Notes under the pieces: generated by a model
Told to the model about the DNA's origin: nothing
Seen by the model: the letters and a program-made list of their open reading frames with translations, nothing else
Databases searched by the model: none
From: a virus
Taxonomy: Duplodnaviria; Caudoviricetes
Strand: one strand, 5' to 3'
Length of the DNA stretch: 64,000 nucleotides
Virus record (IMG/VR): IMGVR_UViG_3300042885_001472
Translations under genes and position numbers: made by a program
Shown: positions 1 through 64,000 of the stretch, in pieces
How the letters are laid out: each line of letters opens with the position of its first letter
Numbering within the stretch: position 1 is the stretch's first letter

Positions 1-2
1 AT

Positions 3-1703
3 AGAAAACCCAAAAAAGCTGGTGGGTGGAGTGTATCATCATCTGTTGAATATAAAAAAATATTACCAGATGGTACAGAGGAAGATTTAAAAGGTGAACA
101 AACACAAGACACCACTAAAAAAATCGCTGAAGCCATAGGTAGTGAAAGTGATTTTATGGCCACGATTATAGCTACCGGTGATAACCTTACAGATTTAATT
201 GATTCTAAACCAACAGAGAGGGGTAAAACACTAACCAAATTTATTGGACTTGAAGTGTTAGATGATAAAGAAGAGATCGCCAAGAAAATGACATCAGAGT
301 TTAAAAAAACTATGAAGTCTAACATTTATAATATTGAAACGTTAAAGAATGAAATCATTAACAATGGTCTTACGATTGAAAACTTAGGTGTATCAAATTA
401 TGATACTAATAAAAGTTTGGAAGAATCCATTAAAACGATTGAAGAATTGAACTACGAGAGAGATGGGTTACTATCTAAAAAAGTTCAAATAGATCCTGAG
501 ATTTTAAAATTAAACCCTGAGACATTAAAAACTGATATTGGTTTATTAACTAAAAATGGTGTTAATAAAAAAGCGGAATTAGATACTATTATTAAAGAAT
601 TAGAAACTTTAGGTAAATCAACATATGATGAAGATGGACATAAAAAAACTAAAGATAGTAGGAATGAAGTAGAACTTTCTAGGAGGGGTAATATTAGTGA
701 GATTAATAAATTAAGTAGTCACATTAAAGCTCTTAAAGAAGGTGAATTTTGTCCAACTTGTAAAAGATCATTAGAAGATGTTGACCATAGTAAAGAAATT
801 AGTGATAGTGAAAATAAATCTATTGAATTAACTAAAATTAATGAGGGGTTAGTAATTGAATTAGGTGAACTAGATCTATTGATTAGTCGATATGATGTTC
901 AAAAATCCGAATCAGATTCTATTGATAGAAAATCTTTAATGAAAGATAAGATTGAAGTTGATTTAGAACGAATGAGAGTAACCCTTAAAGAGAAGAATAA
1001 TCAACTTAAGGAGTATGAGAGAAACACTGAATTTATTGATTCCAATCAAAAATTAGAAAGTCAGTTAACCGGAGTTAATTCAAGGATTAGAATGGTCGAT
1101 ATTGATAAGAATAATTTTATGAAACTAATTGAAAAAAATAATAATGAAATCATTAGATTAGAAGAGTCAACAATTGATAAAACCAAATTAATAGAAACCA
1201 TTAGGAAAGAATTAGATGTTGAAAAAATATTTGACATCTATTGTAAAATGATTGGTAAAAATGGAATTGGTAAGTTAGTTTTAAGATCTGTAATACCAAT
1301 TATTAATTCAGAGATTCAACAAATGTTAGATGGGGCTTGTGATTTTGAATTGGAATTAAATGTTAATGATAAGAATGAGGTTGAATTCCTGATCATAAAA
1401 AACTTTATACCTAAATTGGTTAAGTCTGGGTCTGGGTTTGAGAAAACATTAGCGGCTTTAGCTCTTAGATTAGTATTAGGTAAAGTTTCTACACTACCTA
1501 AACCAAATATCATAGTATTGGATGAGGTATTGGGTAAAGTGGCTGATGAGAATTTATCTTTAATGAGACCATTTTTTGAAAAAATTAAAAGTAGTTTTGA
1601 TAGTATCTTATTGATAACACATAGAGAATTGGTGAGAGATTGGGCTGACAACATTTTAATGATTAAAAAAGAAAATGATGTTTCATCTATAGTTTCAATT
1701 TAA
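3..1703 (+). CDS. sbcC: SbcC/Rad50/T4 gp46-like recombination ATPase, 5'-truncated by the window edge
   Basis: Frame is open upstream of the track start at 156. Zinc hook CPTC, long coiled coil, signature KSGSGFE, Walker B IIVLDE, H-loop LITH. Confidence 0.9.
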   Translation, partial: RKPKKAGGWSVSSSVEYKKILPDGTEEDLKGEQTQDTTKKIAEAIGSESDFMATIIATGDNLTDLIDSKPTERGKTLTKFIGLEVLDDKEEIAKKMTSEFKKTMKSNIYNIETLKNEIINNGLTIENLGVSNYDTNKSLEESIKTIEELNYERDGLLSKKVQIDPEILKLNPETLKTDIGLLTKNGVNKKAELDTIIKELETLGKSTYDEDGHKKTKDSRNEVELSRRGNISEINKLSSHIKALKEGEFCPTCKRSLEDVDHSKEISDSENKSIELTKINEGLVIELGELDLLISRYDVQKSESDSIDRKSLMKDKIEVDLERMRVTLKEKNNQLKEYERNTEFIDSNQKLESQLTGVNSRIRMVDIDKNNFMKLIEKNNNEIIRLEESTIDKTKLIETIRKELDVEKIFDIYCKMIGKNGIGKLVLRSVIPIINSEIQQMLDGACDFELELNVNDKNEVEFLIIKNFIPKLVKSGSGFEKTLAALALRLVLGKVSTLPKPNIIVLDEVLGKVADENLSLMRPFFEKIKSSFDSILLITHRELVRDWADNILMIKKENDVSSIVSI

Positions 1704-1710
1704 ATAATTT

Positions 1711-1911
1711 ATGGAAGTAAAACAAAAAATTGAAAAAATTATTGGCTCTTTTGATAATAGAGCTGAAGTCGTATCCAACCTGGATAAATTATTTAAAAAC
1801 AATCATCTACAACTTATAGAAGAGATCGGTGGTTCTTTAGATAAAAGGAGTCCGGATTACAATAGAATTGTTAATAGATTACTATCAATAAAGATGGATA
1901 TCACTAAATAA
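1711..1911 (+). CDS. hypothetical protein
   Basis: 66-aa ORF tightly following the ATPase. Confidence 0.6.
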   Translation: MEVKQKIEKIIGSFDNRAEVVSNLDKLFKNNHLQLIEEIGGSLDKRSPDYNRIVNRLLSIKMDITK

Positions 1912-1934
1912 AATATTACAAAAAAATAAATAAA

Positions 1935-2162
1935 ATGGGAGAAATTTATACAAACATCGTTTATCAAAAACCAGTTCCAATTAGTGAATTTAAACCAACA
2001 TCACCAATGATTAATCCAATTACTTATGAATTAATAAACCCAGAATCATGGGAAGATGGTTTATATTTATCACCAAATTTAATGGATGAAAATCTAAAGA
2101 TAAATATGGTATTTGAAGTAAAGGATAAAAAAGTGGTTAGAGTATATAAATCGAAGGTATGA
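1935..2162 (+). CDS. hypothetical protein
   Basis: 75-aa ORF with A-rich leader; ends just before the first array site. Confidence 0.65.
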   Translation: MGEIYTNIVYQKPVPISEFKPTSPMINPITYELINPESWEDGLYLSPNLMDENLKINMVFEVKDKKVVRVYKSKV

Positions 2163-2379
2163 TGTAGTATTGGTTATAACGGTTGGATATTGGCTTTCTA
2201 ACCATTTATATAATGCCAAAATGAGCTAATATTTTGTTAGTATTTCGTTTACTTTTACTTTTTTAGGGGTCCATTATAAAATTAAACTATCTGATTTATA
2301 GCACTTTACAAAAATAATGTAAATATATGAGATGTATATAATATATATAATGTATATTTACACTATAAAACTAAACAAT

Positions 2380-2661
2380 ATGAGAAATTTAATATCAGTA
2401 AGCAATCAAACAGTAAGAGTAGGTAACTTTATTATTAGCAATGTTGCAGAATATGTTTTAGATAATGGAAATAACCAAATAGAATTTAAACTTGTTTCTG
2501 CTACTGACAATTTAGATATGGTTGTCTTAAAAAGTTTAGGTATTAAAAAGGTAGAGTTTAATGCAATGAATAATAACCACATTGATAAATTTATTGAAGG
2601 GTCAAAACAAGTTTATTTCACAAATGATTTTTTTAATTCATTAATAAAATTAACAGTATAG
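2380..2661 (+). CDS. hypothetical cassette protein
   Basis: ATG 2380 (MRNLIS) preferred over the track start at 2332. Confidence 0.65.
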   Translation: MRNLISVSNQTVRVGNFIISNVAEYVLDNGNNQIEFKLVSATDNLDMVVLKSLGIKKVEFNAMNNNHIDKFIEGSKQVYFTNDFFNSLIKLTV

Positions 2662-2891
2662 TAAAATGAAAAAACTTACTAAAATACTTCAAAGTTTAAA
2701 TCGCTTTGCAATCGGTTTGATTTGTAACAATGTCTACCGAAACGCTAATAACAAAGATAACTGCTTAATGGACTTTTGCAAAGAAAAATAATAAATGTCT
2801 ACCGTTTTTGCAAAAGCTTATACGTCTGCCAAACTGTTGCCAAAGCGTGTGTTATGTGACGTTTTTTTATTAATAAACTAAAATTAAAATT

Positions 2892-3089
2892 ATGGAAATA
2901 GGAAAATTAAAAGTAGTATTCATTCTGTCTAATGGTCAAACTTTGACAATTAAATGTAAAAAGTTTAGTATGACAAAACTTAGCGGAACAAAAGGTGAAA
3001 GGGAAATTTCGGTTGAAGGAGCTGATAGAATATGGTCTGTTGACTTAGATGAGGTAGTGGGAATAACTGCTAGATGGTGTCTACTTTAA
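2892..3089 (+). CDS. hypothetical cassette protein
   Basis: Sole ORF of unit 2851-3102. Confidence 0.7.
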   Translation: MEIGKLKVVFILSNGQTLTIKCKKFSMTKLSGTKGEREISVEGADRIWSVDLDEVVGITARWCLL

Positions 3090-3256
3090 AATGACACATA
3101 ACGGTTGCAAATATAAAACGTTTATTAAACTAAACTTAAATTGAAAAACAGAATATAAATATAAACACAACAATAAATTTGGAACACTGGAATAAATGTT
3201 TTATATTTGTTGTTATAAGTATGTATTATTTTTTAAACACTAAATTAAATAGAATT

Positions 3257-3463
3257 ATGAAAGACATTAAAGAAATGGAAGTAGAAGAACTTCGCAAAGA
3301 AATGGACGAACTTTGGGGATATTTATATATGACAAGAGAAGTCGGTGCTTATGATAAATTTGAGTGGAACGGATTAGATTATTGGGATGCTGATAGAAGA
3401 CATCACAAAGTATCACAAGAAGTTCTTCTACGGAGTATATTAGAACTCACTGATAAAAAATAA
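3257..3463 (+). CDS. hypothetical cassette protein
   Basis: ATG 3257 (MKDIKE), inside unit 3212-3476. Confidence 0.7.
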   Translation: MKDIKEMEVEELRKEMDELWGYLYMTREVGAYDKFEWNGLDYWDADRRHHKVSQEVLLRSILELTDKK

Positions 3464-3537
3464 TATTACCTATAACGATTTGCGTATATACGCAGTGCTA
3501 ACGAAAATTTAATTTGAAATACAAAATTTAATAATAT

Positions 3538-3729
3538 ATGAAAACTTTAATTGGAAAAATGAAAGCATTGCGTATATACGCTGTTATAAGCAGTGCTTTT
3601 AAACACGATTGTTGGATGAACAAGAAAATGGTATCAGCTTCTTATTTCAAAGATGGTGATAGCAGTGTAATATTTTCAACTGGTAAAAAATATTGTTGTG
3701 AAAAATGTGGGAATCAGTGGTCTGAATAG
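3538..3729 (+). CDS. small Cys-containing cassette protein; starts inside a hairpin loop
   Basis: HDC...CCEKCG. ATG lies in the loop of hairpin 3473-3586. Confidence 0.7.
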   Translation: MKTLIGKMKALRIYAVISSAFKHDCWMNKKMVSASYFKDGDSSVIFSTGKKYCCEKCGNQWSE

Positions 3730-3833
3730 CATTGCTTATAACGTTTTGCAGCTAATAAATCGGCTTGCTGTTTATTAGGTGCGGTTATAGGTATGTGTTT
3801 TTTGCGTAGGAATTAACAACTAAAATTATAAAT

Positions 3834-4001
3834 ATGAAAATTAAAATTAAAACCGAAAAAGTAGAATTTGAATTTGATGATGAGAAAATTTTTCAAATGG
3901 GAAATTATTTTGAAAAGGAAAATAAAGCTGTTTTAGAATTTCTAAAGGAGTGTATTCAAAAGGTAAGTGAGGAATCGATTAAAATTAATAAACGTGAGTA
4001 G
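3834..4001 (+). CDS. hypothetical cassette protein (55 aa, not in the ORF track)
   Basis: MKIKIKTEKVEFEF...KRE*, sole ORF of unit 3784-4029. Confidence 0.65.
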   Translation: MKIKIKTEKVEFEFDDEKIFQMGNYFEKENKAVLEFLKECIQKVSEESIKINKRE

Positions 4002-4086
4002 TGCGGTGGGTAAAAACATTACCTATAACGGTTTGCAGCTTTGAGCCGTTTAAACGAATATTAATTTAAAACAATAATTAACGAAT

Positions 4087-4314
4087 ATGAAAAATGAAAC
4101 AATAAAAAATGGCTTAAAGGTGCTGTTAGTAGCTGTTATTTTTTGCGGTTGTGATACTACTGTAAGGAAAAATTTAACAGGTGAAAAATATTTTGGAAGT
4201 GATATAGAAGTGCTTGTAGTCGATAGTTGTGAGTATCTGATTTTTGCTTCTGGTACGAGAAGTGTAACGCATAAGGGGAACTGTAAATATTGTGCAGAAC
4301 GTAGCAAAAAATAA
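4087..4314 (+). CDS. putative lipoprotein, cassette family A copy 1
   Basis: Lys-rich N-terminus, LLVAVIFCGC lipobox-like motif, HKGNCKYC; paralog of 13897-14160. Confidence 0.7.
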   Translation: MKNETIKNGLKVLLVAVIFCGCDTTVRKNLTGEKYFGSDIEVLVVDSCEYLIFASGTRSVTHKGNCKYCAERSKK

Positions 4315-4430
4315 TTGCTACTAACGGTTGAGGCTATGAGTAGTTGCCTTGTAAATACTGCTCAATTAACCACAAACGCTGATAGGCAATTGCTTATAGC
4401 CTTTGTTATAGGTTGTAAAATTTATGGATT

Positions 4431-4673
4431 ATGAAAGTAACAGATTTTATTGGAGTGAAAGCTAAATACGATGAAGATGGACAATTTATTTGGGGAATTG
4501 AAAAGGATGGTGGACATCAAAAACTTGCTGATTTAAGAGGTTGGGGAGCAATTCAAAACTTATTCATCAATAAGGATAAAACTATTGATTTAGATGCAGC
4601 AGCAAGTTTTCAAGATGAATTTGGCAGATGGATTGTCGAGGCTATAAACGAGAAATTGGAATGGGAACGGTAG
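4431..4673 (+). CDS. hypothetical cassette protein
   Basis: Sole ORF of unit 4405-4693. Confidence 0.75.
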   Translation: MKVTDFIGVKAKYDEDGQFIWGIEKDGGHQKLADLRGWGAIQNLFINKDKTIDLDAAASFQDEFGRWIVEAINEKLEWER

Positions 4674-4814
4674 TAAATTTTATTACCTATAACGGTTGGC
4701 GATTGGTGTCTGTTATTTTGCCTTGCAGACATTTCAATTTTACGATAAACTTAATAGGCAAAATTATAGCACCAATTGCTTGTTAGCAGTATGTGTTTTT
4801 AAACTTTTTTAGCG

Positions 4815-5009
4815 ATGGCAGGATTAAATTATGGAAACTCTTTTACAAAAAAAAGAGGTATGTATAAAAATAAAAAGGTTGGAGTTAGTTACGCTGAGTT
4901 GGCGGATAAATGGATTGTAAGAATATTAAAAAATGGAACAGTAACAACAATTGCACAATTTAAAACAAAGGAGGAAACGGATGAATATTACGGTGCGTTG
5001 GCAGTTTAA
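4815..5009 (+). CDS. possible AP2-like DNA-binding cassette protein
   Basis: GVSY...KWIVRI...F.T.EE pattern resembles an AP2 domain; unit 4782-5025. Confidence 0.45.
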   Translation: MAGLNYGNSFTKKRGMYKNKKVGVSYAELADKWIVRILKNGTVTTIAQFKTKEETDEYYGALAV

Positions 5010-5076
5010 AAACATTACTGCTAACGTTTTGCAGCTAAACTTAGTTTATTAACCGAATTTAAAACACAATGTAATT

Positions 5077-5325
5077 ATGGAATACAAATCAGAAGATTTT
5101 ATATCATTTATAGAGAATAACAGACGAGATAAGGTAAGCCCTAACGGACTTGAATTAATTGCTAAACGTTTTAGGGAACTGGAATGCGAGGTTAATAAAT
5201 TGAGTTTAGCTGCTGTTAGCGGTTCGTTGAGTAGTAAATGTTTTACGTTAGCGAATGAATTGGCAATAGCTGGTTATGGAAACGAAGCCGTTATGTTACA
5301 CTCAATTAGTAATTCAATACAATGA
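5077..5325 (+). CDS. hypothetical protein; N-terminal ~45 codons lie in a hairpin loop and arm
   Basis: Reads through the right arm of hairpin 5022-5218 (KLSLAAVSGSL). Confidence 0.7.
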   Translation: MEYKSEDFISFIENNRRDKVSPNGLELIAKRFRELECEVNKLSLAAVSGSLSSKCFTLANELAIAGYGNEAVMLHSISNSIQ

Positions 5326-5422
5326 CCGCTAACGTTATCGAGCCTTGCACAGCTAAGGTGTCGCCCGGGTTGGGTTATAGGTAGGTTGTAACGAATGTTT
5401 AATTAATACACAATTTAAAAAT

Positions 5423-5683
5423 ATGGAAAATACAGATTTAATAGGAGAAGATTTTTATCAAATAGAAAAACAAAAAGGTAATATTTTAGATGTAAATAGT
5501 GCTATGGCTTTTAAAATAGCTTGGGATTATGCAATTGGTTATCATAAAAATAAGGTTAAAATAATAGAATTAGAGCTATTAAAATACAAAGAATTAGAAA
5601 AAAAAGTTCGTGAAATTTCTGATAATATTAATACTAAGCAAAGTATATCTTATTGCGTTATGGAACATTTTAAAATTATATAA
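5423..5683 (+). CDS. hypothetical cassette protein
   Basis: Unit 5374-5722. Confidence 0.7.
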   Translation: MENTDLIGEDFYQIEKQKGNILDVNSAMAFKIAWDYAIGYHKNKVKIIELELLKYKELEKKVREISDNINTKQSISYCVMEHFKII

Positions 5684-5834
5684 TCAAAAATGTTTCTAAA
5701 TGATACACAACTTACCTATAACGTTTTCGAGCTAAGCCCTCGTTTTAATGGGGCTTAGGTTGTGTTACCTGCTGGCGGCAGAGAAATGTTGCTATAAGAC
5801 TTTAATATAAAAAATAACTTAAAATAAATATAAA

Positions 5835-6305
5835 ATGGAAAGAAGCGATTTTAGAATCATAGAAAGACTGAACTCATTTGGTAAATCTGAATTTATTATC
5901 CAACATAAAAAACATAAAATGGTTGGAGGTTTCTTCGGACTATTTGGTGGTACTATGCAAGATGTATGGGAAGACTTCTACCTAGAAGTATATGAATGCT
6001 ATGTAAACGACCAACACAGATTTCATAAATATCTATTTATACAAAATTGGAAAGAAAATACAGAAGAAGAAATTGAGTTCTATATAGAACACTTCAATAG
6101 AAAACCAATTGAGTATAGAGGATATAAATTAATTCCGATTGTTTCATACTTTGGTCAAAAATGCCTAACCTATTATGACCCTAAATCATTTTGTAGAAGA
6201 GGTAATTACAACTATGGTTATAGAATATATAGTAGTGAATATGAATCCAAGAAGTATATAGATGATAAATTAGATAAAGGCAGAATATTAAATATTTATG
6301 AATAA
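5835..6305 (+). CDS. hypothetical cassette protein
   Basis: Unit 5764-6398. Confidence 0.75.
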   Translation: MERSDFRIIERLNSFGKSEFIIQHKKHKMVGGFFGLFGGTMQDVWEDFYLEVYECYVNDQHRFHKYLFIQNWKENTEEEIEFYIEHFNRKPIEYRGYKLIPIVSYFGQKCLTYYDPKSFCRRGNYNYGYRIYSSEYESKKYIDDKLDKGRILNIYE

Positions 6306-6394
6306 TATGAAGATTCCAATAGGTGAAAATGAAATAGTTTAGATTTTTTTAACGGCACATACAAAACTATTTCAAAGTAGCTACCGCTTGCAGG

Positions 6395-6471
6395 TAACTA
6401 TTATATATAAACAAGTATAGTCTAAACCCTTTAATAACAATACTTTGAACCAAAAAATTATAAAGATTTGT
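6395..6471. repeat. conserved array-terminal site, copy 1 (candidate attI-like site)
   Basis: 73/77 identical to 16134-16210 by manual alignment. Confidence 0.85.
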
Positions 6472-6542
6472 AAATAAAAGTTTAATTATCTTTTAAAGAT
6501 GAAAATCACTAAATAAAATTAGGAAAATATAAATTAATATGT

Positions 6543-6550
6543 TATCTTTG
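6543..6550 (+). promoter_or_regulatory. Bacteroidota-type -7 promoter element TAnnTTTG (representative copy)
   Basis: Also at 11863, 27317, 32772, 36176 and 61369, and on the minus strand upstream of minus-strand genes. Confidence 0.65.
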
Positions 6551-6565
6551 TAAAAAATATATGTT

Positions 6566-7024
6566 ATGGAAAGTTTAGATGTTAAAAATTTTTGTTTAGT
6601 TATATTAGGTAAACAAAATGACGTTAAAAAAGAGTTAGAATTTATTTCTGAAGGACCAATAAATTATGTTGAGGGAAAATATTTATTCATCGCAACTTTT
6701 AAATCAACATTGTTCGCGAAGGATATTGAAATCTTTTTAAGTAGTTCCAATATAAATTATATCTTATCTGAAATGGTTTCTTCATTATTTTCGGCTGATC
6801 TTGGTGAGTTTAATTCAGCACTATTTAATTTAAATCAAAATACTAATATTTTTGAGAAAAAAATTGTTGTAGATTATACTGGAACTGAAGAAGCTGTAAT
6901 TATTGATGAAGAAGATGAAAATTTAACTTTAGATGAATTATTGGATTTAGTGTCTGAAATAGGATTGGATAAATTAACAAGTAAACAAAAAGAACTTTTA
7001 AATAAATTTTCACTAAATAAATAA
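6566..7024 (+). CDS. hypothetical protein
   Basis: 152-aa ORF co-oriented with the sigma factor. Confidence 0.75.
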   Translation: MESLDVKNFCLVILGKQNDVKKELEFISEGPINYVEGKYLFIATFKSTLFAKDIEIFLSSSNINYILSEMVSSLFSADLGEFNSALFNLNQNTNIFEKKIVVDYTGTEEAVIIDEEDENLTLDELLDLVSEIGLDKLTSKQKELLNKFSLNK

Positions 7025-7025
7025 T

Positions 7026-7835
7026 ATGGTAAATAAAAAATTCATTAATGGTCAAGAAGATTCAATTTCAAATTACCTTAAGGATGTAAAAAAGTGTGGT
7101 GTTATTAACACTGACACTGAAGTTGAATTAGCTAAAAGAATACAAGAAGGTGATCAAGTTGCCGCTGATGAATTGGCTAAAGCTAATCTTAGATTTGTTA
7201 TATCAATCGCCAAAGAATATCAAAATCAGGGATTACCATTAGCGGATTTAATTTCAGAAGGTAATTACGGATTGATTATAGCGGCTCAACGATTTGACTA
7301 TACAAAAGGGTTTAAATTTATTTCTTACGCTGTATGGTGGATAAAACAATCTATTATGCAGTCACTAAACGAACATTCCAGAACTGTTCGGTTACCAACT
7401 AATGTTATCAATAAACTTTCTAAAATTAAGAAAGAGATAGATGCGTTTGAGCAAAAGTTTGAAAGAAAACCAGTATTAGGTGATGAAATTGAAATGGTAT
7501 TCCACCCAACAGTGATATCGTTAAGTACAACAATAAATGATGATGGTGATGAGTTAATTGAAGTTATTGAAGATCCTAACATTAATAGTCCGGACAATGA
7601 TCCATATAATGAGTACGACATTAAAGAACGTATGAATAAAATTCTATCAATTCTTTCTGAAAGGGAGAAAAATGTGATTGAGTTATATTATGGTATAAAT
7701 GGATCACCTTTAACATTGGAAGAAATTGGTGAGGAATATGATTTAACTAAAGAAAGAATTCGTCAAATTAAAGAAAAATGTATCAGAAAACTTAGAAATA
7801 ATGCTGATGTCTTACAACAACAATTATTTGGATAA
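7026..7835 (+). CDS. RNA polymerase sigma-70 family factor (RpoD/RpoS-like)
   Basis: Region 2 ANLRFVISIAKEY, DLISEGN, FISYAVWWIKQ; region 4 HTH TLEEIG..LTKERIRQI. Confidence 0.95.
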   Translation: MVNKKFINGQEDSISNYLKDVKKCGVINTDTEVELAKRIQEGDQVAADELAKANLRFVISIAKEYQNQGLPLADLISEGNYGLIIAAQRFDYTKGFKFISYAVWWIKQSIMQSLNEHSRTVRLPTNVINKLSKIKKEIDAFEQKFERKPVLGDEIEMVFHPTVISLSTTINDDGDELIEVIEDPNINSPDNDPYNEYDIKERMNKILSILSEREKNVIELYYGINGSPLTLEEIGEEYDLTKERIRQIKEKCIRKLRNNADVLQQQLFG

Positions 7836-7980
7836 ATATGAATAAATTTAATGAGTGGTGGAACGAAGTTTTATTCGTTATTAATATTAGTATCTTTGAA
7901 ATATCTGTTGATAATGGAATGATTTGTTCATTGATATTGATAATTTTTGGATTAATGAGTTTATAAATAAAACAAATAAT

Positions 7981-8160
7981 ATGAAAAAAGACATTGAAAT
8001 TAGTGTAACTGAAACAAAATCAGTTGAACATGTTAGTTATGAAGAGTTGTATAACTCATTAAGAGATAGAATTAGATTAATTCAACAACTTAATGATAAA
8101 TACGAAAATGATGAAGATTTTGGTAGAAATTTAAGAAAATTATTGAATTTAGGTGGGTAA
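7981..8160 (+). CDS. hypothetical protein
   Basis: ATG 7981 (MKKDIE) preferred over the track start. Confidence 0.6.
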   Translation: MKKDIEISVTETKSVEHVSYEELYNSLRDRIRLIQQLNDKYENDEDFGRNLRKLLNLGG

Positions 8161-8247
8161 AAATATTGATACTAACGGTATCGGACTTGGCGATGTTGCC
8201 GAAAACAAATGTTAATTAGAATTACTAAACTTTAAATTATAGATAAA

Positions 8248-8544
8248 ATGTCAAACGAAGAAATGAACGGCAATATTGTCAAACCCGTGTTACCTGTTGT
8301 ACTTATTTGCGATTGCAGTAGCCGTGAACACCAAATTATCATTGAACACAACAATGAAGATAACTTAACCTACTGCCATATTCATTTGGTAAAACACGGC
8401 TTTTGGCGAAGATTGAAAGTTGGTTTAAAATACATATTTGGTTATAAATGTAGATACGGTCAATGGGATGAATTTATATTAAAACCCGAACACGCTAACC
8501 AGCTTCGTGAATTGTCGAATTTTCTTTCACAGCATAGCAGGTAA
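8248..8544 (+). CDS. hypothetical cassette protein; starts in a hairpin loop, stop overlaps TAAC
   Basis: CDC...H...H motif; TAA 8542-8544 is part of the TAAC core. Confidence 0.75.
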   Translation: MSNEEMNGNIVKPVLPVVLICDCSSREHQIIIEHNNEDNLTYCHIHLVKHGFWRRLKVGLKYIFGYKCRYGQWDEFILKPEHANQLRELSNFLSQHSR

Positions 8545-8665
8545 CGGTTGAGTAGTAAAAAATTCTAAAACTAAAAATTATGTATACAAAAGATTTATAT
8601 GGATTTAATCCAGTTACAATTGGCCAACACAGGTTGGTTATATTTATTTATTTATAACTAATAAC

Positions 8666-8965
8666 ATGAAAACTAAACAAGAAATAGAAAAGTTAGCTGA
8701 GCAATATTTACAAAAAAATAAACATAATTTTGATACTTGGAAAGAGATAGAACATGTTAAAATTAGTTATATAGATGCTTACACTCAATGCCAAGAAGAT
8801 GTAGATTGGGAATTATTAGTGAAGTTGATTAAAAGGTATACAGAAGAAGATTTACTTCACGCTTTTAGAGAAGGAGTTTTATTACCTAACTCACAAATTG
8901 GTATAATGGAAGATATATTTAAACAAGTAGTTCAATCACTAAACAAACAAGACAATGAAAACTAA
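8666..8965 (+). CDS. MKTKEEIEQLAE-family paralog 1
   Basis: Shared modules MKTK.EIE.LAE, YTQCQED and SLNKQD. Confidence 0.75.
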   Translation: MKTKQEIEKLAEQYLQKNKHNFDTWKEIEHVKISYIDAYTQCQEDVDWELLVKLIKRYTEEDLLHAFREGVLLPNSQIGIMEDIFKQVVQSLNKQDNEN

Positions 8966-9221
8966 AGAAGAAATAGAACAGTTAGCTGAAGAATTTGGGG
9001 ATAAATATGCTGATAACGGAAATCATAAATATGGTTTTATCAAAGGCTACACTCAATGCCAAGAAGATATGGCTGATAAGAAATCCACAGAGGAAGATAT
9101 TAGAAAGGCTATTGAAGTTGGTGTAAATGCAGAAGCCGGTGATTATCCAAAAGGTTTTACACACAAACTTGGAATTAGCTTAGAAGATTATTTTATTAAC
9201 TCACTAAACAAAAAAGACTAA
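8955..9221 (+). CDS. MKTKEEIEQLAE-family paralog 2
   Basis: Same shared modules. Confidence 0.75.
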   Translation: MKTKEEIEQLAEEFGDKYADNGNHKYGFIKGYTQCQEDMADKKSTEEDIRKAIEVGVNAEAGDYPKGFTHKLGISLEDYFINSLNKKD

Positions 9222-9222
9222 T

Positions 9223-9510
9223 ATGAAAAGCAAAGAAGAAATAGAACAGTTAGCTGAAAATCAATATCCAATTGAAGTAGGAGGTTCGATGTGGATGCCT
9301 AATACTAATGATATTAAAAAGGCTAATGAACAAGAAGGTTACATAAAAGGTTACATTCAATGCCAACAAGATATGGCTGATAAGAAATATACAAAGGCAC
9401 AAATTATATGGGTAATACAAGAAGCATACGGACACGGTAGAGATAGTGAAGACACTATTGAAGAAAGTATTGATTATATTTTTAACTCACTAAACAAACA
9501 AGACTTATGA
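9223..9510 (+). CDS. MKTKEEIEQLAE-family paralog 3
   Basis: Same shared modules. Confidence 0.75.
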   Translation: MKSKEEIEQLAENQYPIEVGGSMWMPNTNDIKKANEQEGYIKGYIQCQQDMADKKYTKAQIIWVIQEAYGHGRDSEDTIEESIDYIFNSLNKQDL

Positions 9511-9612
9511 TACAAAAGATTTATCTAAATGTAATTAGTTTTATATTTTTATTAATTGCAAAATTGATTATTAAATGTTTAGATTTTATCAACTCATTAA
9601 ACAAACAAAACA

Positions 9613-10497
9613 ATGACCAGTAAAGAAGTAATGGATGCAGCATTTAATTTAGCTAATAATAAACAAAAGACAATGAAAAACATACACATATTGCCAACGG
9701 ATAAACCAAGTATATTACATTTATATACTGATGAAAATGGCACAAGACTTGAAACTTTTGAAGTAGAATATTCACACACAAGAGATACTCAACACATCTA
9801 CATCACTTCTGATGAAGAAATTAAAGATGGAGATTGGTATTTAGACACCTTTAATAATCAAAGAATTAAAGCTAATGAATTTTCAGACCATAAACATTAC
9901 GGAAATGCTTGTAAAAAAATCATCCTAACAACAGACCAAGACTTAATTACAGATGGTGTTCAAGCTATTGATGATAAGTTTTTAGAATGGTTTGTAAATA
10001 ACAGTAGTTGTGAAAGTGTTGAGGTTGTAAAAGACGGTTTAAAAGTTAAAGAGGGAGGTATTCAAGAACTAATGGAAGATGAGTATTATCAAAAATTCCC
10101 AGAAGAGCTTCCAAACTGCGTTTTTATTGATAAATATGAAATCATCATTCCACAAGAAGAACCTAAACAAGAAACACTTGAAGAAGTTCAATTAGCTATT
10201 TTATTTCATAATACTTATGAGAATTTAGCACCAAATTTTGGTTATGAAACAAGAGCAGATACAAAATCATTTGAAACTACTACTCCAAATGGAATGTTAA
10301 TGATTGCTGTTTGTAAAGAAATAATTAAATGGCAACAAGAAAGAAGTTATAGTGAGGAAGAAGTAAAAGAAATAATTAAACTTTCTTGTGAAAAAGGTAT
10401 GCTGATTCAAAGAACTATAAATGATAAAGTTAAAATTCCATATACAAGAATAAAAGACTTTACGATTAAAATGTTGGAACAATTTAAAAAGAAATAG
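9613..10497 (+). CDS. hypothetical mosaic phage protein
   Basis: 294-aa ORF. Confidence 0.75.
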   Translation: MTSKEVMDAAFNLANNKQKTMKNIHILPTDKPSILHLYTDENGTRLETFEVEYSHTRDTQHIYITSDEEIKDGDWYLDTFNNQRIKANEFSDHKHYGNACKKIILTTDQDLITDGVQAIDDKFLEWFVNNSSCESVEVVKDGLKVKEGGIQELMEDEYYQKFPEELPNCVFIDKYEIIIPQEEPKQETLEEVQLAILFHNTYENLAPNFGYETRADTKSFETTTPNGMLMIAVCKEIIKWQQERSYSEEEVKEIIKLSCEKGMLIQRTINDKVKIPYTRIKDFTIKMLEQFKKK

Positions 10498-10498
10498 T

Positions 10499-10825
10499 AT
10501 GAAAACTAAAGAAGAAATAGAACAGTTAGCTGAAAGCCAATATGGAACTGAAATAGGCAGTATAAGAGGGAGTAATCCTTATGACTTAGAAGGAAATAGA
10601 AAAAATGGCTTAAAGGTGCTGTTAGTGGATGATAAAATTAAGTATGATGATTTAAAAGACGGAGATATTTATGAGCAGGAACAAAGCAAAGGCGAATGGG
10701 TAAAAGGAAAAATTTGCCACCATTGGAGAGGTAGTTTAATGATAGAATTAATTGAAGGAAGATTGAATGGGAAGCAATGGTATTTGTTTCCTGATTTAAA
10801 GAGATTAAGGCGTGTGGCAGCTTAA
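10499..10825 (+). CDS. chimeric protein: MKTKEEIEQLAE head, hairpin-arm peptide, cassette body
   Basis: KNGLKVLLV is encoded by an orphan right arm at 10601-10624, identical to the arm in 4087-4314. Confidence 0.7.
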   Translation: MKTKEEIEQLAESQYGTEIGSIRGSNPYDLEGNRKNGLKVLLVDDKIKYDDLKDGDIYEQEQSKGEWVKGKICHHWRGSLMIELIEGRLNGKQWYLFPDLKRLRRVAA

Positions 10826-11088
10826 TTTTATTTGCCACTAACGGTTGAGTGTATGAGAAGGTTTGCTTTGTTAAACTTTCAAATTACCACCGACCTTTGT
10901 AGCTAACTTTCTTATACACCTTGTTATAACCAGTACGGATAAATTAGCACTGAACTTGATACGAAGAACGAATAAAAACTTTTTAAAAATGTGCGGTGGA
11001 AAACTTGATTAATTTAAAAATAAGTAGTATATCTGTAATATCATAATAATAATAAACTAATAAACTAATAAACTAAAAAATTAAACAA

Positions 11089-11682
11089 ATGGCAAAATTT
11101 ATTGAAACAATTTATCCAACTATTGAAGATAGAGTAAGTAGATGGGAAACAATGGGAATGTTACATATAGTTAAATCTGATGATTCTAAAAAATTGGTGG
11201 CGATGGCACTTGATGCAACTGCAATATATCTTACAGAATTTAATTTTAAAAATTTTGATAACGATACAAAAACGGTTTTAATACCAGTAATTGTAAGAAT
11301 TTTCAACGAAACAAACAAAGATTTCACATTAGAAACATTAACTAAATCAGTTAGAAGAATAATTGAAGATTTTGTGGAAAAATATGAAGAAGCAAAACCT
11401 AAGTTTAACCCATTAACTTCCGAAAGAGATGATGATGCTGAATTTATTGCGTTATATTGCGAAAACTATTCTTTTGATGAAAACAAAATTAAAATTAAAT
11501 TTAAAATTACATTTTGGAAAGATATTCCAGAAAGAACATTTATAATTGATGATACCAACTTCTTTCCAAAATATTTTATGGGGTTGGATGGTATTTTATA
11601 TGAAAATTATGGAACAGAGGAAAAACCAATGTGGGAAAATGTTTTTGATAGTGACTATGAGATTGAAATTGTTAATCTTTAA
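11089..11682 (+). CDS. hypothetical cassette protein
   Basis: Unit 10923-11753. Confidence 0.75.
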   Translation: MAKFIETIYPTIEDRVSRWETMGMLHIVKSDDSKKLVAMALDATAIYLTEFNFKNFDNDTKTVLIPVIVRIFNETNKDFTLETLTKSVRRIIEDFVEKYEEAKPKFNPLTSERDDDAEFIALYCENYSFDENKIKIKFKITFWKDIPERTFIIDDTNFFPKYFMGLDGILYENYGTEEKPMWENVFDSDYEIEIVNL

Positions 11683-11884
11683 GGTGGGAAATTTTTAAAA
11701 AGTTTTTCTCACAGAACTTAAATATGGAACACGAATGTAGTATTGGTTATAACGGTTGGGTGTATGAGAAGGTTTGCTTAGATGAACTTTCAAATTATAC
11801 ACAACTGTTATAACCAGTACGGTTAATTTAAGATAAAACTTGATTAAATGAATAATAATTAGTATATTTGTAAAAAAATAAATT

Positions 11885-12358
11885 ATGGAAAACATATTAA
11901 AAAGGCTTGAATATAAAATATTTAAGAAATACGAAAAAAAGATTGAAGATGTAAAAGATTATGTATGGGATTATAAAAAAATCAATAATGACATTACTCA
12001 ACTTGAACACAATGAAACATTGAGTCGTTTTGTGTTATATTATATGAAAGAATTTAACTTAGATGTAATAATTACATCTGGAGAAATTTGCACTATATTT
12101 CAAAACTTTAGTAATTTTTATATTATTGGTGAAAACGATGTATATAATTATAAAAGATATAAATCTGACATTAGTAATGATTTTGAACCATTTTACCTTA
12201 TCAAAGAAGAAGATAATAATATTGGGGTTGTAATTAAAACCAATATTAGAATTGAACCGAATAATATTATACTAACAAACACTGAAGGTTCTAATTATAA
12301 AATAATTGATGTTTGGAATTTACCAAGTGTTAAACTAACTGAATGTTTTAAAAAATAA
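11885..12358 (+). CDS. hypothetical cassette protein
   Basis: First gene of two-gene unit 11807-12719. Confidence 0.7.
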   Translation: MENILKRLEYKIFKKYEKKIEDVKDYVWDYKKINNDITQLEHNETLSRFVLYYMKEFNLDVIITSGEICTIFQNFSNFYIIGENDVYNYKRYKSDISNDFEPFYLIKEEDNNIGVVIKTNIRIEPNNIILTNTEGSNYKIIDVWNLPSVKLTECFKK

Positions 12359-12362
12359 AGAT

Positions 12363-12701
12363 ATGGAAAAAGAAAATTTAAAAACTGGGGTGTACCTCAT
12401 AAAAGCGGATAGTAAAGATTATTCCTTAACAAAAGAGAAAGAAGAGAAAATAAATTCATTAGAAATTAATGAAGAACATAAAGATTTTTTCAAAAATCTT
12501 TTTAGAGAAGAACCAACACCAAAAGGTTATGATTTATTAGTTGAATTGGTTGGTCAAAATCCTTTTTTAAAAATCAAAAGTGTTAAAAATAATGATACTG
12601 GTGAAAATATTACTGAACAATTTACTGATAAAAATATTGATGATGTTAATTCTTTATGGTTATTTACTAAACATTTAGAATGGGTTCTTCAGAACATATA
12701 A
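12363..12701 (+). CDS. hypothetical cassette protein
   Basis: Second gene of unit 11807-12719. Confidence 0.7.
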   Translation: MEKENLKTGVYLIKADSKDYSLTKEKEEKINSLEINEEHKDFFKNLFREEPTPKGYDLLVELVGQNPFLKIKSVKNNDTGENITEQFTDKNIDDVNSLWLFTKHLEWVLQNI

Positions 12702-12846
12702 CGTAGTATTGGTTATAACGTTTTGCAGCTTTAAGAAGTGGCTGCCTAACGGAAAGTTCAAAGTTCGCACAATGTTTATGGCAGCTTTTGCCAAACCGCT
12801 GTTATGTGCTGGGCGGATTATCAGTACTAATTTTAATTTAAAAACG

Positions 12847-13059
12847 ATGTACAAAGCATTTCAAAACAAAAAGTATTATTTGGCGTTTAACCGATTTCCT
12901 AAAACTGCCAAAAAAGTAGGGGGTGTGCATAAAGCATATTCAACAGGATTTAGAAAATGGAATTCTGATGATATGATTACCTACGCAATAGTTGTCGGCA
13001 CATTCAGGATTATGTTTGGAATTAAAACGCCAAATTATACTTGTGATGAAGGATGTTAG
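12847..13059 (+). CDS. hypothetical cassette protein
   Basis: ATG 12847 (MYKAFQ) in unit 12801-13072; the track start at 12709 is probably an over-extension. Confidence 0.6.
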   Translation: MYKAFQNKKYYLAFNRFPKTAKKVGGVHKAYSTGFRKWNSDDMITYAIVVGTFRIMFGIKTPNYTCDEGC

Positions 13060-13129
13060 CCTTGCACATAACGCTTTGCAGCTTTGAGCCGTTTACCAAA
13101 TATTAATAACAAAAAAATAAATAACGAAT

Positions 13130-13309
13130 ATGCCAAAAACAATACATGCAAAAAGAGAAGATTTAATTTGCGGAAAAATAGACTTAGCACAAGATATGGC
13201 TATTAAATTAAAAAGTATCGAATTACTTGAATTATTAGATAGTATCAGATATGATGCTGTAAGAATGGAACAAAAACTTATTAGCAGAAAACAGGAATCA
13301 AAAATATAA
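13130..13309 (+). CDS. hypothetical protein (59 aa, not in the ORF track)
   Basis: MPKTIHAKRE...ESKI*. Same ACGAATATG start context as 4087 and 14703. Confidence 0.6.
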   Translation: MPKTIHAKREDLICGKIDLAQDMAIKLKSIELLELLDSIRYDAVRMEQKLISRKQESKI

Positions 13310-13490
13310 ATAACAGAACCACCGCTTGCAGGTAACGGTTTGCAGATTGCCGAAGGTGGCGAAATCGAAGCACTAAACTTGATATAAAAACGAATGTTAA
13401 ACCGAAGCACAACAGTTGATATTAGCACTAAACCGCCACTTTTGGCAATGTGCTGTTATAAGCCGTTTTTCTTCACAAATCAAAAAATAA

Positions 13491-13830
13491 ATGGATTTAC
13501 GAATTGAATACATTTTCAGAGAAGAAATGAAAAGAGATACATCTTTTCAAGAAAAAAAAAACTGGGTTAAGTTTGCTTTTCGGAACAAACAAATACTCTA
13601 AACAAGAAATGAGAGAAACTTGGGATAGAGGTATTAAACTTGGAATAGAAATAGGATTGCGAAAAGCAAGTTTAGAAGGACAAAGGATTGAACTTAATCA
13701 CAATACACCCGAAGGAAAGCATAAGGAATTTCTTGAAAAGTTTTATCAATTGGCTGATGAATATAAATGTGCTGTCCAATTTCATCTCGAATTTGGAATG
13801 GTAGTAGTTGCTCGTCAAAATGGCTTATAA
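13491..13830 (+). pseudogene. cassette gene frameshifted at an A10 tract
   Basis: MDLRIEY... joins ORF 13573-13830 if the A10 tract (13552-13561) were A9. Confidence 0.55.
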
Positions 13831-13896
13831 CGGTTTGCAGATAAGCGAAGGCAAAGATTTAGAAACGAAAATTTTAACTTAAAAACAAATATAATT

Positions 13897-14160
13897 ATGA
13901 AAACGAGAACATCATTAAACCACAGAACCTTTGCTTTTGCTTATGTGCTGTTAGTAGCTGTTATTTTTTGCGGCTGTGAGGATATGAATAGAGCCGAAGA
14001 ACGCTCAAAAGTATTTAAAACAGCAGTAGAAGTTAATGGCTACCAAATATCAATAATAGAATTTGATAGTTGTCAATACTTAATATCAGGCGTTGGCTAC
14101 TCACAAATGATGACACATAAAGGGAACTGTAAATTTTGTACAGAACGTAGCAAAAAATAA
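13897..14160 (+). CDS. putative lipoprotein, cassette family A copy 2
   Basis: LLVAVIFCGC, HKGNCKFCTERSKK; ATG in the loop of hairpin 13828-13953. Confidence 0.7.
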   Translation: MKTRTSLNHRTFAFAYVLLVAVIFCGCEDMNRAEERSKVFKTAVEVNGYQISIIEFDSCQYLISGVGYSQMMTHKGNCKFCTERSKK

Positions 14161-14290
14161 TTGCTACTAACGTTTTGCAGCTAATAGACGGGCTGGAAAC
14201 TTATATAATTCCGCCTGTTTATTAGGTGCTGTTATAGGTAGTGCCAAATATAAATACTAAAAGAATATTAATAATTAAAAAATAGAAATA

Positions 14291-14632
14291 ATGAACTTAA
14301 AAGAATTTGTAAAATTTACATTTGAAAAATACGAAAAAAACGGGTATTGTTTTAGACCTAGAATAGTTTGTAATGATGGGTTTTCAATGAGTGTACAAGG
14401 TAGTAACGCATTATATTGTAGACCGAGAATTACACAAGATTGGTATGATAAAATGGAAATAGGTTATCCATCAGCAGAAGAAATTGATATAATAGAATTT
14501 GCTGAGGATATTACAAAACCAACTGATACCGTTTATGGTTATGTGCCATGTGAACTTATTGAAAAAGTTATTTTAAAACACGGTGGTATTAACTCGGTTG
14601 AAACATTTAAAGCTTCTAAGGATATTAAATAG
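14291..14632 (+). CDS. hypothetical cassette protein
   Basis: Unit 14231-14646; CNDGFSMSVQ...GYPS...VYGYVP. Confidence 0.8.
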   Translation: MNLKEFVKFTFEKYEKNGYCFRPRIVCNDGFSMSVQGSNALYCRPRITQDWYDKMEIGYPSAEEIDIIEFAEDITKPTDTVYGYVPCELIEKVILKHGGINSVETFKASKDIK

Positions 14633-14794
14633 GCATTACCTATAACGGTTTGCAGCTTTGAGCCGTTTAAACGAATATTAATTTAAAACTAAAACAACGA
14701 ATATGAATAACAATGAAATAGAAAATGGCGCAAAGGTGATGTTGGTACCAGTAGCCAAATTAAAATTTAAAAACAATAACTTAAAAATACAATT

Positions 14795-15055
14795 ATGAAA
14801 AACAACAAAGAAAAATCGTACCAATACGCATCGATGATACAAGAGGCAATAGCTGAATTGATTTCAGAACACGAATTATTAGCTGATTTTGATGATGAAA
14901 ATAACGCAACTGCATTTTTACACGCATTAGCTAATGTAGTGCCATGTAATATTTATAAGAAATTAACTAATGATAATACTGATATTTTAGGTTTTAATCA
15001 TATTGCTAATAGATTAGTATATCAATTTACAAAGCAGGACGAAGCCGAAGCGTAA
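14795..15055 (+). CDS. hypothetical cassette protein
   Basis: Unit 14741-15079. Confidence 0.7.
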   Translation: MKNNKEKSYQYASMIQEAIAELISEHELLADFDDENNATAFLHALANVVPCNIYKKLTNDNTDILGFNHIANRLVYQFTKQDEAEA

Positions 15056-15199
15056 ACGCCAAGGGCTATTGGTACTAACGGTCGGCAATATGAAACGGTT
15101 GCCCTTGTAAGACGTTTCAAAATATGATGCAGTTTTCTGGCAACTGTTTTATATTGCTTGTTATAGCCAGTTAATTTTAATCAATAAAAACGAAAAAAG

Positions 15200-15400
15200 A
15201 TGGAAGCACCTAAATTAAATGAAGTATGGCATGTTCAATATGGAGAAGCCATTGGTAAAGAATACAATATCCTTGTAAGAATAGATGAGGATAAAAAAGA
15301 GTTAAATCCACCGAATTGGAGAAGAAACAAGTATAAATGTGAGCATAAAAGTAAGGAACTGATGGTAGGTGGAAATATGTTCATTGAACGGTTTTCTTAA
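15200..15400 (+). CDS. hypothetical cassette protein
   Basis: Unit 15160-15411. Confidence 0.7.
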   Translation: MEAPKLNEVWHVQYGEAIGKEYNILVRIDEDKKELNPPNWRRNKYKCEHKSKELMVGGNMFIERFS

Positions 15401-15588
15401 TTGGCTATAACGGTTGGGTGTATGAGAAGGTTTGCTTAGATGAACTTTCAAATTATGCACAAATGCTGATAGCAAACTTTCTTATACACCTTGTTATGTG
15501 TAGGTGTGGTTAATTAAGGTAGAATGTTCAATTGGATAACTGAACAAAAATTTTAAAAGAAAAAGAAAGGTGGATTTTTATTATTTTA

Positions 15589-15596
15589 ATATTTAT
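15589..15596 (+). promoter_or_regulatory. putative phage late-promoter motif ATATTTAT (representative copy)
   Basis: Recurs shortly before start codons at 20085, 21256, 38448, 46525, 50002 and 62244. Confidence 0.55.
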
Positions 15597-15611
15597 ATAT
15601 AAAAGAAAACA

Positions 15612-16061
15612 ATGAAAGATTTGAAACAATTTATTAAAACAACCATACGAGAGTTTTTGAATGAGAGTTCAATTGGGAATATTGAATATAAAATAACATA
15701 TTCACCACCAGAAAATATTCATGTTGTAGCAAAGATTGATGGTGTTATAATTGGAACATTATCTATAATAGATGATAGTCATTTCTTATCAACAGAAGAT
15801 GAACCAACATTTACAATTATGTCAGTATTTGTAGATAAAGAATATAGACAAAAAGGTATTTATATAAATTTAATCAAATATTTTTTACTAAATAATAAAT
15901 ATGGTGTCAAATCGTTATATTCTTCAAAAGAACCAGAATTTGATACAGAAAAAAGAACATCGGTTGCTGATGGTTTTTGGAAAAATGTTTATACAAATCA
16001 AAATAAATATGGTGTAAATGTTGATAAAATAGATAATGATTATGAAATTTCTTTAAAATAA
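15612..16061 (+). CDS. GNAT-family acetyltransferase-like protein with virion-targeting-like N-terminus
   Basis: Acetyl-CoA-binding-like VFVDKEYRQKGI; N-terminus MKDLKQFIKTTIREFLNE. Confidence 0.65.
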   Translation: MKDLKQFIKTTIREFLNESSIGNIEYKITYSPPENIHVVAKIDGVIIGTLSIIDDSHFLSTEDEPTFTIMSVFVDKEYRQKGIYINLIKYFLLNNKYGVKSLYSSKEPEFDTEKRTSVADGFWKNVYTNQNKYGVNVDKIDNDYEISLK

Positions 16062-16133
16062 GTGCGGTGGTATTTTTCTTTTAAAATTTCCAACCGAAAT
16101 ATTGATTAGAAGGATGAACGGAACACTTACACA

Positions 16134-16210
16134 TAACTATTATATATAAACAAGTATGGTCTAAACCCTTTAAAATTAATACTTTGAACCAAAAAATTAT
16201 AAAGATTTGT
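16134..16210. repeat. conserved array-terminal site, copy 2
   Basis: 73/77 identical to 6395-6471. Confidence 0.85.
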
Positions 16211-16334
16211 TAAGAAAAGTTTATATATTATAAAATATAACCCAATAACACATAATTAATTCATTAATAACCTCCACTTTAACAATAAATTGATTATTTT
16301 TTTATTATAATAATATTTATATTAAAAAAAAGAT

Positions 16335-16640
16335 ATGGTTAAAGTAGTAAATTTTTTAAAAGTATGGGGGATATTAATTATTTCCGTACTATTATTCTTT
16401 AAAACTTGTTCAATAACAAGTAAAGTGGAGAAGTTATCAAAAGAAACTAAAGAAGAACTTGTTAAGTTAGATAGTACGGTTAAAAGTGAGACTATTTCTG
16501 AAGAAGAATTCAAAAAAATGATCACTATTGAAGGTTTGAAATCAGAAAAAAGAATGATTCAATCAACAGATAGAAAAATTTTAGATGTTAATAGACAATC
16601 TGAAATTGATAAAGAAATTGAAAACTTAGAGAATAAATAA
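16335..16640 (+). CDS. membrane-anchored coiled-coil protein
   Basis: N-terminal hydrophobic helix. Confidence 0.7.
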   Translation: MVKVVNFLKVWGILIISVLLFFKTCSITSKVEKLSKETKEELVKLDSTVKSETISEEEFKKMITIEGLKSEKRMIQSTDRKILDVNRQSEIDKEIENLENK

Positions 16641-17374
16641 TGGTGGGGGATGTGATTATATATACATTAGAATGTCCTTTAAGTAATAAAATTAAATATA
16701 TAGGTAAAACTATGAATTTAAAGCTTAGATTATATGGTCATATTAACAAATCTAAAAATAAAAAAACATATAAAGATAAATGGGTTAATTCTTTAATAAT
16801 TAAGGGTCATAAACCAATTATGAATGTTTTAGATATTGTAAATGAAAATGAATGGGAATTTTGGGAAAAATTTTATATTTCTTTATTTAAGAGTTGGGGG
16901 TTTTCTTTGACTAACCATACGGAAGGTGGTGATGGAGGATCTTTTAAAAAACATTCCATTGAAACCATAAAAAAAATGTCAAATAAAATACCGTGGAATA
17001 AAGGGATTCCATTTTCTGAAGATGTTAAGAAAAAAATGAGTGAGTCAGGAAAAGTAAAAGTTTTTACAAAAACTCATTTAGAAAATATGTCTAAATCACT
17101 TAAAGGTAAAAAAAGAGGTAGTTTTAGTGAAGAATGGAAACGTAATATCAGTAAAGGTAAGTTAAACACGATAATGTCTGAAGAAACTAAAGAAAAATTA
17201 AGAAATACGTCACCAAAAAGAAAGAAAATTATTTGTACAAGTACAAATATTATTTATAACAGCATATCTGAAGCTAGTAGACTTTTAAAAATACCAGTTA
17301 GTACAATTAATGGTGTGTTAAAAAAAAGAAGAAAGTTAGCTCATGGATTATTATTTAATTACTACAATGATTAA
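16640..17374 (+). CDS. GIY-YIG homing endonuclease with NUMOD3 and NUMOD1-like HTH
   Basis: IYTL..KYIGKT..LRLYGH, EKFYI, repeated SEETKEKL-type motifs, YNSISEASRLL. Confidence 0.85.
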   Translation: MVGDVIIYTLECPLSNKIKYIGKTMNLKLRLYGHINKSKNKKTYKDKWVNSLIIKGHKPIMNVLDIVNENEWEFWEKFYISLFKSWGFSLTNHTEGGDGGSFKKHSIETIKKMSNKIPWNKGIPFSEDVKKKMSESGKVKVFTKTHLENMSKSLKGKKRGSFSEEWKRNISKGKLNTIMSEETKEKLRNTSPKRKKIICTSTNIIYNSISEASRLLKIPVSTINGVLKKRRKLAHGLLFNYYND

Positions 17375-18242
17375 TTTTTTTAAAAAAAATAAGTTTAATA
17401 TGATAAGATTTATGCTTATTATTCCAATAATACTAGTTAGTATTATAAGTATAAGTCATGTCACTATTTGGTATAACCTTTCAAATCCGTTAAGTTGGGC
17501 TTTATATTTATCGGTAGCTATTGAAATTGCCGCTATGGTTGCGGTAATGGCCGCTTCATTGAAAATGAAGGGTGGTGCGTGGTGGATTTTCATAATAGTT
17601 TCATTTATTCAATTTATAGGTAATATTTTCTATTCTTATAATGAAATAAACGTTAATAGTCCAGAATTCAAAAGTTGGGTAGAATTGGTCAGTCCAATAT
17701 TTGATATTGTAGGTTTAGATTCTTCAGACGTACTTAGTCATAAAAGGTGGTTAACTTTATTAGAGGGAGGATTATTACCAATAATATCTTTAACTTGTTT
17801 ACATTTCTTTATCAAATATAGTGGTGTGGATGAATCTAATCCAATACCAGAAGTTATTGAAGAAACTATCGTTAATGAGGATAAAGAGGAATTTTATGTA
17901 GTGGAAAATACTGAAGATGAAGAAGTAAAACCATTCAAAGAAGAAGATCTTATACCCTATGAAGAAACTGGGGATGAAAGTGAAGGGATATACTTTGAAC
18001 CAGACACTTCACCCAAAGAAGAAATTGAAGAAATGGTTGTTGAACCAGAGATTTTAGTGGAAGAACCCAATTTAGAAATTTCTCAAATTGAGGAAGAAAA
18101 AAAAAATAACGATGATTCAATCACAGATGTTGAATCAGGAGGACAACCTAATGAGGGGACCTTTAATAACTCCAAAATCCAAATGGGTTCGTCCAAATCA
18201 GGAGAGGGTATAATCTATAAAAATCGTGGTCTTAGAAACTAA
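17367..18242 (+). CDS. multi-pass membrane protein with acidic tail (possible holin-like)
   Basis: About 4 hydrophobic segments followed by an E-rich tail; adjacent to the amidase. Confidence 0.55.
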   Translation: MINFFKKNKFNMIRFMLIIPIILVSIISISHVTIWYNLSNPLSWALYLSVAIEIAAMVAVMAASLKMKGGAWWIFIIVSFIQFIGNIFYSYNEINVNSPEFKSWVELVSPIFDIVGLDSSDVLSHKRWLTLLEGGLLPIISLTCLHFFIKYSGVDESNPIPEVIEETIVNEDKEEFYVVENTEDEEVKPFKEEDLIPYEETGDESEGIYFEPDTSPKEEIEEMVVEPEILVEEPNLEISQIEEEKKNNDDSITDVESGGQPNEGTFNNSKIQMGSSKSGEGIIYKNRGLRN

Positions 18243-18837
18243 AAAGTATAAATTATCTGAATCTAATTATTATCAATCTGATAATCAAAAAAAACAAATT
18301 GTTATTGGACATTCTTTATCTAATGATATGTCATTTTTTAATGGATGGCTTAATAGGATGAATGGTAAGTATAAGAAAACAACACCTTACACTATTGACG
18401 TTAATGGTAAAGTGTATAACCATTATTCACCTAAAAATCACTCCGATTTTTTAGGTTTTGAACCACATGATTTGAATACAATTCCTATACTATTAGTTAA
18501 TGAGGGTTGGTTAATAAAAGATATTATAAATAATCGACACATAGACTGGGTTGGTAATATTTATAATAGAAAGGATAAAATTGTTGAACGTAGATGGAGA
18601 GGACATAATTATTGGTCTCCATATCCGGATAAACAAATTAAATCTTTGGTAAAACTAATAAATGATTTAACTAATGAATTCAATATTGAGAAAAAAGTTA
18701 TAGAACATAATACACAGGTAAGTGGAATTAACAAGTTTGAAGGTATTGTTTTTCGTAGTAATTATAATAAGAATACCACAGATCTAAGTCCCGCGTTTGA
18801 GTATAATAAATTTAAAAAATTAATAGAAAATGGATAA
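18226..18837 (+). CDS. N-acetylmuramoyl-L-alanine amidase-like endolysin (Amidase_2)
   Basis: IVIGH, YTID.NG, QIKSL..LI, IEH, TDLSPAF pattern. Confidence 0.7.
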   Translation: MVLETKKYKLSESNYYQSDNQKKQIVIGHSLSNDMSFFNGWLNRMNGKYKKTTPYTIDVNGKVYNHYSPKNHSDFLGFEPHDLNTIPILLVNEGWLIKDIINNRHIDWVGNIYNRKDKIVERRWRGHNYWSPYPDKQIKSLVKLINDLTNEFNIEKKVIEHNTQVSGINKFEGIVFRSNYNKNTTDLSPAFEYNKFKKLIENG

Positions 18838-19372
18838 CACTGAAGAACAATTAAATGAATATGATGAATCAAAAAGAATACTTGATATCATTAGAGAAAG
18901 TAATTATAACCATAAAAAAAGTCGTTTTAAGGGTAGTTTATTAACGGAAGCTGTACAACCAGATCGAGTTGTTTTAGACGCTGGACAACAAAAAGATGAG
19001 GAAAAGAAGTTTAGAACTATAATTTCTTCTAGGGTTAAATTTGATCCATTGATAATTTACCCTAAAACTGGTAATGTTGAATGGGGTGGAAGTTTCCAAG
19101 ACTCAAAAATACAATGGTTTTACTCATTGGATGATACTCGTGGTGTTTACATTAGTTGTGAACTTTTAAAACTAGATGATAGTACTATTACGACCATCAA
19201 AAAATTAGTTGGTTTTTATGATAATTGGGCTAATGAATGGGGTAATAAATTGGCGGATGAGTACAGAAATGATGAAGTAACTGAGGAAGTTCCTAATGAA
19301 GAAGTTCCCAATGAAGATAATAACGATGAAGAAGTAACCGGTGAAGAACCACCAGTAGGTAGAGGTTTATAA
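18830..19372 (+). CDS. hypothetical protein
   Basis: 180-aa ORF, translationally coupled. Confidence 0.75.
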   Translation: MDNTEEQLNEYDESKRILDIIRESNYNHKKSRFKGSLLTEAVQPDRVVLDAGQQKDEEKKFRTIISSRVKFDPLIIYPKTGNVEWGGSFQDSKIQWFYSLDDTRGVYISCELLKLDDSTITTIKKLVGFYDNWANEWGNKLADEYRNDEVTEEVPNEEVPNEDNNDEEVTGEEPPVGRGL

Positions 19373-19734
19373 TGAAAGATTTAATCAAAAAATATATTAA
19401 ACCAATTGGTATTGTGATTGGGGTTATTATTTTAGGGTATTTTATTTTTTTAGGTATTGACACCTATACTCAAAATAAGATTGAAAAACGGATAACTGAT
19501 GAAAAAAGTAAAATTGAGAAACTTGAAAAAGAATCTATTTATTGGAAAGTTAAATCTGAGATGGCCGAAAAGGAATCTAAAGATTTAAAAGATATCGTTG
19601 AGAAATCAAAACAAAACATAACTACAATTATAAACAAATATGATGAAAAACGTAATTCTACTAATCACCTTAGTGATGATGAATCTATCAAGTATCTGTC
19701 AGACAGGCTTAATAAAAAAAATAGTACTAAATAA
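19372..19734 (+). CDS. putative i-spanin-like protein
   Basis: N-terminal TM plus coiled coil; overlaps the next gene in another frame. Confidence 0.5.
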   Translation: MKDLIKKYIKPIGIVIGVIILGYFIFLGIDTYTQNKIEKRITDEKSKIEKLEKESIYWKVKSEMAEKESKDLKDIVEKSKQNITTIINKYDEKRNSTNHLSDDESIKYLSDRLNKKNSTK

Positions 19735-20062
19735 TGATACTGGGGTGTTTGTCCCAATGAAAGGGGTTAGACAAATAAATAGTGTATTTGTTGATTTGGA
19801 TGAGTGTAAAGAGATTAATGACACTTTAAAGGGTATCATAACTAAATATGATTTAGCGTATGGTAAATTGGATAGTGCGTTAAAATATAAGAAAATTGAA
19901 TGTTTAAAAAAAGATAGTACGATTACATCTTATGATAATATCGTAATCAATCAGGAAAAACTTATTAAAAAAAATGATCGTAAAATACGATTGTTAAAAA
20001 TACAGAGAAATGTCTTAGTACCAGCTTTAGGTGTCCTAATCTTACTTTTATTTATTATTTAG
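19640..20062 (+). CDS. putative o-spanin-like exported protein
   Basis: Signal peptide ending SSIC-Q, coiled coil, C-terminal hydrophobic segment. Confidence 0.5.
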   Translation: MMKNVILLITLVMMNLSSICQTGLIKKIVLNNDTGVFVPMKGVRQINSVFVDLDECKEINDTLKGIITKYDLAYGKLDSALKYKKIECLKKDSTITSYDNIVINQEKLIKKNDRKIRLLKIQRNVLVPALGVLILLLFII

Positions 20063-20110
20063 GGTAATTATACTAAGTAAACACATATTTATATATTAAA
20101 TTAAATAGAT

Positions 20111-21238
20111 ATGAAACGTCCAGTTAAAGAAAGTATTAACCTTGGTAATAATGTAACAAAAGAATTTAAAAAAGCTTTCGTTGGTGTTAATCAAGCTATT
20201 AGTGGTAGTGGTTCTAAAACACCTAAATTAAAGGCTGAAACTATCTCACCAGAAGAAATGTTTGATGTTAACGCTTTTACCAATGATGAGATTGAAGAAC
20301 AAACAACTACCGGTAGTGTTGGTGGTAGTTTTGTTGGTCCAGTAGGATTTACCCCTAAAAGAATGAGTTTATTCGCACCAAAAGGTTCTAAGGAACATGA
20401 GGAAGGTCGTAAAATACTTAAACAATTAGAAAAACCGATTGGTGGTGTTTACACTAAAAAAAGTTTAAAAGAAATGTTTTCAAGTGTAGATGATATTGAA
20501 GAACAAACTACAGCTGGTTCTGTTGGTGGTTCTTATGTTGGTCCTAGTATGTGGGCTAAAGATCGTAAAAACTGGAGAGGTAACAAAAAACAATACCCTG
20601 GTGGTAAATTTGTTAAACCTAAAGAAAAATGTAAAAATTTCCCTTATTGTGATGAAGGTCCTGGAGCTATTGAATTAAGTGATACTCCACATAATAAGTT
20701 AGATAATTTATTCGGTGAAAGTAAAAGTTTTTATGAAATGGATTACGATGATGAAATTTATGAAAAAAGAGACAGTGACTATTCTAAATTAGAACAAATT
20801 ATTTCAAGTGTTAATAACTTAGTTCAATTACCAGCAATTAATAAGTTATGGGAATTATTCCAGAAAAAGTTTGAAGGTTATATGAGTGAAAACTTAATAA
20901 ATCATATTGAAGAATTATTGAGTTCAAAATATGATGAATTAACTAATAAAACTAAAATGGATGAAAGTGATGAATCTATTGAAACTATTAAAAAAAGTGG
21001 TCAAAAAATGAATGATTTTGAAAAAACTCTAAAGGTGTTGAAAAGTGTTACAAATCAAAAACAATTTAATTCAGCTTTAAAAATGTGGATGAATTTATTA
21101 ATTAAATATAAAGATACTTTAACTAAAAAACAAGTGGAAGATGTTAAGGAACTAATCCATAAAAAAATTGAAGAGATAAAGGATGTGAAAGAAGAGATAA
21201 GTGAAAATAAAAGTGTACATCGTAAAATAACTACCTAA
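20111..21238 (+). CDS. hypothetical (probably virion-associated) protein
   Basis: Internal repeat EEQTT.GSVGGS.VGP x2; ATATTTAT upstream. Confidence 0.7.
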   Translation: MKRPVKESINLGNNVTKEFKKAFVGVNQAISGSGSKTPKLKAETISPEEMFDVNAFTNDEIEEQTTTGSVGGSFVGPVGFTPKRMSLFAPKGSKEHEEGRKILKQLEKPIGGVYTKKSLKEMFSSVDDIEEQTTAGSVGGSYVGPSMWAKDRKNWRGNKKQYPGGKFVKPKEKCKNFPYCDEGPGAIELSDTPHNKLDNLFGESKSFYEMDYDDEIYEKRDSDYSKLEQIISSVNNLVQLPAINKLWELFQKKFEGYMSENLINHIEELLSSKYDELTNKTKMDESDESIETIKKSGQKMNDFEKTLKVLKSVTNQKQFNSALKMWMNLLIKYKDTLTKKQVEDVKELIHKKIEEIKDVKEEISENKSVHRKITT

Positions 21239-21277
21239 TTTTTTACTTTAGGGTAATATTTATTATATAAACAATAA

Positions 21278-22600
21278 ATGATGAAAAAAAGAGATATATT
21301 AAAAAAAATAAGTGAACAAGTGGCTAGAGGTATTTTAAATCCTGACGCTGGTGAACCGGTGGGTTTAAAAATAACTAAACAAGCTTTAGTTAAATCTAAA
21401 AAAGAAAATGACGATTACTATAAGAGTTTAGATAAAAAATTCACTGACTACCTTAAAATGGGTGGTAAAGATGAACCTTCTCCAAAAGTAAATATGACTG
21501 ATGAGGAACGTAAGATGTATTATGGTACTGGTATGGAAGGATTGAAATATGATGATGAAGGTACACCTAAATACGAGAAATTCGTTAAAAGAAATGAAGA
21601 GTTGAATAAACCCAGTAAAGATTATTATTTAGATAAAGATGAGGTTGATGATTCTTATGATAGAATTATGAAAGATGGTAAGACTTATAAGAAACATAAG
21701 TATGAAAAACCTGATGAATATCAAAAAACACCTAAAGTAAGAGTAACTAATGAATCTACAAATAAAAAAACAATGAAACAATTAAATTTTAAAAAACCAT
21801 TCATTACTCAAGAAAGAGTTATGAAATTAATACCAGAATCTTTTAAAGTTAATGGTAATAAATTTAAAATGACTGATGGTGTGGAAACTTACACTATTAA
21901 ATGGGAAGGTGACACCAAAACTGGTACACCAACACCATTACAATATAAAAATGGTACATTAATTAAAGAAGATGTTAGTAAAATGAAACATCTTTATGAT
22001 TATAACTCTCAAGATACTTTAATGAAAACCAATGATGCCTTAACGGAAAATCAAATTTTCTCTGAATTATTAGGTAAAAGTCGTTCTATTTTAAAAGAAC
22101 AAGACGCTCAAGTAAGTACAGATCAAACTAAAACAGTTACACCTACGGATGGTGAAAAGAAAAAAGAGACGTTAACAATCGCATCAACAATTAATGGGGT
22201 AAAATATAAGTTACCTAAAATTAAAACTGAAGAAGATATTAGTAAATTTATTAATTGGTCTCCAGATGTATTAGCGGGCGTTAAAAAATTAGTTGGTGAA
22301 GGTAGAGCTTTTCAATATCCAATTAAGGAAGATGGTACTGGTGTTGGTAATAAACTTGTGTCATCATTAACGAATTTATTAAAGTTACACGCACTTCTTG
22401 GTGTGGTAAAACCATATAATAATTTAGATAGTTTATTATCATGGACACCACCAACGGCTAGTTATGATAAAGATACGTTAGATAGTATAAAAAGTACACA
22501 AGCTAGTGTAAAAAATGGTTTTGAATTTGTTAAAAAATACCCAGGGGATCTTAAATCATACTTGAAAGTTTATGCTGATGAGTTAAAGGCTAGAGTTTAA
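21278..22600 (+). CDS. hypothetical (probably virion-associated) protein
   Basis: 440 aa; ATATTTAT upstream. Confidence 0.75.
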   Translation: MMKKRDILKKISEQVARGILNPDAGEPVGLKITKQALVKSKKENDDYYKSLDKKFTDYLKMGGKDEPSPKVNMTDEERKMYYGTGMEGLKYDDEGTPKYEKFVKRNEELNKPSKDYYLDKDEVDDSYDRIMKDGKTYKKHKYEKPDEYQKTPKVRVTNESTNKKTMKQLNFKKPFITQERVMKLIPESFKVNGNKFKMTDGVETYTIKWEGDTKTGTPTPLQYKNGTLIKEDVSKMKHLYDYNSQDTLMKTNDALTENQIFSELLGKSRSILKEQDAQVSTDQTKTVTPTDGEKKKETLTIASTINGVKYKLPKIKTEEDISKFINWSPDVLAGVKKLVGEGRAFQYPIKEDGTGVGNKLVSSLTNLLKLHALLGVVKPYNNLDSLLSWTPPTASYDKDTLDSIKSTQASVKNGFEFVKKYPGDLKSYLKVYADELKARV

Positions 22601-22624
22601 TATTACTAATCTGATTAAAATATA

Positions 22625-22656
22625 AATGTGAGTAGTTATCTACTCACATTTTTTTA
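22625..22656. terminator. bidirectional rho-independent terminator
   Basis: AAATGTGAGTAG-ttat-CTACTCACATTT plus T tract, between convergent genes. Confidence 0.75.
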
Positions 22657-23091
22657 TTTAGAACAAACCACTTTTACATTACGTGAAAAGTAGCCTTCAG
22701 ATTTAGTATCCCCCTTTTCGTAGTCAAACATTACAACTAATACGTAACCACCAGAAACTTGTTCTGTAACAGTAAATTTAGTTGTATATTTTCCATGAGT
22801 AAGTTCAAAATTATACCCAGTTTTAGATTTAGTGTAATTAACAAGATTAAATTGTTTTACAACTCCATTATGACATAAAAGATTAGCTTTCTTTTTATTT
22901 AGGTCAAATGTATAAGTAGAGTTACTAAGACTTAAATTAGTATATTCAACTAAATCATATTTCTCAGCTTCAGATAAAGTTACATTTAATGGCCAGCTCA
23001 TTTCTTGTATAGTATCTAAACTAACTTTTAATACTTGAGAGTGTGTTGTTAAACTTAAAACTAATACACTAAATAAAACTAATTTTTTCAT
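22654..23091 (-). CDS. exported protein
   Basis: Signal peptide MKKLVLFSVLVLSLTTHS followed by Q. Confidence 0.75.
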   Translation of the reverse strand: MKKLVLFSVLVLSLTTHSQVLKVSLDTIQEMSWPLNVTLSEAEKYDLVEYTNLSLSNSTYTFDLNKKKANLLCHNGVVKQFNLVNYTKSKTGYNFELTHGKYTTKFTVTEQVSGGYVLVVMFDYEKGDTKSEGYFSRNVKVVCSK

Positions 23092-23224
23092 AACTTTAAA
23101 ATTTAAATTGTTAAACTATTTATTTTTATCTATAACAAAGGTATATTTAATAATTGGATTATACAAGTGAAATTTCATTTTTTATTGTAATTAACTGATA
23201 ATCAATGTAATTAATTTTTAATAT

Positions 23225-23698
23225 ATGAATGAATCTGAATTTTTAAGATATGTGTTAAGACCATTAACGGAGGAAGAACTAACCTTATTGTATAAGGCCA
23301 ATAATATATGTTATGAGAGGTGTTTATTATACTCAGACTTTATACAAACATTAATGGATCTAATCAAACACACCTATTTAGGTGATGATGTTATAACTAA
23401 TAATAAAGAGAAAGAATCACATTTTAACTGGTGTTTCAATAAGGTGGTGTCTAATTTTAAAACTGAATTGATAAGTTTTAGTAAAACTAGTGATGTTTAT
23501 GAGTTATTATACTCATATTCTTTCGATTTTTTCTATAATGAAAAGGAAAAAGATAATATGGATGATAAAATCGTTAAATATTGGGCTCATATATTTAAAT
23601 ACTCAGCGATCAAAACTAAATCAGAACTTGATACAATGGTAGATGTTTATAAGATATTAGAAAAAAGTTTGTTTAGTTTAGAAAAAATAGTTGATTAA
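23225..23698 (+). CDS. hypothetical protein
   Basis: 157-aa ORF. Confidence 0.75.
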   Translation: MNESEFLRYVLRPLTEEELTLLYKANNICYERCLLYSDFIQTLMDLIKHTYLGDDVITNNKEKESHFNWCFNKVVSNFKTELISFSKTSDVYELLYSYSFDFFYNEKEKDNMDDKIVKYWAHIFKYSAIKTKSELDTMVDVYKILEKSLFSLEKIVD

Positions 23699-23736
23699 AA
23701 CTTTATTTATTCAATTTTAATGTATATAATTATGTT

Positions 23737-23967
23737 ATGAATATATTAGAATTAGTTTTAGGTGGTTTAGTACAAGAAAAAAATATCTTAGAAGCTGAAT
23801 TAGAAAGAGTTATTAATGATAATAACTTAACTACATTAGAAAGGGTAGATAGATCAAAAAAATTATTGGTTACTATCACGGAAACATTTAATAATATTAA
23901 TACAGTAACTGGATACCTCCCAGTTAAAAAACATAATGATGAGGTGATAACAAATAACGATAAATAA
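23737..23967 (+). CDS. hypothetical protein
   Basis: 76-aa ORF. Confidence 0.65.
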   Translation: MNILELVLGGLVQEKNILEAELERVINDNNLTTLERVDRSKKLLVTITETFNNINTVTGYLPVKKHNDEVITNNDK

Positions 23968-23977
23968 ATTAATTAAA

Positions 23978-24163
23978 ATGAGTACAACTAAATTTAATGA
24001 ATTAAAAAATCTTTTGGAAGAAGTGGAATCTGATTACACTAAATTTAATGAAAAAGGTGTTAAAGCCGCTGGAGTTAGAATTAGAAAGTCGATGCAAGAA
24101 ATTAAAAAAATAGCTCAAGAAATTAGAGTTGAGGTTTCACAAAAGAAAAGTAAAGAAGTGTAA
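23978..24163 (+). CDS. histone H1-like (Hc1-type) DNA-binding protein
   Basis: KGVKAAGVRIRKSMQEIKKIAQEIR. Confidence 0.75.
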   Translation: MSTTKFNELKNLLEEVESDYTKFNEKGVKAAGVRIRKSMQEIKKIAQEIRVEVSQKKSKEV

Positions 24164-24174
24164 AAATAAAATAT

Positions 24175-24372
24175 ATGGTAATTGAAATAATCAACAAAGT
24201 ATTAATTTTCCTATTCTTCCTTTCAGGGTTGAATGTAATAAGAGCTTCATATTTTTTTGTCCAACACTGGATAGATAAAGAAAAGTTTAAATTAAATGAA
24301 AAATCTTTATTATTTTTAGGTATTTCAATTGCCTATATATTATTATGTATTATTAACGGTATAAAATTATAA
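24175..24372 (+). CDS. small membrane protein
   Basis: Two hydrophobic segments. Confidence 0.6.
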   Translation: MVIEIINKVLIFLFFLSGLNVIRASYFFVQHWIDKEKFKLNEKSLLFLGISIAYILLCIINGIKL

Positions 24373-24373
24373 G

Positions 24374-24820
24374 ATGAGTAGTATACAAGAAAGACTTGAT
24401 AAGTTAAAACCATATATTAAAGGTATGAGGTTTGTTAATAACTCAACAGTTGTTGACGCGTTATTAAAAGAAAATTGGAGTATACCCTCTTCAGAAACCA
24501 TAATGGTTAAAAAGGGTAAAAGTGAAGAAAACTATTATATGTTTTATTCGGAAGAAAGTGGTAGTACCTTTGACTATATATTAGATTATGTTGAACAGGT
24601 AATTAATTTTAATATTGAAAATGAAAAAAAATTAGAATTAATTAAGGTCAACATTGAGGAACTAAAAAAACATTTTGAAACTAAATCATTAGATGTTTTA
24701 AAAACATTAAAATTTCAATTTGATGAATTAACACCAGAGCGTGATAAAACTGTTTATTATGAAAATAGTAGTTTAAATCAAGAGAAATTAGAATTAGAAC
24801 CTACTGAAGATACCCACTAA
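24374..24820 (+). CDS. hypothetical protein
   Basis: 148-aa ORF followed by a hairpin and T tract. Confidence 0.75.
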   Translation: MSSIQERLDKLKPYIKGMRFVNNSTVVDALLKENWSIPSSETIMVKKGKSEENYYMFYSEESGSTFDYILDYVEQVINFNIENEKKLELIKVNIEELKKHFETKSLDVLKTLKFQFDELTPERDKTVYYENSSLNQEKLELEPTEDTH

Positions 24821-24867
24821 TAAGTGGGTTTTTTTATCTATAACATATTTACTAAAAATCAAAAATT

Positions 24868-25227
24868 ATGAATTTATTATTATTTATTTTAATCGCTTAT
24901 GGGATATCTAACATCCTTATCTTTGGATCTATTTTTAATGGATGGAGAACATTCTGGGAAAAACATAACCCAAGTTTTTTTGGGGCTTTATTTACTTGTA
25001 TGATTTGTTTACCAACTTACATTGGATTCATTGGTTCTTGGTTAATTTGGTCACCAACTGAGTATTATGGTATTGTGACAGATAGTTTAGATGTTTTTAA
25101 TATCATAACCATACCAAAAGGACTTATAAGTACATTTTTAGATGGATGTTTAACTTCTGGTTCTGTATGGTTAATACATACTTTCCAGGAAACTATGGAA
25201 AAAAGTCAAACTTCAAGTGAAAAATAA
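24868..25227 (+). CDS. membrane protein (DUF1360-like)
   Basis: TM segments with a CMIC motif. Confidence 0.55.
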   Translation: MNLLLFILIAYGISNILIFGSIFNGWRTFWEKHNPSFFGALFTCMICLPTYIGFIGSWLIWSPTEYYGIVTDSLDVFNIITIPKGLISTFLDGCLTSGSVWLIHTFQETMEKSQTSSEK

Positions 25228-25255
25228 ATTTACAAAGTATTTATAATGAAACGAT

Positions 25256-25660
25256 ATGTCAGACATTGTAGGTTGTATTTTTATAAGTAATGATAGTGGT
25301 AAAGTTCTACTATTAAAACGATCTATGATTGATCCCAAAGATAATTTTAAGGGATACTGGAGTATTGTAACCGGTCATATGGAAAAAGGTGAGTTACCAT
25401 ATCAATCAATTGATAGAGAGGTTAGTGAAGAGTTAGGTGTACCAAAGAACGAATTTAAATTTAGTAAGTATAAAGTTTATAAGACTCGTAATAATAAAAA
25501 TTTATACCTTTATTATTCATTAGTCCCAGAAGAATTTAAACCTTCATTGAATAATGAGAATACTGACTTTCAGTGGTATGATCAGGATAACCTACCAAAA
25601 AAATTATACCCAGAGACTGGGGATAAAATTAAATCCATTATATCTTTTTTGACTTTATAA
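25256..25660 (+). CDS. Nudix hydrolase
   Basis: Nudix box GHMEKGE.......REVSEELGV. Confidence 0.9.
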   Translation: MSDIVGCIFISNDSGKVLLLKRSMIDPKDNFKGYWSIVTGHMEKGELPYQSIDREVSEELGVPKNEFKFSKYKVYKTRNNKNLYLYYSLVPEEFKPSLNNENTDFQWYDQDNLPKKLYPETGDKIKSIISFLTL

Positions 25661-25682
25661 TTTTTTTTTATTATATTTTAAC

Positions 25683-25910
25683 ATGGACAACGAATTGTTA
25701 AATGAATTAGATAGATTAGAGAAGGAAAGTTTATCTGATAAAGCTAAGACCAAATATTATAAAAATAAGTTTATAGAAGAACTAAAGTCAGGTCTTGGTA
25801 GTGAAATTAAAAAAAACCCTAATAAGGTTACCGTATTAAAAAAATCAGTTTTAAAAAGATTAATGGAAAGTATTAGAGAAAAAATAATCTATATTTTCAA
25901 AATGTTTTAA
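25683..25910 (+). CDS. hypothetical protein
   Basis: 75-aa ORF. Confidence 0.65.
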   Translation: MDNELLNELDRLEKESLSDKAKTKYYKNKFIEELKSGLGSEIKKNPNKVTVLKKSVLKRLMESIREKIIYIFKMF

Positions 25911-25911
25911 T

Positions 25912-26136
25912 ATGAAATTAGAAAAAGTTATTGAAATCGCGAGTTTTATTTACAACTCGGAAGAAATCCCAAAAGAAGGTTTAAAAATGACATATAAAAT
26001 ATCTTTAGAAGAACATAAAAATTTGGATAGGGAATTATATGTCAAAAGTAATAATAGTTCAGAATATAAACACAATGATGACATTGAGGTTAATATTGGG
26101 GGGATTGTATTTAAGTTTGAAGTTATTAACAATTAA
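25912..26136 (+). CDS. hypothetical protein
   Basis: 74-aa ORF. Confidence 0.65.
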   Translation: MKLEKVIEIASFIYNSEEIPKEGLKMTYKISLEEHKNLDRELYVKSNNSSEYKHNDDIEVNIGGIVFKFEVINN

Positions 26137-26146
26137 ATAAATATAA

Positions 26147-27271
26147 ATGGATAAAGAATTAGATGTTTTGACTACTGATAGTGGTCAACAAAGTTTTACG
26201 TATAGAAGTTGTGATAATTACAAAGATGATGGTAAGAGAATCATTAGTTTTTGTAAATCAATGACTAGTCATACGAAAAACAATAAAGAGTATTATAAGA
26301 ATTATATTAATTCTTTATTATCACAATATTGTGTGAAGTTGACGAAAGAGGTTGCTGATAGTTATATACCAGTGTTAGATTTGATTTCTAAACATAAACC
26401 TTACTTAACAAGTAAAGTTGAGGATTTTAAAAAGGAAATATATAATGTTTCTTATGTGACTGATGATTTAGGAAAGTGGCATCCGGTTAATAAATTGAAT
26501 ACTAATTATTTAGATATATCTGAATTGATAACCCATATGGTTAAAAAATTCTTTACGAATAAATCAACCGATACATTTTTTAGTAAAATATTAAATAAAG
26601 ATGTGGCCTATAAATTCTTAAGTGAATATGTTGGTAATGATGAGTTCATCCTTAGTTTAAAAAATAGGTTTGATGGTAATTCACATTTATCAATTGATCA
26701 GTTATTAGGTTTGAGTAGTACTATGTCTGATATTATAAACCATGAGTTTTTTATTAAAGAAGGGTTTGAAAAAATCTTTAGTAAAAGAGTACCACTAACA
26801 CTGGATGAGATAAAAAAATTCATTAGTAATAATGTTAAAAATTCTCACGATGGTGAAATTGTTGAGGATTTTATTGAGAGTGTTCTAAAAGGGTATGGTT
26901 GGAAAATAATACATAAAGGTGGTAATGGTGATTTTATTGATATGAAATTTGGAATTGATTTAATCATTGAAAAGAATAATGTAATCAAGTTTGTCCAGAG
27001 TAAAAAAGTTTGGGACATTAAATTCCAGGAGGTTGATAGAATTAACCAAAATAGTACTGGGGGTTCTTATTTGGTTACCGGTAAAGTAACCGATGTTAGA
27101 GAAGATACAATTGATTTAATCGCCTTGGGGACTATGGATGGTAGATATATTATTAGTGAAAGTCAAAATGAAGTATTTGAGAATCGTTATACCAGTAAAA
27201 AAAGTTTACCATCACCTAAATTTGGTTCTTGTGTTGTAGATCAACCATTTGAAAATATGGTAAAAATATAA
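26147..27271 (+). CDS. hypothetical protein, possible C-terminal PD-(D/E)xK nuclease fold
   Basis: GIDLII...FVQSK. Confidence 0.5.
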   Translation: MDKELDVLTTDSGQQSFTYRSCDNYKDDGKRIISFCKSMTSHTKNNKEYYKNYINSLLSQYCVKLTKEVADSYIPVLDLISKHKPYLTSKVEDFKKEIYNVSYVTDDLGKWHPVNKLNTNYLDISELITHMVKKFFTNKSTDTFFSKILNKDVAYKFLSEYVGNDEFILSLKNRFDGNSHLSIDQLLGLSSTMSDIINHEFFIKEGFEKIFSKRVPLTLDEIKKFISNNVKNSHDGEIVEDFIESVLKGYGWKIIHKGGNGDFIDMKFGIDLIIEKNNVIKFVQSKKVWDIKFQEVDRINQNSTGGSYLVTGKVTDVREDTIDLIALGTMDGRYIISESQNEVFENRYTSKKSLPSPKFGSCVVDQPFENMVKI

Positions 27272-27351
27272 TTAAAAATTATTTATAAAATATTTGTTTT
27301 ATTAAAAATAATTTATTATATTTGCATCAGTCTAATTAAAACATCAAAGAT

Positions 27352-29421
27352 ATGAAAAATATAATTCAATTTAGAAATGGGTTTGTGAATCTACCTAAAA
27401 CATCTGAGAATAATTATACTCTCACGATGACTGTTGTTTCTGAATTGTTACAATTTGGATATATTTTAGATAGTTCGGCTATTGAAGGTTTATCAAAAGC
27501 TTCTAAGGAAGATATTATTTCATTCCATAATGAAGTTATTGATTGGTTAAAAATTATGACTGGTTCTAATAGAAACTACAAACCATTTTGGGGTGGGTTT
27601 CCGGAAGAAGTTATGGAAAAAACTGAATGTGAACTTTGGTTTCATCAAATTACTCATTACTTATTTCAAGGTTCTTATACCCCTTCAGAGTGGACTAAAG
27701 TTAGACCAACCGCGTTTGAACAACCAGAGTATACTAAAATCACTAGTAGTGATGAAGATAAATTTTTAAATATATTCACAGATCTTGTAAGTGTAAATCA
27801 GTCATTAACCCAAAGTGATTTGGAAATTGTTAAATGGTTTGTTAGTTCCGGACAAGAATTAAGATTTCCACAAACAATTCCGTTTAAAGAAAATCTTTGT
27901 ACGCTAGCTGCTATGGGTATTAAAGTACCGGTTAAAACTGTTACTGATGTATTAAGAATAGCTGTAAGTATGTCTAGTGGTGATATATCATTACCTAAAG
28001 TACCAGAAAAGTTAGTTAAATATAACTCTTGGAGTTCACATAAAGTTGAAAACACTCAAAGGGAAAACTTCAAATTTAAAAAGTTTACTCGTAAAGAACG
28101 TAGATTCTTGTTGGAACTTTTAGAACAAACTAATTGTGACGCGTCTGAAGCTGTATTAAAAAGCCAAAGATGGGTTAGATTAGGTGAGATGTTACACCCA
28201 GGTGAATATTCAACTAAATACCCAAAAGCGTACACTATGTTTAATACTATTAGAAACGAAAAAGTTTCTTCTTGGTATGGTAAAGTTGATAAATCTTTTA
28301 AAGAGTCATTTGATTCTGGTATAAATAAATTATCAGAAAGACCAGGTGAATTTGTTAGGAAATTAGATTGGTTAATTAGAACTAATGGTAATCAATCATC
28401 TAAAATTATTAATACTTTAAAGAATGTTTCTATGAAAGTATCTAATAAAGTTTTATTTGAAACATATGGTCACTTCTCAAAAAGAGTTGATGTTAAACAA
28501 AACAGAAATATATCTTTAAAAGGTGGCCGTAAAAGAATTACATTACCGGAGTTACAACCATTAAGTCATTACGCTGTTAATAGTGTTCAAAATACGATTA
28601 TTTCATCACTTAAAGATAAATTTTCAACTTTAGAACCTATGGGTAAAGTTTGGATTGATGAGGAACTTTCTAAGATACCTTTACCTTCTAATATGAGATC
28701 TTTAAACCCATCATTAAAACCTAGAGTTAGAGGTATTAGAACACCGATGGGTAATCAAAACTCTAAAGTGATTAGATCATTTGTTCATTGGTTTGATGAA
28801 AATGGTAATAAGGATATTGACTTAAGTGCGACATTCATTGGTATGGGTAAACATAAAATTATTTCTTGGGATAATTCACAAAATGAAGAAGAAGGATATT
28901 TCTCTGGGGACATTAGAAATAGACAAGGGGCTTGTGCTGAGTATATTGATATTAATGTAAAACAATCTTTAAAAAATGGTTTTAAATATGTTGTACTTGA
29001 CGTTAGAAACTTTAATGGTGGATCATTAGCCGATGTTACTGATTGTGTATTTGGGTGGATGGAAAGAGAGTTTCCGGTAGCTAATGAGATATTTGTACCA
29101 GCGACTTTGTCTAACACCATTAGATTAACGAATTCGGCTACTAATACTATTGTGGCGGTAATTGATTTAGAAACACAAGAATACATATTCTTAGACATTG
29201 ATCAGGATGGTATACCGGTGACTAGTTTTAATTATGAGGAGATACTTGAATCAATTAAAGAATACACTGAAAAATGTAAATTCTCTGTATACGATTTATT
29301 AATGTTACATATTCAAAGTAGAGGACAATTAGTAACTAATAAAGAAGATTCAGATAAAATGTTTACTTTTGATGAATTTAGTAGTAATTATATAGAAACT
29401 TTAAAATATATGGGAATTTAA
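27352..29421 (+). CDS. large helical protein with C-terminal TerD-like domain
   Basis: DIDLSATF, SGDIR, GACAEYIDI in the C-terminal third. Confidence 0.7.
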   Translation: MKNIIQFRNGFVNLPKTSENNYTLTMTVVSELLQFGYILDSSAIEGLSKASKEDIISFHNEVIDWLKIMTGSNRNYKPFWGGFPEEVMEKTECELWFHQITHYLFQGSYTPSEWTKVRPTAFEQPEYTKITSSDEDKFLNIFTDLVSVNQSLTQSDLEIVKWFVSSGQELRFPQTIPFKENLCTLAAMGIKVPVKTVTDVLRIAVSMSSGDISLPKVPEKLVKYNSWSSHKVENTQRENFKFKKFTRKERRFLLELLEQTNCDASEAVLKSQRWVRLGEMLHPGEYSTKYPKAYTMFNTIRNEKVSSWYGKVDKSFKESFDSGINKLSERPGEFVRKLDWLIRTNGNQSSKIINTLKNVSMKVSNKVLFETYGHFSKRVDVKQNRNISLKGGRKRITLPELQPLSHYAVNSVQNTIISSLKDKFSTLEPMGKVWIDEELSKIPLPSNMRSLNPSLKPRVRGIRTPMGNQNSKVIRSFVHWFDENGNKDIDLSATFIGMGKHKIISWDNSQNEEEGYFSGDIRNRQGACAEYIDINVKQSLKNGFKYVVLDVRNFNGGSLADVTDCVFGWMEREFPVANEIFVPATLSNTIRLTNSATNTIVAVIDLETQEYIFLDIDQDGIPVTSFNYEEILESIKEYTEKCKFSVYDLLMLHIQSRGQLVTNKEDSDKMFTFDEFSSNYIETLKYMGI

Positions 29422-29426
29422 AATCT

Positions 29427-29595
29427 TTTATCGGCTATTTGTTGAGTTACTTCTAAACTATGTATAAAGCTCACTCACATACTTTCCGATAAATTCATTC
29501 AATGTGGATCAATGGCTACAATCCTCCAGTTACTTCTAAACTTCAAAAAGAAAGAAGAGTCCAAAAAAACGGATACTGGTACACTTTCCACCACA
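29427..29595 (+). ncRNA. two tandem copies of an unknown structured RNA motif
   Basis: Identical AGTTACTTCTAAACT at 29445 and 29528 and ACTTTCC at 29481 and 29583, each inside nested stems. Confidence 0.6.
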
Positions 29596-29665
29596 AAGAA
29601 TAAACGTCAATATGACTGACGTAAGGACTATAGGATAATGTCATATATTATCCCTTCGAAAAAAT

Positions 29666-29694
29666 AAAAAACCTCCTTAATGGGGGTTTTTTTA
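29666..29694 (+). terminator. rho-independent terminator
   Basis: AAAAACCTCC-ttaat-GGGGGTTTTTTT. Confidence 0.7.
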
Positions 29695-29736
29695 TTGACT
29701 CATTAATTTTTTTTGTTTAGATTTAATAAAAAAGTT

Positions 29737-30801
29737 ATGAAAGTTCCAGACAAAGTTATTAACAATTATTTAGAAGATACGACATCTAAATTTAGTGAGT
29801 ATGTATTTAAAAATATTTTAAATAATTCTTATGATGAAAAATTAGTTGAAGATTCTACTTTAGAATTTTATACTAAAAAAAATGGTGGTATTAAACCAAA
29901 CATTAAATGGGTGGATAATCCATTGGTCATTAGAGATATGTATATAGGTGAGAGTGTTAATCTATACTCATCTTATTTTAATGTAAATTGGGTTTATTTT
30001 TATTCATCATTCATTGATTATTTAATTGAAAATAATATTGATACTAAAACAGAATATTTTGATTTAGATGAAGAACTATATTTAGATTCAAAATTAGTTT
30101 TTAATATTTTATCTAATACATTTGGTGTTTGTGAAATCCCCGGAGATGATTTAAAATATAAAGAAATTGTATTAATTAAAAAACCCAATTTAGTTTTAAC
30201 CCAAGATCATAAATTACATTCAATTAAGGGACCAGCTTTTAGTTACGATGACAATAGATTAAGATTCTATTTTATTGAAGGGTTAAAATTTGATGAAGAA
30301 ACTTGGGTTAGAATTATGAAAACTTCATTAAGTAATCCTAGTAGTATGGTTAATGATATTTTAAAAGAAAGTGAAATATTAGAACTTAAAAATTATATTA
30401 CTAAGATTGAAACCACAATTGGTGTACAAGAAGAACTATCTATTAAAAATATTTTATTGATTGAGAATATTGAAGAGAAATCTAAAATCATTAAATATAT
30501 TGGTTATAATATGGTGACAGATGTGGCTAACTTAATAACACAACAATCAATTACAACCCATAAGGGTGACATTGTAAATTATCAGTTATTTGAAATTAAT
30601 CTTGGTTTAGAAATAGATAATATACCCTCAAGATTTGTTAAAGTTGTTTGTTGGAGTACCGGAAAAGAATATGTATTACAAGTAGATCCTAGAGATAAAC
30701 AATGTGAAACACCTATTGGAGCTATAGCTTGGACATGTGTTAAACCAGATGGTAGTAATTGTACTGAGGAAGAATATCTTCAATTAGAATTTCAAACTTA
30801 A
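29737..30801 (+). CDS. DUF6745-like phage protein
   Basis: LHSIKGPA, C-terminal FVKVVCWSTGKEYVLQV..AIAWT. Confidence 0.55.
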   Translation: MKVPDKVINNYLEDTTSKFSEYVFKNILNNSYDEKLVEDSTLEFYTKKNGGIKPNIKWVDNPLVIRDMYIGESVNLYSSYFNVNWVYFYSSFIDYLIENNIDTKTEYFDLDEELYLDSKLVFNILSNTFGVCEIPGDDLKYKEIVLIKKPNLVLTQDHKLHSIKGPAFSYDDNRLRFYFIEGLKFDEETWVRIMKTSLSNPSSMVNDILKESEILELKNYITKIETTIGVQEELSIKNILLIENIEEKSKIIKYIGYNMVTDVANLITQQSITTHKGDIVNYQLFEINLGLEIDNIPSRFVKVVCWSTGKEYVLQVDPRDKQCETPIGAIAWTCVKPDGSNCTEEEYLQLEFQT

Positions 30802-30847
30802 TTGATAATAAACTTTACTATAATAAAAAAAAAGAATATAATTACAT

Positions 30848-31192
30848 ATGAATAAAATGGATAGTAAATTATATGCGAGACATGGAGATGTTTTCATATT
30901 TAAATTAAAAAAAAGTGTACAAAGTAATAATTTTAAAAAACAAGATGAACTTATCTTGGCCTTGGGAGAAGTTACCGGACATTCACATAGAGTAAAATCT
31001 AAAGAACAAGGTGATATCTTATTATTTGAAGATGATTCAAAAATTAATGATTCAACATTATTTGAAATCATTAATGAAAGTGTCTTAACACATGAAGAAC
31101 ACGAACCTATTACATTGTCACCAGGACAATACCTTTCAATAATTCAAACGGAGTATGATCCAATTGAACACAGACGTAAAGTTATAGATTAA
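30848..31192 (+). CDS. His-rich small beta-fold protein (typical partner of DUF6745-like genes)
   Basis: RHGDV, GEVTGHSH, HEEH..ITL.PG.Y. Confidence 0.6.
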   Translation: MNKMDSKLYARHGDVFIFKLKKSVQSNNFKKQDELILALGEVTGHSHRVKSKEQGDILLFEDDSKINDSTLFEIINESVLTHEEHEPITLSPGQYLSIIQTEYDPIEHRRKVID

Positions 31193-31193
31193 A

Positions 31194-31727
31194 ATGAAAT
31201 TAAAAGAGTTATTAGATACAATCACATTTAATGATGGGAATTATACATTGTATGGTGAAAAAGAATTATTAGAATATAAAGAAAAATTATTATTGTGTGA
31301 TGAGTTTAGTGAAGTTGAAGAACTACATTTTATCTCTACACCAGTCGCTATCGTTAATGAAAAAGTATTAAGTAGTGAAACTTTAATGGTTGGTGATGAA
31401 ACTAAAATAAAAGGTAAATGTTATCTTTTATCAACGATGTATACTCCAGAAATGTTTGACCCTAGTACATTCAATAAACCGGTTAAAGATGGGGCTGCGA
31501 TTACACCGATAGTATATAATCCAATATCATTTGAACCAAAAAGAAATATTCTATTATCATTCTCACCGGAACGAAAACAAGTGTTCCCACCATCAGAAGT
31601 TAATGATGAAGAACTATTAAGAAAAGAATTACACGATTTATTAGATAAAGTTTTAGATTCACCTAATGAATATAAGATTAAAGGCACTAGAGGTGTGATG
31701 ATAAGAGGTGTATTTGAAAATAAGTAA
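31194..31727 (+). CDS. hypothetical protein
   Basis: 177-aa ORF. Confidence 0.75.
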   Translation: MKLKELLDTITFNDGNYTLYGEKELLEYKEKLLLCDEFSEVEELHFISTPVAIVNEKVLSSETLMVGDETKIKGKCYLLSTMYTPEMFDPSTFNKPVKDGAAITPIVYNPISFEPKRNILLSFSPERKQVFPPSEVNDEELLRKELHDLLDKVLDSPNEYKIKGTRGVMIRGVFENK

Positions 31728-31755
31728 CATAATAAAGTAAAATAAAATAAATAAA

Positions 31756-32073
31756 ATGACACAACAGTACGGACCACTAATCTTAGTATTTTACATCTTC
31801 AGAGATGTATTATCTAACCCAGAAATAAGAGAACAATACTCAAAGAGTGTTGAAGAATACTTTAACCATAAAGGTGATGATGTAAGAATATTCTTCATAC
31901 CAACAGACACTGAAGAAAGACTTGAATGTGTTAATCCAAAATTCATTGATGATAAAAACACTTATGAACAATTAGTTAAAGATCTTGAAGAAGTGAAACT
32001 AAAATTTGATGTTGGCGTTGATAATGGGTTCAACGATATAACTGATTTAGATATTATAGGAGATGAGGATTAG
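31756..32073 (+). CDS. hypothetical protein
   Basis: 105-aa ORF. Confidence 0.75.
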   Translation: MTQQYGPLILVFYIFRDVLSNPEIREQYSKSVEEYFNHKGDDVRIFFIPTDTEERLECVNPKFIDDKNTYEQLVKDLEEVKLKFDVGVDNGFNDITDLDIIGDED

Positions 32074-32084
32074 TCCTCATTTTT

Positions 32085-32747
32085 TTAATAAGACAATCCC
32101 TTTGTAGTTCTTGTAGAAGTTCTATGAATCCTATCTCTAGTCCAACCGGTAACTTTCATAATCCTTGGATATAACTCACTCCTATTTTCTAAAGTAGATT
32201 TACCAAAAAACATAATATTTTTTATATTAAAATTTTTACAAACATCTTGTAAGGTGTCGTGTAGTCTACCACATTCATAGTAATTTTTACAAGTGATGAT
32301 TTCCATATGATCTTTATCATCCTCAATTATTAATTTATTTAATACACAACAAACTTGTTTAGGTGTTTTATTTGGTAATAAAATTTGTTTTATAATTTCT
32401 AAACAAGTCATCCTATCTTTTTTACGAAAAACCTTAAATGTTTCTTCAACTTTCCAGTTAACCCGATCAATAATTAACCAACCAGGTTCAATCTCTCTGT
32501 TACGAATTATCTTACCTAAACTATCTCTGACAACAATTTCACCTTTTGATACATCTTTAGATTCTAACAACATTAATTCATAATGAACTGGTTTTAATTT
32601 TTTACTATTAACTAATTTTTTGGGTATGATTACTTCATTATTTTTTACCATATTAGAAAATTTAAGTGTAACATTATTTAAATTGGTAGATTTATGAAAT
32701 AATTTACACTTTTTTCCGTTATTATATAGAATAATTTTGTAAGGCAT
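32085..32747 (-). CDS. hypothetical basic protein
   Basis: 220-aa ORF, convergent with the upstream operon. Confidence 0.75.
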   Translation of the reverse strand: MPYKIILYNNGKKCKLFHKSTNLNNVTLKFSNMVKNNEVIIPKKLVNSKKLKPVHYELMLLESKDVSKGEIVVRDSLGKIIRNREIEPGWLIIDRVNWKVEETFKVFRKKDRMTCLEIIKQILLPNKTPKQVCCVLNKLIIEDDKDHMEIITCKNYYECGRLHDTLQDVCKNFNIKNIMFFGKSTLENRSELYPRIMKVTGWTRDRIHRTSTRTTKGLSY

Positions 32748-32808
32748 ATTTGTTTATTAAAAAATTTTAGTTATATTTGTAAAAATAATAAATATCTAAA
32801 ATAAATCA

Positions 32809-32994
32809 ATGGAAACAGTATTCAATATCATAACACCATTTTATAAAACAATTCTATGGTTAAATATGAGGACTAACAGTAAGGGTAGTATGATCTTGGG
32901 ATCAACTAAATTAGAATACCATCCATTTAATAGTGTTATTAAAAATAGTGGGTTAGAAACGATTATGAGTAGTATTAACGAAAACAAAATATAA
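32809..32994 (+). CDS. hypothetical protein
   Basis: 61 aa, after a TAnnTTTG promoter. Confidence 0.5.
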   Translation: METVFNIITPFYKTILWLNMRTNSKGSMILGSTKLEYHPFNSVIKNSGLETIMSSINENKI

Positions 32995-32999
32995 AAAAT

Positions 33000-33692
33000 A
33001 TGAAATACATATCGATTGATATAGAAACAACAGGGTTAGATAGAGAAGTATGTCAGATACTTTCAGTGGGTGCGGTAATAGAAGATACCAATAATCCTCT
33101 ACTATTAACAGAACTACCTACTTTTCATTGTGCGATAAAGAGATCTTCAGTCTATGGTGAATTATACGCTCTCAATATGAATAAAGATTTAATTGAATCA
33201 ATAGTTCAATATCAAACTGCGAAAGATCAGGATGAAAAAAACGATTTAGTTCAAAAGACTGGAATGATATTTTTAGATGAGGATGAAGTGGTAGACGCTT
33301 TATTCCGTTTCTGTTTTGATAATGGTATAGTTGAAGTTGACACTCAATATTTAAGTAAAACAATTAGGTTAGTGGATGGTAAAACATATCCAATGTTAAC
33401 TAGTAATATGGAAAAGGTTTACATAACGGTTGCTGGTAAAAACTTCGCCACCTTTGATAAGATTTTTTTAGAAAGGCTTCCTCGATGGAAACAAGTATTT
33501 AATATTCGTCAACGAATTATAGATCCGTCAATCCTATTTACTGATTGGAAATCAGATGAATCTCTACCTTCATTATTACAATGTAAACAACGAGCCGGAA
33601 TTAAAGGTGAAGTAACACATAATGCGGTTGAAGATGCTATGGATGTAATTCAAATTCTAAGAACTCAATATATAAATCCTAAAAATAAGTAA
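33000..33692 (+). CDS. DEDDh 3'-5' exonuclease (DnaQ/oligoribonuclease-like)
   Basis: [21 protein letters not shown]. Confidence 0.85.
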
Positions 33693-33693
33693 T

Positions 33694-34689
33694 ATGAAAG
33701 ATTACTATAAAATATTAGAAGTACCTGAAGCAGCTACACAGGATGATATTAAAAAATCGTATAGAAAATTGGCTGTACAGTATCATCCGGATAAAAACCC
33801 AGATGACAAAGAATCTGAGGAAAAGTTCAAGGAAATTAATGAAGCTTATGATACGCTTTCAGATACTAAGAAAAAAGAAAAGTATGATCACACCAAAAAA
33901 TATGGTAATGATATGTTTTCTAATATGGATAGAATGGTTAGAGATTTTAATTTTGGTGGAAGGGGAGCTCCTAGAGGTCAAGATTTAAAAATAAATATTG
34001 AACTAACATTAGAAGAAATATTTTCTGGAACTACTAAAAATATAAGATATAATAGACGAGCCCCTTGTAATAGTTGTACTGGGACTGGTGGTAAACAAGA
34101 TAAATGTAGTAGTTGTAATGGTTTTGGATTTTCTAAACATGTACAAAGGGATCAATTTGGTAATACCCATATGGTAATGGGTGTTTGTGGTGAATGTAAT
34201 GGTGGGGGTAAAATCATTAAAGAACCTTGTAGTGTTTGTAACGGTGAATCGTGGAAAATTAATGAAGAATCATTAACAATTAATATACCGGAGGGTATTG
34301 AACATGGTACACCATTCGCTAAAAAAGGTTTTGGTAATCATACATTAAATGGTACTCCTGGTGATCTAATAATCTTTATCATTGAAAAACCACATAACAA
34401 CTTCGTAAGAGATGGGATTGATTTACATACAGATATATCAATACCATATCCAGAATTAGTGTTAGGTACAGAAAAAGAAGTTAAAACGATTAATGGTAAA
34501 ATTAAAATAACATTACCAAATAATAGTAAACCGAATGACATTTTACGAATTAAGAATAAAGGTTTGAAAATAAATGGTAATTTTGGGGATCTTATGTTGA
34601 CTATTAATTTAGAAATGCCTAAAATTGTAACAGACGAATATAAAGAGTTATTAGAAAAATTAAAACAAATCAATAATCAAAATGGGTAA
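33694..34689 (+). CDS. dnaJ: DnaJ chaperone
   Basis: J domain with HPDKN, four CxxCxGxG repeats, C-terminal domain. Confidence 0.95.
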
Positions 34690-34873
34690 GAGAGAAAAAG
34701 AACACCGTAAAAAAGTTCAGAAAAGAAATGAACGTATTAAACAAGTAAAAACATCATTTCAAAATGAAATGAAAAAAATGTTTGAAGCTAGAATGGAGGA
34801 ATTGAAACTCCAGGAAGAACAAGGGTTGAATGAAATAGTAGAAGTAGAACAAATAAATAATAATAACCAATAA
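34682..34873 (+). CDS. hypothetical basic coiled-coil protein
   Basis: 63 aa, translationally coupled. Confidence 0.65.
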
Positions 34874-34884
34874 AAAAAAGAAAG

Positions 34885-35328
34885 ATGAATTTCACAGACG
34901 TATCAAAAGAAACACAAAAATTATTTACGAATCTAATAGATGACGCTAATTTAGAACGAGTAATTAACATTAAACTATTAAGTTGTAATGAATTAAAACA
35001 AATCGGTAAAGTTGTTAAGGCGAATGATTTACTTAAATTTATGACCGATAATGATGTCATCATTTTAATTAATGAGGTTATATTTGACCAATTAGAAGGT
35101 GACCAAAAAGAATTAGTCGCCCAAGAATTAATCGCTTATGTTTCTTATGATTTTGAGAAAGCTAAATTAGTAATCACACAACCAGATGTTAACACATTCT
35201 CATTAGTACTTAAAAAAGTTGGTTCTGATAAGTATCTTAGAATTCAAGAGATTATTAGATTGGCGTTTGAACAACTAAAAGAGAAGGAAGCTGATAAAGC
35301 CGCGGCTGAAAAAAACCCTAAAAAATAG
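34885..35328 (+). CDS. hypothetical protein (possibly a degenerate phage metallopeptidase fold)
   Basis: No intact HExxH motif. Confidence 0.45.
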   Translation: MNFTDVSKETQKLFTNLIDDANLERVINIKLLSCNELKQIGKVVKANDLLKFMTDNDVIILINEVIFDQLEGDQKELVAQELIAYVSYDFEKAKLVITQPDVNTFSLVLKKVGSDKYLRIQEIIRLAFEQLKEKEADKAAAEKNPKK

Positions 35329-35351
35329 TTTTTTTAGTATATTTATTACCA

Positions 35352-35525
35352 ATGGATAAAACTACTAAATTTATATTTGAAGAAGGTAAAGATTATTATC
35401 TTGATAAAGGTACTATAGTTTTAACTGAAAGTTATTTGATCAGAAGGGGTAAATGCTGCGGGAGTAGCTGTAAACACTGCCCTTTCTGGCCAACAGAAAA
35501 GGGTAATACAATAATGAAAAAATAA
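35352..35525 (+). CDS. small Cys-rich protein (DUF5522-like; not in the ORF track)
   Basis: YLIRRGKCCGSSCKHCPF. Confidence 0.7.
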   Translation: MDKTTKFIFEEGKDYYLDKGTIVLTESYLIRRGKCCGSSCKHCPFWPTEKGNTIMKK

Positions 35526-35535
35526 AATAAGGGAT

Positions 35536-36144
35536 ATGCCGAATTGGTGTGAAAATAAATTAGAAGTTATCGTAGATAACGAATATAAAAATAAAACTAA
35601 ATTTTTATTAAAAGATTTTTATCTTAGTAATCAAAGTAGAGAAACTTTATTAAGTTTAAACGCTGAAGTAAGAAGACCAAATAATGTTGAGGATGAATTT
35701 GATTGGAATGTAAAACATTGGGGTACTAAATGGGAAATTGAAGAGGTTAGTGTTGACGAAGAAGATGATAAACTCACATATTATTTTGATACTGTCTGGA
35801 GCCCACCACTTGAATGGCTAGAAACGGTGTCTAAAAATTTTCCACACTTAATATTCATTTTAAATTTTGATGAACCAGGTGCGGGGTTATATGGCGGAAT
35901 TCGTGTTGAAAATGGTAGTTTTGTTGAGGAGTGGGATAATGATCAACCAGGAGAACCAGAGAAAGAAGTAACACCGGAAGATGCTTATCAATTACTTGTA
36001 GATGGTGAAACTGTAATGATTAAAGGTTGGGATATGGATGAACCAAGACTTTACGCTGGTGTCACTATGGATGATTACGAAGGGGAAACTAAAGAAGAAA
36101 TTATATCAACATTAGAAAGTTACGATAGTTTACAATATTGGTAA
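35536..36144 (+). CDS. DUF1281/YubB ferredoxin-like fold protein
   Basis: MPNWCEN, WNVKHWGTKW, FDTVWSPP, EPG. Confidence 0.7.
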   Translation: MPNWCENKLEVIVDNEYKNKTKFLLKDFYLSNQSRETLLSLNAEVRRPNNVEDEFDWNVKHWGTKWEIEEVSVDEEDDKLTYYFDTVWSPPLEWLETVSKNFPHLIFILNFDEPGAGLYGGIRVENGSFVEEWDNDQPGEPEKEVTPEDAYQLLVDGETVMIKGWDMDEPRLYAGVTMDDYEGETKEEIISTLESYDSLQYW

Positions 36145-36198
36145 TAATTAATTTGATTTTGTCACAAATTTAGTATATATTTGTGACAAGAATATACT

Positions 36199-36613
36199 GG
36201 GTCCGACATGGTTTTGACAGCTAAGTTGATGATTAGGTGTAAGCACGTAGTGAGATGTCAACTATCACTTAAATCTATGTTGGTAAAAAATAAATGCAAC
36301 AATCGTTAAAAACGAAGTCGGTACTTTAGCCGATGTCCTAATGGCTGAGAAATACAACCTATTAGGTGCTATCAAAGGAACAGAAGCTGAACTAGCCCTT
36401 TCTTAGTTATATCCGGAGAAGTATAGTAACCGGATCGCGTAAAACAGTAAACACTTATTGATACTGGGTGGATAAAATTAGGTCAACTATTTTGGTATTG
36501 TGATAGTAAATTCAAAACACCTTATTTGTCAGTTTATAAAAATTGAATAAACGTGTAGAAGACCAGTTATTAAGTAGTATGGACGAGGGGTTCGATTCCC
36601 TCCGGATCCACTA
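36199..36613 (+). ncRNA. ssrA: tmRNA
   Basis: 5' GGGTCCG pairs with 3' CGGATCC-A, including G3-U70. T arm GAGGGG-TTCGATT-CCCTC; TTTTGAC D-loop analogue; internal tag ORF 36296-36406. Confidence 0.9.
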
Positions 36614-36670
36614 AAAAATCCTCATAGAAATATGGGGATTTTTTTATTATATATAACCATATTTATTTAT

Positions 36671-37417
36671 ATGGTTTCTAATGAAAAAAAATATGTATGT
36701 GAAGATTGTGGGTTAATTTTTAAAAATCCTAAATTAAAAGCTAATCATATTAGATGGGTACACAAGATAGATAAATACACATTAAAAGGTTTGGAGAATT
36801 TAAGACTTTTAACTAAAATTAATAATGATAAAAAATTTGGTGAAAAAATAAAAGAAAAAGTTAAATGTTTTATTTGTGATAATGAATTTATTGTAGAATA
36901 TAGGGTAAATAAAAAGAAAGAAAAATATTTTTGTGGGAGATCTTGTGCTAACACACGTTGTGTAAATCACTCAGAAGTTACTAGACAAAAAATAAGTGAT
37001 AATTTAAAAAAAAGTCTTAATGAAAATGGTAGAGAATTAAAAAATATTGGTAAAAGGATTTTTACATCAAAAGGTGAAATTGAGGTTAGAAATTTTTTTA
37101 TTGAAAATTTTCCTAAAGATAAGTGGACTTTTGGTGGGAGAATAATCTTTAAAGATGAAAGTATAGTAAGAGATTTATATTCTAATTCACTTAAAGTTAT
37201 GGTTGAATATGATGGTATTTGGCATTTTAAAAATATTAAAAACCAATTAGAAAAAAAACAAAAAAAAGATTTTATGATGGAAGAATGGGTTATTTTAAAT
37301 GGTTGGAGGTTAATTAGAGTTAGTGAAGAGATTTATTTAAAAAATAAAGAACAAACCATAGAGATGATTAAAAATTTAATATACAATTCCAGTGAAAAAA
37401 TAATTAAATTGTATTGA
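36671..37417 (+). CDS. homing-type endonuclease: Zn fingers plus Vsr/DUF559-like domain
   Basis: CEDC..H, CFIC, FCGRSC, VEYDGIWH, GWRLIRV. Confidence 0.75.
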   Translation: MVSNEKKYVCEDCGLIFKNPKLKANHIRWVHKIDKYTLKGLENLRLLTKINNDKKFGEKIKEKVKCFICDNEFIVEYRVNKKKEKYFCGRSCANTRCVNHSEVTRQKISDNLKKSLNENGRELKNIGKRIFTSKGEIEVRNFFIENFPKDKWTFGGRIIFKDESIVRDLYSNSLKVMVEYDGIWHFKNIKNQLEKKQKKDFMMEEWVILNGWRLIRVSEEIYLKNKEQTIEMIKNLIYNSSEKIIKLY

Positions 37418-37456
37418 CTTATAACTTTTTTTATAGATATTTTATTAAACTTAAAA

Positions 37457-38122
37457 TTGTCTATGTTGAAAGGTAGTATATATAAGATTAGTAATGTTAT
37501 TAATAATAAAAATTACATTGGTTGTACCACTAAACCCGTTAAAGAACGAGGTAAAGAACATTTTAACCGATGTGTGAATGGTACATCAAAAACTAAATTC
37601 TGTAACTCCATTAGGAAGTATGGTATGGAGAATTTTAAAATTAAATTGTTAACTAAATGTGAATTAAATGAGATGTATGAAAAAGAAAAATATTTTATTA
37701 AAAAATATGATTCTTTTAAGACTGGTTTAAATAGTACTATTGGTGGTGAAGGTTGTACAGGTTATAAACATTCCAAAAGTGTTAGAAAAAAAATCTCATC
37801 ATCATTATTAACTGGTAATTCACATAAGGGTAAAACTTATGATGATATTTATGGTAAAAACTCTAATATAGAAAAAAAGAAACGAAAAATTACCGCTAAA
37901 AAAAATTGGAAAAATTTAACACTTAAACAAAGAGAAAAAAAAATAAAAAAAATTACTTTATCATCACAGAATAAATCAAAATATGGGGTAGAATTGGTGA
38001 CAGAAATTAAGAATAAATTTAAAGAAGGTCATAAAGTTAAAGATTTAAAATTTGTTTACCCACAGGTAACGGAAAGCTTTCTATATGATTTAAAAAATAA
38101 CAGAAGATGGAAAAATGTGTAA
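37457..38122 (+). CDS. GIY-YIG homing endonuclease
   Basis: SIYKISNVINNKNYIGCT..R, EKEKYFI, GLNST.GG. Confidence 0.85.
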   Translation: MSMLKGSIYKISNVINNKNYIGCTTKPVKERGKEHFNRCVNGTSKTKFCNSIRKYGMENFKIKLLTKCELNEMYEKEKYFIKKYDSFKTGLNSTIGGEGCTGYKHSKSVRKKISSSLLTGNSHKGKTYDDIYGKNSNIEKKKRKITAKKNWKNLTLKQREKKIKKITLSSQNKSKYGVELVTEIKNKFKEGHKVKDLKFVYPQVTESFLYDLKNNRRWKNV

Positions 38123-38125
38123 ATT

Positions 38126-38440
38126 ATGGAATTAACTACTGAAGAATTAAAGGAAAAAATCAATAACAATGAAAAAGTGGTGGTAGACTTCTACGCCCCG
38201 TGGTGTATGCCGTGTACCACTATGAAACCAGTTTATTTAAAAGTATCGGAGGAAACTAAAAATAGTGGTTCTGATATACAAATGTATATTATGGATGTTG
38301 AAAAGAATGGTGAGATGGCCGCCTCATTAGGTATTAGATCAATACCAACGATTAAAGGATTTTCCGGTGGTAAGGAAGTGGTATCAAAGACTGGGTTATT
38401 AAGTGAGGTACAAATAAAAGAAATTTTAACTGTTTTTTAA
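38126..38440 (+). CDS. trxA: thioredoxin
   Basis: FYAPWCMPC, IRSIPT. Confidence 0.9.
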   Translation: MELTTEELKEKINNNEKVVVDFYAPWCMPCTTMKPVYLKVSEETKNSGSDIQMYIMDVEKNGEMAASLGIRSIPTIKGFSGGKEVVSKTGLLSEVQIKEILTVF

Positions 38441-38469
38441 AATAAGTATATTTATATTAAAATATTAAT

Positions 38470-38727
38470 ATGAAAAAAACTATAAAACTTACAGAATCTG
38501 ATTTAGAAGGATTGGTTAAAAAAATACTTAAAGAAGGAACTATTAAAGAAAGTGGTTATAAAGGTGGAATGACTTTTGGTCCATTTAGAGATTTAGTTGA
38601 CATGGTAACTGATAGATATAGGTTATATAGAGAAGATTACAAAGAAGCTTTTGAAAGGTTTAATGAAGATTGGCCTTTAGATGAAAGAAGAATTAGAACA
38701 ATACCCCCAGGAATGGGTAGTAAATAA
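38470..38727 (+). CDS. hypothetical protein with tag-like N-terminus
   Basis: MKKTIKLTESDL. Confidence 0.7.
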   Translation: MKKTIKLTESDLEGLVKKILKEGTIKESGYKGGMTFGPFRDLVDMVTDRYRLYREDYKEAFERFNEDWPLDERRIRTIPPGMGSK

Positions 38728-38752
38728 AAAAAGGGGATTAAATTCCCCTTCT

Positions 38753-39547
38753 TTATTTTATTTCATTTTCCCAATCAGGGTTATAATCTTTCCAATTCTT
38801 ATATTCAAAAAATTCATTAATACCTAAAAGTCTATGATTAACACCATCAATATTTGATGTCCAACTATCGTGGAAATGACCAAAAAAATGGTAATCAGGT
38901 TTATTCTTCTCTAATAATATATTCCACATTTTAGTAACCTCTTCCCTTTCATTCCTTAAATCGGTCTTAAGTTTACTATCATCCTGGGCGAATTGTTCTA
39001 CTAAATAACCAAAACCAGTTTTATTTACCGGATGACAAAAGTCCATTGTTGTGTGGGTAACTAAAATATCAATACCTTCAATAGATTTAAGTTTTTCTTC
39101 ATTTAATACAAAACCTTCATCATACCAATGTAATTTTCTATCTAAGTTACTTTTGGCGTACATAAGTTCTTCTCTCATACGAGGTCTACGATCAACACTT
39201 ACCGCACCACCAATACCCAGTATTTTTACACCATCAACATCAATTACACTGTAATCTGGTAATAAATGTAAATTATCAAAATGATTTTCCAAATGACCAT
39301 CAAAAAAGTCTGGATCATCATGATTCCCTCTCCATACCATCATATTAATGTTATGTTCCTTTAGAAAGTTATTTAAAAGACCTAAATTGGTCATATCATT
39401 AAATTTTTCTATAAAACCAACACCAAAGTCACCAACTTGACATATAGTACAATCACTTATTTTATATGTGGTTATATACCATTTAAGGTGGTTAAAGTTA
39501 CCGTGAATATCTCCGACAAAAATGAGGGGTTTTTTTAATCTTTCCAT
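38753..39547 (-). CDS. calcineurin-like metallophosphoesterase
   Basis: GDIHG, GDFG, GNHD, GHFH. Confidence 0.9.
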   Translation of the reverse strand: MERLKKPLIFVGDIHGNFNHLKWYITTYKISDCTICQVGDFGVGFIEKFNDMTNLGLLNNFLKEHNINMMVWRGNHDDPDFFDGHLENHFDNLHLLPDYSVIDVDGVKILGIGGAVSVDRRPRMREELMYAKSNLDRKLHWYDEGFVLNEEKLKSIEGIDILVTHTTMDFCHPVNKTGFGYLVEQFAQDDSKLKTDLRNEREEVTKMWNILLEKNKPDYHFFGHFHDSWTSNIDGVNHRLLGINEFFEYKNWKDYNPDWENEIK

Positions 39548-39606
39548 AATATAAATATATGTAATTTTTCTTTGATAATAAACTATTTATATTAAAATAC
39601 TGAGAA

Positions 39607-39840
39607 ATGAAAAATATTATTAAAAAAATTTTAAAAGAATCTCATAATGATGATCTTAATAATTATATGTTTTTTTCTAATTTAAAACAAATGAGAAAAC
39701 AAATTGATACTATCCTTGAGATGGATATTTACGCTGTAGATCAAGTTTTAAGTGATGGACATAGTTGGGCTGTAGATCATATCGCCACATCAAAAGATGA
39801 TTTGGAAGAAGTACATAATTTTTTAAACAACTACAAATAG
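39607..39840 (+). CDS. hypothetical protein with tag-like N-terminus
   Basis: MKNIIKKILKE. Confidence 0.7.
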   Translation: MKNIIKKILKESHNDDLNNYMFFSNLKQMRKQIDTILEMDIYAVDQVLSDGHSWAVDHIATSKDDLEEVHNFLNNYK

Positions 39841-39844
39841 TTTT

Positions 39845-40405
39845 ATGAAATTAATAATTACCGAATCACAATACGAAAAACTAATGGATTATGTTTCATT
39901 AGATGAAGGTAAAAAGAAGAAAAAGAATGATCGTTGTACACGTATCGCCAAAAGGAAATACGATGTGTGGCCATCAGCTTACGCTTCCGGAGCTGTTGTT
40001 AAATGTAGACAAGGTAAGATTTGGAAAAATGAAAGTATTAAGGAGAATACATGTCCAGAACATATTAGTCCAAGTGGTAAAAAAACTAATATGTGTCCAG
40101 ATGATGATGATTATGAAATTAACTATGGTAAGAAGACTGTTAAGGAAACCTCATTTTTAGACGAAAAGAAAGATTTTTCTCTTGAAAAAGATAGGGGATT
40201 AAAAGGATGGTTTGATAGACAAGGTGGTTCTGGTAAATCTAAAGGTTGGGTTGATTGTAATACTTGTAAAACTGATAAGGAAACCGGTAGGAAAAAATGT
40301 AAGTCGTGTGGTAGACAAGAAGGTGAAAAAAGATCTAAGTACCCTCGTTGTAGACCAACACCATCACAATGTAAGGGTTATAAAAGACCAGATGAAAGAA
40401 AATAA
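39845..40405 (+). CDS. basic Cys-containing protein with tag-like N-terminus
   Basis: MKLIITESQY; WPSAYASG; several Cys pairs. Confidence 0.75.
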   Translation: MKLIITESQYEKLMDYVSLDEGKKKKKNDRCTRIAKRKYDVWPSAYASGAVVKCRQGKIWKNESIKENTCPEHISPSGKKTNMCPDDDDYEINYGKKTVKETSFLDEKKDFSLEKDRGLKGWFDRQGGSGKSKGWVDCNTCKTDKETGRKKCKSCGRQEGEKRSKYPRCRPTPSQCKGYKRPDERK

Positions 40406-40425
40406 CAAATAATAGTATAAATAAG

Positions 40426-41028
40426 ATGATTAAACAATTAATTAAAGAATCTTTAGAAAGATTAGAAGATAGGATTGTTGTTAAAACAAACACACCTATA
40501 AGTAAGGGGTTAAAACACCATATTGATAATGAAATTACCATTCATGAGAGTGTCTTTAGAATGGGTTCTAAATCTTGGTTAAACTTAATTGATGAATGTA
40601 GAGAATTGGTTAGTGAGGGGTTAATAGAAGTTGGTGAAGAAGATTTAGAATTATTAGGTAGTGATGTGGGTGAAATTGGATTGTACGAAAATGAAGAAGT
40701 ATTATTAGATGTACCATTTTTAGATACAGAACTATTAGATGAAGCTGAACATAGAGGTAAGAAGGTAAATTTAAATAAACCTTTTAGAACTCCAGGTGGA
40801 CCAAAAAAATTCGCTGTTTATGTTAAAACTCCTGGTGGGGGTATTAAGAAAGTTACATTTGGTGATCCTAACTTAAGGGTAAAAAATAATAACCCTAAAG
40901 CGGCTAAATCATTTAGAGCTAGACATAAATGTAGTCAAAAGAAAGATAAAACTACCGCAGGGTACTGGAGTTGTAATCTTGGGAGATACGCAACCCAGTT
41001 AAAACTTTCTTCCTCAAACAGTTGGTAG
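40426..41028 (+). CDS. hypothetical protein with tag-like N-terminus
   Basis: MIKQLIKESL; basic C-terminal domain with FRARHKC..AGYWSC. Confidence 0.75.
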   Translation: MIKQLIKESLERLEDRIVVKTNTPISKGLKHHIDNEITIHESVFRMGSKSWLNLIDECRELVSEGLIEVGEEDLELLGSDVGEIGLYENEEVLLDVPFLDTELLDEAEHRGKKVNLNKPFRTPGGPKKFAVYVKTPGGGIKKVTFGDPNLRVKNNNPKAAKSFRARHKCSQKKDKTTAGYWSCNLGRYATQLKLSSSNSW

Positions 41029-41037
41029 TAAAAATAT

Positions 41038-41358
41038 ATGATAATGGAAGAACTACCCTTTAAAGAAGAGATAAAAAATAGTTGGTATTATAGAAAGTTT
41101 TCTAAAAATTTGTTGAATGAGGAGTTGAAATGGCATTGGGATGATGAAGATCGTTTAGTAGTACCATTAAATGAAAATGATTGGTTAATTCAATTAGATG
41201 ATGAGTTACCACAAGAATTTAATAAACCTATTTTTATAGAAAAAAATAGAATACATAGGGTAATAAAAGGTACTGGTGACCTTGAATTAAAACTTAAAAA
41301 ATTTAATGAAGTTTATTCAAGACATACTAATGAAACTGAAATCTCTGATGGGGTTTAA
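41038..41358 (+). CDS. small cupin-like protein
   Basis: WHWD..DR, IHRVIKG. Confidence 0.5.
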   Translation: MIMEELPFKEEIKNSWYYRKFSKNLLNEELKWHWDDEDRLVVPLNENDWLIQLDDELPQEFNKPIFIEKNRIHRVIKGTGDLELKLKKFNEVYSRHTNETEISDGV

Positions 41359-41596
41359 ATCTAATGTATTTAATATTGAGGAAGATAAAAAAATTGAATT
41401 TGAAGGGTTAAAAATAAAGATAAGTGGTTGTAAAAGTACTTATGAGTTGAAAGATTCTATTTTAAACATATATTTATTTATAAAGAAATACAATTTAACA
41501 AAAGAAAGTGAAGAATATAAGATTTTGAAAACTTATGTTAATATACAAAAATTAAGGGTAAAATACAAAAACTTAAAAAATGAAAAATATAATTAA
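41348..41596 (+). CDS. hypothetical protein
   Basis: ATG 41348 (MGFKSN). Confidence 0.55.
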   Translation: MGFKSNVFNIEEDKKIEFEGLKIKISGCKSTYELKDSILNIYLFIKKYNLTKESEEYKILKTYVNIQKLRVKYKNLKNEKYN

Positions 41597-41765
41597 AAAA
41601 ATACTAATTGAAGAAACTAATAGAGTTAATTTAAGAAAAATTTTTGAAGTGATTGATAAAATTATTCCTGAATATGTTAGAGAATAACTTTTTGATGAAG
41701 AAGAAATGATATATGATGATACTGAAACTACTGATTGGGATTTAGAAGAATTAAATGAAGTATAA
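41580..41765 (+). pseudogene. tagged small ORF interrupted by an in-frame TAA
   Basis: MKNIIKKILIEE...YVRE*LFDEEE...; stop at 41685-41687. Confidence 0.4.
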
Positions 41766-41821
41766 TAAAAAAACCCATTATCTATATTAAAATAATGGGT
41801 TTTTAAGTTACCGGTAAATTC

Positions 41822-41878
41822 TTATTTACCATTACCACCAGTTGTTGTAGTAGTACCCTTTTTTTTACATCCACACAT
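41822..41878 (-). CDS. 18-aa micropeptide MCGCKKKGTTTTTGGNGK
   Basis: Own ATATTTAT motif upstream on the minus strand and a terminator hairpin downstream. Confidence 0.5.
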   Translation of the reverse strand: MCGCKKKGTTTTTGGNGK

Positions 41879-41991
41879 GAGATTAATTTATTAATTTTAT
41901 TGTTATTGGTATCATTAATAAATATAACACTAAAAACTATAAAATAAATAAAAGATTTGTTTATTTAAAATATTATTTGTAATTTTGTTTT

Positions 41992-42789
41992 ATGATAAAT
42001 GAAGTTATATTAAAAAAAGTGTTATCTATACCAAGTTATTATGGTAAAGAACAATTAGTTCGTAAATACATTGTAGATTTTTGTGTTAATAATGATTTAG
42101 AACATTATGAAGATCATATGGGTAATATCTATGTAACTAAAGGTGAACTTGGTGAGGGAGAATTTTATCCCTGTGTTGTGGCTCATACAGATACTGTCCA
42201 TACCGATCAGGCTGAATTGATTGTAAAAGAGATGGATTTAACCATAGTTTCAACTTTACTTAACGATAAAACAGTTTTAACCGCTATAAACCCTATCACT
42301 AATGGTGAGACCGGTATTGGTGGTGATGATAAATGTGGTGTTTATCTTTGTCTTGAAATGTTATTAACTAAAAACCAATTAAAGGCCGCTTTCTTCGTTC
42401 AAGAAGAGATTGGTATGATTGGTTCTAAAGAAGCTGATCCTAAATTCTTTGAAAATGTTGGTTACGCTATACAATTTGACGCACCCACCAATAATTGGTT
42501 TAGTGTTTCGTGTAATGGAGTTAAGTTATGGAATGAAGAGTTTGGTTCAGCCGTAACACCTTTATTAACTGAATCTAATGTGACTAATTTTAGTTATGAT
42601 CCATACACTGATGTGGTACAACTTAAGAAAAAATTTGACTTCTGTTGTTCAGTATTATTCAGTGGTTACTATAGACAACATTCAGTAAAGGAATATGTTG
42701 TGGTAGAAGATGTAAATAAATCGTTTATTACTGGTTCTAAGATGATAGAAACACTTGGACTTAAAAAATATTTAATGATTAATAAATAA
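41992..42789 (+). CDS. M20/M28/M42-type zinc peptidase
   Basis: AHTDTVH, GGDDKCG, EEIG, QFD. Confidence 0.85.
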   Translation: MINEVILKKVLSIPSYYGKEQLVRKYIVDFCVNNDLEHYEDHMGNIYVTKGELGEGEFYPCVVAHTDTVHTDQAELIVKEMDLTIVSTLLNDKTVLTAINPITNGETGIGGDDKCGVYLCLEMLLTKNQLKAAFFVQEEIGMIGSKEADPKFFENVGYAIQFDAPTNNWFSVSCNGVKLWNEEFGSAVTPLLTESNVTNFSYDPYTDVVQLKKKFDFCCSVLFSGYYRQHSVKEYVVVEDVNKSFITGSKMIETLGLKKYLMINK

Positions 42790-42800
42790 CCCATAAAAAA

Positions 42801-43100
42801 ATGAACATGACTAACATTAAAAAACCAAACCTTGTTGACGCTTATGATATGTCTCAAAAGTGTCCTGACACATTCTCAATCCCTAGTGATGATGAGATAA
42901 GATTAATAAAACCTAATACTTTCGTAAAAGTCTGTGTAGAGGGTAAAGAAAGATTTTGGGTTGAAGTAAAATTAATTGAGGGTGATAAACTTATTGGTGA
43001 GGTGAATAATGAATTAGTTTTTACCGATCAACATGGTCTTAAATTAAAAGATCTTATTGAATTTGAAGTGTTAAATATATATGATATTTTTAATAGTTAA
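42801..43100 (+). CDS. DUF2314-like protein
   Basis: ERFWV...G.V.N. Confidence 0.5.
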   Translation: MNMTNIKKPNLVDAYDMSQKCPDTFSIPSDDEIRLIKPNTFVKVCVEGKERFWVEVKLIEGDKLIGEVNNELVFTDQHGLKLKDLIEFEVLNIYDIFNS

Positions 43101-43121
43101 TAACCGCTAAACTAAAACTAA

Positions 43122-43946
43122 ATGAATGTATTATCATTATTCGATGGAATGTCTTGTGGACAAATAGCTCTGAATAGAGTTGGTATTAAGTATGAAAATT
43201 ATTTCGCTTCTGAAATTGATAAGTATGGGATTCAAGTTACACAAAAGAATTTCCCTAACACTATACAATTAGGAAGTATCACTGAGTTAAAAACTGAATC
43301 TTTACCAAAAATAGATCTATTATTTGGTGGTAGTCCTTGTCAAAGTTTTTCAAGGGCTGGTAATAATACCGGTTTTGATGGTAGTAGTAAACTATTTTGG
43401 GAATTTGTTAGAGTTCTTAATGAAGTAAAACCAAGATATTTCTTATTAGAGAATGTGATAATGAAAAAAGAGTGGGAAGATGTGATCACTGAAGCTATGG
43501 GTGTTAAACCAATTGAGATAGTTAGTTCTAAGTTTGTCCCACAAGCCAGAAGAAGATTATACTGGACAAACATCCCAGGGATTGAACAACCGGAACAAGT
43601 TGAATATAATGTTTTAGATTATATTGATGGTGATGGGTTTCCTTCAAGTTGTGGTGTTGATCGGGTATTTAAACGTAAGAAAATTTTTAATACATTAACC
43701 GCGACTTACTGGAAAGGTATTAGGGGTAGTGGAAGACCAACCGTAAGTACTGGGGAAGGTTTTTTAGATGAGGATAGAAGTAAACATAGAATGTTAACAC
43801 CAAATGAATGTGAACGACTACAAGGAGTTGATATTAATTATACAGATTGTGTTTCTAAAACACAACGATACAAAATGTTGGGTAATGGATGGACTGTAGA
43901 TGTAATCGCACACATTTTTAAATCACTTTTAAATAATAATATATAA
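43122..43946 (+). CDS. DNA (cytosine-5) methyltransferase 1
   Basis: SLFDG, GGSPCQ, ENV, RRRLYW, GNGW. Confidence 0.95.
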   Translation: MNVLSLFDGMSCGQIALNRVGIKYENYFASEIDKYGIQVTQKNFPNTIQLGSITELKTESLPKIDLLFGGSPCQSFSRAGNNTGFDGSSKLFWEFVRVLNEVKPRYFLLENVIMKKEWEDVITEAMGVKPIEIVSSKFVPQARRRLYWTNIPGIEQPEQVEYNVLDYIDGDGFPSSCGVDRVFKRKKIFNTLTATYWKGIRGSGRPTVSTGEGFLDEDRSKHRMLTPNECERLQGVDINYTDCVSKTQRYKMLGNGWTVDVIAHIFKSLLNNNI

Positions 43947-43949
43947 GTT

Positions 43950-46031
43950 ATGAGTATACTAAAAGAAGAATTAATCGTAGATAAGATTTTAAATAAATTA
44001 ATGAGTATGACTGGTGTAAAACCAGCCCTAGTTAAAACATATCATAAAAGTTTAGTTGAACCGGAAAAAAATGTTGTAAGATTACCAAAAACTGGTTTCA
44101 TAGCCGGTGGTGCGATCTGTAATGTTATTTTATCAATGATTGATGGTAAAGATTATCCCATCAATGATATAGATGTGTTCTATGAAACAAATGTGCCAAA
44201 TACCGATAACACTAGTAATAGGAATACTGAGACTAACGTATATGTGGGACCTTATTCTGAATTGATGAGTTTGGATAGTAGACATATGTCTTATAAAATT
44301 ATTGATACAGATCGGGAAGGTATCTTCAATAATGTTTTTATTAATAAAGTTGGTGATAGCTATGATGTAACTGATTTTTCTTTTGTTTTAAAAGGATTTG
44401 ATATTAACTGTTGTATGATTGGTATTGACTTGAGTAACAAAAAACTTTTATATACAAAAGATTTTGAAGAGTTTTTAACAACCAGACAATTAATGGTTTC
44501 AAACCCATATACACCTTGTCATACATCATTGAGGTTATTAAAAAAGAAGGAAGAATTAAATGTTTACTTGAATATTGAAAAAGAAATGAATTTTTTATCT
44601 CAAGTTTACCATTTATTTGATAACCCATTTAAAAGTGGTATGGGTAATGTGTTTGGTAATTTTTTTAGTGAAAAATATAAAGACTTATACAATAAATATA
44701 AAGATGTTATCTCAGAATATTTTGAACTACTAAGTTACACTGAGGCCAAGAGAAGATCTTTTATTAGTGTAAATGGACCAGACGCTATGATACCAAATGA
44801 ATTGGTAGGTAGATGGACTATGTTACATAATTTATACGCTTTTTATCCTAAAAAATATGGTAAAGGGGAAACATACTTAGATTTTATACCTAATAGTTGT
44901 CGTGGACCAATTTCACTAAAAAAGATTTGGAATGTATTTGAACGTTCCAGTAAAAGTGAAATTAGGAAAGCGGAATTAATATTATCTGATGATAGAAGTA
45001 AACATTTTTTCTTTTCTATAGAAGGATTTCATAAATGTGATTTTAATGAAAAAAATATTGAAGAGTTTAATAAGATAGTTCATAATAATCAAATTTTAAT
45101 TGATTGTATTGTTAAGGGTAAATTAAATCTACAAGAAGCTTTAGATTTTTTTAGTAGGATGAAAAAAATTATTTGTAAAGATAATGTGTTATTCATTGAA
45201 ATGGTTATTAATAATGTTAATGAATCTCCTACCGGTATAACTAAAAGTAAACTGATGGATAATAAATATTTAAGTTCCATATTTGAAGATGAAAAAATTA
45301 AGAGGTCTAAATTATTAACAACACCATTAGATTTAAAAGATTTTGAATATGGTTCAAATGTTTATGAGTTAGTTACAGAATATGATTTATTATTCGCCAG
45401 TAAAAAATTACATAATTGTATGGCTAACCCAGCCCAAAACTACGATAAAAAAATAAAACGTAATCAAACTAAATTATTTCTTATTGAAACTGAAAACAAT
45501 TATTCTGGGTTAGAGTTAACACATAATGATTTAGGATTCACTTTTAAAACCATATTAGGTATTAATAATGTACCAGCGGTTGGAAGACATAAGACACTGG
45601 GAGCTTATTTGATAAACTTTTTAAATCATCGTTTTTGGATGTTAAAATCAAATGAGATATTAAATAAATTAGATGAAAATAAAGTTTTCTTATCTAATAG
45701 TTTAAAATCTAGTTCAGATGACGTTAAACTAAAATGTGGTGTGAAAATGGCTAATAGATTTGGGGCTATATTTGAAGGTACTTCAAGTATGGGAGATTTA
45801 CCGGTTAACATATTTCAAAATATTGGTAACTTTGATAGAGCCGATCCATATGGTATAGTTGATATTGAAGAGTTATTAAATGATCTTAATGAGGAAGTAG
45901 AAGCAGGACCAGAGCCAATAAGACCCTTAAATCCAGATACAAGACTAGAATTACTTGAAGAACTTAATAGAATAGTGATACCCCAATACCCCAATCGTAT
46001 ACATTTGGGTAATCGTGACCCTAATTATTAG
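43950..46031 (+). CDS. nucleotidyltransferase-like N-terminus plus PcfJ-like C-terminus
   Basis: IAGGAI..NDIDVF, FDINCC; KKLHNCM near the C-terminus. Confidence 0.55.
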   Translation: MSILKEELIVDKILNKLMSMTGVKPALVKTYHKSLVEPEKNVVRLPKTGFIAGGAICNVILSMIDGKDYPINDIDVFYETNVPNTDNTSNRNTETNVYVGPYSELMSLDSRHMSYKIIDTDREGIFNNVFINKVGDSYDVTDFSFVLKGFDINCCMIGIDLSNKKLLYTKDFEEFLTTRQLMVSNPYTPCHTSLRLLKKKEELNVYLNIEKEMNFLSQVYHLFDNPFKSGMGNVFGNFFSEKYKDLYNKYKDVISEYFELLSYTEAKRRSFISVNGPDAMIPNELVGRWTMLHNLYAFYPKKYGKGETYLDFIPNSCRGPISLKKIWNVFERSSKSEIRKAELILSDDRSKHFFFSIEGFHKCDFNEKNIEEFNKIVHNNQILIDCIVKGKLNLQEALDFFSRMKKIICKDNVLFIEMVINNVNESPTGITKSKLMDNKYLSSIFEDEKIKRSKLLTTPLDLKDFEYGSNVYELVTEYDLLFASKKLHNCMANPAQNYDKKIKRNQTKLFLIETENNYSGLELTHNDLGFTFKTILGINNVPAVGRHKTLGAYLINFLNHRFWMLKSNEILNKLDENKVFLSNSLKSSSDDVKLKCGVKMANRFGAIFEGTSSMGDLPVNIFQNIGNFDRADPYGIVDIEELLNDLNEEVEAGPEPIRPLNPDTRLELLEELNRIVIPQYPNRIHLGNRDPNY

Positions 46032-46509
46032 TGACCGAATTTATTAAGTTAATTATTTTTTTATGTGTATCAGTTAATGGTCTATTAATTAATTTAATTA
46101 ACTTAGTAGTTTCAATTACATAACTTGGTTTATGACCACTATCGGTTAGGTTATCATATCGATCACAAAGTTTTATTAATAATGATTCATCACTTATAGA
46201 ATTAATTTTGTCAACCATATATTTAAATTTACCTTTAATTTTAATCATTTCCTTATCATTAGTTAATTCTTTTATGATATCAACTACTTTTTCATTGAAA
46301 AGATTTAACACTTCTTTTTCAGTACCAGATCCGGAATCAAAAATATCGTGTAAATATGAAGCGATAATTATATCCTCATCTTTAATTAAATTTGAGACCA
46401 TATCACCAACCCTAAAAGAATGTTCATAATGTGGTTTTTTATCGTTCCTTTCAACATTTTTATGTTTTTCCTTACAATATTCTTTAGATATTTCAATCAT
46501 TTGATTCAT
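46021..46509 (-). CDS. HD-domain hydrolase, RelA/SpoT(Mesh1)-like
   Basis: YEHSFRV, ASYLHD, IKLCDRYDNL; start 46509 preferred. Confidence 0.75.
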   Translation of the reverse strand: MNQMIEISKEYCKEKHKNVERNDKKPHYEHSFRVGDMVSNLIKDEDIIIASYLHDIFDSGSGTEKEVLNLFNEKVVDIIKELTNDKEMIKIKGKFKYMVDKINSISDESLLIKLCDRYDNLTDSGHKPSYVIETTKLIKLINRPLTDTHKKIINLINSVTNN

Positions 46510-46540
46510 AATCTCTTTTTTAATATATTTATATAATATT

Positions 46541-46894
46541 ATGAATAAGTATAGTCTTAAAAATTTAATTAGAGAAGCGATTCTTAATAAAGAAGATAAT
46601 GATATTATCAACGCTGCCATATCATATCTGGTTAAACATAACGAATTTAATGTAAGTCCTGGTGTTATCCTAATGGCTAAAGCTATTTTATGTGATAAAC
46701 GAAAGGGTAATAGTCGAAATTATAGTCAAATGGGTGAAGATGTGTTAGAACTTTGTAAATTTGTAATTGATAAGGTAACTGAAATAAAGGGTGTAGATCC
46801 TCAGTTATTCAGAACTATGGTTTTAGATGGAACTAATAGAAAATACCGGAAACTTTGGGATGAAGGTAATAAAGTTATTATTATTGGTGATTAA
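46541..46894 (+). CDS. hypothetical protein with tag-like N-terminus
   Basis: LKNLIREAI; ATATTTAT upstream. Confidence 0.65.
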   Translation: MNKYSLKNLIREAILNKEDNDIINAAISYLVKHNEFNVSPGVILMAKAILCDKRKGNSRNYSQMGEDVLELCKFVIDKVTEIKGVDPQLFRTMVLDGTNRKYRKLWDEGNKVIIIGD

Positions 46895-46906
46895 AAGATA
46901 TTAAAT

Positions 46907-47647
46907 ATGATGAAGTTATCTAATATATTAAGTGAAATAAATCTAATGGAAGGTGATAAAAAATCTATGTCCAAATTAGAGAAGACTATAGAATTTTTAG
47001 ACACAAAGAAAAAAGTTTTATTATTAACAACTTCAAATAGATGGGAAGGTGATAAAGAAGTCCCCAAATCATCATTATTAGCTAAAGCGATAAAGAAGTC
47101 ACTCGGAGATAAAATAACCATCCTGGATGTCCCTAAATTGAAAATTTACCCATGTGAGGGTAATGTTAGTACTAAGGATGGTAATAAATGTGGTCTTAAA
47201 GAATCTATGTTGAAAAGTAAGGTTAAAAACCCTACCGGTGATCATAGATGTTGGGCTAGTATAAATAATCCAGATGATGAATTATGGAAAGTATCTAAAG
47301 AACTACTTGAATCTGACGCGGTTTTATTTTTCGCGAGTATTAGATGGGGACAAGCGAACGCCTTTTACCAAAAGTTAATTGAACGATTAAACTGGTTAGA
47401 AAATAGACATACCACATTAAAAGAAGATAATATAATTAAAAATATTAATTCAGGATTCATATGTGTTGGACAAAACTGGAATGGTGAGAATGTAGTTGAA
47501 ACCCAAAAAGAAGTACATAAATTTTATGGGTTTAAAGTGGATAAAAAATTATACTGGAATTGGCAATATACTCAAGATGAATATGATGAGACAGCCAAAT
47601 CTTATAAAGATTCTTTTGGTAAGTTTGAAGGGGATTTTAATCTTTAA
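46907..47647 (+). CDS. flavodoxin-like NAD(P)H-dependent FMN reductase
   Basis: LLLTTSNR, IYPCEG, ESDAVLFFASIRWG..KLIERL. Confidence 0.75.
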   Translation: MMKLSNILSEINLMEGDKKSMSKLEKTIEFLDTKKKVLLLTTSNRWEGDKEVPKSSLLAKAIKKSLGDKITILDVPKLKIYPCEGNVSTKDGNKCGLKESMLKSKVKNPTGDHRCWASINNPDDELWKVSKELLESDAVLFFASIRWGQANAFYQKLIERLNWLENRHTTLKEDNIIKNINSGFICVGQNWNGENVVETQKEVHKFYGFKVDKKLYWNWQYTQDEYDETAKSYKDSFGKFEGDFNL

Positions 47648-48503
47648 TTAGTTCTTCTAGTTCGTAAATATCTACACTATTATCACCATAATTTGTGATA
47701 ATAACTTTATCATCCATTGTAGCGATACCGTGTGGAAAATTAAAACCAGATATATATTTTTTGTAAATTAATTCATTACCATTTAATTCAAAATGTAATA
47801 AAGAGTGTTTACCTTGTACCGTTATAAATCCGTTATTATCATTCATACAAATTGAATCAACTTGTCCTTCAAATACTAATTCACCTAATTTTTTCATTGA
47901 TTGTAAATCGTAAATGTAAAGTGTTGAATTATTATCAATATATTCACCATTTTTTGTTGGTGCGTTTTCAGAAGTAATAATTAATAGTTTATCATCTTTA
48001 ATTAAAATATCTTTTACTCTATCATTAAATTTAACATAATTAGTATGTTCATTTGTATTTAAATTTATAAAGTAAATTCCACTATTTAGTTTATCGTTAC
48101 TAGCAACTATGATGTTATCATTGTCAATAAATCTACAACCATGAACTCTTAAATTTTTCTTTACTATTATCTCTTTAATGAATTTAATTTTTCTATTTTC
48201 TAATTTAAATATTGATATAGAACCATCAATATGTTCTGGACTTAAAGCGTTAGCGGTAATAATGGTGTTATCTTTAAAATCAATTAAATCAATATAAACA
48301 CCACAATCAATTTCATCAATAATATTGAAACTATTATTGTTAATATCAATTAGATATATTTTTTTACCTAATAAAGATGGTACTAATATAGTATTATAAT
48401 CAACAAAACTTACACTTGTCGCAGTAGCTAATCTGGTTTCTTTTCCACAATATAATTTTTTGTATTGTGATAAATCTAACTCCGGTAATTTAAATTTTAT
48501 CAT
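47637..48503 (-). CDS. beta-propeller protein
   Basis: Repeated beta motifs, FPHGI. Confidence 0.55.
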   Translation of the reverse strand: MIKFKLPELDLSQYKKLYCGKETRLATATSVSFVDYNTILVPSLLGKKIYLIDINNNSFNIIDEIDCGVYIDLIDFKDNTIITANALSPEHIDGSISIFKLENRKIKFIKEIIVKKNLRVHGCRFIDNDNIIVASNDKLNSGIYFINLNTNEHTNYVKFNDRVKDILIKDDKLLIITSENAPTKNGEYIDNNSTLYIYDLQSMKKLGELVFEGQVDSICMNDNNGFITVQGKHSLLHFELNGNELIYKKYISGFNFPHGIATMDDKVIITNYGDNSVDIYELEELIKD

Positions 48504-49203
48504 TAAAATTTATTTTTTCACACTCTTTTATTATTATTTGGGGATTAGTCCAACTTCTTGTTGATCTTTTTTTGTTCAATATACTTACGTAACCATTCCT
48601 TAATTTTGAACTAAAATTAGTTTCTGATTTTATAGTCAAATTTTTAGTGTGTAATCTTCTAAAAAAGGAAGTATTTTCAATTGTTTTAGTCGTGAAATTA
48701 TTAAATGACATTCTTTCTAAAAACTCAGTATCAGCAGCACATCTCCAGTTTTCATAACCAATTACTTTCTCAAAAATTTTTCTGTTAACACCCAAAACTC
48801 CGTGAGCTAATTTCATACCACCTTTAGGTGTTCCATTAACTAATTCAACATATTTAAATCTAATGGCATCAACATCTATTATTTCATTGTAAAAATTTTG
48901 TAACATACCATCTTTCATTAAGTCATCGGAGTCAAAAAAAAGTATGTATTGGTATTTTGTCTTACCGATTAAATTGTTTTTAACAACGAATGGTCCTGAA
49001 TTATCTTCAAAATAATAGGGTTTAGTTTTTTTAAATAAATCACTATTTTTATTTATGTGATTTAATGTTGATTCACAACCATCTACACCAATTATTATCT
49101 CATAGTTAAAATTAATATTTTGAGATAAAATTGAATTAATACATTCAGAAAGATATTCTGGGACTTGAAATGTTGGTATTATAATTGAAACCCCCTTTTT
49201 CAT
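48490..49203 (-). CDS. glycosyltransferase family 2
   Basis: SIIIPT, EIIIGVDG, FFDSDD, ADTEF. Confidence 0.9.
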   Translation of the reverse strand: MKKGVSIIIPTFQVPEYLSECINSILSQNINFNYEIIIGVDGCESTLNHINKNSDLFKKTKPYYFEDNSGPFVVKNNLIGKTKYQYILFFDSDDLMKDGMLQNFYNEIIDVDAIRFKYVELVNGTPKGGMKLAHGVLGVNRKIFEKVIGYENWRCAADTEFLERMSFNNFTTKTIENTSFFRRLHTKNLTIKSETNFSSKLRNGYVSILNKKRSTRSWTNPQIIIKECEKINFNDKI

Positions 49204-49206
49204 TCG

Positions 49207-49707
49207 TTATTTACCCATTAATTCCTGATCCAACAAATAAAGACCAACACTATTATTTTTTAATAACTTAGCTTTTTGAATTAGTAATGTAAATTTACCT
49301 TCTTCTTCAAGTTGTTCTTTAACAAACCATTGTATGAAATCATATGTATTATGGTCTTTAATTTCTAATGAATGATTGGCGATTGAAACTATATTTTCAG
49401 TAACATCTTTTTCCATATCTAAAGAATCTAAAAATACTGTTAGTAAATCAAATTCTTCTGTAAATGTATCTGTTGTACAGATTTCACCTAAATCATATTT
49501 AAAATTATGTTCAACACCCATATCAACCATATAATCTAAAATTTTCATCATATGTGTTCGTTCTTCATCTGATTGGTCTCTAAAAAATTTATGTAATCCT
49601 TCAAAACCATTTAATTTACAGTGTAGTGCGGTTCTTAAGTAGTAAAGTTGTGATGTTAATTCAAGTTGTATTTGTTTATCTAATGATTTTTTGATTGTTG
49701 AGTCCAT
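49207..49707 (-). CDS. non-heme ferritin
   Basis: QLEL..Y, EERTH, EQLEEE ferroxidase pattern. Confidence 0.9.
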   Translation of the reverse strand: MDSTIKKSLDKQIQLELTSQLYYLRTALHCKLNGFEGLHKFFRDQSDEERTHMMKILDYMVDMGVEHNFKYDLGEICTTDTFTEEFDLLTVFLDSLDMEKDVTENIVSIANHSLEIKDHNTYDFIQWFVKEQLEEEGKFTLLIQKAKLLKNNSVGLYLLDQELMGK

Positions 49708-49780
49708 TGTCTTTATTTTTCTAAATTTTATTATTATATTACAACTATAATCATAAAATAAATTAATATCAATAGAAACT

Positions 49781-50002
49781 ATGTTTTTTAATCGTTTAAA
49801 TCAGAAAATTATACTTTGTAACGAGAAATTTGAAATTATTAAGGATAATGTCAAACTTAAACACATACCCAGGGAAGGTGAGTATGTATTTTTTGGTGAT
49901 GAAAGGGTATATTGGCTAGTTTATAAGATTATTTACAATATTTCATCCACTAATATTATTTGGGTTGTTGTAATTCCTACTGAACAAAATCAAAATGGTT
50001 AA
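49781..50002 (+). CDS. hypothetical protein
   Basis: 73-aa ORF. Confidence 0.6.
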   Translation: MFFNRLNQKIILCNEKFEIIKDNVKLKHIPREGEYVFFGDERVYWLVYKIIYNISSTNIIWVVVIPTEQNQNG

Positions 50003-50013
50003 TATTTATTATT

Positions 50014-51075
50014 ATGAAATTTATAAATATTTTAAAAGAAGATGATAATACCAATCAATGGACTAAAGAACAAATTGGTATTGTTAAATTAATAATCAAA
50101 AAGGGTTATAGTGATACTGAATATACTAACATAATTAACTACTTAGTTAGTATTGGTTTTGATAAAGAAGAGGCTATTGATGGATATTATTTATTTAAAA
50201 ATAATGTTGATGATGAAGGTAATTTTGATGTTACAACAGAACCTGATACGGATAAACATTGGGAAGATTTTTCCAATGAAGTATTAGCTTTAGCTATTCA
50301 TTTAGAAATTGATCCTAGTGAAATTGAAGAGGAACACTATAATCACTATGGTTTAACATATTATAATACATCTGAAGGTGAGTATGCGGTAGGTACTGAG
50401 TCTGAAGCTGAAGATGCTGCGGAACAAGCTGCTGAGAATTTAGTTGATGAGGGTATAGTTAACTCAGATTTTATTAAAGATTATATTACAATGACAGATA
50501 CTGATAGACATCTTTATGCTCAGGAGGACGCTGATAATCGAGTTGACGATATGAGTGATGATGATATTATTGAAGAAAAAGATCTTGAAGATGAAATATC
50601 TATGATTGATGCGGAGGAAAGTGATAATAATGATAGAATAAGTGAATTGGAATCTGAAGTGGAAGAACTTGAAGATGAGTTAAGAGAATTAGAAGAAGAT
50701 GAGGAGCTTGAAAGACAAGAAGAAATCAAGGATGAATTATTAACTCTTAATTCTCAAATACGGGAATTAGAAGGTATTGATTATGACGGTAAAAAGGAAG
50801 ATATTATAAGTGTTGCGAGAGAAGAAATAAGAGAAGAATATTATGATAGTATGTATAGTGAATTAGAAGACCCAGTTGAATACTTTGTAGATACCCATGG
50901 TTTTTATACACTTGAAGAGTTAATTAAAAATGGACCTATTTACATTGACAATCAAAAATTGATTAAAGATATCGTTAGTGAAGATGGTAGAGGATCACTT
51001 TTATCTGGTTATGATGGCGAAGAGAATGAACAAGATTATGACAATGAAACGTATTATATTTATAGAGTAAACTAA
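50014..51075 (+). CDS. highly acidic protein with tag-like N-terminus
   Basis: MKFINILKE; D/E-rich coiled coil. Confidence 0.75.
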   Translation: MKFINILKEDDNTNQWTKEQIGIVKLIIKKGYSDTEYTNIINYLVSIGFDKEEAIDGYYLFKNNVDDEGNFDVTTEPDTDKHWEDFSNEVLALAIHLEIDPSEIEEEHYNHYGLTYYNTSEGEYAVGTESEAEDAAEQAAENLVDEGIVNSDFIKDYITMTDTDRHLYAQEDADNRVDDMSDDDIIEEKDLEDEISMIDAEESDNNDRISELESEVEELEDELRELEEDEELERQEEIKDELLTLNSQIRELEGIDYDGKKEDIISVAREEIREEYYDSMYSELEDPVEYFVDTHGFYTLEELIKNGPIYIDNQKLIKDIVSEDGRGSLLSGYDGEENEQDYDNETYYIYRVN

Positions 51076-51659
51076 TGAAAGATTTAAAATATATTATAAG
51101 GGAACAATTAGAGGGTAAGATTTGTGAGGTAGTCACTAAATATTTAAAATCAGTATGTCATTATGAAAATATAAACGGACAACCCACATTTTTTTTAGAG
51201 AATTCTGATGAAGATGGCTATTTTAATATGAGATATCCAATTAATACGAAAGATGATTATTGGGATTTTTTTTATGATGTAGAAGATTTTATTATTGAAA
51301 AATTTGATTTTGATAGTGAAGAAGTAACGGATTGTATTGAAATTTTTATTGATAATAAAATTGGTGATGAGATGATGGGAAAGATTATGTTGGACGAAGC
51401 TGAAGGTGAAACCGGTGGTGATACTGGTGATACTGGTGATACTGGTGGTAGTGGTGGAGGTGGTTCTACAACTGATACTGGTGATTCTGGTTCTAATGGT
51501 GATGAGAAGACATCGGCCAAAGGTAAAGAATGGGAATCTGGTTTAACTAGAGGTCCAAGTAACCCTATTACTTATGACACGGTATGGGCTGGTCAAAGAG
51601 GTTGGGAAGGTATTAAATCATATTCAAAACAAAGAGGTAAAGCTAATCCAATATGGTAA
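51075..51659 (+). CDS. hypothetical protein with tag-like N-terminus and G/D/T linker
   Basis: MKDLKYIIREQL. Confidence 0.7.
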   Translation: MKDLKYIIREQLEGKICEVVTKYLKSVCHYENINGQPTFFLENSDEDGYFNMRYPINTKDDYWDFFYDVEDFIIEKFDFDSEEVTDCIEIFIDNKIGDEMMGKIMLDEAEGETGGDTGDTGDTGGSGGGGSTTDTGDSGSNGDEKTSAKGKEWESGLTRGPSNPITYDTVWAGQRGWEGIKSYSKQRGKANPIW

Positions 51660-52237
51660 TGAGAAATTTAATTAAAAGAATACTAAAAGAGGGTACAGAA
51701 CCCCAATTAGATAAAATAATAACTATACTACTTAAAAAATACCCTAATCCAATGGAAGACCTTATGGGTGGTATTAAATACTTAAAAGAAATAGGGTTTG
51801 ATAATGAAGAGGTTAGTAAAGTATTTAGATATTACCTTAAAGGTATGTTCGCCAACCACCCAACATTGAATATCTACTACCAAGTATTTGATTCTATATT
51901 TAGAATAGATGATCTTAAATCTGAATTTGAAGTTGTATATGATGATGATGAATATGGTGATGAGATTGAAACGGAAGATCAAAACCATATGATATTTAAT
52001 CTTTGGGATGTTAATGATGAATATGGTGATCCTACCCAAGTAATGAATTGGTATGATGTTGGTTATTGGGACGATTATGGTCAGGGTCGTATTATGAATA
52101 CAACCAAAGCTCCCTACTTAGATATTGATAACGATTATTTAGATATATTAAAGACTTTATTTGGTGTTAAATGGAAAGGACCTTTTAAGAAATGGTTTGA
52201 AGATAGATTTGATTTAAAAGTTAAAACAATAGGATAA
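51653..52237 (+). CDS. hypothetical protein with tag-like N-terminus
   Basis: MRNLIKRILKE. Confidence 0.7.
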   Translation: MVMRNLIKRILKEGTEPQLDKIITILLKKYPNPMEDLMGGIKYLKEIGFDNEEVSKVFRYYLKGMFANHPTLNIYYQVFDSIFRIDDLKSEFEVVYDDDEYGDEIETEDQNHMIFNLWDVNDEYGDPTQVMNWYDVGYWDDYGQGRIMNTTKAPYLDIDNDYLDILKTLFGVKWKGPFKKWFEDRFDLKVKTIG

Positions 52238-52546
52238 ATGAAACAATTAATTAAAAGAATATTAAGAGAACAAATAGTTAAAAATGAGGATGGTATTTGT
52301 GATATTTTAACTTGTAATAAACTTACAGAAGTTTTATCTAAAATAGATCATAGTAAATTAACACCAAAACAGAGTGTAAATTTAAAGGGTATTATTGGGA
52401 GATATAATAGAGATGTTAAAAACAACTTAAAAGATGTTCCTACTAGTGGTGGTTTAAAGGGTATGACTGGGGATTCAGAGAAAGACTTCTGTGATATGGC
52501 TTTATCAGAAATACAGACATTAATATGTAAACCAACTCAAGAGTAA
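52238..52546 (+). CDS. hypothetical protein with tag-like N-terminus
   Basis: MKQLIKRILREQ. Confidence 0.7.
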   Translation: MKQLIKRILREQIVKNEDGICDILTCNKLTEVLSKIDHSKLTPKQSVNLKGIIGRYNRDVKNNLKDVPTSGGLKGMTGDSEKDFCDMALSEIQTLICKPTQE

Positions 52547-52876
52547 CTACTCAGCGTCTGGTAAATCATTTAATGTGTAATTTTCATAAATAAATTTCTT
52601 TATGATAGAATCATCTTCGTGATCATCTTTCCAGGTATCAAAATTGAAACCATTATAAGAAGGGCTAAAGTCATCGTCATAAAGTTCTGATCCCCAAGTT
52701 TCAGAAATGTACCCTCTATTACTGTCAAGTGATTCAACCCATTCAACGTAACTACCACTTTCAATTATTCTGATAGTACTCTTACTATCCGCTTTAAGTC
52801 TGAATTCAACTCTTATATAACCAGAGTTATCTGATTCATAAGACTCTATTGAACTAATTTTATATTCTCTAGCCAT
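52547..52876 (-). CDS. hypothetical protein
   Basis: 109-aa ORF. Confidence 0.7.
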   Translation of the reverse strand: MAREYKISSIESYESDNSGYIRVEFRLKADSKSTIRIIESGSYVEWVESLDSNRGYISETWGSELYDDDFSPSYNGFNFDTWKDDHEDDSIIKKFIYENYTLNDLPDAE

Positions 52877-52894
52877 ATCTAATTTTTACTATAA

Positions 52895-53851
52895 TTATCT
52901 CATATTTTTAAAAATGTGAGAAATAACATCAACCGTCCATCCATTACCAATCATTTTTCTAATTTTATTTTTTGACAATCCAATGTTACTATAATTTACC
53001 GGTAATGTTTGTAATCTTTCCAATTCATTAATAGTGTAACTTCTAAAATTTAATTCAGAATCCACTACATAATCCAGTGTAGATTCTCCGGTTAAAAGAC
53101 AATTAGATTTTTTAGTTTTTAATGGTAAATACTCTTTATGTTCTTTAGTCCTTGGTGTACTATCAATACCATGTAATTGTCTTATTCTTTTCCTTTCTGA
53201 TCTACCAAGTTCCGTTCTGGTCTCATAAATAGTGTAAGGTATTTCAACTCTATTATTTAATCTAATAGTCTTACCATTTTTGGCGGTCAACTGATATTCA
53301 CCATCACTATCAAACTCAATTTTAACACCCCCAACATTTTTATCTAAAATATCTTTTAATTCAATCCCCATATCCATTGGTTGTTCAATACCTGGTATGT
53401 TAGTCCAATACAATCTCCGTCTATGTTGACTAGACACCAAATGAGAATTGATCAAGATGGGTTCAACACCAAGGTATTCTGTAATAACATTCTCAGATGT
53501 TTTTTTCATCCTAACATTTTCAAGTAAAAAGTATTTAGGGTTTAATTCATTTTTTAATCTAACAAATTCAAAAAATAATTTACTCCTTGGATCTTCAAAG
53601 TTCAATTGTTTACCAGCGAAACTGAAGCCTTGACATGGACTACCACCTATTAATAAATCTATCTTTGGTAAAGTATCACTAACTAATTTAGTGACATCAC
53701 CAACCTGGATTGTATTGGGATAATTGTGTTGTGTAACCTTAATGGCGTCTTTATCAACCTCTGAAGCGTAATAATTCTCATATTCGATACCTACCCTATT
53801 GAGAGCGATTTGACCACAGGACATTCCATCAAACAGACTTAAAACATTCAT
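52895..53851 (-). CDS. DNA (cytosine-5) methyltransferase 2
   Basis: SLFDG, GGSPCQ, ENV, RRRLYW, GNGW. Confidence 0.95.
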   Translation of the reverse strand: MNVLSLFDGMSCGQIALNRVGIEYENYYASEVDKDAIKVTQHNYPNTIQVGDVTKLVSDTLPKIDLLIGGSPCQGFSFAGKQLNFEDPRSKLFFEFVRLKNELNPKYFLLENVRMKKTSENVITEYLGVEPILINSHLVSSQHRRRLYWTNIPGIEQPMDMGIELKDILDKNVGGVKIEFDSDGEYQLTAKNGKTIRLNNRVEIPYTIYETRTELGRSERKRIRQLHGIDSTPRTKEHKEYLPLKTKKSNCLLTGESTLDYVVDSELNFRSYTINELERLQTLPVNYSNIGLSKNKIRKMIGNGWTVDVISHIFKNMR

Positions 53852-54398
53852 TTTCTATTTTTTTATAAAGTTCATCAATAGTACCATCATTCGTAAATAA
53901 CACATCCGGAGTTATTTTTTCCATTTCCGTTTCCGAGGGGTGTAAATCTAAAGATGTTAAAGATGGTCTAACCACTTTCCATACGACACCACCCAACGTT
54001 TTAATGATATCAACCTCATGTTGAAATCTAACATCCGGTATTACAACAGATAAATTAGGATTTTTCTTAATTTCCTCATTGTACCAAATCTTAAATCTAT
54101 GAACCCATATGTGTCTACCAATGTGGGATAAATTAACCGTGTGTTTATGGATATCATATTGTAACATTTCTGTTCCCATTATTTGTAAAACTTCTCTGGC
54201 TGAGATTCCCCAATTAGGATCAATGGTTTCTTTATCATCACCCCATAATTGTTCATCTGTAAAACAAAAGATTTCCTTGGCCGCTTTCTTTAAGGGATCA
54301 GCGAATGAGTAACGAATAAATCCGTGTGAATTAATTAATAAATTGGCTGACGTATCTTTCCCTGATCGTTTTAACCCTAAAATACCTACTATTGACAT
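53829..54398 (-). CDS. deoxynucleoside monophosphate kinase (T4 gp1-like)
   Basis: P-loop GLKRSGKDT, FADPLK, R..LQ..GTE, DVRF.HE. Confidence 0.85.
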   Translation of the reverse strand: MSIVGILGLKRSGKDTSANLLINSHGFIRYSFADPLKKAAKEIFCFTDEQLWGDDKETIDPNWGISAREVLQIMGTEMLQYDIHKHTVNLSHIGRHIWVHRFKIWYNEEIKKNPNLSVVIPDVRFQHEVDIIKTLGGVVWKVVRPSLTSLDLHPSETEMEKITPDVLFTNDGTIDELYKKIENECFKSV

Positions 54399-54450
54399 AA
54401 CATTAATTTTTTATCAAAGATACTAAATTAATATGATATAATCAAATAAT

Positions 54451-55764
54451 TTATTTTTTTAGGTTAGATTCTTTTAAAATAGTATGTAATATTTTTTTAA
54501 AACTTTCAACTTGTCTATCTAAAGGTAAAGAATTTAACCATGTACCTAAATCAGTAGCCTTAATGGTTCTTTTCATAGTTTCATCACCCCATTTAGATGG
54601 TTGAGTACCTTTGGGATATTGAACTATAATCTCAAGTTCATTTTTTTCTGGTGATATTTTGTTAATAACTATTTCAATACCAGACTCAGAAGTTTTTCTA
54701 AAAGCGTCACCCTCTTTTTTAAAACCTAAACGATTAATGATTTCCCAAATCTCTTTAGTGTTTTCAAGTTTAATTTCCCCATCTTCAATTCCATCAATTA
54801 AATCATCAATATGTTTTTCAATTTGTCTGTAAGTATCAGCCATCTCTTCTTTATCCGGATAACTTTCATACCAAGCACCTTCAAGACTTATATGGTCACC
54901 ATTTATTTCAAGATCTTTTAAATCTGATAGTGTAGTAACCATTGGATTAGTAATAACCATTTTTAATAAATCTTTCCATGGGATAAAAATATCAGCACTA
55001 CCTTTACCTTGAAACTTAACACCTTTTTCATATTCATCAGTCACACCTTTACTCCTAGATCTACCAAGAGCGTAACCATAATCACTTAAGTAATCAGTAA
55101 AAATTCTATCAGCTTGTTTTGGAAAGTTTAATTCTAAAAAATCACTAAACTCACCTTCATCAAGACCATCAGTTTTAATACGAGTTGAAATATTAAGATC
55201 GCCAACCATATCAGCTAGAATTGATATTTTTTCTCTTACATCTTCAGGAAGACCTCTCTCCATATATTTAAGTTCATCATCGTCAACTTCTTCACTATAA
55301 CCATAATGACTATTGGCCATATTGTAAAACCATGTATCTTCTTCAGATAACCCACTAAAATATTTTCTCCAATCTTCAGAATCCATATGTAATTTAATAC
55401 CTTTTGTATCAAACTCAACAAAATTGTTTCTATTATCATAAAAAAATTCACCAGATATTTCTCGTGAATTTAAAATGTCATCCATTTCTCTTTCACTCTC
55501 ATAATCTTTTTTAATGATTTTTCTAATTAGATTGGCCAATTTACCAATACCTCTATCAACTTTTTCAGTTAACTCATATTGACCATCTTCCCTATAATTA
55601 TTTAAAAATAATCTATAACTTTTAACTAATTCATCCTCCACATCATCAAAACCATAATCTATTAATTTACCATTAAAAGTATTATAACTGGGAACTGTTT
55701 TGAACAGTCTATTAAATAACTTAAGTAATTTAATCTCTTTTTCTGTGAATTTTTTTGAAGCCAT
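54451..55764 (-). CDS. hypothetical acidic protein
   Basis: 437-aa ORF. Confidence 0.75.
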   Translation of the reverse strand: MASKKFTEKEIKLLKLFNRLFKTVPSYNTFNGKLIDYGFDDVEDELVKSYRLFLNNYREDGQYELTEKVDRGIGKLANLIRKIIKKDYESEREMDDILNSREISGEFFYDNRNNFVEFDTKGIKLHMDSEDWRKYFSGLSEEDTWFYNMANSHYGYSEEVDDDELKYMERGLPEDVREKISILADMVGDLNISTRIKTDGLDEGEFSDFLELNFPKQADRIFTDYLSDYGYALGRSRSKGVTDEYEKGVKFQGKGSADIFIPWKDLLKMVITNPMVTTLSDLKDLEINGDHISLEGAWYESYPDKEEMADTYRQIEKHIDDLIDGIEDGEIKLENTKEIWEIINRLGFKKEGDAFRKTSESGIEIVINKISPEKNELEIIVQYPKGTQPSKWGDETMKRTIKATDLGTWLNSLPLDRQVESFKKILHTILKESNLKK

Positions 55765-55817
55765 ACTATAAATATCTTTTTAAACAAAAAAAACAAAAAA
55801 AACGAAAAAATAATCAT

Positions 55818-56384
55818 TTATAGTACCTGATCAATGGGTTGAGTTCTCTTTTCAATTTGTTCTAAATTAAGTGATAATGGTGTATTACGATCAAAAACCT
55901 TAACAATAACGTCAACACTATTTTTTGAATGGTCAATTTTATCAATAAACCCATTAAATCCTTTAAAAGGTCCATCAGTAACAACAATACTCTCACCCAC
56001 GATTAGTAAGTTAACTGTTTCTTGACTCCCTTCAATATTACCAATAATACTATTTAATTCACTTTTTCTTAGGGGTAGTAATTTCTTATCCCCAGACTTA
56101 AGAAACCCAGATACGTATTTAACCATTTCAATTTCTTTAACCACATCCGGATTGGGTGAATCAGTTTTAAATTCAACCAACATATAACCTGGTAAAAGAT
56201 TTTTGGTCATTACGATTTTCTTACTATCCTTTATTTTAACCACTTTTTCTTGTGGGACTAAAACTTGACTAACGTATTTGTCAAAACCTTCAACCATTGT
56301 GATATGTTCTTTTATTTTATTCTCTTTAGCGTTGGCCACTCTTAGAGTGTACCAATTAGTTTTTTCATTTGAAATTGTACTCAT
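55818..56384 (-). CDS. nusG: transcription elongation/antitermination factor NusG
   Basis: WY.LRV, LLPGYMLVE, KOW domain V.DGPFKGFNG, VKVFDRNTP. Confidence 0.9.
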   Translation of the reverse strand: MSTISNEKTNWYTLRVANAKENKIKEHITMVEGFDKYVSQVLVPQEKVVKIKDSKKIVMTKNLLPGYMLVEFKTDSPNPDVVKEIEMVKYVSGFLKSGDKKLLPLRKSELNSIIGNIEGSQETVNLLIVGESIVVTDGPFKGFNGFIDKIDHSKNSVDVIVKVFDRNTPLSLNLEQIEKRTQPIDQVL

Positions 56385-56396
56385 ATCGTTTTTTTA

Positions 56397-56618
56397 TTAT
56401 TTAAGGTATTGATTAAAAAGGTTTAATATCTGGTAGTATAAATAATCGGCTAAAACACCTTTATCTTCTAAAATTCTTTTTCTTTCCGGTTCATTTAAGT
56501 AAGTCCTTAAACTATGTAAATCATTATTCTTGTAGTGATCAGTTAGGACATCTAATTCCTTCTCTGAAAGTAAATCGCTTAAATTCATTTTTTTAACATT
56601 ATTATTTTCTGTAGTCAT
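56397..56618 (-). CDS. hypothetical protein
   Basis: 73-aa ORF. Confidence 0.6.
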   Translation of the reverse strand: MTTENNNVKKMNLSDLLSEKELDVLTDHYKNNDLHSLRTYLNEPERKRILEDKGVLADYLYYQILNLFNQYLK

Positions 56619-56674
56619 ATTAGGTTTTGTTGTTGTATTAAAATTAGGTTTTGTTGTTGTATTAAAATTAGGTT
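56619..56674. repeat. 24-bp tandem duplication
   Basis: ATTAGGTTTTGTTGTTGTATTAAA x2 plus a partial copy. Confidence 0.85.
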
Positions 56675-56843
56675 ATTTTACTTTAACTAATGTTTTGGTC
56701 TGTACAGATTTGACTGACCAACTTTTAAGATCTGGATTTAAAATCTTAACTAAGGATATTTTATCTCCATACTCATACATTCTAACTTTACCTAAATTAG
56801 AATGTTCAACCAGTTCATTTTCTTTGAAGATTTCTTTTTTCAT
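56673..56843 (-). CDS. hypothetical protein
   Basis: ATG 56843 (MKKEIF); the track extension overlaps the tRNA. Confidence 0.55.
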   Translation of the reverse strand: MKKEIFKENELVEHSNLGKVRMYEYGDKISLVKILNPDLKSWSVKSVQTKTLVKVK

Positions 56844-56868
56844 GTTATTTGATTTTTTAAATGATAAG

Positions 56869-56943
56869 TGATCCCGACAGGATTCCAACCTGTAACCCTT
56901 GTCTTAGAAGGACAATGCTCTGATGCGGTTGAGCTACGGGACC
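56869..56943 (-). tRNA. tRNA-Arg(TCT) with non-canonical elbow
   Basis: GGTCCCG/CGGGATC acceptor, GCTC/GAGC D stem, TTGTC-CTTCTAA-GACAA anticodon arm, T loop TTGGAAT. Confidence 0.85.
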
Positions 56944-57360
56944 AATATTTATGTATGTTGAGTACAAATGTAATGATTATTTTTAATAAAACAAATTTAT
57001 TTTTTAAAAAACAAGTAGTAGAAACTTAGAACCCCACCTTTTGGGGGTTACAGAGAACAGATATTTCTACCCCTAAGTTAATTTTATGTCTTGAAAACTA
57101 CTACTTGTTATTAAATCTACTTACAACTACCTCTACCATATTTCTATGAGTCACTGTCCTGATTGTAAGTTGTAGTCTTTAGAACTACTAGATTTAATGT
57201 GTTTACCTGTCACTCCAAGTGTGTGAATAATCTGTTATTACCATAATAGGGCCAGTCATTATCTATCCACAAACAACTCCCTCTTGGTGTGGGATATACA
57301 TCTTATATCTATCACTAGACAAATTCCACTGTATTTGTTTGCTTTTAGCGGGTAAATATT

Positions 57361-57503
57361 TGTGAGTACAAGTTATCTCCTCTTACTATGGGATACAAAT
57401 TATAGTGCTTGCGAGACCTTGTATCCTCTTACTCGGTAGTATAGTCAATCAGAGACCCCAGCTAGGATGTTTAGAGTCCAGCGGTGGCTTTACCTTGTAC
57501 TCA
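57361..57503 (-). ncRNA. unknown structured RNA, copy 1
   Basis: Three blocks identical to 58318-58483; closing stem TGAGTACAAG/CTTGTACTCA. Confidence 0.7.
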
Positions 57504-57506
57504 ATG

Positions 57507-57575
57507 TAGTCATAGCAGGACTTGAACCTGCATCATCCTAACCCAAGTTAGGGTTCTACATTGAGCTATATGACT
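57507..57575 (-). tRNA. tRNA-like element with 6-nt anticodon loop (Pro/Gln-like pseudo-tRNA)
   Basis: AGTCATA/TATGACT acceptor, GCAGG-TTCAAGT-CCTGC T arm, CCTAA-CTTGGG-TTAGG. Confidence 0.65.
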
Positions 57576-57605
57576 GTTTGCCTGTCTTTCCAGGCTGTCT
57601 GACTA

Positions 57606-57854
57606 CTATGCTATACCGTCATTCCATTTACCTTTATATAGTACTCCATCTACTCTGTCGTTAGCGCTATCATATGCAAACATGATATCAAAGTCCTTGC
57701 GATACCCAAGTGATATTAACTCTACGTAATCGTAGGCTTTTGCATCTATATATGCAGTACACCAGTGACCACAGGACATGAGGCTATGTGTAAACTTTAT
57801 CTTTTTAATCTTATGTTTTTTTGTGGATGTTTCCAATACTATTGTCTTTGTCAT
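57606..57854 (-). CDS. hypothetical protein
   Basis: ATG 57854 (MTKTIVLE); the GL-repeat extension in the track is a by-product of the repeat. Confidence 0.6.
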   Translation of the reverse strand: MTKTIVLETSTKKHKIKKIKFTHSLMSCGHWCTAYIDAKAYDYVELISLGYRKDFDIMFAYDSANDRVDGVLYKGKWNDGIA

Positions 57855-57882
57855 ATGTCCTTTGTTTTTAGTTGTTAATAAT

Positions 57883-58206
57883 TTATACAGACCAAGACCT
57901 AAACCCAGACCCAGACCAAGACTCAGACCAAGACCTAGACCAAGACCCAGACTCAGACCAAGACATAGACTCAGACCAAGACATAGATCCAGACCAAGAC
58001 CTAGACCTAGACCCAGACCTAGACCAAGACACAGAACAAGACCAAGACCAAGACCTAGACTCAGACCAAGACCTAGACCCAGACCAAGACCAAGACCTAG
58101 ACCCATACCCAGACCTAGACCAAGACTCAGACCAAGACCTAGACCAAGACCCAGACCTAGACCAAGACTCAGACCTAGATCTTTTTTGTTTTTTTCCTCT
58201 TATCAT
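57883..58206 (-). CDS. Ser-X dipeptide repeat protein (SR/SW/SG/SE)
   Basis: ATG after an A-rich leader; reads a 6-bp repeat. Confidence 0.55.
   Translation of the reverse strand: MIRGKKQKRSRSESWSRSGSWSRSWSESWSRSGYGSRSWSWSGSRSWSESRSWSWSCSVSWSRSGSRSRSWSGSMSWSESMSWSESGSWSRSWSESWSGSGFRSWSV
57888..58180. repeat. degenerate hexamer tandem repeat (AGACCN)n
   Basis: About 49 units. Confidence 0.95.
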
Positions 58207-58317
58207 TTCTATTTATTTTAAATTGTTAATGTGTTGAGGATGAGAAGTCCTTTGTGTTGTCTATTACTGCTGCGTCCCTAGGGAACCATTCCTTTCTCAA
58301 GGGAACAACACAATTTT

Positions 58318-58483
58318 GTGAGTACAAGTTATCTCCTCTTACTATTTAACAGTAGGTGGCTTCCTACATCTATTAACTCAGTTTTATTTCTTTGTGTTAA
58401 TAGTCAATCAGAGACCCCAGCTAGAGTTTATATAATTAAATAATCACCTAATTACACTCAGCGGTGGCTTTACCTTGTACTCA
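58318..58483 (-). ncRNA. unknown structured RNA, copy 2
   Basis: Same three conserved blocks as copy 1, with different inserts. Confidence 0.7.
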
Positions 58484-58567
58484 GTATTTTTAATTTCAAA
58501 GAACTAATTTTTTATAACATTAATTGTTTAACAAAAGTAAGTATTTTTTTTAAATATAACAAGTGTT

Positions 58568-58798
58568 TTATTTATAAATTTCAACAAACTTTGAATTAAC
58601 TGAATCATACTCTTCTTGTGTCATAGATATCCAAGCACTATAATCAAAAGTTGATGATTTAAAGGTATCAACTATCTGTCTCCCTTCAGTTTCATCTAAT
58701 AACACTAAGTTATCTTTCCACCTATAACTTTGTTGTAGAAACAATCTTTTGTTAGTTTTATGTTTCCAAACTTTTAAACCATGTTCATTTAGTTCCAT
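58568..58798 (-). CDS. hypothetical protein
   Basis: 76-aa ORF. Confidence 0.65.
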   Translation of the reverse strand: MELNEHGLKVWKHKTNKRLFLQQSYRWKDNLVLLDETEGRQIVDTFKSSTFDYSAWISMTQEEYDSVNSKFVEIYK

Positions 58799-58800
58799 AT

Positions 58801-59067
58801 TTATTGATCTTCTCCAAATTCGTTAACACACATTTCATATTCATCTTCTGTCAGTTCTATTAAGTTATGTGAATCAAAGTATCTATACATTCTTAAATCT
58901 TTACAGATATTGTCAAATTCACTTCCTTCACTACTATCAAAACCATCAGTCATAAAAACCTCATCAATGAATTTAATGTCATCGTATTCTATACCCCTCC
59001 TTTTACAATAGATATAACCAGATTCTAATATCATTAAGTTTTTATGACTTCTTTTTAACTTTCTCAT
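58801..59067 (-). CDS. hypothetical protein
   Basis: 88-aa ORF. Confidence 0.65.
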   Translation of the reverse strand: MRKLKRSHKNLMILESGYIYCKRRGIEYDDIKFIDEVFMTDGFDSSEGSEFDNICKDLRMYRYFDSHNLIELTEDEYEMCVNEFGEDQ

Positions 59068-59081
59068 ATTCTTTTTTTTTG

Positions 59082-59177
59082 TTGTTAGGACAAGATTCGA
59101 ACTTGTATAAGTGAACTAATCGTTTCTTAACCATCACATTCATTAGTGATGTACATATACCACTCTGTCACCTAACA
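59082..59177 (-). tRNA. class II (Leu-like) tRNA-like element with expanded anticodon loop
   Basis: TGTTAGG/CCTAACA acceptor, ACAAG-TTCGAAT-CTTGT T arm, CATCA-CTAATGAATG-TGATG, long variable arm. Confidence 0.6.
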
Positions 59178-59183
59178 ATGTTT

Positions 59184-59284
59184 AGGAAAGTAGAAGATGG
59201 GTGTGTGGACATCTACTTTTACGATTGGCATTACTTTGGCTTTTAACCCCCTCTCCCGCATGAGCAGTATTCCCCAATCAACCT
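59184..59284 (-). ncRNA. possible two-hairpin structured RNA
   Basis: Stems AAAGTAGA/TCTACTTT and GATTGG/CCAATC; GC-rich intergenic island. Confidence 0.35.
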
Positions 59285-59310
59285 ATTTTTTTAAAATAAT
59301 TATTTTTTTG

Positions 59311-59455
59311 TTTGAAGTAGGGGAGTCGAACCCCTCCAACAGGTCGATCCCTGTTTCCCATATTTAAAAGTAATTACTCCTTTATTTTTTGGTCTCATAC
59401 CCCAGTTAATGTACAATCCCTGGTGGTCAAAGCATTCCCACAAATGCTACTTCAA
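59311..59455 (-). ncRNA. 145-nt tRNA-like RNA with multi-hairpin insert
   Basis: TTGAAGT/ACTTCAA acceptor, CATT/AATG D stem, AGGGG-TTCGACT-CCCCT T arm. Confidence 0.6.
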
Positions 59456-59465
59456 ATTTTATTAT

Positions 59466-60719
59466 TTACTTTTTATTTTCTAATAATTTAACACCCAGTA
59501 TACTTTCTAACATTGAATTACCATTTCCACCGGAACTACCACCATTAAAATACGTAGCCGGTAAAGAGATCTTAGACATCGCTTCAGCTACACCAATCTT
59601 AGTCTTCATTTCAAAATCCGCTTTATCCCAAGGAGTTAAACCAGCAGATACTAATTTAGCGTTCGCATAAGCTTGAGCATCGGCATCAATTCTTGTTTTC
59701 TTAGCTTCCAATTCAGCGGCTTCAGCGGCAATCTTTTGTTTGAATTTATCTTGTTCAGCCAACTTAACAGTTGTTTCAGCTTTTACAACTTGTTGTGTTT
59801 GAATTTGTTTTTCTTTATATTCAGTTTCAACCAATTGTTTCTCACCCACGGCTTTAGCTGTTAACGCTTGTTGTTGAGCGGTAATGAATTGTTGTTTAGC
59901 GATAGAAGCGGCTGTGGCGGCATCAATTTTCTTACCCAACATAACATCAACACGAGATTCATAATCAACATCTGTGATATTGGCGTCAGCTACAGTGATA
60001 CCATATTCCTTAATGGATGAGTTCTTTCGTTTAGTTTCACCATTTTTATTGGTTACAATTTCAGTGACATAAACTTTCTTTTTCTCATTCTCTAACGAAT
60101 CAAATACTACCCGATCAGTTGTTTTTAAAATGAATACCCCATTTCTTAATTGATCACCAAAGTCTTGTGACATTGTGGAACGACCACCAGAGTAGTGCAT
60201 CTCAGATGACATCATTTGAGCTGATGATTGTAAACATTCTTTAGTATAAGGAGCTAATCGTTTAGATACTAATGATTGTGGTGTCTTATGGGCGTTGTGC
60301 ATAGCAATCATTTCAGATTCATCAGATGGTAGGATGTATTGAACAATACCACTAACACTCGCTGAAGTCGCATCAGCTCCGAAACGAATTATAACTCTAC
60401 CTATTTCAATAGTTCCATCATTTAAATCCATATTAGGAATAGTGTCTTGATAAGATACTGAGATCTGATTAGGCCATTGTGTAGTTCTAGCGAAGAATCC
60501 AGCGTAGTAAACTCCGGACTTATACTGAACGAATTGGTGACCGGTTGATTGTTGAACTACGGTTCTCTCACTGGAATCATTCCAAGAGAACGGATTAATA
60601 AAAAGGAAAACTATAATTCCTACTAACGATAATACTCCGATGATAATAAATTTTGTGATTGGATTTTGTTTCATTTGATTTTGGATTTGGTTATTAATTT
60701 GATTTTTTAAATTGTTCAT
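59466..60719 (-). CDS. SPFH/band-7 membrane protein
   Basis: N-terminal TM, SPFH-like core, A/Q/E coiled coil; start 60719 overlaps the upstream stop. Confidence 0.75.
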   Translation of the reverse strand: MNNLKNQINNQIQNQMKQNPITKFIIIGVLSLVGIIVFLFINPFSWNDSSERTVVQQSTGHQFVQYKSGVYYAGFFARTTQWPNQISVSYQDTIPNMDLNDGTIEIGRVIIRFGADATSASVSGIVQYILPSDESEMIAMHNAHKTPQSLVSKRLAPYTKECLQSSAQMMSSEMHYSGGRSTMSQDFGDQLRNGVFILKTTDRVVFDSLENEKKKVYVTEIVTNKNGETKRKNSSIKEYGITVADANITDVDYESRVDVMLGKKIDAATAASIAKQQFITAQQQALTAKAVGEKQLVETEYKEKQIQTQQVVKAETTVKLAEQDKFKQKIAAEAAELEAKKTRIDADAQAYANAKLVSAGLTPWDKADFEMKTKIGVAEAMSKISLPATYFNGGSSGGNGNSMLESILGVKLLENKK

Positions 60720-60997
60720 AAATTTTTGGTTTTTTCTTTTAATTGTTCTGTTATTTTTAATTGGTCTTTCCAATATGTTAAGTCTCTTTCAGCTCCCTCA
60801 ATACCACTTCTTTGGTTAATTTCACTTCGTAGAATTTTAATTTTGATATCATTGATTAAATTTTCAATGTCTTCGTGTGAAGTATTATTTGATGGTTCTT
60901 CTTTTTTTAATTGTAATGAACTCATTATTTTAATACCGGAATAAACCAATAGGATTATGAAACCAAGTATTATTAAAAAGATTAATGTTTTAAACAT
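60716..60997 (-). CDS. small membrane-anchored protein
   Basis: N-terminal TM; coupled to the SPFH gene. Confidence 0.7.
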   Translation of the reverse strand: MFKTLIFLIILGFIILLVYSGIKIMSSLQLKKEEPSNNTSHEDIENLINDIKIKILRSEINQRSGIEGAERDLTYWKDQLKITEQLKEKTKNL

Positions 60998-61024
60998 AGT
61001 TTTATTTTTTAGTTTTATATTATT

Positions 61025-61297
61025 TTAGTAACCTAACGGACTTTTTGGTATGTCATCACCTAACATTTGTAATTCACCCATAAATTGAGTGACTTCGTCC
61101 ATTGTTAAATGTCCTTTAACATCGTCATCACAACTCCTCCAAATTTCAAATGTTGTTATACCATTACCATATAACCCAGCTGAACCACCAACAACGGAAA
61201 TTCTATGACCATTGTCAAATTCCATAACCGCTTGGATACCACCCATACCATTTGGGTGGACTTTAAACTCTAAATCTTTAAATGTTTTTATACCCAT
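61025..61297 (-). CDS. hypothetical phage protein
   Basis: 90-aa ORF. Confidence 0.7.
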   Translation of the reverse strand: MGIKTFKDLEFKVHPNGMGGIQAVMEFDNGHRISVVGGSAGLYGNGITTFEIWRSCDDDVKGHLTMDEVTQFMGELQMLGDDIPKSPLGY

Positions 61298-61401
61298 ATT
61301 ATTTATTTTTTTACAAATCTAAACATAATTTTTCAATTGAACAAATTTTTTTTATTATTTTTTTTTATTATATTTGTATTCTAATCTTAAATTATAATAT
61401 T

Positions 61402-62157
61402 ATGTTAACAAAAGAATCAGTTACCTTTAAAAGTCCAGCGGTGTATTGTAAGTCACAATCACCATCATTATCTAAAAGATATACCTTTGTCCCAACTTTT
61501 GAAATCCTTGAAAAATTTGAAGGACAGGGTTGGAATGTTTCATCCGTTAAACAGACTGGTATGGGTAATTACTCATCACATGAAATTAGGATGAGAAATG
61601 GGGAATTACCTAAAGTTGGTGACTCTATTTTTGAGGCCATCATTAAAAATTCTCATGATGGTTCTACAAAATTATCATTCACATCAGGGTTATTTCGTTT
61701 GGTATGTTCCAATGGTTTAACAGTCCCAACTTCAATTAGTGAACGTTTTAGTATTAAACACACTAATTTTGAAATGGATGATGTTAGAGAATTAACAGAG
61801 AGTTTCTCAAAAAGATTACCATTGATTAAAGGTTCTATGGATCAAATGATGAATAGAGAATTAAGTACTTCTGACAAGATTAAGTTAACATCTGAGGCTT
61901 TAAAGATTCGATTTGAATCTCAAAAAAGATTCTCTGACAAAACTATTGAATCAATTTTAAGACCAAATCGTGATGAAGATAAGGGTGATGATCTTTGGAC
62001 TGTGTTCAATGTTGTTCAAGAAAAATTTATTAAAGGTGGTTTTATTAACATTTCTGATAGAAATTGTAGAAGAACGGTAAAAGGTATTGATGGTATTATG
62101 AATACTAGTAAAATAAATACCAAACTTTGGGAATTAGCTCAGACATATTGTGATTAA
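61402..62157 (+). CDS. DUF932/DUF945-family phage/plasmid protein
   Basis: NSHDGS, GLFRLVCSNGL, LWTVFNVVQE, N..LWELA; start 61402. Confidence 0.85.
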   Translation: MLTKESVTFKSPAVYCKSQSPSLSKRYTFVPTFEILEKFEGQGWNVSSVKQTGMGNYSSHEIRMRNGELPKVGDSIFEAIIKNSHDGSTKLSFTSGLFRLVCSNGLTVPTSISERFSIKHTNFEMDDVRELTESFSKRLPLIKGSMDQMMNRELSTSDKIKLTSEALKIRFESQKRFSDKTIESILRPNRDEDKGDDLWTVFNVVQEKFIKGGFINISDRNCRRTVKGIDGIMNTSKINTKLWELAQTYCD

Positions 62158-62179
62158 TTAACCCTAAAATAATGTTATA

Positions 62180-62208
62180 AGCCCTCCAGAAACCCTGGGG
62201 GGTTTTTA
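62180..62208 (+). terminator. rho-independent terminator
   Basis: AAGCCCTCCAG-aaacc-CTGGGGGGTTTTT. Confidence 0.7.
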
Positions 62209-62269
62209 TTTTATATATTTTATAGATTTTATTAAAAGTCAAAATATTTATATTAAAATAAAATTTAAT

Positions 62270-64000
62270 ATGGGAAGGATAATACAAAAAAATAATGGTT
62301 TAACGACCATCTTCACAACTGGAGAAGATATTTCAACAATAATACCCTCAACTAATACCTATGTATTAGGTGTTGACTCAAATACTGGGTTATATGAAAA
62401 ATTAGATCCAAATGGTAATATTATTGATCTTGAAAAGGATAGTAGTGGTATTACCGGTGGAACACTTTCCGGAACAACCCTTGTTTTAGATAATAGTGGT
62501 GGTGGTAGTATTAATATTAGTTTATCTGGACTATCAACTGGTGGAGGAGGATTATCCTCAAATTTATATGAGGTAACATATTCTGGTTTAACAACTCATA
62601 TTATGGATAGTACATTATCTGGTGGATCATACTATATGATTACGGATTTCGCTACAATATATGACCAACCAGATTATTATATTAATGGTAACCCTAAAGG
62701 TGTTGGTTCTATAGTTACTTATACAGGTGGAACTGAACCAATAATTGTTTTAGCGACTTCTGAAAATACACTTTCAATTGACGCTTATCAACCAACTTAT
62801 CCAAAAGATAAGATAAAATATGATTGGTCTTGGAGTAACACTGAAATTAATGGGACTCCAACTTACGGTAGAATTTCTGAACGTATTGATGAATATGAAA
62901 ATAGAACTGATTATGACCATAGAACTATTAATTTTCTTAGATATCAAGGTTATGAAACTGGTACTACTCTAACTGGAACTATTAATGAATATGATTGTAC
63001 AACTGGTGTTATGTTAGGTAATGGAACATTATTTAGTGGTGAACTTACTACTGGTAGTATAATACTTTTAGATACAAAAAATGAGTTTGGATATCAAGTA
63101 GGTGTTAAGGTTGTAAATATTATTGATGATGCAACTATGGATGTTGTTATAGACAGTGGTTATACATCAACAGTATTTACTGTTGGTGATGGTTATGATT
63201 TTACTTTTTACACTTTAAACGGAACTGGAAGTTATACAAGCTATAAAGAAATTTATATTGGTCAACGTAATGAAGGTGATTATTCTGAATTTGCTACATT
63301 CATATTAGATGGTGGTTCTTTAAGTAACTATATAGGTGATTATAGTGTTTTTTATCTTAATGGGATTCAGTCTGGATTTTTACTAGCGAATAATATATTT
63401 GGTTCAAATAGTTATTCTAATACAATAGGGAATAACTATTATTCTAATACAATAGGGGATAACTTTCAATCTAATACAATAGGGAATGAGTATTATTCTA
63501 ATACAATAGGGGATTACTTTCAATCTAATACAATAGGGGATTACTATTTTTCTAATACAATAGGGGATGAGTATTATTCTAATACAATAGGGAATAACTA
63601 TTATTCTAATACAATAGGGGATAACTTTCAATCTAATACAATAGGGAATGAGTATTATTCTAATACAATAGGGAATAACTTTCAATCTAATACAATAGGG
63701 AATGAGTATTATTCTAATACAATAGGGAATTACTTTCAATCTAATACAATAGGGGATTACTTTCAATCTAATACAATAGGGAATAACTATTTTTCTAATA
63801 CAATAGGGGATGAGTATTATTCTAATACAATAGGGAATAACTATTATTCTAATACAATAGGGGATAACTTTCAATCTAATACAATAGGGAATGAGTATTA
63901 TTCTAATACAATAGGGAATAACTTTCAATCTAATACAATAGGGAATGAGTATTATTCTAATACAATAGGGAATTACTTTCAATCTAATACAATAGGGGAT
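62270..64000 (+). CDS. tail-fibre/virion-like protein with 9-aa beta-helix repeats; runs off the window (not in the ORF track)
   Basis: Manually translated open frame MGRIIQKNNG..., G/S/T-rich, then (SNTIG-xxxx)n. Confidence 0.8.
   Translation, partial: MGRIIQKNNGLTTIFTTGEDISTIIPSTNTYVLGVDSNTGLYEKLDPNGNIIDLEKDSSGITGGTLSGTTLVLDNSGGGSINISLSGLSTGGGGLSSNLYEVTYSGLTTHIMDSTLSGGSYYMITDFATIYDQPDYYINGNPKGVGSIVTYTGGTEPIIVLATSENTLSIDAYQPTYPKDKIKYDWSWSNTEINGTPTYGRISERIDEYENRTDYDHRTINFLRYQGYETGTTLTGTINEYDCTTGVMLGNGTLFSGELTTGSIILLDTKNEFGYQVGVKVVNIIDDATMDVVIDSGYTSTVFTVGDGYDFTFYTLNGTGSYTSYKEIYIGQRNEGDYSEFATFILDGGSLSNYIGDYSVFYLNGIQSGFLLANNIFGSNSYSNTIGNNYYSNTIGDNFQSNTIGNEYYSNTIGDYFQSNTIGDYYFSNTIGDEYYSNTIGNNYYSNTIGDNFQSNTIGNEYYSNTIGNNFQSNTIGNEYYSNTIGNYFQSNTIGDYFQSNTIGNNYFSNTIGDEYYSNTIGNNYYSNTIGDNFQSNTIGNEYYSNTIGNNFQSNTIGNEYYSNTIGNYFQSNTIGD
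63416..64000 (+). repeat. 27-bp coding tandem repeat
   Basis: Invariant TCTAATACAATAGGG plus a variable 12-mer; at least 21 units. Confidence 0.95.

Follow-up and report, generated by a model that had tools for sequence, protein, structure and literature searches.

Two integron-like gene cassette arrays in a phage genome, probably part of a system shared by Bacteroidota and their phages

Analysis of a 64,000-nucleotide stretch of phage DNA (Duplodnaviria; Caudoviricetes; IMG/VR record IMGVR_UViG_3300042885_001472; hereafter the window) leads us to conclude that it probably carries two integron-like cassette arrays, with a rough probability of 0.78, and that these belong to a system common to Bacteroidota, Flavobacterium above all, and their phages. 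The source is a giant freshwater phage. Specifically, the integron analogy is supported by i) hairpins conserved in structure; ii) complementarity between the ends of each cassette that is specific to that cassette; iii) insertions, deletions, and swaps that break in the core; iv) a lone core with an attI-like flank; and v) a recombinase linked to the arrays of relatives. The site system is not specific to phages but fills Flavobacterium and other Bacteroidota chromosomes. Because the sites fill Flavobacterium chromosomes and occur in other Bacteroidota phages beside an Xer-like recombinase, the whole looks like a largely unrecognised integron variant, which would let Bacteroidota and their viruses swap genes; we found no published description of the site family.

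Two arrays of structured sites

A strict scan of the window for TAAC, 4 to 6 nt, 12-nt arms scoring at least 8.5, 0 to 2 nt, and GTTA recovered 16 + strand sites, all but one of them within the two arrays, and none on the - strand, compared with 1.6 +/- 1.3 and a maximum of 5 in 100 sequences simulated with its first-order (dinucleotide-frequency) composition. A covariance model (R1), trained on 35 sites from this window and three cultured phage genera, gave 21 matches, 3 of them absent from the training set, every one of them on the + strand and inside 2165-5779 or 8161-15508: 10 in array 1 and 11 in array 2, which has one half-site besides. No R1 match was found outside the arrays in the remaining 48 kb of the window; most sites still score 40 to 80 bits, and no Rfam family matches the hairpins. 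Flavobacterium phages carry the sites as well, at least 6 to 13 apiece in the MN8122xx genomes by the strict scan.

Array 1 (2165..6398, + strand), delimited by R1 matches and own-end complementarity, comprises 10 hairpin sites and 10 cassettes, has all 10 of its ORFs on the + strand, and closes at a lone core TAAC (6395..6398) that ends the last cassette. Its sites all lie on the + strand. The strict scan and R1 agree on sites 1 (2177..2239), 2 (3099..3215), 3 (3473..3586, with the ATG of ORF 3538-3729 inside its loop), 4 (3739..3787, the shortest at 49 nt), 7 (4690..4785), 8 (5022..5218, the longest at 197 nt, with a coding loop, and outside the training set), and 10 (5719..5767); R1 identifies sites 6 (4322..4408, whose hairpin alone is 95.6% identical to one from viral contig L069) and 9 (5330..5377); and in site 5 (4026..4128) the loop and right arm form the N-terminus of a lipoprotein-like ORF (4087-4314).

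Array 2 (8161..16137), likewise on the + strand with all its sites, closes at a lone TAAC (16134..16137) ending a cassette with a GNAT acetyltransferase ORF (15612-16061), and contains a site-free block (8666-10825). Sites 13 (10839..10926), 18 (13828..13953), 19 (14168..14234), and 21 (15076..15163) were found by both the strict scan and R1; sites 14 (11750..11810), 15 (12716..12804), 17 (13333..13458, 72-80% identical, loop included, to Flavobacterium chromosome sites), 20 (14643..14744, outside the training set, its right core decayed to GTTG at 14744), and 22 (15408..15496) by R1. Site 11 lies at 8173..8292, a weak or degenerate site (R1 E = 0.03) at 8530..8652, and at 13069..13130 a half-site with the TAAC, left arm, and loop of the site 5 type is fused, without a right arm, to ORF 13130-13309.

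Core-to-core length ranges from 49 to 197 nt, and the commonest register places a 5-nt spacer 3' of TAAC and a 1-nt spacer 5' of GTTA. The cores are invariant while the inner stem covaries, with 14 of 14 pairs changed on both sides and the observed score reached in none of 500 shuffles; one defining property of attC, an imperfect palindrome with inverse AAC/GTT cores in which structure rather than sequence is conserved, is thus met. Among short repeats, the junction motif TAACGTT shows the strongest conservation. We envisage each site as a putative attC analogue, in which an outer stem ending ...TAAC/GTTA... would be followed by an asymmetric internal loop (5 nt vs 1 nt), a 12-24 bp inner stem whose pairing persists as its sequence changes, and a free loop of 10-150 nt.

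Complementarity between the start of a cassette and its own end averages 11.9 over 19 cassettes, versus 5.5 for the ends of other cassettes; in 18 of the 19 no other cassette's end scores above the own end, a result matched by none of 20000 permutations, and base 11 of the outer stem shows a conserved G.T apposition. Recombination of a folded single strand remains an inference for which these data, pairing conserved without sequence and complementary cassette ends, provide only indirect support. A preliminary description, made from the sequence alone, had claimed about 20 TAAC..GTTA sites of 49-197 bp in two arrays, asymmetric spacers of 5 versus 1-2 nt, long coding loops (as in sites 3, 5, and 8), stop codons overlapping TAAC at 8542 and 13828 (those of ORFs 8248-8544 and 13573-13830), and units whose start is the reverse complement of their own end; all of these held, the number of sites being far above chance.

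Insertion of selfish palindromic repeats (MITE-, REP-, or IS200-like) between genes might account for short palindromes that recur many times in a genome and, like REP and IS200/IS605 ends, have an invariant tetranucleotide close to the foot of the hairpin. This alternative is all but excluded: it is the flanks of a gene unit, and not those of a single hairpin, that are complementary to each other; the sites are strictly co-oriented, one to a gene, in arrays that adjoin a tyrosine recombinase instead of an HUH transposase; and the moving units carry genes. We also considered and rejected identity with REP/RAYT or IS200/IS605 elements, since the linked enzyme is a tyrosine recombinase and not an HUH (Y1) enzyme, and the mobile units are gene-bearing.

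A linked recombinase and its fossil

R1 matches were found in 110 of 151 Flavobacterium species and in 31 of 151 Bacteroidota genomes sampled; five Flavobacterium chromosomes yielded 196 co-oriented sites in 210 kb. Arrays of this site family in Flavobacterium chromosomes reach about 110 sites, with a repeat length that is uniform within one host array (about 150 or about 177 nt). The preliminary description had proposed a covariance scan of the full genome, related phages, and Bacteroidota chromosomes; sites turned up in the window, in other phages, and in the chromosomes. In host loci G090 and G077 a tyrosine recombinase adjoins the lone core at the end of the array, its gene directed into the array. 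In IMG/VR, a co-oriented recombinase homologue of 265-269 aa, 46% identical to the host enzyme, directly follows 71 sites distributed over at least 17 of the 40 loci searched. The phage arrays beside this recombinase end in TAAC followed by TATTATATATA; in L069 and L071 the distance from the lone TAAC and TATTATATATA to the ATG of the recombinase is 38-48 nt, and 7 of the 9 further viral loci examined have them about 50-90 nt ahead of its coding region. As a primary site adjoining the recombinase gene this qualifies as an attI, although its function in integration is inferred. The further expectation for an integron, an adjacent tyrosine recombinase, is fulfilled by host arrays and by no fewer than 17 viral contigs, but not by the window.

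The best family for the host recombinase is NF040815 (XerA/integron integrase; 230.8 bits against a cut-off of 220), and the phage recombinases fall under that cut-off at 168-183 bits. Against TIGR02249 (cut-off 265 bits) the host enzymes align in two stretches, with profile positions of about 180-253 missing, and score 210-219 bits; the viral enzymes score 143-153 bits. Similarly, VchIntIA (2a3v) aligns to the linked recombinase in two pieces and XerA in one. Around patch III, the linked enzyme is without the additional domain specific to IntI (Messier and Roy 2001), and so fails this test of an integron integrase. The domain is thought to be necessary for attC recombination, which speaks against our main reading.

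Both arrays in the window close with TAAC and the same flank as the IMG/VR contigs, followed by a stop-riddled fossil of the first 20 or so codons of the recombinase gene. The attI-like flank (TATTATATATAAAC...) and fossil of array 1 occupy 6399..6500 on the + strand and align with the attI and recombinase start of L074, L065, and L090, the fossil translating from 6454 as KIIKICK*KFNYLLK; those of array 2 occupy 16138..16260, also on the + strand, and translate from 16193 as KIIKIC*EKFIYYKI*, the ATG having been deleted. A six-frame search of the 64-kb window found no Xer/IntI-like ORF. The window arrays are thus likely to be integrons that have lost their enzyme and retain only a fossil of its gene; any activity would therefore require an enzyme in trans, which the host might supply. 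Both arrays satisfy the definition of a CALIN (at least 2 close attC sites with no integrase nearby), although the standard definition may not apply because the sites are non-canonical.

Gene orientation, cassette movement, and breakpoints

All 19 cassette ORFs in the window, and 28 of 32 in viral contigs, lie on the strand that reads 5'-TAAC-5nt, the equivalent of the attC bottom strand, whereas 34 of 36 ORFs in host arrays lie on the other strand, antisense to the site. Classical placement, with ORFs on the attC top strand and attC downstream, is therefore met in hosts and not in phages: the phage cassettes are inverted, which places the hairpin 5' of the gene, where it often provides the upstream region, ATG, and N-terminus.

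A very unlikely alternative is that the hairpins act as RNA (terminators, processing sites, or translational control stems) and that mosaicism arises by homologous or microhomology recombination, as proposed for PeSL cassettes. In its favor, it is the coding strand that carries the phage hairpins and on which they fold more favorably (29 vs 6), start codons fall inside them, and a conserved TAACGTT junction repeat could favor slippage. Against it, host sites are antisense to genes in 34 of 36 intervals and fold without strand preference; a terminator role leaves unexplained the end-to-end complementarity of cassettes across 120-900 nt, as well as the lone core with its conserved flank and the constant linkage to a tyrosine recombinase; junction homology amounts to merely 6-7 nt; and Rfam offers no matching family.

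The evidence for movement comes from three pairs of phage isolates (Muminvirus and Lillamyvirus, at least 99.5% identity) that differ by a cassette insertion, deletion, or swap. All six breakpoints fall inside TAAC(G), with only 6-7 nt of junction sequence in common. As the breaks lie inside TAAC, on the TAAC side of the coding strand, the mobile unit, and hence the phage cassette, is the hairpin together with the gene downstream of it. Cassettes therefore move as units with crossover in the core, as required of an integron, the chemistry being inferred. This corrects the preliminary description, which had bounded the gene unit from GTTA and left out the upstream hairpin; the same description had named identical gene order in all related phages, without breakpoints at the cores, as a refutation, and near-identical isolates differ, with breakpoints inside TAAC. 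The integron-like interpretation offered there is supported with corrections, among them that the sites are chromosomal as well and that shuffling in this phage is not shown.

Under the integron-like reading we propose that an Xer/IntI-like tyrosine recombinase would exchange strands inside TAAC, and that the cut would fall between TAA and C, by analogy with the bottom-strand cut between AA and C in classical attC. The cassette would then consist of C, hairpin, GTTA...gene...TAA; the two ends of the circular cassette would pair as the outer stem, which would explain why the start of a unit complements its own end; and new cassettes would enter at the lone core and TATTATATATA, the putative attI analogue beside the recombinase gene. 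The exact position of the cut, the reacting strand, and present activity of the arrays are all inferred.

Comparison across genomes places 11 of 31 starts of homology blocks within 3 nt of a core. Blocks starting or ending at TAAC include 8172-8549, 11747-12368, one from 15408 (blocks begin exactly at the TAAC of site 22), and the hairpin 4322-4410, and whole TAAC-bounded units are common to unrelated genomes. The unit from TAAC 8173 to TAAC 8545 (hairpin and ORF 8248-8544) is 88.6% identical to contig L016; 8281-8549 is common, at 89.6% identity, to 46 Flavobacterium siphophages; and the site 14 hairpin with ORF 11885-12358 is 79% identical to viral contig L063, the homology beginning at TAAC. 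Against the main reading, a few blocks end at GTTA or within the hairpin rather than at TAAC; the paralogous lipoprotein cassettes at 4125-4325 and 13950-14171 have neither flanking hairpin in common; and no recombinase at all was found in Muminvirus, Lillamyvirus, or P12002L. Excision junctions, which the preliminary description had suggested seeking, were sought in public sequencing data at contig level only; no clean one was found, and no recombination was seen directly.

We also considered whether these are true cassette arrays that are now fossils, fixed in an early or accessory region after loss of the recombinase, with hairpins that are at most expression signals. Both recombinase genes are indeed reduced to about 20 codons with stops, array 2 without an ATG; sites have decayed (GTTG at 14744, the half-site at 13069, and the weak site at 8530); and five metagenome contigs of this phage, which also tell against the main reading, show the same cassette order in the parts of the arrays they cover. 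We regard this alternative as unlikely, because most sites retain scores of 40-80 bits, 18 of 19 cassettes preserve the complementarity of the outer stem, and the arrays of cultured siphophages show very recent cassette turnover without a recombinase. Ongoing shuffling in this particular phage has nonetheless not been shown.

Comparison with known systems

The PeSL cassettes of T4-type phages (Arbiol et al. 2010) are reported to be promoter-plus-stem-loop repeats thought to use homologous recombination. They resemble the present arrays in that a repeated stem-loop delimits the modules in which small early genes of the phage are shuffled, but are not known to have cassette-specific end pairing, a lone core, or a linked tyrosine recombinase.

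An IntegronFinder 2.0 survey reported nothing from Bacteroidetes beyond In0 elements and a single Salinibacter integron (PMC9024848), and none of the phages listed by a published screen of 10,705 phage genomes is a Flavobacterium phage. Both bear only indirectly on whether standard attC models would detect sites with spacers of 5 nt vs 1 nt in place of the canonical 5-6 nt on both sides. Qi et al. 2023 (Front Microbiol, PMC9892861) described small integrase-less attC clusters (CALINs) in phages, with 2-4 predicted sites each, some with DNA methyltransferases and one in Polaribacter phage P12002L. The attC1 of P12002L (TGCTAAC GGCTAC stem..stem ATT GTTAGGC) is the same type of site as ours, and alone among six tested sites has no reported verified IntI1 junction (PMC9892861). 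Their list includes no Flavobacterium phage, and they draw no link to host arrays, an Xer-like enzyme, or inverted cassettes. The best family and structural relatives of the linked recombinase are archaeal XerA/integron integrases (NF040815; PDB 5hxy, 4a8e); the IntI additional domain attributed to archaeal IntIs (Ghaly et al. 2022, PMC9668308) is absent from the recombinases here.

The likeness to classical and sedentary chromosomal integrons, such as the Vibrio superintegron with its VCRs, covers several features: promoter-poor small genes lie between imperfect palindromes with AAC/GTT cores; structure is conserved over sequence, and the cassette end pairs with its own start; crossover falls in the core, with a single base between it and an unpaired spacer; a lone core with a conserved flank lies beside a tyrosine recombinase; and repeats are uniform in length within one host array. 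The differences are as follows: spacers are 5 nt vs 1 nt rather than 6 vs 5 as in attCaadA7; the outer stem spans 10-20 bp and includes a fixed G.T, compared with a classical R box of 7 bp; the recombinase is XerA-like, scores under the TIGR02249 cut-off, and has no IntI-specific domain; the recombinase gene of host arrays points into the array; and phage cassettes are inverted, so that the hairpin loop carries the ATG and N-terminus.

Sites and cassette ends in the phage

The stretch 2164-16210 is phage DNA, and contigs from several lake metagenomes match the window at 99.8-100% identity. The preliminary description had reported some 20 sites running from TAAC to GTTA between co-oriented genes, and this held. 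Specifically, i) a strict scan (TAAC and GTTA cores, 12-nt arms, and spacers of 4-6 nt after TAAC and 0-2 nt before GTTA) found 16 sites on the plus strand, 15 of them in array 1 or array 2, and no site on the minus strand, with 1.6 +/- 1.3 expected from composition-matched simulations; ii) in an alignment of 35 sites from the window, the Muminvirus and Lillamyvirus siphophages, and Polaribacter phage P12002L, the TAAC and GTTA cores are invariant, and all 14 inner stem pairs show both-sided changes, a covariation that none of 500 shuffles matched; and iii) the covariance model based on this alignment (R1) finds 21 sites over the 64 kb, 3 of them absent from its training set, all on the plus strand and confined to 2165-5779 and 8161-15508. 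No Rfam family matched within 1500-17000. A covariance model was also among the checks that the description had proposed; scanned over the window, related phages, and Bacteroidota chromosomes, R1 found sites in each of the three groups.

The further claim that each unit begins with the reverse complement of its own end held for 18 of the 19 units delimited by a GTTA and the TAAC that follows it: there the unit's own end was the top-ranked partner of its start (ties included), a result matched by none of 20000 permutations, and the mean pairing score was 11.9 with own ends versus 5.5 with those of other units. Within one hairpin, the two flanks are not complementary above background (53% paired). 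Base 11 of the outer stem is a nearly constant G.T apposition. In the mechanism we propose, each unit would once have been a circle whose joined ends formed the outer part of one long hairpin, and the complementarity of each unit's ends is what would then be expected. Readings of the hairpins as MITEs or REPs, or as terminators or PeSLs, were considered and rejected.

Several features of the arrays are irregular. ORF 10499-10825 is a fusion with an N-terminus from the MKTKEEIEQLAE paralogue family; its 27 nt at 10594-10620 are identical to the right arm and GTTAGT core of the site at 4026-4128, beyond which it runs on into a cassette ending in GCCACTAAC at 10842, and the left half of the hairpin has probably been replaced by part of a gene. 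The half-site at 13069-13130 comprises the TAAC, left arm, and loop of a hairpin of the 4026/14643 type, including the upstream region and ATG context, but it lacks the right arm and GTTA, and the ORF to which it is fused (13130-13309) is a different one. The block 8666-10497 is free of sites and contains three tandem paralogues with a MKTKEEIEQLAE-like start and a 294-aa ORF. Depth of metagenome contigs is 30-100x higher at 9756-10737, as if parts of this region were common to abundant other organisms. Between the arrays lies a gene for a sigma-70 family factor with regions 2 and 4 (7026-7835); elsewhere ARAGORN predicts a tmRNA (36199-36611, tag AEKYNLLGAIKGTEAELALS) and a tRNA-Arg(TCT) (56868-56943), as well as two odd tRNA-like calls. 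Pfam gave no match for twenty cassette ORFs, and a GNAT acetyltransferase is the only cassette to which a function could be assigned. When one large window ORF (27352-29418) was used as a tblastn query, no close cultured relative of this giant phage emerged.

Movement of cassettes

The arrays had been proposed, from the sequence alone, to be a platform for capturing and shuffling genes, with cassette order among relatives as one check. Units do move in siphophages with arrays of this type, where near-identical isolates differ by whole cassettes and the breaks lie in the core; order is unchanged in the array parts of the giant phage covered by five metagenome contigs (L002-L006), and no recombination event was caught happening. 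Three pairs of isolates, each at 99.5-100% identity, differ at one array position per pair: a 506-bp cassette indel between mumin6-1 and mumin6-4, a 439-bp indel between sniff9-1 and sniff9-2, and a cassette swap between lillamy9-1 and lillamy9-6. All six breakpoints lie inside TAAC(G), the junction shares only 6-7 bases, and the segment gained or lost consists of a hairpin and the gene 3' of it.

Cassettes are also found in common between more distant genomes. The cassette ORF at 8248-8544 is 89.6% identical to a gene of 46 cultured Flavobacterium siphophages (~38 kb) that have no other DNA in common with the giant phage; sites of this family also form arrays in these siphophages, and several of the cassettes there encode DNA methyltransferases. 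A 3.5-kb contig from a Flavobacterium MAG carries, at 88.6%, the complete unit between TAAC 8173 and TAAC 8545; the block 11747-12368 (hairpin and ORF) recurs at 79% identity in a viral contig (L063), and the hairpin 4322-4410 recurs alone at 95.6% in another (L069). Block ends in the more distant comparisons are mostly at TAAC, with a few at GTTA or within the hairpin, and 11 of 31 cross-genome homology blocks start no more than 3 nt from a TAAC core. Two paralogous lipoprotein cassettes have neither flanking hairpin in common, and therefore GTTA-side exchange or hairpin replacement also occurs. Contigs L002 and L003 part from the window at 10013, within a gene and not at a core; the gene is the 294-aa ORF of the site-free block.

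The search for excised circles and junctions, also proposed in the description, could be made on contigs only: public runs yielded short contigs without a clean excision circle, and many joints came from other organisms. Two joints, from runs X8 and X13, are recorded here as observations. In one lake-metagenome contig (14234 to 5785), the cassette starting at 5764 follows on from the GTTA that closes hairpin 14168-14234, so this cassette has a different context in another genome; high-depth contigs (3237 to 3455) represent a gene-less unit, just the outer arms of cassette 3212-3476.

The Muminvirus and Lillamyvirus arrays (L007, L011, and L013) occupy ~1.4-9.5 kb of the records on the minus strand, and several of their cassettes carry DNA methyltransferases; a lone TAAC core followed by TACAATATTACATG leads into a 65-aa ORF instead of a recombinase. 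No tyrosine recombinase whatever was found in the siphophages (Muminvirus, Lillamyvirus, and P12002L), and their cassette turnover must therefore use an enzyme supplied by the host or by co-infection, or else some other mechanism. A GIY-YIG/NUMOD homing-endonuclease-like gene (16640-17374) lies directly beyond array 2 and its recombinase fossil; homing by this nearby endonuclease was considered and rejected.

Recombinases and gene orientation

R1 has hits in the genomes of 110 of 151 Flavobacterium species and, in a sample of 151 genomes from across Bacteroidota, in 31 (about a fifth). In 210 kb from five chromosomes there are 196 sites, in strictly co-oriented arrays, and certain host sites resemble the window site at 13333-13458, loop included. 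The largest host array (L041-L044, G077:C1:1,938,767-2,003,244, Flavobacterium) contains ~110 sites with one orientation and a uniform length of ~177 nt, spanning ~65 kb; the recombinase ORF adjoining it is 582 aa long, with an N-terminal extension of ~300 aa of unknown nature. In both G077 and a second array-bearing host (G090), the array ends in a lone core, either TAAC followed by TAGTAAATATCA or CAAC followed by TTGTATATATGC, and then a tyrosine recombinase gene. The best family of this host enzyme is NF040815 'XerA / integron integrase' (230.8 bits, cut-off 220); it scores 210-219 bits against the integron-integrase model TIGR02249 (cut-off 265), lacks the region of the IntI-specific domain, and aligns structurally with archaeal XerA in one piece and with VchIntIA in two.

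Searching IMG/VR with the host enzymes returned viral homologues at 43-47% identity. Scanning 40 of these loci with R1 revealed, in 17 or more, a total of 71 sites immediately upstream of the recombinase gene, all on the gene strand, and none downstream. The array-linked viral recombinase is 265-269 aa long, has 46% identity with its host counterpart, and likewise has no IntI domain. Viral arrays end in TAAC followed by TATTATATATA, with the recombinase ATG 38-48 nt further on in L069 and L071. Both window arrays end in TAAC followed by TATTATATATAAAC, and the next ~100 nt align with the attI-like flank and first recombinase codons of three viral loci (L074, L065, and L090). In the intact gene this stretch is MKNQKIIKICEEKFIYLNYSPRTRDNY; the corresponding remnant reads KIIKICK*KFNYLLK from 6454 after array 1, and KIIKIC*EKFIYYKI* from 16193 after array 2, where the ATG is deleted. 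No other Xer/IntI-like ORF was found in the 64-kb window, and we conclude therefore that both arrays are integrons which have lost their enzyme. The attI flank of this phage is absent from MAG G001.

Host ORFs run opposite to R1 in 34 of 36 intervals, the classical layout; ORFs lie on the R1 strand in 19/19 cases in the window and in 28/32 in the IMG/VR arrays. IntI cuts the bottom strand of a classical attC between AA and C, one base from the spacer. By analogy, the strand reading 5'-TAAC-5nt-stem would be the counterpart of that bottom strand, with the mapped breakpoints in its core. Phage ORFs lie on this bottom-strand equivalent, and phage arrays would therefore be integron arrays with genes facing the other way, so that a hairpin stands before each gene. 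At sites 3473, 4026, 5022, 8173, and 13828, the ATG and the codons for the N-terminus lie within the loop and right arm. Phage sites fold better on the coding strand and host sites show no preference; roles as DNA and as RNA were not separated.

Comparison with known integrons

Qi et al. 2023 (PMC9892861), who applied IntegronFinder 2 and HattCI to 10,705 phage genomes, reported 17 small attC clusters, one of them in P12002L and none in a Flavobacterium phage, though Muminvirus genomes were already public. P12002L attC1 is of the same type as the window sites, and was alone among six tested sites in having no reported verified IntI1 junction. We found two further P12002L sites (L015, 38035-38090 and 38879-38936, minus strand) on either side of methyltransferase gp54, which differ from the tested attC1 and attC2 sequences. 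The only Bacteroidetes entries reported by IntegronFinder 2.0 are In0 elements and a single Salinibacter integron; with almost nothing there in published surveys, standard tools probably miss these arrays. We found no description of the site family in the full-text literature searched, and provisionally regard it as undescribed, since that coverage is incomplete and standard integron tools were not run. The paper describing Muminvirus (PMC7077304) does not mention hairpins but links the presence of a particular methyltransferase to how efficiently phages plate on host LMO6, so host range may be set by cassette turnover.

Our bolder reading is that Bacteroidota and their phages have in common an unrecognised integron lineage, which would rely on 5/1-spacer hairpin sites and a short Xer-like recombinase that has no IntI domain; that cassette reversal in phages may let the recombination hairpin also supply expression signals, a start codon, and even signal peptides; and that phages may trade accessory and anti-defence genes, such as the plating-efficiency methyltransferases of Muminvirus, even across unrelated phages as different in size as 38-kb siphophages and giant phages. 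We wish to stress that no recombination has been observed happening, and we give all parts jointly only slightly better than even odds. If true, this reading would offer a concrete mechanism for the known mosaicism among small phage genes of the early and accessory classes, and a route between phages for anti-restriction methyltransferases, for which a host-range phenotype is already published (PMC7077304).

The prevailing view of integrons is that they are mainly proteobacterial, depend on the IntI-specific domain, and seldom occur in phages. The arrays described here follow integron logic with another recombinase subtype and another site geometry, in Flavobacterium, in the wider Bacteroidota, and in many of their phages, providing a natural test of which attC and IntI features the recombination of folded DNA really needs; and the reversed phage cassettes, with sites encoding N-termini, represent a new coupling of recombination sites to gene expression.

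Follow-up and report, generated by a model that had tools for sequence, protein, structure and literature searches.

The low-GC giant phage contig analysed here (the window, 64,000 nt) carries about 22 attC-like hairpins in one orientation between positions 2177 and 15496. The region from 2.2 to 15.5 kb probably consists of two integron-like cassette arrays, which lie in a hyperplastic region of this uncultured phage. The arrays are best explained as an integron-like capture platform of reversed polarity, in which a hairpin moves together with the gene that follows it and not with the preceding one. This reading is given a probability of roughly 0.6.

Hairpin sites and box extensions

The sites follow the formula TAAC-spacer-stem-loop-stem-GTTA and are beyond what chance would produce. 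A hairpin scan gave 17 strong sites on the + strand, none on the - strand and 0-2 in shuffled sequences; about five further weak or half sites are also on the + strand, and all read TAAC...GTT(A/G). The cores of two H2 sites, S5 and S19, align with a score of 67.5, the highest null score being 26. The sites are 49-200 nt long, fold as hairpins, keep a single orientation throughout and lie on the sense strand a few bases past stop codons. Most related loci contain arrays of 5-19 co-oriented sites. In the window the arrays adjoin a gp46-like gene and are surrounded by a hyperplastic region of small ORFs. An Rfam search of the hairpin sites gave no match.

Spacers are mostly 4-5 nt (GGTTG/GTTTT) on the 5' side and mostly 1 nt on the 3' side, and no symmetric unpaired central spacer is seen at these sites. 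Strand asymmetry comes from G.T pairs and not from extrahelical bases. With symmetric scoring, the ratio of G.T to A.C in stems is 854:133 for non-H3 sites, 226:1 for H3 sites and 514:116 for the cross-gene stems.

The box extensions are complementary across the genes. Between consecutive sites, the GTTA-side extension of the first and the TAAC-side extension of the second are reverse complements, so that genes lie between inverted extensions that pair over 6-13 nt. Over 483 pairs of consecutive sites the complementary run averages 6.2 of 10, compared with 1.3 within the same site and 1.2 for random pairs, and in the window the observed value was reached in 0 of 20000 permutations.

The repeated H1-H2 frame

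The initial annotation described three recurring hairpin families, and their positions were confirmed. H1 (GCAGCTAATA...TATTAGGTGC) occurs at 3739-3787 and 14168-14234, and H2 (GCAGCTTTGAGCCGTTT) at 4026-4128, 13069 and 14643-14744, the copy at 13069 being an incomplete half-site. The H3 18-mer is found at 10849, 11760 and 15418, inside sites 10839-10926, 11750-11810 and 15408-15496, the second of which is also incomplete. H1, H2 and H3 are widespread core families. The frame H1-GTTATAGGTA...CATTACCTATAAC-H2 is indeed present in both arrays, with GTTATAGGTA at 3784-3793 and 14231-14240 and CATTACCTATAAC at 4017-4029 and 14634-14646.

In array 1, S4 is the short-loop form of H1 (3739-3787, + strand), with 98% identity to copies on other phage contigs. 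It is followed by cargo module 1 (3784-4029, + strand), made up of GTTATAGGTA, ORF 3834-4001 (55 aa) and CATTACCTATAAC; together they form a single TAAC-to-TAAC cassette (3739-4029, + strand). In array 2, S18 is the long-loop form of H1 (14168-14234, + strand) and is followed by cargo module 2 (14231-14646, + strand), made up of GTTATAGGTAGTG, ORF 14291-14632 (113 aa) and CATTACCTATAAC. S18 and this module also constitute a cassette, which recurs in L171/L183 with 95% identity. The stretch shared by the window and L183, H1 plus the 113-aa gene, ends at TAAC+10, and the next core in L183 is a different one, not H2.

The two enclosed ORFs give no BLASTP alignment and an hhalign probability of 0.09%. 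The predicted fold of the 55-aa cargo is a beta-hairpin with one long helix, whereas that of the 113-aa cargo is alpha/beta. The description of the cargos as unrelated is borne out by sequence, profile and predicted fold, and the distant homology or shared fold that would have refuted the initial annotation is absent.

Two explanations had been offered for the frame, gene replacement within a conserved frame and preferential pairing of the sites. Cargo exchange between hairpins is real in this phage family, but the frame is not one unit. The co-segregation of cores with downstream genes and the TAAC ends of homology blocks, both given below, place H1 with the enclosed cargo and H2 with the following cassette. 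Judged from these sequence comparisons, H1 belongs to the cassette of the enclosed cargo, and H2 to the next cassette, whose start codon it carries. Preferential pairing found no support, as none of the 16 other H1 contexts continues into H2. Taken as this one pair, the H1-to-H2 repeat has P = 0.013, but a repeat of any heterotypic adjacency between the site families of the window has P = 0.18. The repeated order is weakly supported, and the recurrence of H2 after both H1 cassettes is most likely a coincidence. The gttataggta/tacctataac pair follows from a general rule, under which every cassette lies between inverted box extensions of its own. H1 with the TAGGT box recurs around three unrelated cargos, and this box is enriched with H1 (6/28 vs 8/666).

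Breakpoints and co-segregation

In a comparison set of about 190 related contigs, homology blocks begin and end mainly at TAAC. Right-hand breakpoints between different contigs fall at TAAC in 12 cases and at GTTA in one, and left-hand breakpoints in nine and four cases, respectively. Summed over both ends the ratio is 21 to 5, with about 20% at GTTA. Two contigs share a cassette of 315 nt at 100% identity, with TAAC at both ends and unrelated flanks, and a second pair of this kind has a cassette of 372 nt. The loci fetched include no clean single-cassette insertion or deletion between genomes that are otherwise collinear.

The initial annotation had proposed that co-segregation of the sites with upstream and downstream genes be compared, and the cores were found to go with the downstream gene. 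Flank homology between related cores is downstream-only in 80 pairs and upstream-only in one, the null rates being 0.15% and 0.075%, respectively; 3825 of the 3911 related-core pairs share neither flank. Selection on cores that bear a start codon could contribute to the downstream co-segregation. The same cargo module was also seen with different cores on both sides.

A recombinase linked to the arrays in relatives

No recombinase gene lies within the 64-kb window, and G003 (96%) and G005 (90%), which are near-complete relatives with arrays, have no PF00589 match. A 265-aa Xer-like recombinase homologue is present in 25 distinct related loci, all fetched solely for their hairpin motifs. In 24 of these the array is directly upstream of the recombinase gene and co-oriented with it, at a gap of 228-1164 nt. 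The enzyme is an Xer/IntI-like tyrosine recombinase with the R..HxxR..Y residues present. It scores 159 bits against TIGR02249 (cut-off 265) in a match split into two stretches, and its match to 2a3v is also in two stretches. The IntI-specific insertion is missing, and the best solved relatives are XerA proteins (4a8e, 5hxy).

Comparison with known systems

The arrays resemble integrons (IntI, attI and attC, as in the sedentary Vibrio VCR arrays) and CALINs in having long co-oriented series of small cassettes, imperfect hairpins and invariant AAC...GTT boxes. The box halves at both cassette ends are complementary, as for a linearised circle, a single site family is common to unrelated cargos, one strand is favoured for folding, and arrays of relatives are linked to a tyrosine recombinase of the Xer/IntI clade. 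A CALIN is a cluster of two or more sites that the IntegronFinder attC model recognises and that have no integrase close by. Published phage CALINs have 2-3 predicted sites (PMC9892861). The polarity is different: an integron cassette consists of its own ORF and then attC, the crossover falling in the 3' box at G|TT, whereas the phage hairpin goes with the following gene and crossover is mainly at TAAC on the sense strand. IntI is encoded beside attI, upstream and divergent, whereas the phage enzyme is a 265-aa Xer-like protein without the IntI insertion, encoded downstream and co-oriented. The attC spacer is symmetric and unpaired, with extrahelical bases, while the phage spacer is asymmetric (4-5 nt vs ~1 nt). 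The phage sites also differ in box extensions that pair over 6-13 nt and in loops in which a start codon and the N-terminus of a protein can be encoded. They reside in a giant phage of lytic type, and no recombinase accompanies the arrays within the 64 kb of the window.

The pdif modules of Acinetobacter plasmids and the archaeal XerA/dif system combine an Xer-type recombinase with gene modules bounded by short sites. Sites of the dif type are 28-bp duplexes with two 11-bp arms, placed in alternating orientation around the modules. Compared by description, both these systems and the phage arrays tie an Xer-type recombinase to discrete modules bounded by recombination sites; the phage sites, however, are folded hairpins of 49-200 nt in one orientation and not alternating duplexes of ~28 bp.

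The PeSLs (promoter-early stem-loops) of T4-type phages, which are mobile regulatory cassettes, are early-promoter/terminator composites exchanged by homologous recombination (PMC2839356, PMC4122927). They too are repeated stem-loops around small ORFs in hyperplastic regions of large phages (PMC2839356, PMC4122927), and their motifs likewise lie where an insertion, deletion or replacement between relatives starts or stops. Unlike PeSLs, the hairpins described here have no sigma-70-type promoter or terminator signal, and their linkage is polar (80:1) whereas PeSL exchange is without polarity. AAC/GTT boxes with gene-spanning complementarity and a dedicated tyrosine recombinase also set them apart.

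Alternative explanations

The hairpins may instead act at the RNA level, as intercistronic elements for processing, stability or translation control in a long early transcript, like T7 RNase III sites or the terminator/promoter motifs of T4-type PeSLs, with shuffling as a by-product of homologous recombination between copies. Every site is on the sense strand just past a stop codon, where G.T-rich stems would fit an RNA role equally well; the strong excess of G.T over A.C suits RNA folding, loops enclose ribosome-binding regions and start codons, and the hyperplastic small-ORF region beside a gp46-like gene is also the setting of PeSLs (PMC2839356, PMC4122927). However, in a scan limited to the sigma-70 type, promoter-like sites are not enriched (80 vs 90.1 expected), nor are terminator-like sites (5 vs 3.6 expected), none of which is at a hairpin. 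Homologous recombination in the cores predicts equal upstream-only and downstream-only linkage and not the observed 1:80, and there would be no explanation for the invariance of the AAC/GTT boxes, for inverted extensions of 6-13 nt around every gene or for the recombinase at the array end in 24/25 loci. An RNA-level role is considered unlikely as the main explanation. An integron or CALIN of classical polarity, in which the hairpin is the attC of the preceding gene and crossover is at G|TT of the GTTA box, is less probable again. On that reading the two unrelated cargos would have H2 as their common site, and H1 would be part of the cassettes upstream. The + strand geometry is that of a textbook cassette, with an AAC...GTT hairpin after the ORF, virulent phages are reported to carry CALINs (PMC9892861), and the ~20% of breakpoints at GTTA would agree. 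This is outweighed by right-hand homology that ends at TAAC in 12/13 cases, by cores that co-segregate with downstream and not upstream flanks, and by identical cassettes that span TAAC to TAAC. Furthermore, the 113-aa cargo of L183 retains H1 and not H2, the start codons in loops would sit in a different cassette from the gene they serve, and the recombinase is downstream and co-oriented, not upstream and divergent.

Two further explanations depart from cassettes as units. The cores could be independent small mobile elements (MITE/REP or IS200-type hairpins) that insert at intergenic TAAC/GTTA sites between ordinary genes. This would account for most related cores sharing neither flank, for one cargo module having different cores on either side and for homologues of both cargos, which are also found outside arrays on other contigs. 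Independent insertion would not yield complementary extensions across genes, nor units of core and gene that are 100% identical from TAAC to TAAC; the sites are clustered and strictly co-oriented, no HUH/TnpA-type gene was seen, and the linked enzyme is a tyrosine recombinase. The idea is therefore regarded as quite improbable. A segmental duplication of a two-site block within the genome, followed by replacement of the enclosed gene, would apply to the double H1...H2 frame only and is the most improbable of the four. It would explain the same ordered pair with identical 10-13 nt box extensions in both arrays, and the P of 0.013 for the specific pair is in its favour. Against it stand the look-elsewhere probability of 0.18 and the absence of residual similarity outside the boxes. 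The two H1 copies are of different subtypes (short and long loop), and for each of them copies in other phages (98% and ~90%) are nearer than its counterpart in the window; the H2 copies resemble L001 (91%) about as much as they resemble one another. Since neither the H1 nor the H2 copies are mutual closest relatives, a recent segmental duplication is unlikely.

Proposed mechanism

For the integron-like platform of reversed polarity, the cassette unit extends from one TAAC box to the next and contains, in order, the core, the GTTA box extended by 6-13 nt, the cargo gene and the complementary extension, which closes with TAA. The hairpin core comprises a 4-5 nt spacer, an imperfect stem and a loop that sometimes holds a ribosome-binding site and ATG. 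The sense (+) strand would be selected for folding, and a short Xer-like tyrosine recombinase, the product of the gene at the downstream array end in relatives, may act in trans on this single-stranded folded substrate and cut it in the TAAC box. Cassettes would be excised and inserted as circles, with the two extensions closing a long stem beneath the hairpin core. Since a minority of exchanges (~20%) are at GTTA, cores and cargo modules may also be able to reassort. H1 with GTTATAGGTA...TACCTATAA would be the split site of the cassette itself, common to unrelated cargos in the way that one attC type is, and H2 in both frames would be the leader-bearing core of the following cassette.

A broader proposal, held at slightly less than even odds, is that many uncultured phages, giant ones included, have a gene-capture platform of their own. 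It would be an analogue of the integron with an insertion-less Xer-like recombinase, reversed polarity and two crossover points, TAAC (major) and GTTA (minor), in which cores and cargo reassort separately and some of the reassorting cores encode start codons and leader peptides. If so, the way in which new cargo enters an existing site would be seen directly in the H1/TAGGT frame around three unrelated cargos, and this is the cassette-genesis step that integron biology has yet to solve.

Other sites of the two arrays

All other sites are likewise on the + strand. Array 1 opens with S1 (2177-2239; TAAC...GTTAGTA), which has a scanner score of 22. The hairpin scan also identified the long-loop sites S2 (3099-3215) and S3 (3473-3586), and the sequence places the ATG (3538) of ORF 3538-3729 inside the S3 loop. 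The loop of S5 (H2, 4026-4128) contains a translation start (ATG 4087), from which about 13 loop codons continue through GTTA into the lipoprotein-like ORF 4087-4314. S6 (4322-4408) has a distant likeness to H3, S7 (4690-4785) was found by the hairpin scan, and S8 (5022-5218) has a very long loop in which ORF 5077-5325 starts. The weak short hairpin S9 (5330-5377) is followed by GTTATAGGTAGG and an 86-aa cargo that stands after H1 in other phages. After S10 (5719-5767), a short site from the hairpin scan, the array ends at a TAAC box (GCAGGTAAC, 6385-6398) that matches the GTTACCTGC of S10, with no hairpin beyond. The sequence past this point is similar to that at the end of the array in locus L026.

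The first full site of array 2 is S11 (8173-8292), with ATG 8248 in its loop. S13 (10839-10926) is H3, and S14 (11750-11810) is a truncated H3 that keeps the 5' arm and part of the loop without the 3' arm. The weak site S14b (12716-12806) is absent from the list of the initial annotation. S15h (13069-13129) is the 5' half-site of H2, without the 3' arm and GTTA box, and ATG 13130 opens a 59-aa ORF. S16 (13333-13458) and S17 (13828-13953) share a family, and the S17 loop contains ATG 13897 of the lipoprotein-like paralogue 13897-14160. The loop of S19 (H2, 14643-14744) supplies the ATG (14704) of a 31-aa ORF, and the stop of this ORF and the start of ORF 14795-15055 overlap as ATGA. S20 (15076-15163), from the hairpin scan, is followed by the closing site S21 (H3, 15408-15496). 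The window matches contig G001 at 99.6% identity from the TAAC box of S21 onward and is unrelated to it upstream of this box.

Site structure and distribution

The observation of recurrent hairpins in the window is real, and its interpretation needs to be re-framed. Judged from sequence, the underlying system appears to be an integron-like platform of unusual design. The positions given in the initial annotation for the three hairpin families (H1, H2 and H3) are all correct. Each family is the core of a larger site, which consists of TAAC, a 4-5 nt spacer, an imperfect stem, a loop, the return stem, approximately 1 nt and GTT(A/G). A stem-scoring scanner detects 17 strong sites in 2177-15496, all on the + strand, with none on the - strand and 0-2 in shuffled sequence. 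A loose RNAfold-based search for any AAC...GTT hairpin gave 141 matches, mostly spurious, and the scanner was used in its place. The weak sites S9 (5330) and S14b (12716), a truncated H3 (11750), an H2 5' half-site (13069) and bare TAAC boxes (6395 and 8542) were added by eye.

Relationships within the site families are well above chance. An H3 18-mer is present in 111 IMG/VR stretches and an H1 18-mer in 28, while H2 occurs outside the window in two contigs only. Most of these loci have arrays of 5-19 co-oriented sites with a spacing of 300-500 nt. The exact H3 18-mer is also found in 26 MAG contigs (L114-L139) labeled as Planctomycetota, Methanolobus, Prevotella, Woesearchaeota, Clostridia and others, which are most likely phage DNA binned into the wrong genomes.

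Several sites are incomplete or terminal. The 5' half-sites in contigs L008, L015/L043, L053, L055 and L103 and at 13069 in the window retain the TAAC box and 5' arm, lack the 3' arm and GTTA, and are followed immediately by a gene start; the 3' counterpart is seen at L028 and L105. Such half-sites may mark array boundaries or cassettes that have become fixed (immobilised). Array 1 terminates in a TAAC box followed by TATTATATATAAACAAG with no hairpin (6395-6420), and the last TAAC of contig L026 (oriented, ~2753-2790) is followed by the similar TACTATATATCAACAAG. The sequence behind the terminal TAAC may be a conserved array-end site. Past the last H3, a non-coding stretch of ~115 nt and the start of ORF 15612-16061 (window 15497-15664) are 85-93% conserved in dozens of otherwise unrelated contigs, and may be an H3-linked promoter or leader.

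The probable cassette unit

The co-segregation check proposed in the initial annotation, core against upstream or downstream gene, was carried out, and three results agree in linking the hairpin to the downstream gene. For high-identity blocks between different contigs, 12 right ends fall at TAAC and 1 at GTTA, and 9 left ends fall at TAAC and 4 just before GTTA. Among site pairs with cores at least 88% identical and different contexts (66-nt flanks, 85% cut-off), the downstream 66 nt are homologous in 80 and the upstream 66 nt in 1; the corresponding rates for random pairs are 0.15% and 0.075%. Contigs L005 and L140 have in common a 315-nt block of 100% identity with unrelated DNA on either side, in the order ATAAC, hairpin core, GTTAGGCGTA, small ORF and TTACGCCTAAC, and L012 and L026 show the same pattern with a 372-nt unit. 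The related record G001 is 99.6% identical to the window from the TAAC of S21 (15408-15496, the last H3) onward and differs upstream. Therefore, the usual unit extends between successive TAAC boxes and places the hairpin in front of its own gene, which is the opposite order to that of a classical integron cassette.

Approximately one fifth of the breakpoints are at GTTA. In these cases a cargo module with both extensions lies between quite different cores, as in contigs L021/L047 (97% over 601 nt). No clean single-cassette insertions, deletions or replacements between collinear loci were found among the fetched loci, since these are too distantly related.

What follows GTTA in one site is the reverse complement of what precedes TAAC in the next one, and no such relation holds within a single site. 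Across genes in the window, contiguous complementary runs average ~7 of 10, a value matched by 0 of 20000 permutations, and same-site pairs are no different from random pairs. For 483 consecutive site pairs from the window and the fetched loci, runs across genes average 6.2, compared with 1.31 for same-site pairs and 1.16 for random ones. Thus, every gene is bracketed by its own inverted box extensions. An arrangement of this kind marks a unit able to circularise with one long hairpin.

The strand selected to fold, whether as DNA or RNA, is the sense strand. Under a scoring that treats G.T and A.C pairs equally, stems contain 854 G.T and 133 A.C pairs in the non-H3 sites and 226 and 1 in H3, and the gene-spanning stems contain 514 and 116. 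Base composition alone predicts a G.T:A.C ratio of ~1.3:1.

The recombinase

When five related records were searched with PF00589, a single gene emerged, located in G001 just past the array. There was no match in two nearly complete relatives, and no homologue of this recombinase was found in the 64-kb window. The protein has 265 aa and keeps the R, HxxR and Y residues. It scores highest to the XerA, XerC and XerD models, below all cut-offs, and the integron-integrase model gives 159 bits in two stretches, also below the cut-off. The closest structure in the PDB is XerA, with VchIntIA matched in two pieces only. Integrons have been seen as bacterial, and recently also archaeal, devices that depend on a special IntI domain, and the phage examples so far have been small CALINs or integrons captured from bacteria. 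In the system described here, the linked enzyme is an ordinary Xer-like one and the polarity is reversed.

Recombinase homologues were found by tblastn in 25 distinct loci, all of which had been gathered solely by hairpin motifs. In 24 of the 25 a co-oriented array lies directly upstream of the recombinase gene, with a gap of 228-1164 nt and no sites past the gene. The final site before the gene is H3 in 12 of these 24.

The two H1-H2 stretches

An H1 core is followed by an H2 core in two places, S4 to S5 (3739-3787 and 4026-4128) and S18 to S19 (14168-14234 and 14643-14744). The enclosed ORFs are 3834-4001 (55 aa) and 14291-14632 (113 aa), and the claim that they are unrelated holds. BLASTP finds nothing between them, and the profile comparison gives a probability of 0.09%. 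AlphaFold predicts a confident alpha/beta fold for the 113-aa cargo (pLDDT 95) and a beta-hairpin with one long helix for the 55-aa cargo (pLDDT 78), so structure prediction does not make them distant homologues either.

The accompanying proposal of a conserved frame or a preferential H1-H2 pairing is not supported. Among 18 H1 sites with a mapped successor, H2 comes next only in the two window cases. H1-to-H2 would arise twice by chance with a probability of 0.013, but some repeated ordered pair is expected in 18% of shuffles of the window families. A segmental duplication is rejected because the two H1 copies belong to different subtypes, each with closer relatives in other phages. The pairing is therefore best treated as an apparent coincidence. 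With a TAAC-to-TAAC unit, S4 and the 55-aa gene would be one cassette and S18 and the 113-aa gene another. In contigs L171/L183 the long form of H1 is followed by the GTTATAGGTAGTGCC leader seen in the window and by the 113-aa gene, a match of 95% identity that ends 10 nt beyond the TAAC box; the core after the gene is of a different family, and the upstream cassette differs too. The H2 loop contains an ATG and ~13 codons that read into the following cargo in 4 of 5 copies, so H2 is the front of the next cassette.

A TAGGT box is enriched at H1 (6 of 28, compared with 8 of 666). The six cases represent three independent cargos, the 55-aa, 113-aa and 86-aa genes, and thus unrelated genes have a single type of site (core and both extensions) in common, as is the case in integrons. 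In the window the 86-aa gene sits after S9 and not after H1. Homologues of the 55-aa and 113-aa cargos are also found outside any array. In metagenome contig L182, which has no hairpin array, the 55-aa cargo is present at 2212-2400 with 95% identity. This copy ends with AAAAACATTATTACTAAC, a TAAC-box-like tail, and may represent either a cassette in decay or a state that precedes cassette formation. The 113-aa family has at least 678 proteins, several in site-free contexts, and no Pfam domain; a Foldseek search of its model against the PDB gave no match at E <= 0.001.

The ATG in the loop of the H2 copy S19 (14704) opens a 31-aa ORF whose stop overlaps (ATGA) the start of ORF 14795-15055 (window 14704-14798), which suggests possible translational coupling. 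Two lipoprotein-like paralogues (4087-4314 and 13897-14160; 49% identity, common LLVAVIFCGC lipobox) take their start codons and N-terminal regions from the loops of different cores, H2 and S17. The GTTAGTAGC / GCTACTAAC extensions are common to both, and both flanking cores differ. The leader that starts in the S19 loop (MNNKEIENG...) also forms the in-frame N-terminus of unrelated proteins in contigs L001 and L002 and at 4087.

Alternative explanations and significance

The hairpins may instead act at the RNA level, in processing, stability or translation control, and such a role may coexist with recombination. It is consistent with the strand, position and G.T bias of the sites; however, on its own it leaves the polar linkage, the AAC/GTT boxes, the gene-spanning complementarity and the recombinase unexplained. 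A simple promoter/terminator scan showed no enrichment. Specific results contradict each of three further readings, namely classical polarity, independent MITE-like hairpins and a segmental duplication.

PeSL cassettes are known in T4-type phages (PMC2839356, PMC4122927), and small CALINs or captured integrons are on record in phages (PMC9892861). The literature searched contained no account of large phage arrays that have an Xer-like recombinase downstream. If the integron-like reading is true, widespread phage-borne arrays would imply that cassette capture by hairpins had more than one evolutionary origin, or took a simpler ancestral form. The system would also account for the turnover of the many small ORFan genes of giant phages. 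Unrelated cargos within a single type of site, and cargo homologues outside arrays, offer natural material for studying cassette birth.

Genomic setting

The window is read as part of an uncultured giant phage. Its G+C content is 28%, and protein matches to cultured phages, which are to giant or large ones, do not exceed 29% identity. At the nucleotide level, cultured phages gave no match either to the window (megablast) or to H3 (blastn). The arrays are flanked by a gene for an SbcC/gp46-like protein (3-1703, phrog_77), whose relatives are 39-47% identical and have almost no sites downstream of them. The two arrays are separated by a block free of hairpin sites (6566-8160), inside which lies a full-length sigma-70-type factor (7026-7835). 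A GIY-YIG endonuclease is also encoded in the window. At gathering score, Rfam matched only the tmRNA and tRNAs. The tmRNA (tag AEKYNLLGAIKGTEAELALS) and several tRNA-like genes lie at 36199-36611 and 56868-59177, and ARAGORN reports odd anticodon loops in two of the tRNA-like genes.

Follow-up and report, generated by a model that had tools for sequence, protein, structure and literature searches.

Two arrays of small genes in a 64-kb stretch of DNA from a large lake-water phage (IMGVR_UViG_3300042885_001472; the whole stretch is hereafter the window) end in copies of the same sequence, raising the question of whether this sequence is the fixed insertion site at which the arrays are built.

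A repeated, non-folding site at the ends of two arrays

The arrays and the repeated site occupy the following positions:

2177–6398, + strand: array 1, ~10 hairpin-first cassettes between an SbcC-like gene and orf152
8173–16137, + strand: array 2 in the wide sense, comprising a single cassette (8173–8545), a block (8545–10842) and then ~9 cassettes (10839–16137)
6395–6444, + strand: attI-like site, copy 1, with the TAAC core, TATTATATATA and ~35 nt to the recombinase start codon; non-folding
16134–16183, + strand: attI-like site, copy 2, homologous to copy 1; non-folding

Comparison of 6395–6471 with 16134–16210 reproduces the 73/77 match on which the original prediction rested, with four differing positions. 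The 77-bp length given for the repeat is too short: because similarity to related phages continues to ~6496 and ~16250, the real unit measures ~100–117 nt. The repeat finder returns 103 nt at 89% (family D9), and megablast aligns 90 nt at 93.3%, with 6/90 differences. The window contains exactly two occurrences each of the 32-mer ATACTTTGAACC...GATTTGT and of the core TAACTANNATATAT, with 0.00 and 0.10, respectively, expected by chance.

The copies stand, as predicted, in place of the hairpin after the last cassette, each lying directly 3′ of its array's final cassette. Neither folds as single-stranded DNA (z +1.31 and +0.11), while the adjoining cassette hairpins do in the same test (z −5.35, −2.77 and −4.16). 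Left of each TAAC the copies share no sequence, in agreement with the claim that identity begins at TAAC and that the preceding cassettes are unrelated. The sequence to the left is a genuine cassette 3′ end, pairing at 9/12 (copy 1) and 10/12 (copy 2) positions with the hairpin flank of the same cassette ~630 nt upstream (background 4.4/12). The repeat is composed of two parts: the first ~50 nt form the attI-like site with the core TAAC|TATTATATATA, and the remainder comprises the 5′ codons of a recombinase gene. The crossover within the docking site is inferred to fall at TAA|C.

The recombinase gene beside the site

In more than 45 related phage contigs, an intact gene for a 266-aa Xer-like tyrosine recombinase lies directly 3′ of the site. 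The order of array, TAAC plus site, and co-directional 266-aa recombinase recurs in L001/L036, L003, L007 and ~45 further IMG/VR loci, establishing the site-recombinase link in relatives, where a non-hairpin site with a fixed cassette crossover adjoins the integrase 5′ end. Across 35 distinct related sites, the core is conserved: information content is almost nil up to TAAC and climbs there, and the start codon follows TAAC by 49–50 or 58–59 nt. G001 and G002 carry one core match each, adjoining int, and an exact 30-mer of the site is preceded by a TAAC cassette end in 5/5 metagenome contigs. No site copies away from array ends were found in the window, the complete relatives or the metagenome contigs, fulfilling the expectation that the 77-mer in relatives should abut a cassette end, there with the recombinase gene attached. 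A core match at G003:36383 was rejected as a chance match of an AT-rich 12-mer; it lies inside an ORF on the opposite strand.

In the window, the gene beside the site is reduced to 9–10 codons:

6445–6496, + strand: recombinase gene stub, copy 1, TTG plus nine codons, stop at 6475–6477; similarity to intact genes fades at ~6496
16184–16250, + strand: recombinase gene stub, copy 2, TTG plus eight codons, stop at 16211–16213; decayed similarity to ~16250

The stub translation MNQKIIKIC matches the recombinase N-terminus, and copy 2 matches at 14/15 residues in tblastn. The whole 77-mer cannot be taken as the site, its last ~27 nt being the first codons of the truncated recombinase gene and lying outside the site proper. 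Orphan stubs with other truncation points are present in L086 and L088; these independent stubs indicate that loss of the recombinase gene is recurrent. The 24-nt core region is intact in 4/4 stubs. No recombinase gene was found in the 64-kb window; this absence and the early stops in both stubs count against the reading we prefer below.

The phage recombinase is nearest in sequence to XerA/XerC/XerD, with all Xer scores under the family cutoffs (XerA 189 versus 220, XerC 157 versus 335 and XerD 157 versus 330). It reaches 155.5 bits against TIGR02249 (cutoff 265), in two stretches. Its alignment to VchIntIA (2a3v) is interrupted between query 177/208 and chain 180/259, leaving it ~48 residues short, and the enzyme aligns with XerC-like 4a8e without a break. 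The phage recombinase contains no IntI-specific additional domain (I2 helix region), and the conserved site beside its gene contains no two-arm (dif-like) palindrome. The missing IntI-specific segment, held necessary for hairpin recombination, is a further point against the preferred reading.

Cassette boundaries and turnover beside the site

The window contains ~20 hairpins and no integrase. Each cassette is composed of a hairpin, a same-strand ORF and a 3′ end pairing with its own hairpin flank, as in the two units next to the sites:

5719–6398, + strand: site-proximal cassette of array 1, hairpin 5719–5767, ORF 5835–6305, 3′ end pairing with its own hairpin flank
15408–16137, + strand: site-proximal cassette of array 2, hairpin 15408–15496, GNAT-like ORF 15612–16061, 3′ end ...cacaTAAC

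A cassette starts at the left TAAC of its hairpin (5719–5722 and 15408–15411), not at the right arm. Of the newest cassettes, originally placed at 5764–6398 and 15493–16137, the site-proximal position stands but the 5′ boundaries do not, the corrected units spanning ~5722–6397 and ~15411–16136. The block at 8545–10842 within array 2 measures 2.3 kb and encodes five paralogous ORFs.

The hairpins follow the scheme 5′ YTATAA|C, a 3–5 nt bulge, stem, loop, stem, GTTATA 3′, with a base of the RYYYAAC/GTTRRRY type. The unit boundaries lie demonstrably at TAAC; the cleavage chemistry itself is inferred. A search of ~45 arrays found 170 hairpins, and because shuffled arrays give 54, the count is not used as evidence, only the distribution of the bulge: 3–5 nt (GGT, GGTT, GTTT) directly follow TAAC on the presumptively cleaved 5′ arm in 132/170 hairpins, with 0–1 nt on the 3′ arm. 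A bulge on the cleaved arm differs from classical attC and weighs against our interpretation. All cassette ORFs lie on the + strand and read toward the site; none points away from it, the opposite of the bacterial integron layout. The reversed polarity proposed earlier is upheld, applying to the cassette coding strand and the bulge-bearing arm but not to the hairpin-site-recombinase layout, which is classical along the recombined strand.

Comparison between arrays revealed that 68/138 homology blocks begin ≤2 nt from TAAC and that complete TAAC-to-TAAC units are common to distant phages (97.6% over 422 bp and 98.6% over 348 bp). When the 12 nt after each GTTA are set against the 12 nt before the next TAAC, 158/228 are paired, compared with 79/228 against the neighbouring unit's end; we read these self-complementary unit ends as a footprint of circles. 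Many blocks common to arrays are hairpin-plus-leader or leader-plus-N-terminus modules rather than complete units, and ordinary homologous recombination therefore also reshuffles the arrays.

The junctions are established by direct comparison. Window positions 15397–16137 correspond to L043 434–1174 with 3 mismatches in 741 (99.6%); after this shared cassette the window reads cacaTAAC|tattata, entering the site, whereas L043 reads cacaTAAC|ggttgag, entering an ordinary hairpin. L003 and L014 display the same pattern, with homology ending exactly after TAAC. Three phage lineages with site and recombinase 99.76–100% identical carry unrelated proximal cassettes, as anticipated if variation is concentrated next to the site. 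Isolates of the cultured Polaribacter phage Freya differ by 0–4.1 kb of inserted units, which lie at [CT]AAC, 50 nt before the homologous int.

Core genes follow each copy:

6566–7835, + strand: orf152 and a sigma-70-family factor, core genes directly after copy 1
16335–16640, + strand: orf101, core gene directly after copy 2 and directly 3′ of sigma in G002

In the 318-kb relative G002, SbcC-orf152 and sigma-orf101 are each adjacent without arrays between them, and 7836–16334 is missing as a whole between sigma and orf101, which makes both window arrays insertions specific to this lineage, placed between core genes. At 99.8–100% identity to the window, contigs from at least 10 samples show no insertion or excision at the orphan sites, another point against the preferred reading. 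Logan contigs from four lake metagenome runs, compared with 1500–17500, are short, broken at repeats and too fragmented to reveal such events, their joints being mostly repeat or other-organism artefacts.

Interpretation and comparison with known systems

We interpret each copy, at a probability of roughly 80%, as the platform end of an integron-like element carried by the phage, composed of a ~50-nt double-stranded docking site and the first recombinase codons, with the rest of the gene lost. Arrays that end in a docking site and in the first codons of a gene intact in relatives point to integron-like gene capture, with genes pointing toward the site. The site-recombinase linkage, the exact TAAC breakpoints and the variation at the site support the prediction of a fixed attI-like insertion site with the genes inverted relative to it.

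The putative mechanism, modelled on integrons, has the recombinase folding the + strand of the cassette hairpin, cleaving its 5′ arm at TAA|C and carrying out strand exchange with the docking-site TAA|C; IntI treats attI and the bottom strand of attC in this way. On this model, arrays would grow on the upstream side of the site, and the cassette adjoining it would be the most recent. Orphan sites may be served in trans, now or recently, by one intact recombinase, none being present in the 64-kb window. Because the ORFs read toward the site, an attI-side promoter cannot drive them, and read-through or their own leaders are needed. There is no biochemical evidence, which also tells against this interpretation, and continued cassette uptake by the recombinase-less copies has not been demonstrated.

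The copies could alternatively be dead relics, leftovers of duplicated platforms from which the recombinase was deleted, with arrays predating the loss and sites no longer receiving cassettes. Early stops and decayed 3′ parts in both stubs, the 6/90 differences between the copies, the fixation of the arrays in all sampled populations and the recurrent gene loss seen in L086 and L088, with their other truncation points, are all consistent with this view. The core region retained in every stub is not, nor is the action of classical integrases on attI in trans. In addition, a phage with a recombinase of only 68% identity carries a copy of array 2's site-proximal cassette at 99.6% identity, which makes the cassette far younger than the stub divergence, although the direction of transfer is unknown. 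We consider relics unlikely, without being able to set them aside.

Modules might also be shuffled without a site-specific enzyme, by homologous recombination at recurring stem-loops, in the manner of the promoter-stem-loop cassettes of T4-type phages; the repeat would then be just another module prone to recombination. Hairpin bodies, leaders and N-termini do recur with different ORFs (repeat families D2, D5, D10 and D14), but the docking site and hairpins have only TAAC in common, yet their junctions are base-exact; together with the self-complementary unit ends and the recombinase gene always attached to the site, this renders the explanation improbable. If the repeat were instead a promoter or 5′ leader common to the operons that follow it (orf152-sigma, orf101...), and its place after the arrays were incidental, this would fit the location of both copies 90–150 nt upstream of core genes and the expression signals that the stretch must hold for the recombinase itself in relatives. 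However, the repeat contains no sigma-70-type match above shuffles and no Bacteroidetes-type TTTG-N17-21-TAnnTTTG match, a motif found before the window's tmRNA and tRNA genes, and no Rfam family matches the site or the hairpins. We reject this scarcely credible reading for its lack of a promoter consensus in the site, its few copies (only two across the 64 kb and a single one in each complete relative) and the exact TAAC breakpoints that it leaves unexplained. IS200/IS605-type peel-and-paste with a TAAC target, considered for the tetranucleotide and hairpin, was set aside because the gene that invariably accompanies the site encodes an Xer/IntI-type tyrosine recombinase rather than an HUH transposase; no HUH domain emerged from Pfam scans, which covered the larger window ORFs but not the small ones.

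Extending the integron-like reading, we tentatively envisage, at somewhat less than even odds, a virulent jumbo phage with several arrays, each anchored by a recombinase-less docking site, and a single short Xer-like enzyme that loads them all in trans, recombining folded single-stranded hairpins without the IntI insertion. If true, this would constitute an independent or ancestral route to integron-type capture, common to thousands of flavobacterial phages, including cultured Polaribacter phages. We found no paper describing this phage system.

Integrons are seen as devices of bacteria and, more recently, of archaea that rely on an IntI-specific protein segment and on cassettes pointing away from attI. 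The same logic, with a docking site, hairpin-bounded units and turnover beside the site, appears in a large phage family, in a version with a shorter enzyme, genes facing the site and docking sites copied to new genome places. If the enzyme is shown to work, it would explain the swapping of small accessory genes by large phages, including with unrelated siphophages, put to the test the supposed need for the IntI insertion in hairpin recombination and provide a compact recombinase/site pair with which cassettes could be inserted as single strands. A culture system for testing the mechanism exists in the Freya isolates.

Among known systems, Xer/dif and pdif modules (e.g. PMC7399989) act on double-stranded sites of ~28 bp, built from two arms and a short spacer. 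No two-arm site is seen here, and the phage repeats are 48–266-nt hairpins. The promoter-early stem-loop (PeSL) mobile cassettes of T4-type phages, reportedly described by Arbiol et al. in 2010, are alike in setting: there, too, the plastic regions of large phages contain small accessory ORFs with repeated stem-loops between them, and modules are reshuffled between phages. PeSL exchange is thought to be homologous, without a dedicated recombinase or docking site.

Treponema and certain other phyla have "inverted" integrons, with intI placed upstream and transcribed into the array. The phage elements share the co-directionality of recombinase gene and cassette ORFs, but their recombinase lies downstream, and the ORFs read toward the site and gene. 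CALINs and ΔintI arrays likewise lack a recombinase in cis, have an orphan attI at the array end in at least one known case and can be carried by phages (PMC9892861); a CALIN in the Shewanella prophage M16-3 keeps its own attI (Qi et al. 2023, PMC9892861). Those arrays are bacterial integron fragments or were found with bacterial attC models, whereas here the site, hairpins and recombinase constitute a phage-specific family and the orphan site retains the first codons of the lost gene.

Likeness to classical integrons (IntI, attI and attC; class 1 and Vibrio chromosomal; VchIntIA 2a3v) extends to a recombinase transcribed away from an adjoining non-hairpin site, cassettes bounded by imperfect hairpins with an AAC/GTT base, a crossover in ..AA|C on the 5′ arm of one strand, the array-site-recombinase order along the recombined strand, self-pairing cassette ends and turnover that is highest beside the site. 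In classical integrons, attI lies upstream of cassettes that face away from it. The phage ORFs instead lie on the recombined strand, with the hairpin at the unit's 5′ end, often containing the start codon; as these genes are transcribed toward the site, no Pc-type promoter applies. The phage bulge comprises 3–5 nt on the cleaved arm, whereas attC has a two-sided spacer and extrahelical bases on the other arm. The enzyme, at 266 aa, is missing ~48 residues including the IntI-specific insertion, and the carrier is a virulent-looking jumbo phage.

Repeated site and recombinase stubs

The two copies of the 77-mer differ at four positions, and its 32-nt 3' part and its 14-nt core, TAACTANNATATAT, have no matches in the 64 kb besides these copies (expected 0.00 and 0.10), confirming the pair reported in the original prediction.

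2177-6398, plus-strand ORFs: array 1, between the SbcC-like gene and orf152
6395-6471: copy 1, at the end of array 1
8173-16137, plus-strand ORFs: array 2 (wide sense), between the sigma gene and orf101
16134-16210: copy 2, at the end of array 2

Folding potential is lacking in both copies (z +1.31 and +0.11). An array of small plus-strand ORFs lies 5' of each, and the repeated elements between these ORFs are strong hairpins, with z down to -5.35 and the layout 5' YTATAAC, short bulge, stem, loop, stem, GTTATAR 3'. Copies away from arrays, which would have refuted a fixed attI-like site, were not found, both window copies lying at array ends. The core matches once each in the related genomes G001 (85% complete) and G002 (96%), adjoining the recombinase gene (int), and an exact 30-mer follows a TAAC cassette end in 5/5 metagenome contigs. 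An extra core match in a third relative, G003, sits inside an ORF and is due to chance.

An exact 30-mer of the repeat also matched an IMG/VR phage contig in which a hairpin-cassette array is followed by the repeat sequence and then by an ORF of the tyrosine recombinase family (domains Phage_integrase and Phage_int_SAM_4), with its TTG start codon within the repeat. The window sequence ttgaaccaaaaaattataaagatttgt translates to MNQKIIKIC, the N-terminus of this recombinase. The frame stops after 10 codons in copy 1 (6475-6477) and after 9 in copy 2 (16211-16213), likeness to intact genes dies out at ~6496 and ~16250, and no further recombinase-like sequence is present in the window besides these two stubs. 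At full length the recombinase has 266 aa. The 120 database proteins nearest to it share 79% identity or more and span 225-300 aa, with 266-268 aa in nearly every case; they lie on contigs that reach 343 kb and look like jumbo phages. Recombinase relatives are encoded at 52 IMG/VR loci; those with upstream sequence carry TAAC followed by TATTATATATA or a close variant 49-50 or 58-59 nt 5' of the start codon, with no conservation left of TAAC beyond features common to cassette ends. Two other metagenomic contigs bear recombinase-less copies (L086 237-340 and L088 2268-2330), cut ~75 and ~45 nt into the gene; since the cuts differ, truncation recurs and stubs arise repeatedly. These comparisons support and sharpen the attI-like reading: the repeat consists of a docking site and, behind it, a recombinase stub, although activity of the recombinase, and of the orphan sites especially, has not been shown.

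TAAC junctions and variation beside the site

L043, a phage locus whose recombinase is only 68% identical, contains a copy of the last cassette of array 2 (15397-16137), with 3 mismatches in 741 nt. In L043 the cassette is separated from the site by 7.7 kb and an ordinary hairpin comes next (cacaTAAC|ggttgagtg); the window copy runs into the site (cacaTAAC|tattatata). The loci L003 and L014 form a second such pair, with one cassette and different sequence after TAAC. Homology blocks between arrays of different phages start within 2 nt of a TAAC in 68 of 138 cases, and different phages share whole units, TAAC to TAAC, with 97.6% and 98.6% identity. Complementarity between the 12 nt that follow a hairpin's GTTA and the 12 nt that precede the next TAAC amounts to 158/228 positions in the window (9/12 and 10/12 for the two site-abutting units); with the 12 nt in front of their own TAAC it is only 79/228, the background. 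By these breakpoints, block starts and end pairings, a unit extends from TAA|C across its hairpin and ORF up to the following TAA|C, with ends that fit as in a circle.

In one lake metagenome (run X14; window 15474-16229), Logan contigs end at 16136 and start at 16133, so that the assembly graph has a branch point at the TAAC junction, as expected if related phages there carry other partners, without proving it.

Variation had been predicted beside the site, and was found there: across L003, L004/L006/L090 and L005, site and recombinase are 99.76-100% identical over 850 nt, and the three proximal cassettes are unrelated, diverging from TAA|C onwards. Further support comes from the cultured Polaribacter phages Freya_1, 5, 6, 8, 9 and 10 (L091-L097; MT732463-MT732472), with an int 36% identical to the 266-aa recombinase (P0002) and [CT]AAC 50 nt 5' of its ATG. 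Otherwise 99.5-100% identical at the int region, these isolates are set apart by 0-4.1 kb of small-ORF units, with the insertion point precisely at this [CT]AAC; Freya_9 lacks only the proximal 304-bp unit of Freya_10. Every Freya unit ends in TTTTTA..TTRC[CT]AAC, and a hairpin lies 5' of the junction, so these units may be designed differently from those of the window's family. The paper describing these phages took the integrase only as a hint of lysogeny.

Array placement and cassette polarity

The window has a GC content of ~28%, with genes nearly all on one strand. Among its products are a sigma-70-family factor, a GIY-YIG homing endonuclease, an amidase, DnaJ, a tmRNA and tRNAs; the majority of its proteins have no Pfam family, and its sequence is present in lake-water metagenomes of many studies at 99.8-100% identity. 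A promoter consensus of Bacteroidetes type lies just 5' of the tmRNA gene (36199-36613) and a tRNA gene, so the RNA genes of the phage seem to be under host-type promoters.

36152-36613: stretch with TTTG-N17-21-TAnnTTTG
56869-56995: stretch with the same consensus

In the 318-kb relative G002, the orf152 homologue begins 42 nt after the SbcC-like gene, and downstream of the sigma gene come ~100 nt and then homologues of orf101, orf299 and the amidase gene, with no hairpins in these gaps. The corresponding intervals in the window measure 4.8 kb (array 1 and stub) and 8.5 kb (7836-16334, array 2 and stub). By this comparison, both arrays are lineage-specific insertions, each with the site at the downstream edge against a core gene. 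Either a platform end would have been duplicated and then loaded in trans, or whole arrays would have been transposed and the recombinase gene then lost; array placement is compatible with both. As to whether the orphan sites are still in use, the invariance of arrays 1 and 2 in all sampled populations speaks against it, whereas the near-identical proximal cassette of array 2 in a distant phage counts the other way. The interval from orf101 to orf299 in the window houses a GIY-YIG homing endonuclease (16640-17374 vs L084 16051-16755), and G002 too has an ORF in this slot.

In tyrosine recombinases, including those acting on the attC bottom strand, the monomer at the hairpin base cleaves the 5' arm. 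With the unit boundary at the left TAAC, the recombined strand is therefore the plus strand, cleavage itself being inferred. Along it, the order is distal cassettes, proximal cassette, site and recombinase (sense), exactly the bottom-strand order of a classical integron. Unlike in the classical integron, the cassette ORFs lie on the recombined strand itself and run towards the site, so the hairpin is the 5' part of each unit. The hairpins also differ: in 132/170, 3-5 nt bulge out immediately behind TAAC on the arm that is cleaved, with 0-1 nt opposite, a preference absent from shuffled arrays.

3473-3586, 4026-4128 and 5022-5218: hairpin loops holding the start codon or lipoprotein signal peptide of the downstream ORF

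At these places and at 13828-13953, the start codon lies in the loop and the 3' arm encodes part of the N-terminus, including a lipoprotein-type signal peptide (..LLVAVIFCGC). The lipoprotein paralogues 4087-4314 and 13897-14160 have 3' arm and body in common and different hairpin stems. Five adjacent ORFs at 8666-10825 with a conserved N-terminus (MKTKEEIEQLAE...) lie within one 2.3-kb unit without hairpins between them and look like tandem duplications; over 9510-10577, depth in lake metagenomes is raised 10-50-fold, suggestive of a domain or repeat that many genomes share. One small gene, a 98-aa ORF of the cassette at 8173-8545, is 89.6% identical in DNA to Flavobacterium siphophages (38 kb), namely vB_FspS_filifjonk9-1 (L002 2380-2900) and 45 related Muminvirus records, where it also lies between TAAC...GTTA hairpins and similarity ends at TAACG.

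Relation to integrons

Among profiles, XerA gives the recombinase its highest score (189 bits); XerC/XerD reach 157 and the integron-integrase model 155.5, split over two pieces, every score falling below its family cutoff. Its alignment to a XerC-like structure is unbroken, and that to VchIntIA consists of two blocks, skipping 78 integrase residues where the phage protein has 30. Given the sub-cutoff scores and the broken alignment, the recombinase falls outside the usual definition of IntI. Published CALINs include some from phages, among them a Polaribacter phage, and Qi et al. 2023 (PMC9892861) describe one in a Shewanella prophage that has retained its own attI. Our literature search found no paper on this family of recombinases, on its site or on cassettes oriented towards that site. 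With the activity of the recombinase and of the orphan sites still to be shown, the phage system works like an integron, yet fails three of the defining tests of the integron family.

What the first reader, a model, noticed from the sequence alone, without database searches (positions are those of the whole stretch)
27352..29660. TerD-domain protein followed by a repeated structured RNA: possible ribonucleoprotein module
Seen: two units (29427-29493 and 29503-29595) share the same architecture: outer stem (tttatcgg/ccgataaa; gtgg/ccac), inner stem ending AGT (tgttgagt/actcaca; ccagt/actgg), invariant TACTTCTAAACT, variable loop, then ACTTTCC. The stems differ in sequence but keep pairing, which indicates selection on structure. 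Inference: these RNAs may bind the large helical N-terminal region of the adjacent protein, by analogy with Ro60/TROVE and Y RNAs.
Basis: partly seen in the sequence, partly recalled or inferred. Interest (0 to 1): 0.7.

Follow-up and report, generated by a model that had tools for sequence, protein, structure and literature searches.

The report
Phage TerD protein with partner RNAs
A large lake-water phage encodes an unstudied 689-residue protein followed by two small folded RNAs of a family found in no RNA catalogue I searched; the pair recurs in distant phages and bacteria, and in some bacteria it sits where Ro60 and its Y RNAs sit in RNA-repair operons, so it is probably an undescribed RNA-protein particle for handling damaged tRNA or RNA.

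Summary

- **RNA model:** a covariance model built from 42 units finds only these two sites in the 64-kb window.
- **Co-occurrence:** it finds about 160 more units beside homologues of the 689-aa gene. All are on the gene's strand, in 35 of 42 viral and 20 of 24 genome loci, down to about 28% protein identity.
- **Exclusivity:** in four whole phage records and one bacterial genome, no unit lies anywhere else.
- **Structure support:** 89% of cells are paired, against 36-48% when the partners are slid.
- **Protein:** a helical N-terminal part plus a TerD-fold C-terminal domain. It is not demonstrably a TROVE protein.
- **Context:** in two Verrucomicrobiota genomes the RNA and gene follow a divergent RtcR gene and a sigma-54-type promoter. 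In one they precede RtcB and RtcA, and one unit carries the tRNA-like module of YrlA on this different handle.

Best reading: a functional analogue of Ro60/Y RNA. Binding itself is not shown. I found no paper or Rfam family describing it. This scan has already found the same system on other DNA.

The parts
27352..29421 (+). Gene for a 689-aa protein: helical N-terminal part (about residues 1-425), TerD-fold beta-sandwich (about 430-620) and a short helical tail.
   Evidence: ORF. AlphaFold model with pLDDT 77. Foldseek matches TerD structures. PHROG 33734, function unknown. Partial match to NCBIfam NF041916, 209 bits against a 600-bit cut-off. At least 843 homologues.
29427..29493 (+). RNA unit 1, the canonical scaffold: outer stem, GGCUAU box, 8-bp inner stem with one bulge, loop beginning UUACUUCUA, ACUUUCC box.
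   Evidence: R1 score 63.4 bits, E 3.5e-13. Fold z -2.8. Compensatory changes in the 70%-identity relative L079.
29503..29595 (+). RNA unit 2: same boxes, an interrupted outer stem, a 5-bp inner stem and a larger loop with two small hairpins. It ends in CCACCAC.
   Evidence: R1 score 22.2 bits, E 0.005. Conserved in L078 and L079; in L079 it has a 20-nt insertion in the 5' strand.
29604..29622 (+). Small hairpin following the units.
   Evidence: Fold. The stem changes on both sides in L079 and stays paired.
29633..29653 (+). Second small hairpin.
   Evidence: Fold. L079 has a hairpin of different sequence at the same place.
29666..29696 (+). Intrinsic terminator closing the gene-plus-RNA transcription unit.
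   Evidence: Terminator scan, stem 29673-29686 followed by a U run. Fold z -3.1. No terminator-like site on the + strand between the stop codon and this point.

Best explanation
The gene and the two downstream units form one transcription unit. It produces a protein and its own small scaffold RNAs, which assemble into a ribonucleoprotein.

Each RNA has a constant 'handle': the GG/CC-closed internal loop CUAU / RMUUU, the inner stem, and the UUACUUCU(A) start of the loop. The protein recognises this handle. The variable terminal loop acts as a payload. In the window the payloads are simple loops and small hairpins. In relatives they are T-arm hairpins, tRNA-like modules, or whole tRNA bodies.

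The particle works like Ro60 with Y RNAs. It acts on damaged or misfolded tRNA or RNA, and in bacteria it can belong to the RtcR-controlled RNA-repair response. In the phage it probably keeps the tRNA/RNA pool working during infection, for example against host anticodon nucleases.

- **Shown:** the RNA family, its structure, its strand, its exclusive linkage to the gene, and the RtcR/RtcB/RtcA context in relatives.
- **Inferred:** binding, the handle/payload division, and the biological role.
For: 1. **Structure.** RNAalifold on 42 units finds both stems, and 10 of 12 pairs have compensatory changes. On 110 model-aligned units 89% of cells are paired, against 36-48% with slid partners. The covariation score is 0.785 against about 0.1. 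G-U pairs are frequent, for example 17 at columns 28/171. That fits RNA on the + strand and not a DNA cruciform.
2. **Linkage.**
   - 118 hits in 42 viral loci, all on the gene's strand.
   - 41 hits in 24 independent genome loci, all on the gene's strand.
   - Close relatives keep the units right after the stop codon.
   - In four whole phage records (203-372 kb) and a 3.2-Mb MAG, every hit at E<=0.01 lies beside the gene.
   - Arrays lie upstream in some clades and downstream in others, but always adjacent.
3. **Context.**
   - L066: RtcR, sigma-54-type promoter, composite unit, simple unit, homologue, RtcB, RtcA. No TROVE gene was found in that genome.
   - L087: RtcR, sigma-54-type promoter, unit, homologue.
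   - Phage L022 has an RtcB homologue about 1 kb past its array.
4. **Payload.** The payload of the L066 composite unit matches Rfam YrlA positions 23-85 of 114 (41.9 bits, E 3e-8). That is the tRNA-like module without the Ro-binding stem. The whole unit folds as scaffold plus three hairpins (z -3.5).
5. **Protein.** Across 28 members at 26-61% identity, invariant or near-invariant residues include 12 arginines and the acidic residues of the TerD motif.
6. **RNA libraries.** Contigs of three metatranscriptome studies cover the array region: X17 29452-29593, X19 29437-29626, X16 29536-29692.
7. **Published parallel.** YrlA genes lie within 4 kb of Ro60 on the same strand and mimic tRNA (PMC4201824). 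The rsr-yrlBA-rtcBA operon is switched on by RtcR in response to broken tRNAs (PMC7790460).
Against: - No binding data exist, and protein-RNA complexes could not be modelled with the tools at hand.
- The protein has no recognised RNA-binding domain, and TerD domains are known as Ca2+-binding modules of stress and phage-resistance operons.
- Similarity of the helical part to Ro60 is not significant.
- The window's phage has no RtcB or RtcA next to the module, and its tRNA genes are 27 kb away.
- The RtcR context was seen in only 2 of the 3 Verrucomicrobiota genomes that carry the gene. It was not seen in the other genome loci I examined (L067, L068).
- The RNA-library evidence consists of contigs only, and DNA carry-over cannot be excluded.
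- Alignment A3 was fitted to the model, which inflates the paired percentages somewhat.
Confidence: 0.65

Rival explanations
1. The units are cis-acting parts of the gene's own mRNA. They would be 3' or 5' UTR elements through which the protein, or another factor, controls stability or translation of its message. They would not be trans-acting partner RNAs.
For: The units are always co-oriented and directly adjacent. They lie either in the leader or in the trailer of the gene. In the window no promoter or terminator separates the gene from the units.
Against: - Arrays reach 7-8 different units with conserved, type-specific payloads.
- Payloads include tRNA-like modules and whole tRNA bodies.
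- In L016 and L026 an ORF was inserted between gene and array, and the array persists. Only the similar insert L007 5856-6491 was typed as a GIY-YIG endonuclease.

These features are unnecessary for autoregulation.
Confidence: 0.1
2. The scaffold is an RNA-processing element: a self-cleaving ribozyme, or an intron-like element excised with the help of the protein. The arrays would be processing cassettes, and the tRNA genes interrupted by a permuted scaffold would be the real substrates.
For: - The scaffold occurs circularly permuted inside tRNA genes of relatives.
- Removing the insert restores canonical tRNA-Asn(GUU) and tRNA-Arg(UCU) genes according to ARAGORN.
- RtcB, the ligase for 2',3'-cyclic phosphate and 5'-OH ends, is a neighbour in L066 and L022.
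- One RNA-library fragment starts inside the conserved loop box, at 29452.
Against: - No known ribozyme family matches.
- Free-standing units in the window interrupt nothing.
- The fragment end is a single observation from a contig.
- The conserved nucleotides are pyrimidine-rich loops, with no obvious catalytic core that I could recognise.
Confidence: 0.12
3. The units are stand-alone decoys of a tRNA anticodon loop. They would soak up host anticodon nucleases or tRNA-modifying enzymes, and the neighbouring protein would be unrelated in function.
For: The conserved box contains CUUCUAA, the same 7 nt as the anticodon loop of the window's own tRNA-Arg(UCU) at 56868-56943. In 110 units the position equivalent to base 37 is a purine in 97 of 109.
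Against: - The box is not presented in a 7-nt loop on a 5-bp stem.
- The 'anticodon' varies among distant units: UCA, ACA, CCA.
- A decoy model does not explain exclusive linkage to the gene across phyla, nor the bacterial RtcR operons.
Confidence: 0.08
4. The repeats act as DNA, for example as promoters, recombination sites or replication sites.
For: They are short conserved boxes repeated in tandem in intergenic DNA.
Against: The stems covary with frequent G-U pairs that would be A-C mismatches on the other strand. All of about 160 copies have the gene's orientation. The payloads are tRNA-like RNA folds.
Confidence: 0.02

Closest known systems
Ro60 (Rsr) with Y RNAs, especially bacterial and phage YrlA/YrlB (Rfam RF02553; PMC4201824; rsr-yrlBA-rtcBA operon, PMC7790460)
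   Same: - A large protein with a helical part and a metal-binding C-terminal domain is encoded next to one or several small structured RNAs on the same strand.
- The RNAs consist of a protein handle plus a module that can mimic tRNA.
- In some bacteria the pair lies behind RtcR and a sigma-54-type promoter, together with RtcB and RtcA.
- The pair also occurs in phages.
   Different: - The RNA handle is unrelated. Neither Y_RNA nor YrlA matches the window. The GNCGAA Ro-binding motif is absent from 29420-29700 (read).
- The protein has no detectable TROVE domain.
- It carries a TerD fold where Ro60 has a vWA domain.
- Arrays can hold up to 8 units.
MXAN_6230/SCO0854 family RING domain-containing proteins (NCBIfam NF041916; Pfam Prok-RING_4)
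   Same: They share the helical body and the TerD-like domain. A RING-bearing member, L086, also has a weak unit directly upstream.
   Different: The window protein lacks the RING finger and scores far below the family cut-off (209 against 600 bits). As far as I could find, no function or RNA partner has been described for this family.
TerD proteins of the ter (tellurite/phage resistance) operons (Pfam PF02342; PDB 3ibz, 2kxt)
   Same: The C-terminal beta-sandwich has the TerD fold and keeps the acidic SGD...E..D motif.
   Different: - Classic TerD proteins are about 190-aa single-domain proteins.
- They occur in operons with TerB, TerC, TerY and TelA.
- They have no known RNA partner.
Archaeal and eukaryal tRNA introns joined by RtcB (my own knowledge; relevant only to the interrupted tRNA genes of relatives)
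   Same: Short structured inserts lie in or near the anticodon arm, and their removal restores a canonical tRNA. RtcB is nearby in some loci.
   Different: I recognised no bulge-helix-bulge motif and found no splicing endonuclease. Splicing has not been shown. The window itself has no such gene.

Membership tests
Y RNA / YrlA (Rfam RF00019, RF02553) | Match to the family covariance model | tested here: not met
   No Y_RNA or YrlA match in window 29300-29800 even at E<=10, and none at gathering score in the whole window. In relative L066 only the tRNA-like part of YrlA matches, at 41.9 bits against a gathering score of 69.
Y RNA / YrlA (Rfam RF00019, RF02553) | Conserved Ro60-binding motif GNCGAAN0-1G near the 5' end (PMC4201824) | tested here: not met
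   Reading 29420-29700, the only CGAA is preceded by TT. The conserved boxes here are GGCUAU, UUACUUCUA and UUUCC.
Y RNA / YrlA (Rfam RF00019, RF02553) | Encoded within a few kb of its protein partner on the same strand | tested here: met
   The partner here is not Ro60.
Ro60 / TROVE (Pfam PF05731) | Sequence match to the TROVE domain | tested here: not met
   No Pfam hit for the window protein at E<=0.1. No TROVE hit in 28 diverse members at E<=10. hhalign of the family profile against a genuine TROVE protein (L077 ORF, Pfam TROVE 4e-10) gives probability 0.3%.
Ro60 / TROVE (Pfam PF05731) | Ring of HEAT-like repeats | tested here: inconclusive
   VIA-align gives phage phiLo Ro60 (9l5y_B) Z 6.8, rmsd 5.0, 225 residues, and Xenopus Ro (1yvp_A) Z 6.0, 199 residues. 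These are the longest alignments with rmsd near 5 in the list, but they lie within the noise range for helical repeats. Foldseek finds nothing.
Ro60 / TROVE (Pfam PF05731) | C-terminal vWA domain with a MIDAS site | tested here: not met
   The C-terminal domain has the TerD fold.
TerD (Pfam PF02342) | TerD beta-sandwich fold | tested here: met
   Foldseek probability 1.0 to 3ibz, 2qng, 2qz7 and 2kxt, with TM by target 0.54-0.62.
TerD (Pfam PF02342) | Pfam model above its gathering score | tested here: not met
   No hit for the window protein. The best relatives reach 22.5 bits against a cut-off of 25.3 and E 0.012.
MXAN_6230/SCO0854 RING family (NF041916) | Score above the curated cut-off, and presence of the RING finger | tested here: not met
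   209 bits against 600, matching residues 304-619 only. No Prok-RING_4 hit in the window protein. The RING is present in relative L086.

The most novel reading that the evidence does not exclude
The scaffold RNA and its protein are the core of a bacterial and phage tRNA-splicing or tRNA-mending machine. Phage tRNA genes interrupted by a circularly permuted scaffold would be true protein-dependent introns that are not group I. They would be cut out and the exons joined by an RtcB-type ligase. The free units would be excised or stand-alone forms of the same element that load the protein.
Probability: 0.15. Interest if true: 0.95.

Novelty: new variant of a known kind. Interest (0 to 1): 0.8.

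Why it matters
Ro60/Y RNA is so far, to my knowledge, the only described particle of this design in bacteria and phages.

- **A second solution.** This would be a widespread second version with a different protein and a different RNA handle. It keeps the same tRNA-like payload and the same place in RtcR/RtcB/RtcA operons. That points to convergent or modular evolution of RNA-surveillance particles.
- **A role for an unstudied family.** It gives a testable function to a large uncharacterised protein family, which includes the SCO0854/MXAN_6230 RING proteins, and to a TerD domain outside the ter operons.
- **A new RNA family.** It adds a structured RNA family with at least 160 members found here that is missing from Rfam.
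- **Phage biology.** It suggests a further way, beyond carrying tRNA genes, to protect translation from host tRNA-directed defences.

Tried and rejected
- **Rfam:** at gathering score over the whole window, and at E<=10 over 29300-29800. Only terminator-like chance hits fall near the units.
- **Phage GenBank records:** blastn of 27000-30000 gave no match.
- **Single-protein scan of viral contigs:** nothing was found. The alignment-based scan worked.
- **PDB by sequence:** the family profile gave no hit.
- **Foldseek with the N-terminal model:** nothing below E 0.06.
- **Neighbour genes:**
  - In the window, Pfam found only NUDIX, an exonuclease and DnaJ among ten neighbouring ORFs. Nothing is linked to the module.
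  - The neighbours conserved in related phages are a 148-aa unknown protein and a Metallophos phosphoesterase. They are shared only within one clade and are absent from the window.
- **R1 hit at 54519-54564 (minus strand, E 1.5):** it lies inside a coding region and lacks the loop box, so I take it as chance.
- **RNA libraries:** all laid runs are contigs, so they cannot rank expression. The lack of cover over most of the ORF in X17 and X19 is not evidence that the small RNAs accumulate over the mRNA.
- **Literature:** searches for MXAN_6230/SCO0854, Prok-RING with TerD, TerD with RtcB, and phage tRNA-like RNA arrays found no description of this system. The one paper holding both TerD and RtcB discusses them in unrelated sections.
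- **MFE folding of the permuted scaffolds in tRNA genes:** it gave the expected fold in only 4 of 11 cases. The others have competing folds.
- **Type II interrupted tRNAs:** the restored anticodon depends on the splice points chosen, so their identity is left open.
Full report
**What is in the window.**
- The ORF at 27352-29421 (+) encodes 689 aa.
- Six bases after its stop codon a 290-nt non-coding stretch begins. It holds two related units (29427-29493, 29503-29595), two small hairpins (29604-29622, 29633-29653) and an intrinsic terminator (stem 29673-29686 plus a U run).
- No + strand terminator-like site separates the gene from the RNAs, so they are most simply one transcription unit.
- The stretch folds better than all 200 shuffles (z -3.5).

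**The observation.**
- The exact 15-mer AGTTACTTCTAAACT occurs only at these two places in 64 kb.
- The unit reads: outer stem ending GG; CUAU; an inner stem of 8-9 pairs, usually with one bulged base in the 5' strand; a loop starting UUACUUCU(A); a variable loop; the inner stem 3' strand starting ACU; two variable bases plus UUU; then CC and the outer stem.

**A family, not a coincidence.**
- The protein has at least 843 metagenomic homologues.
- An alignment-based scan brought 52 viral loci and 24 loci from bacterial genome bins.
- Reading the flanks showed the same boxes in tandem, 1 to 8 units per locus.
- I aligned 42 short, non-redundant units (A2).
- RNAalifold recovered both stems. 10 of 12 pairs show double changes, for example four pair types and no broken pair at columns 4/90.
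- Covariance model R1 (71 positions, 14 pairs) finds only the two units in the window at E<1 (63.4 and 22.2 bits).
- It finds 118 hits in 313 kb of viral loci and 41 hits in 174 kb of genome loci. Every hit is on the strand of the protein gene.
- At E<1e-3, 35 of 42 viral loci have a unit. Of the 24 genome loci, 19 have one at E<1e-3 and one more (L065) at E about 0.01. Some of the remaining loci show degenerate or embedded units by eye (L025, L051).
- On 110 aligned hits 89% of cells pair, against 36-48% when the 3' partners are slid by 1-3 columns. The covariation score is 0.785 against about 0.1. That alignment is fitted to the model, so the MAFFT-based result is the cleaner evidence.
- G-U pairs are common, which fixes the functional strand as RNA in the sense of the gene.

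**Exclusive linkage.**
- I searched four whole phage records (three complete, 310-372 kb) and one 3.2-Mb bacterial bin with R1. Every hit at E<=0.01 lies directly beside the gene.
- Linkage holds down to about 28% protein identity and from about 25% to 64% G+C in the units.
- Arrays lie upstream of the gene in some clades and downstream in others. That is hard to explain by inherited gene order alone.
- Close relatives of the window phage (93%, 70% and 65% protein identity) keep the units right after the stop codon.
- The 70% relative shows double changes in the inner stem of unit 1 and in the hairpin at 29604-29622. It has a hairpin of different sequence in place of 29633-29653.

**The protein.**
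- Pfam finds nothing. PHROGs places it in an unannotated family. NCBIfam gives a partial, sub-threshold match to the MXAN_6230/SCO0854 RING family.
- The AlphaFold model (pLDDT 77) has a helical part (1-425), a beta-sandwich (430-620) and a short helical tail.
- The sandwich matches solved TerD structures.
- The helical part is shared with the bacterial RING-TerD proteins (Atlas TM 0.74).
- I tested whether the helical part is a TROVE domain in four ways:
  - Pfam on 28 diverse members: no hit.
  - hhalign against a genuine TROVE protein: probability 0.3%.
  - Foldseek: nothing.
  - An exhaustive structural search placed two Ro60 structures among the matches, with the longest alignments with rmsd near 5 in the list (225 and 199 residues). 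Their Z of only 6.8 and 6.0 is within the range expected for any helical repeat.
- So the protein cannot be filed as a Ro60 relative. The resemblance is in design.
- Across 28 members at 26-61% identity, the invariant or near-invariant residues include 12 arginines and the acidic residues of the TerD motif.

**Context that points to function.**
- A lead from earlier notes of this scan (RNA-repair neighbours) was tested on my own loci.
- L066 is a Verrucomicrobiales contig with this order: a divergent RtcR gene; a sigma-54-type promoter (TGGCAC, five bases, GTGCA; read by eye); a composite unit; a simple unit (39 bits); the homologue; RtcB; RtcA.
- The composite unit folds as the scaffold with three hairpins in its loop (z -3.5). 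Rfam's YrlA model matches exactly these hairpins: positions 23-85 of 114, 41.9 bits, E 3e-8. The Ro-binding stem of YrlA does not match.
- That genome has no TROVE match (it is a bin, so absence is not proven).
- A sample of 401 genomes of the same phylum held the gene in 3. In a second one (L087) RtcR, a sigma-54-type promoter and a unit again precede the gene. In the third (L086) a weak unit precedes a RING-bearing form.
- Phage L022 has an RtcB homologue about 1 kb past its array.
- This matches the published layout rsr-yrlBA-rtcBA under RtcR, which responds to broken tRNAs (PMC7790460). It also matches the published rule that YrlA lies within 4 kb of Ro60 on the same strand and mimics tRNA (PMC4201824).

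**Payloads.**
- Orthologous unit types keep their loop sequences while their stems covary. Some loops hold T-arm-like hairpins or a tRNA-like sequence.
- At the end of many phage arrays a tRNA gene carries the scaffold in circularly permuted form (Rfam tRNA 41 bits in L007). There the outer stem is capped by a loop, and the inner stem opens into the anticodon arm.
- In one type, removing the insert restores canonical tRNA-Asn(GUU) or tRNA-Arg(UCU) according to ARAGORN.
- These features fit a handle-plus-payload design. They also keep open an intron-like reading. The window itself has only the two free units.

**Expression.**
- Contigs from three metatranscriptome studies cover the array region at 97-99% identity: X17 29452-29593, X19 29437-29626, X16 29536-29692.
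- The X17 piece is flanked on both sides by what I recognise, from my own knowledge, as Illumina adapter. It would then be one insert that starts inside the loop box of unit 1 and ends at ...CCACCA of unit 2.
- This is a single observation from contigs and counts only as a hint.

**Verdict.**
- The interpretation, a ribonucleoprotein module analogous to Ro60/Y RNA, is the best-supported reading at confidence about 0.65.
- Binding and function are inferred from linkage, context and payload. Neither has been shown.
- I found neither an Rfam family nor a paper describing the RNA or its pairing with this protein.
- The same system has been noted several times by this scan on other DNA. My tests here agree with those notes.

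Noticed in passing
L007:5696-5818, and likewise in L002, L006, L018-L021, L024-L027, L039, L055: tRNA genes at the end of related arrays carry a circularly permuted copy of the scaffold in or beside the anticodon arm. In the L007 and L025 types, removing it restores canonical tRNA-Asn(GUU) and tRNA-Arg(UCU). This looks like a non-group-I tRNA intron in phages.
   Followed up: partly
L066:2650-7700: A Verrucomicrobiales operon reads RtcR, sigma-54-type promoter, scaffold unit with a YrlA-like tRNA mimic, simple unit, TerD-protein homologue, RtcB, RtcA. It is the rsr-yrlBA-rtcBA layout with a different protein and RNA handle.
   Followed up: yes
window 29452-29593: A lake metatranscriptome contig (run X17) is one adapter-flanked insert. 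It starts at the base equivalent to anticodon position 34 of the CUUCUAA box in unit 1, and ends at ...CCACCA of unit 2. These may be processing sites, but this is a single observation.
   Followed up: no
window 56868-56943 (minus strand): The phage's own tRNA-Arg(UCU) has the anticodon loop CUUCUAA. The same seven bases lie inside the conserved loop box of both units.
   Followed up: partly
window about 57360-57500 and 58320-58485 (minus strand): There are two copies of a roughly 150-nt element whose ends (GAGTACAAG ... CTTGTACTC) are complementary, flanking a tRNA-like gene. Nothing in Rfam reaches gathering score there. This may be another structured RNA.
   Followed up: no
window about 57900-58200 (minus strand): A long run of imperfect GGTCT-type short repeats lies between the two elements above.
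   Followed up: no
L016 and L026 (between gene and array); L007:5856-6491: An ORF is inserted between the gene and its array in L016 and L026, and the array persists. A GIY-YIG/NUMOD3 homing-endonuclease-like ORF lies just after the array in L007 (Pfam). The L016 and L026 ORFs were not typed.
   Followed up: partly
L002:5911-7567 and about 30 related loci: In one phage clade, a conserved 148-aa protein of unknown family and a calcineurin-like phosphoesterase follow the array. The phosphoesterase could be an RNA end-healing enzyme. Both are absent from the window.
   Followed up: partly
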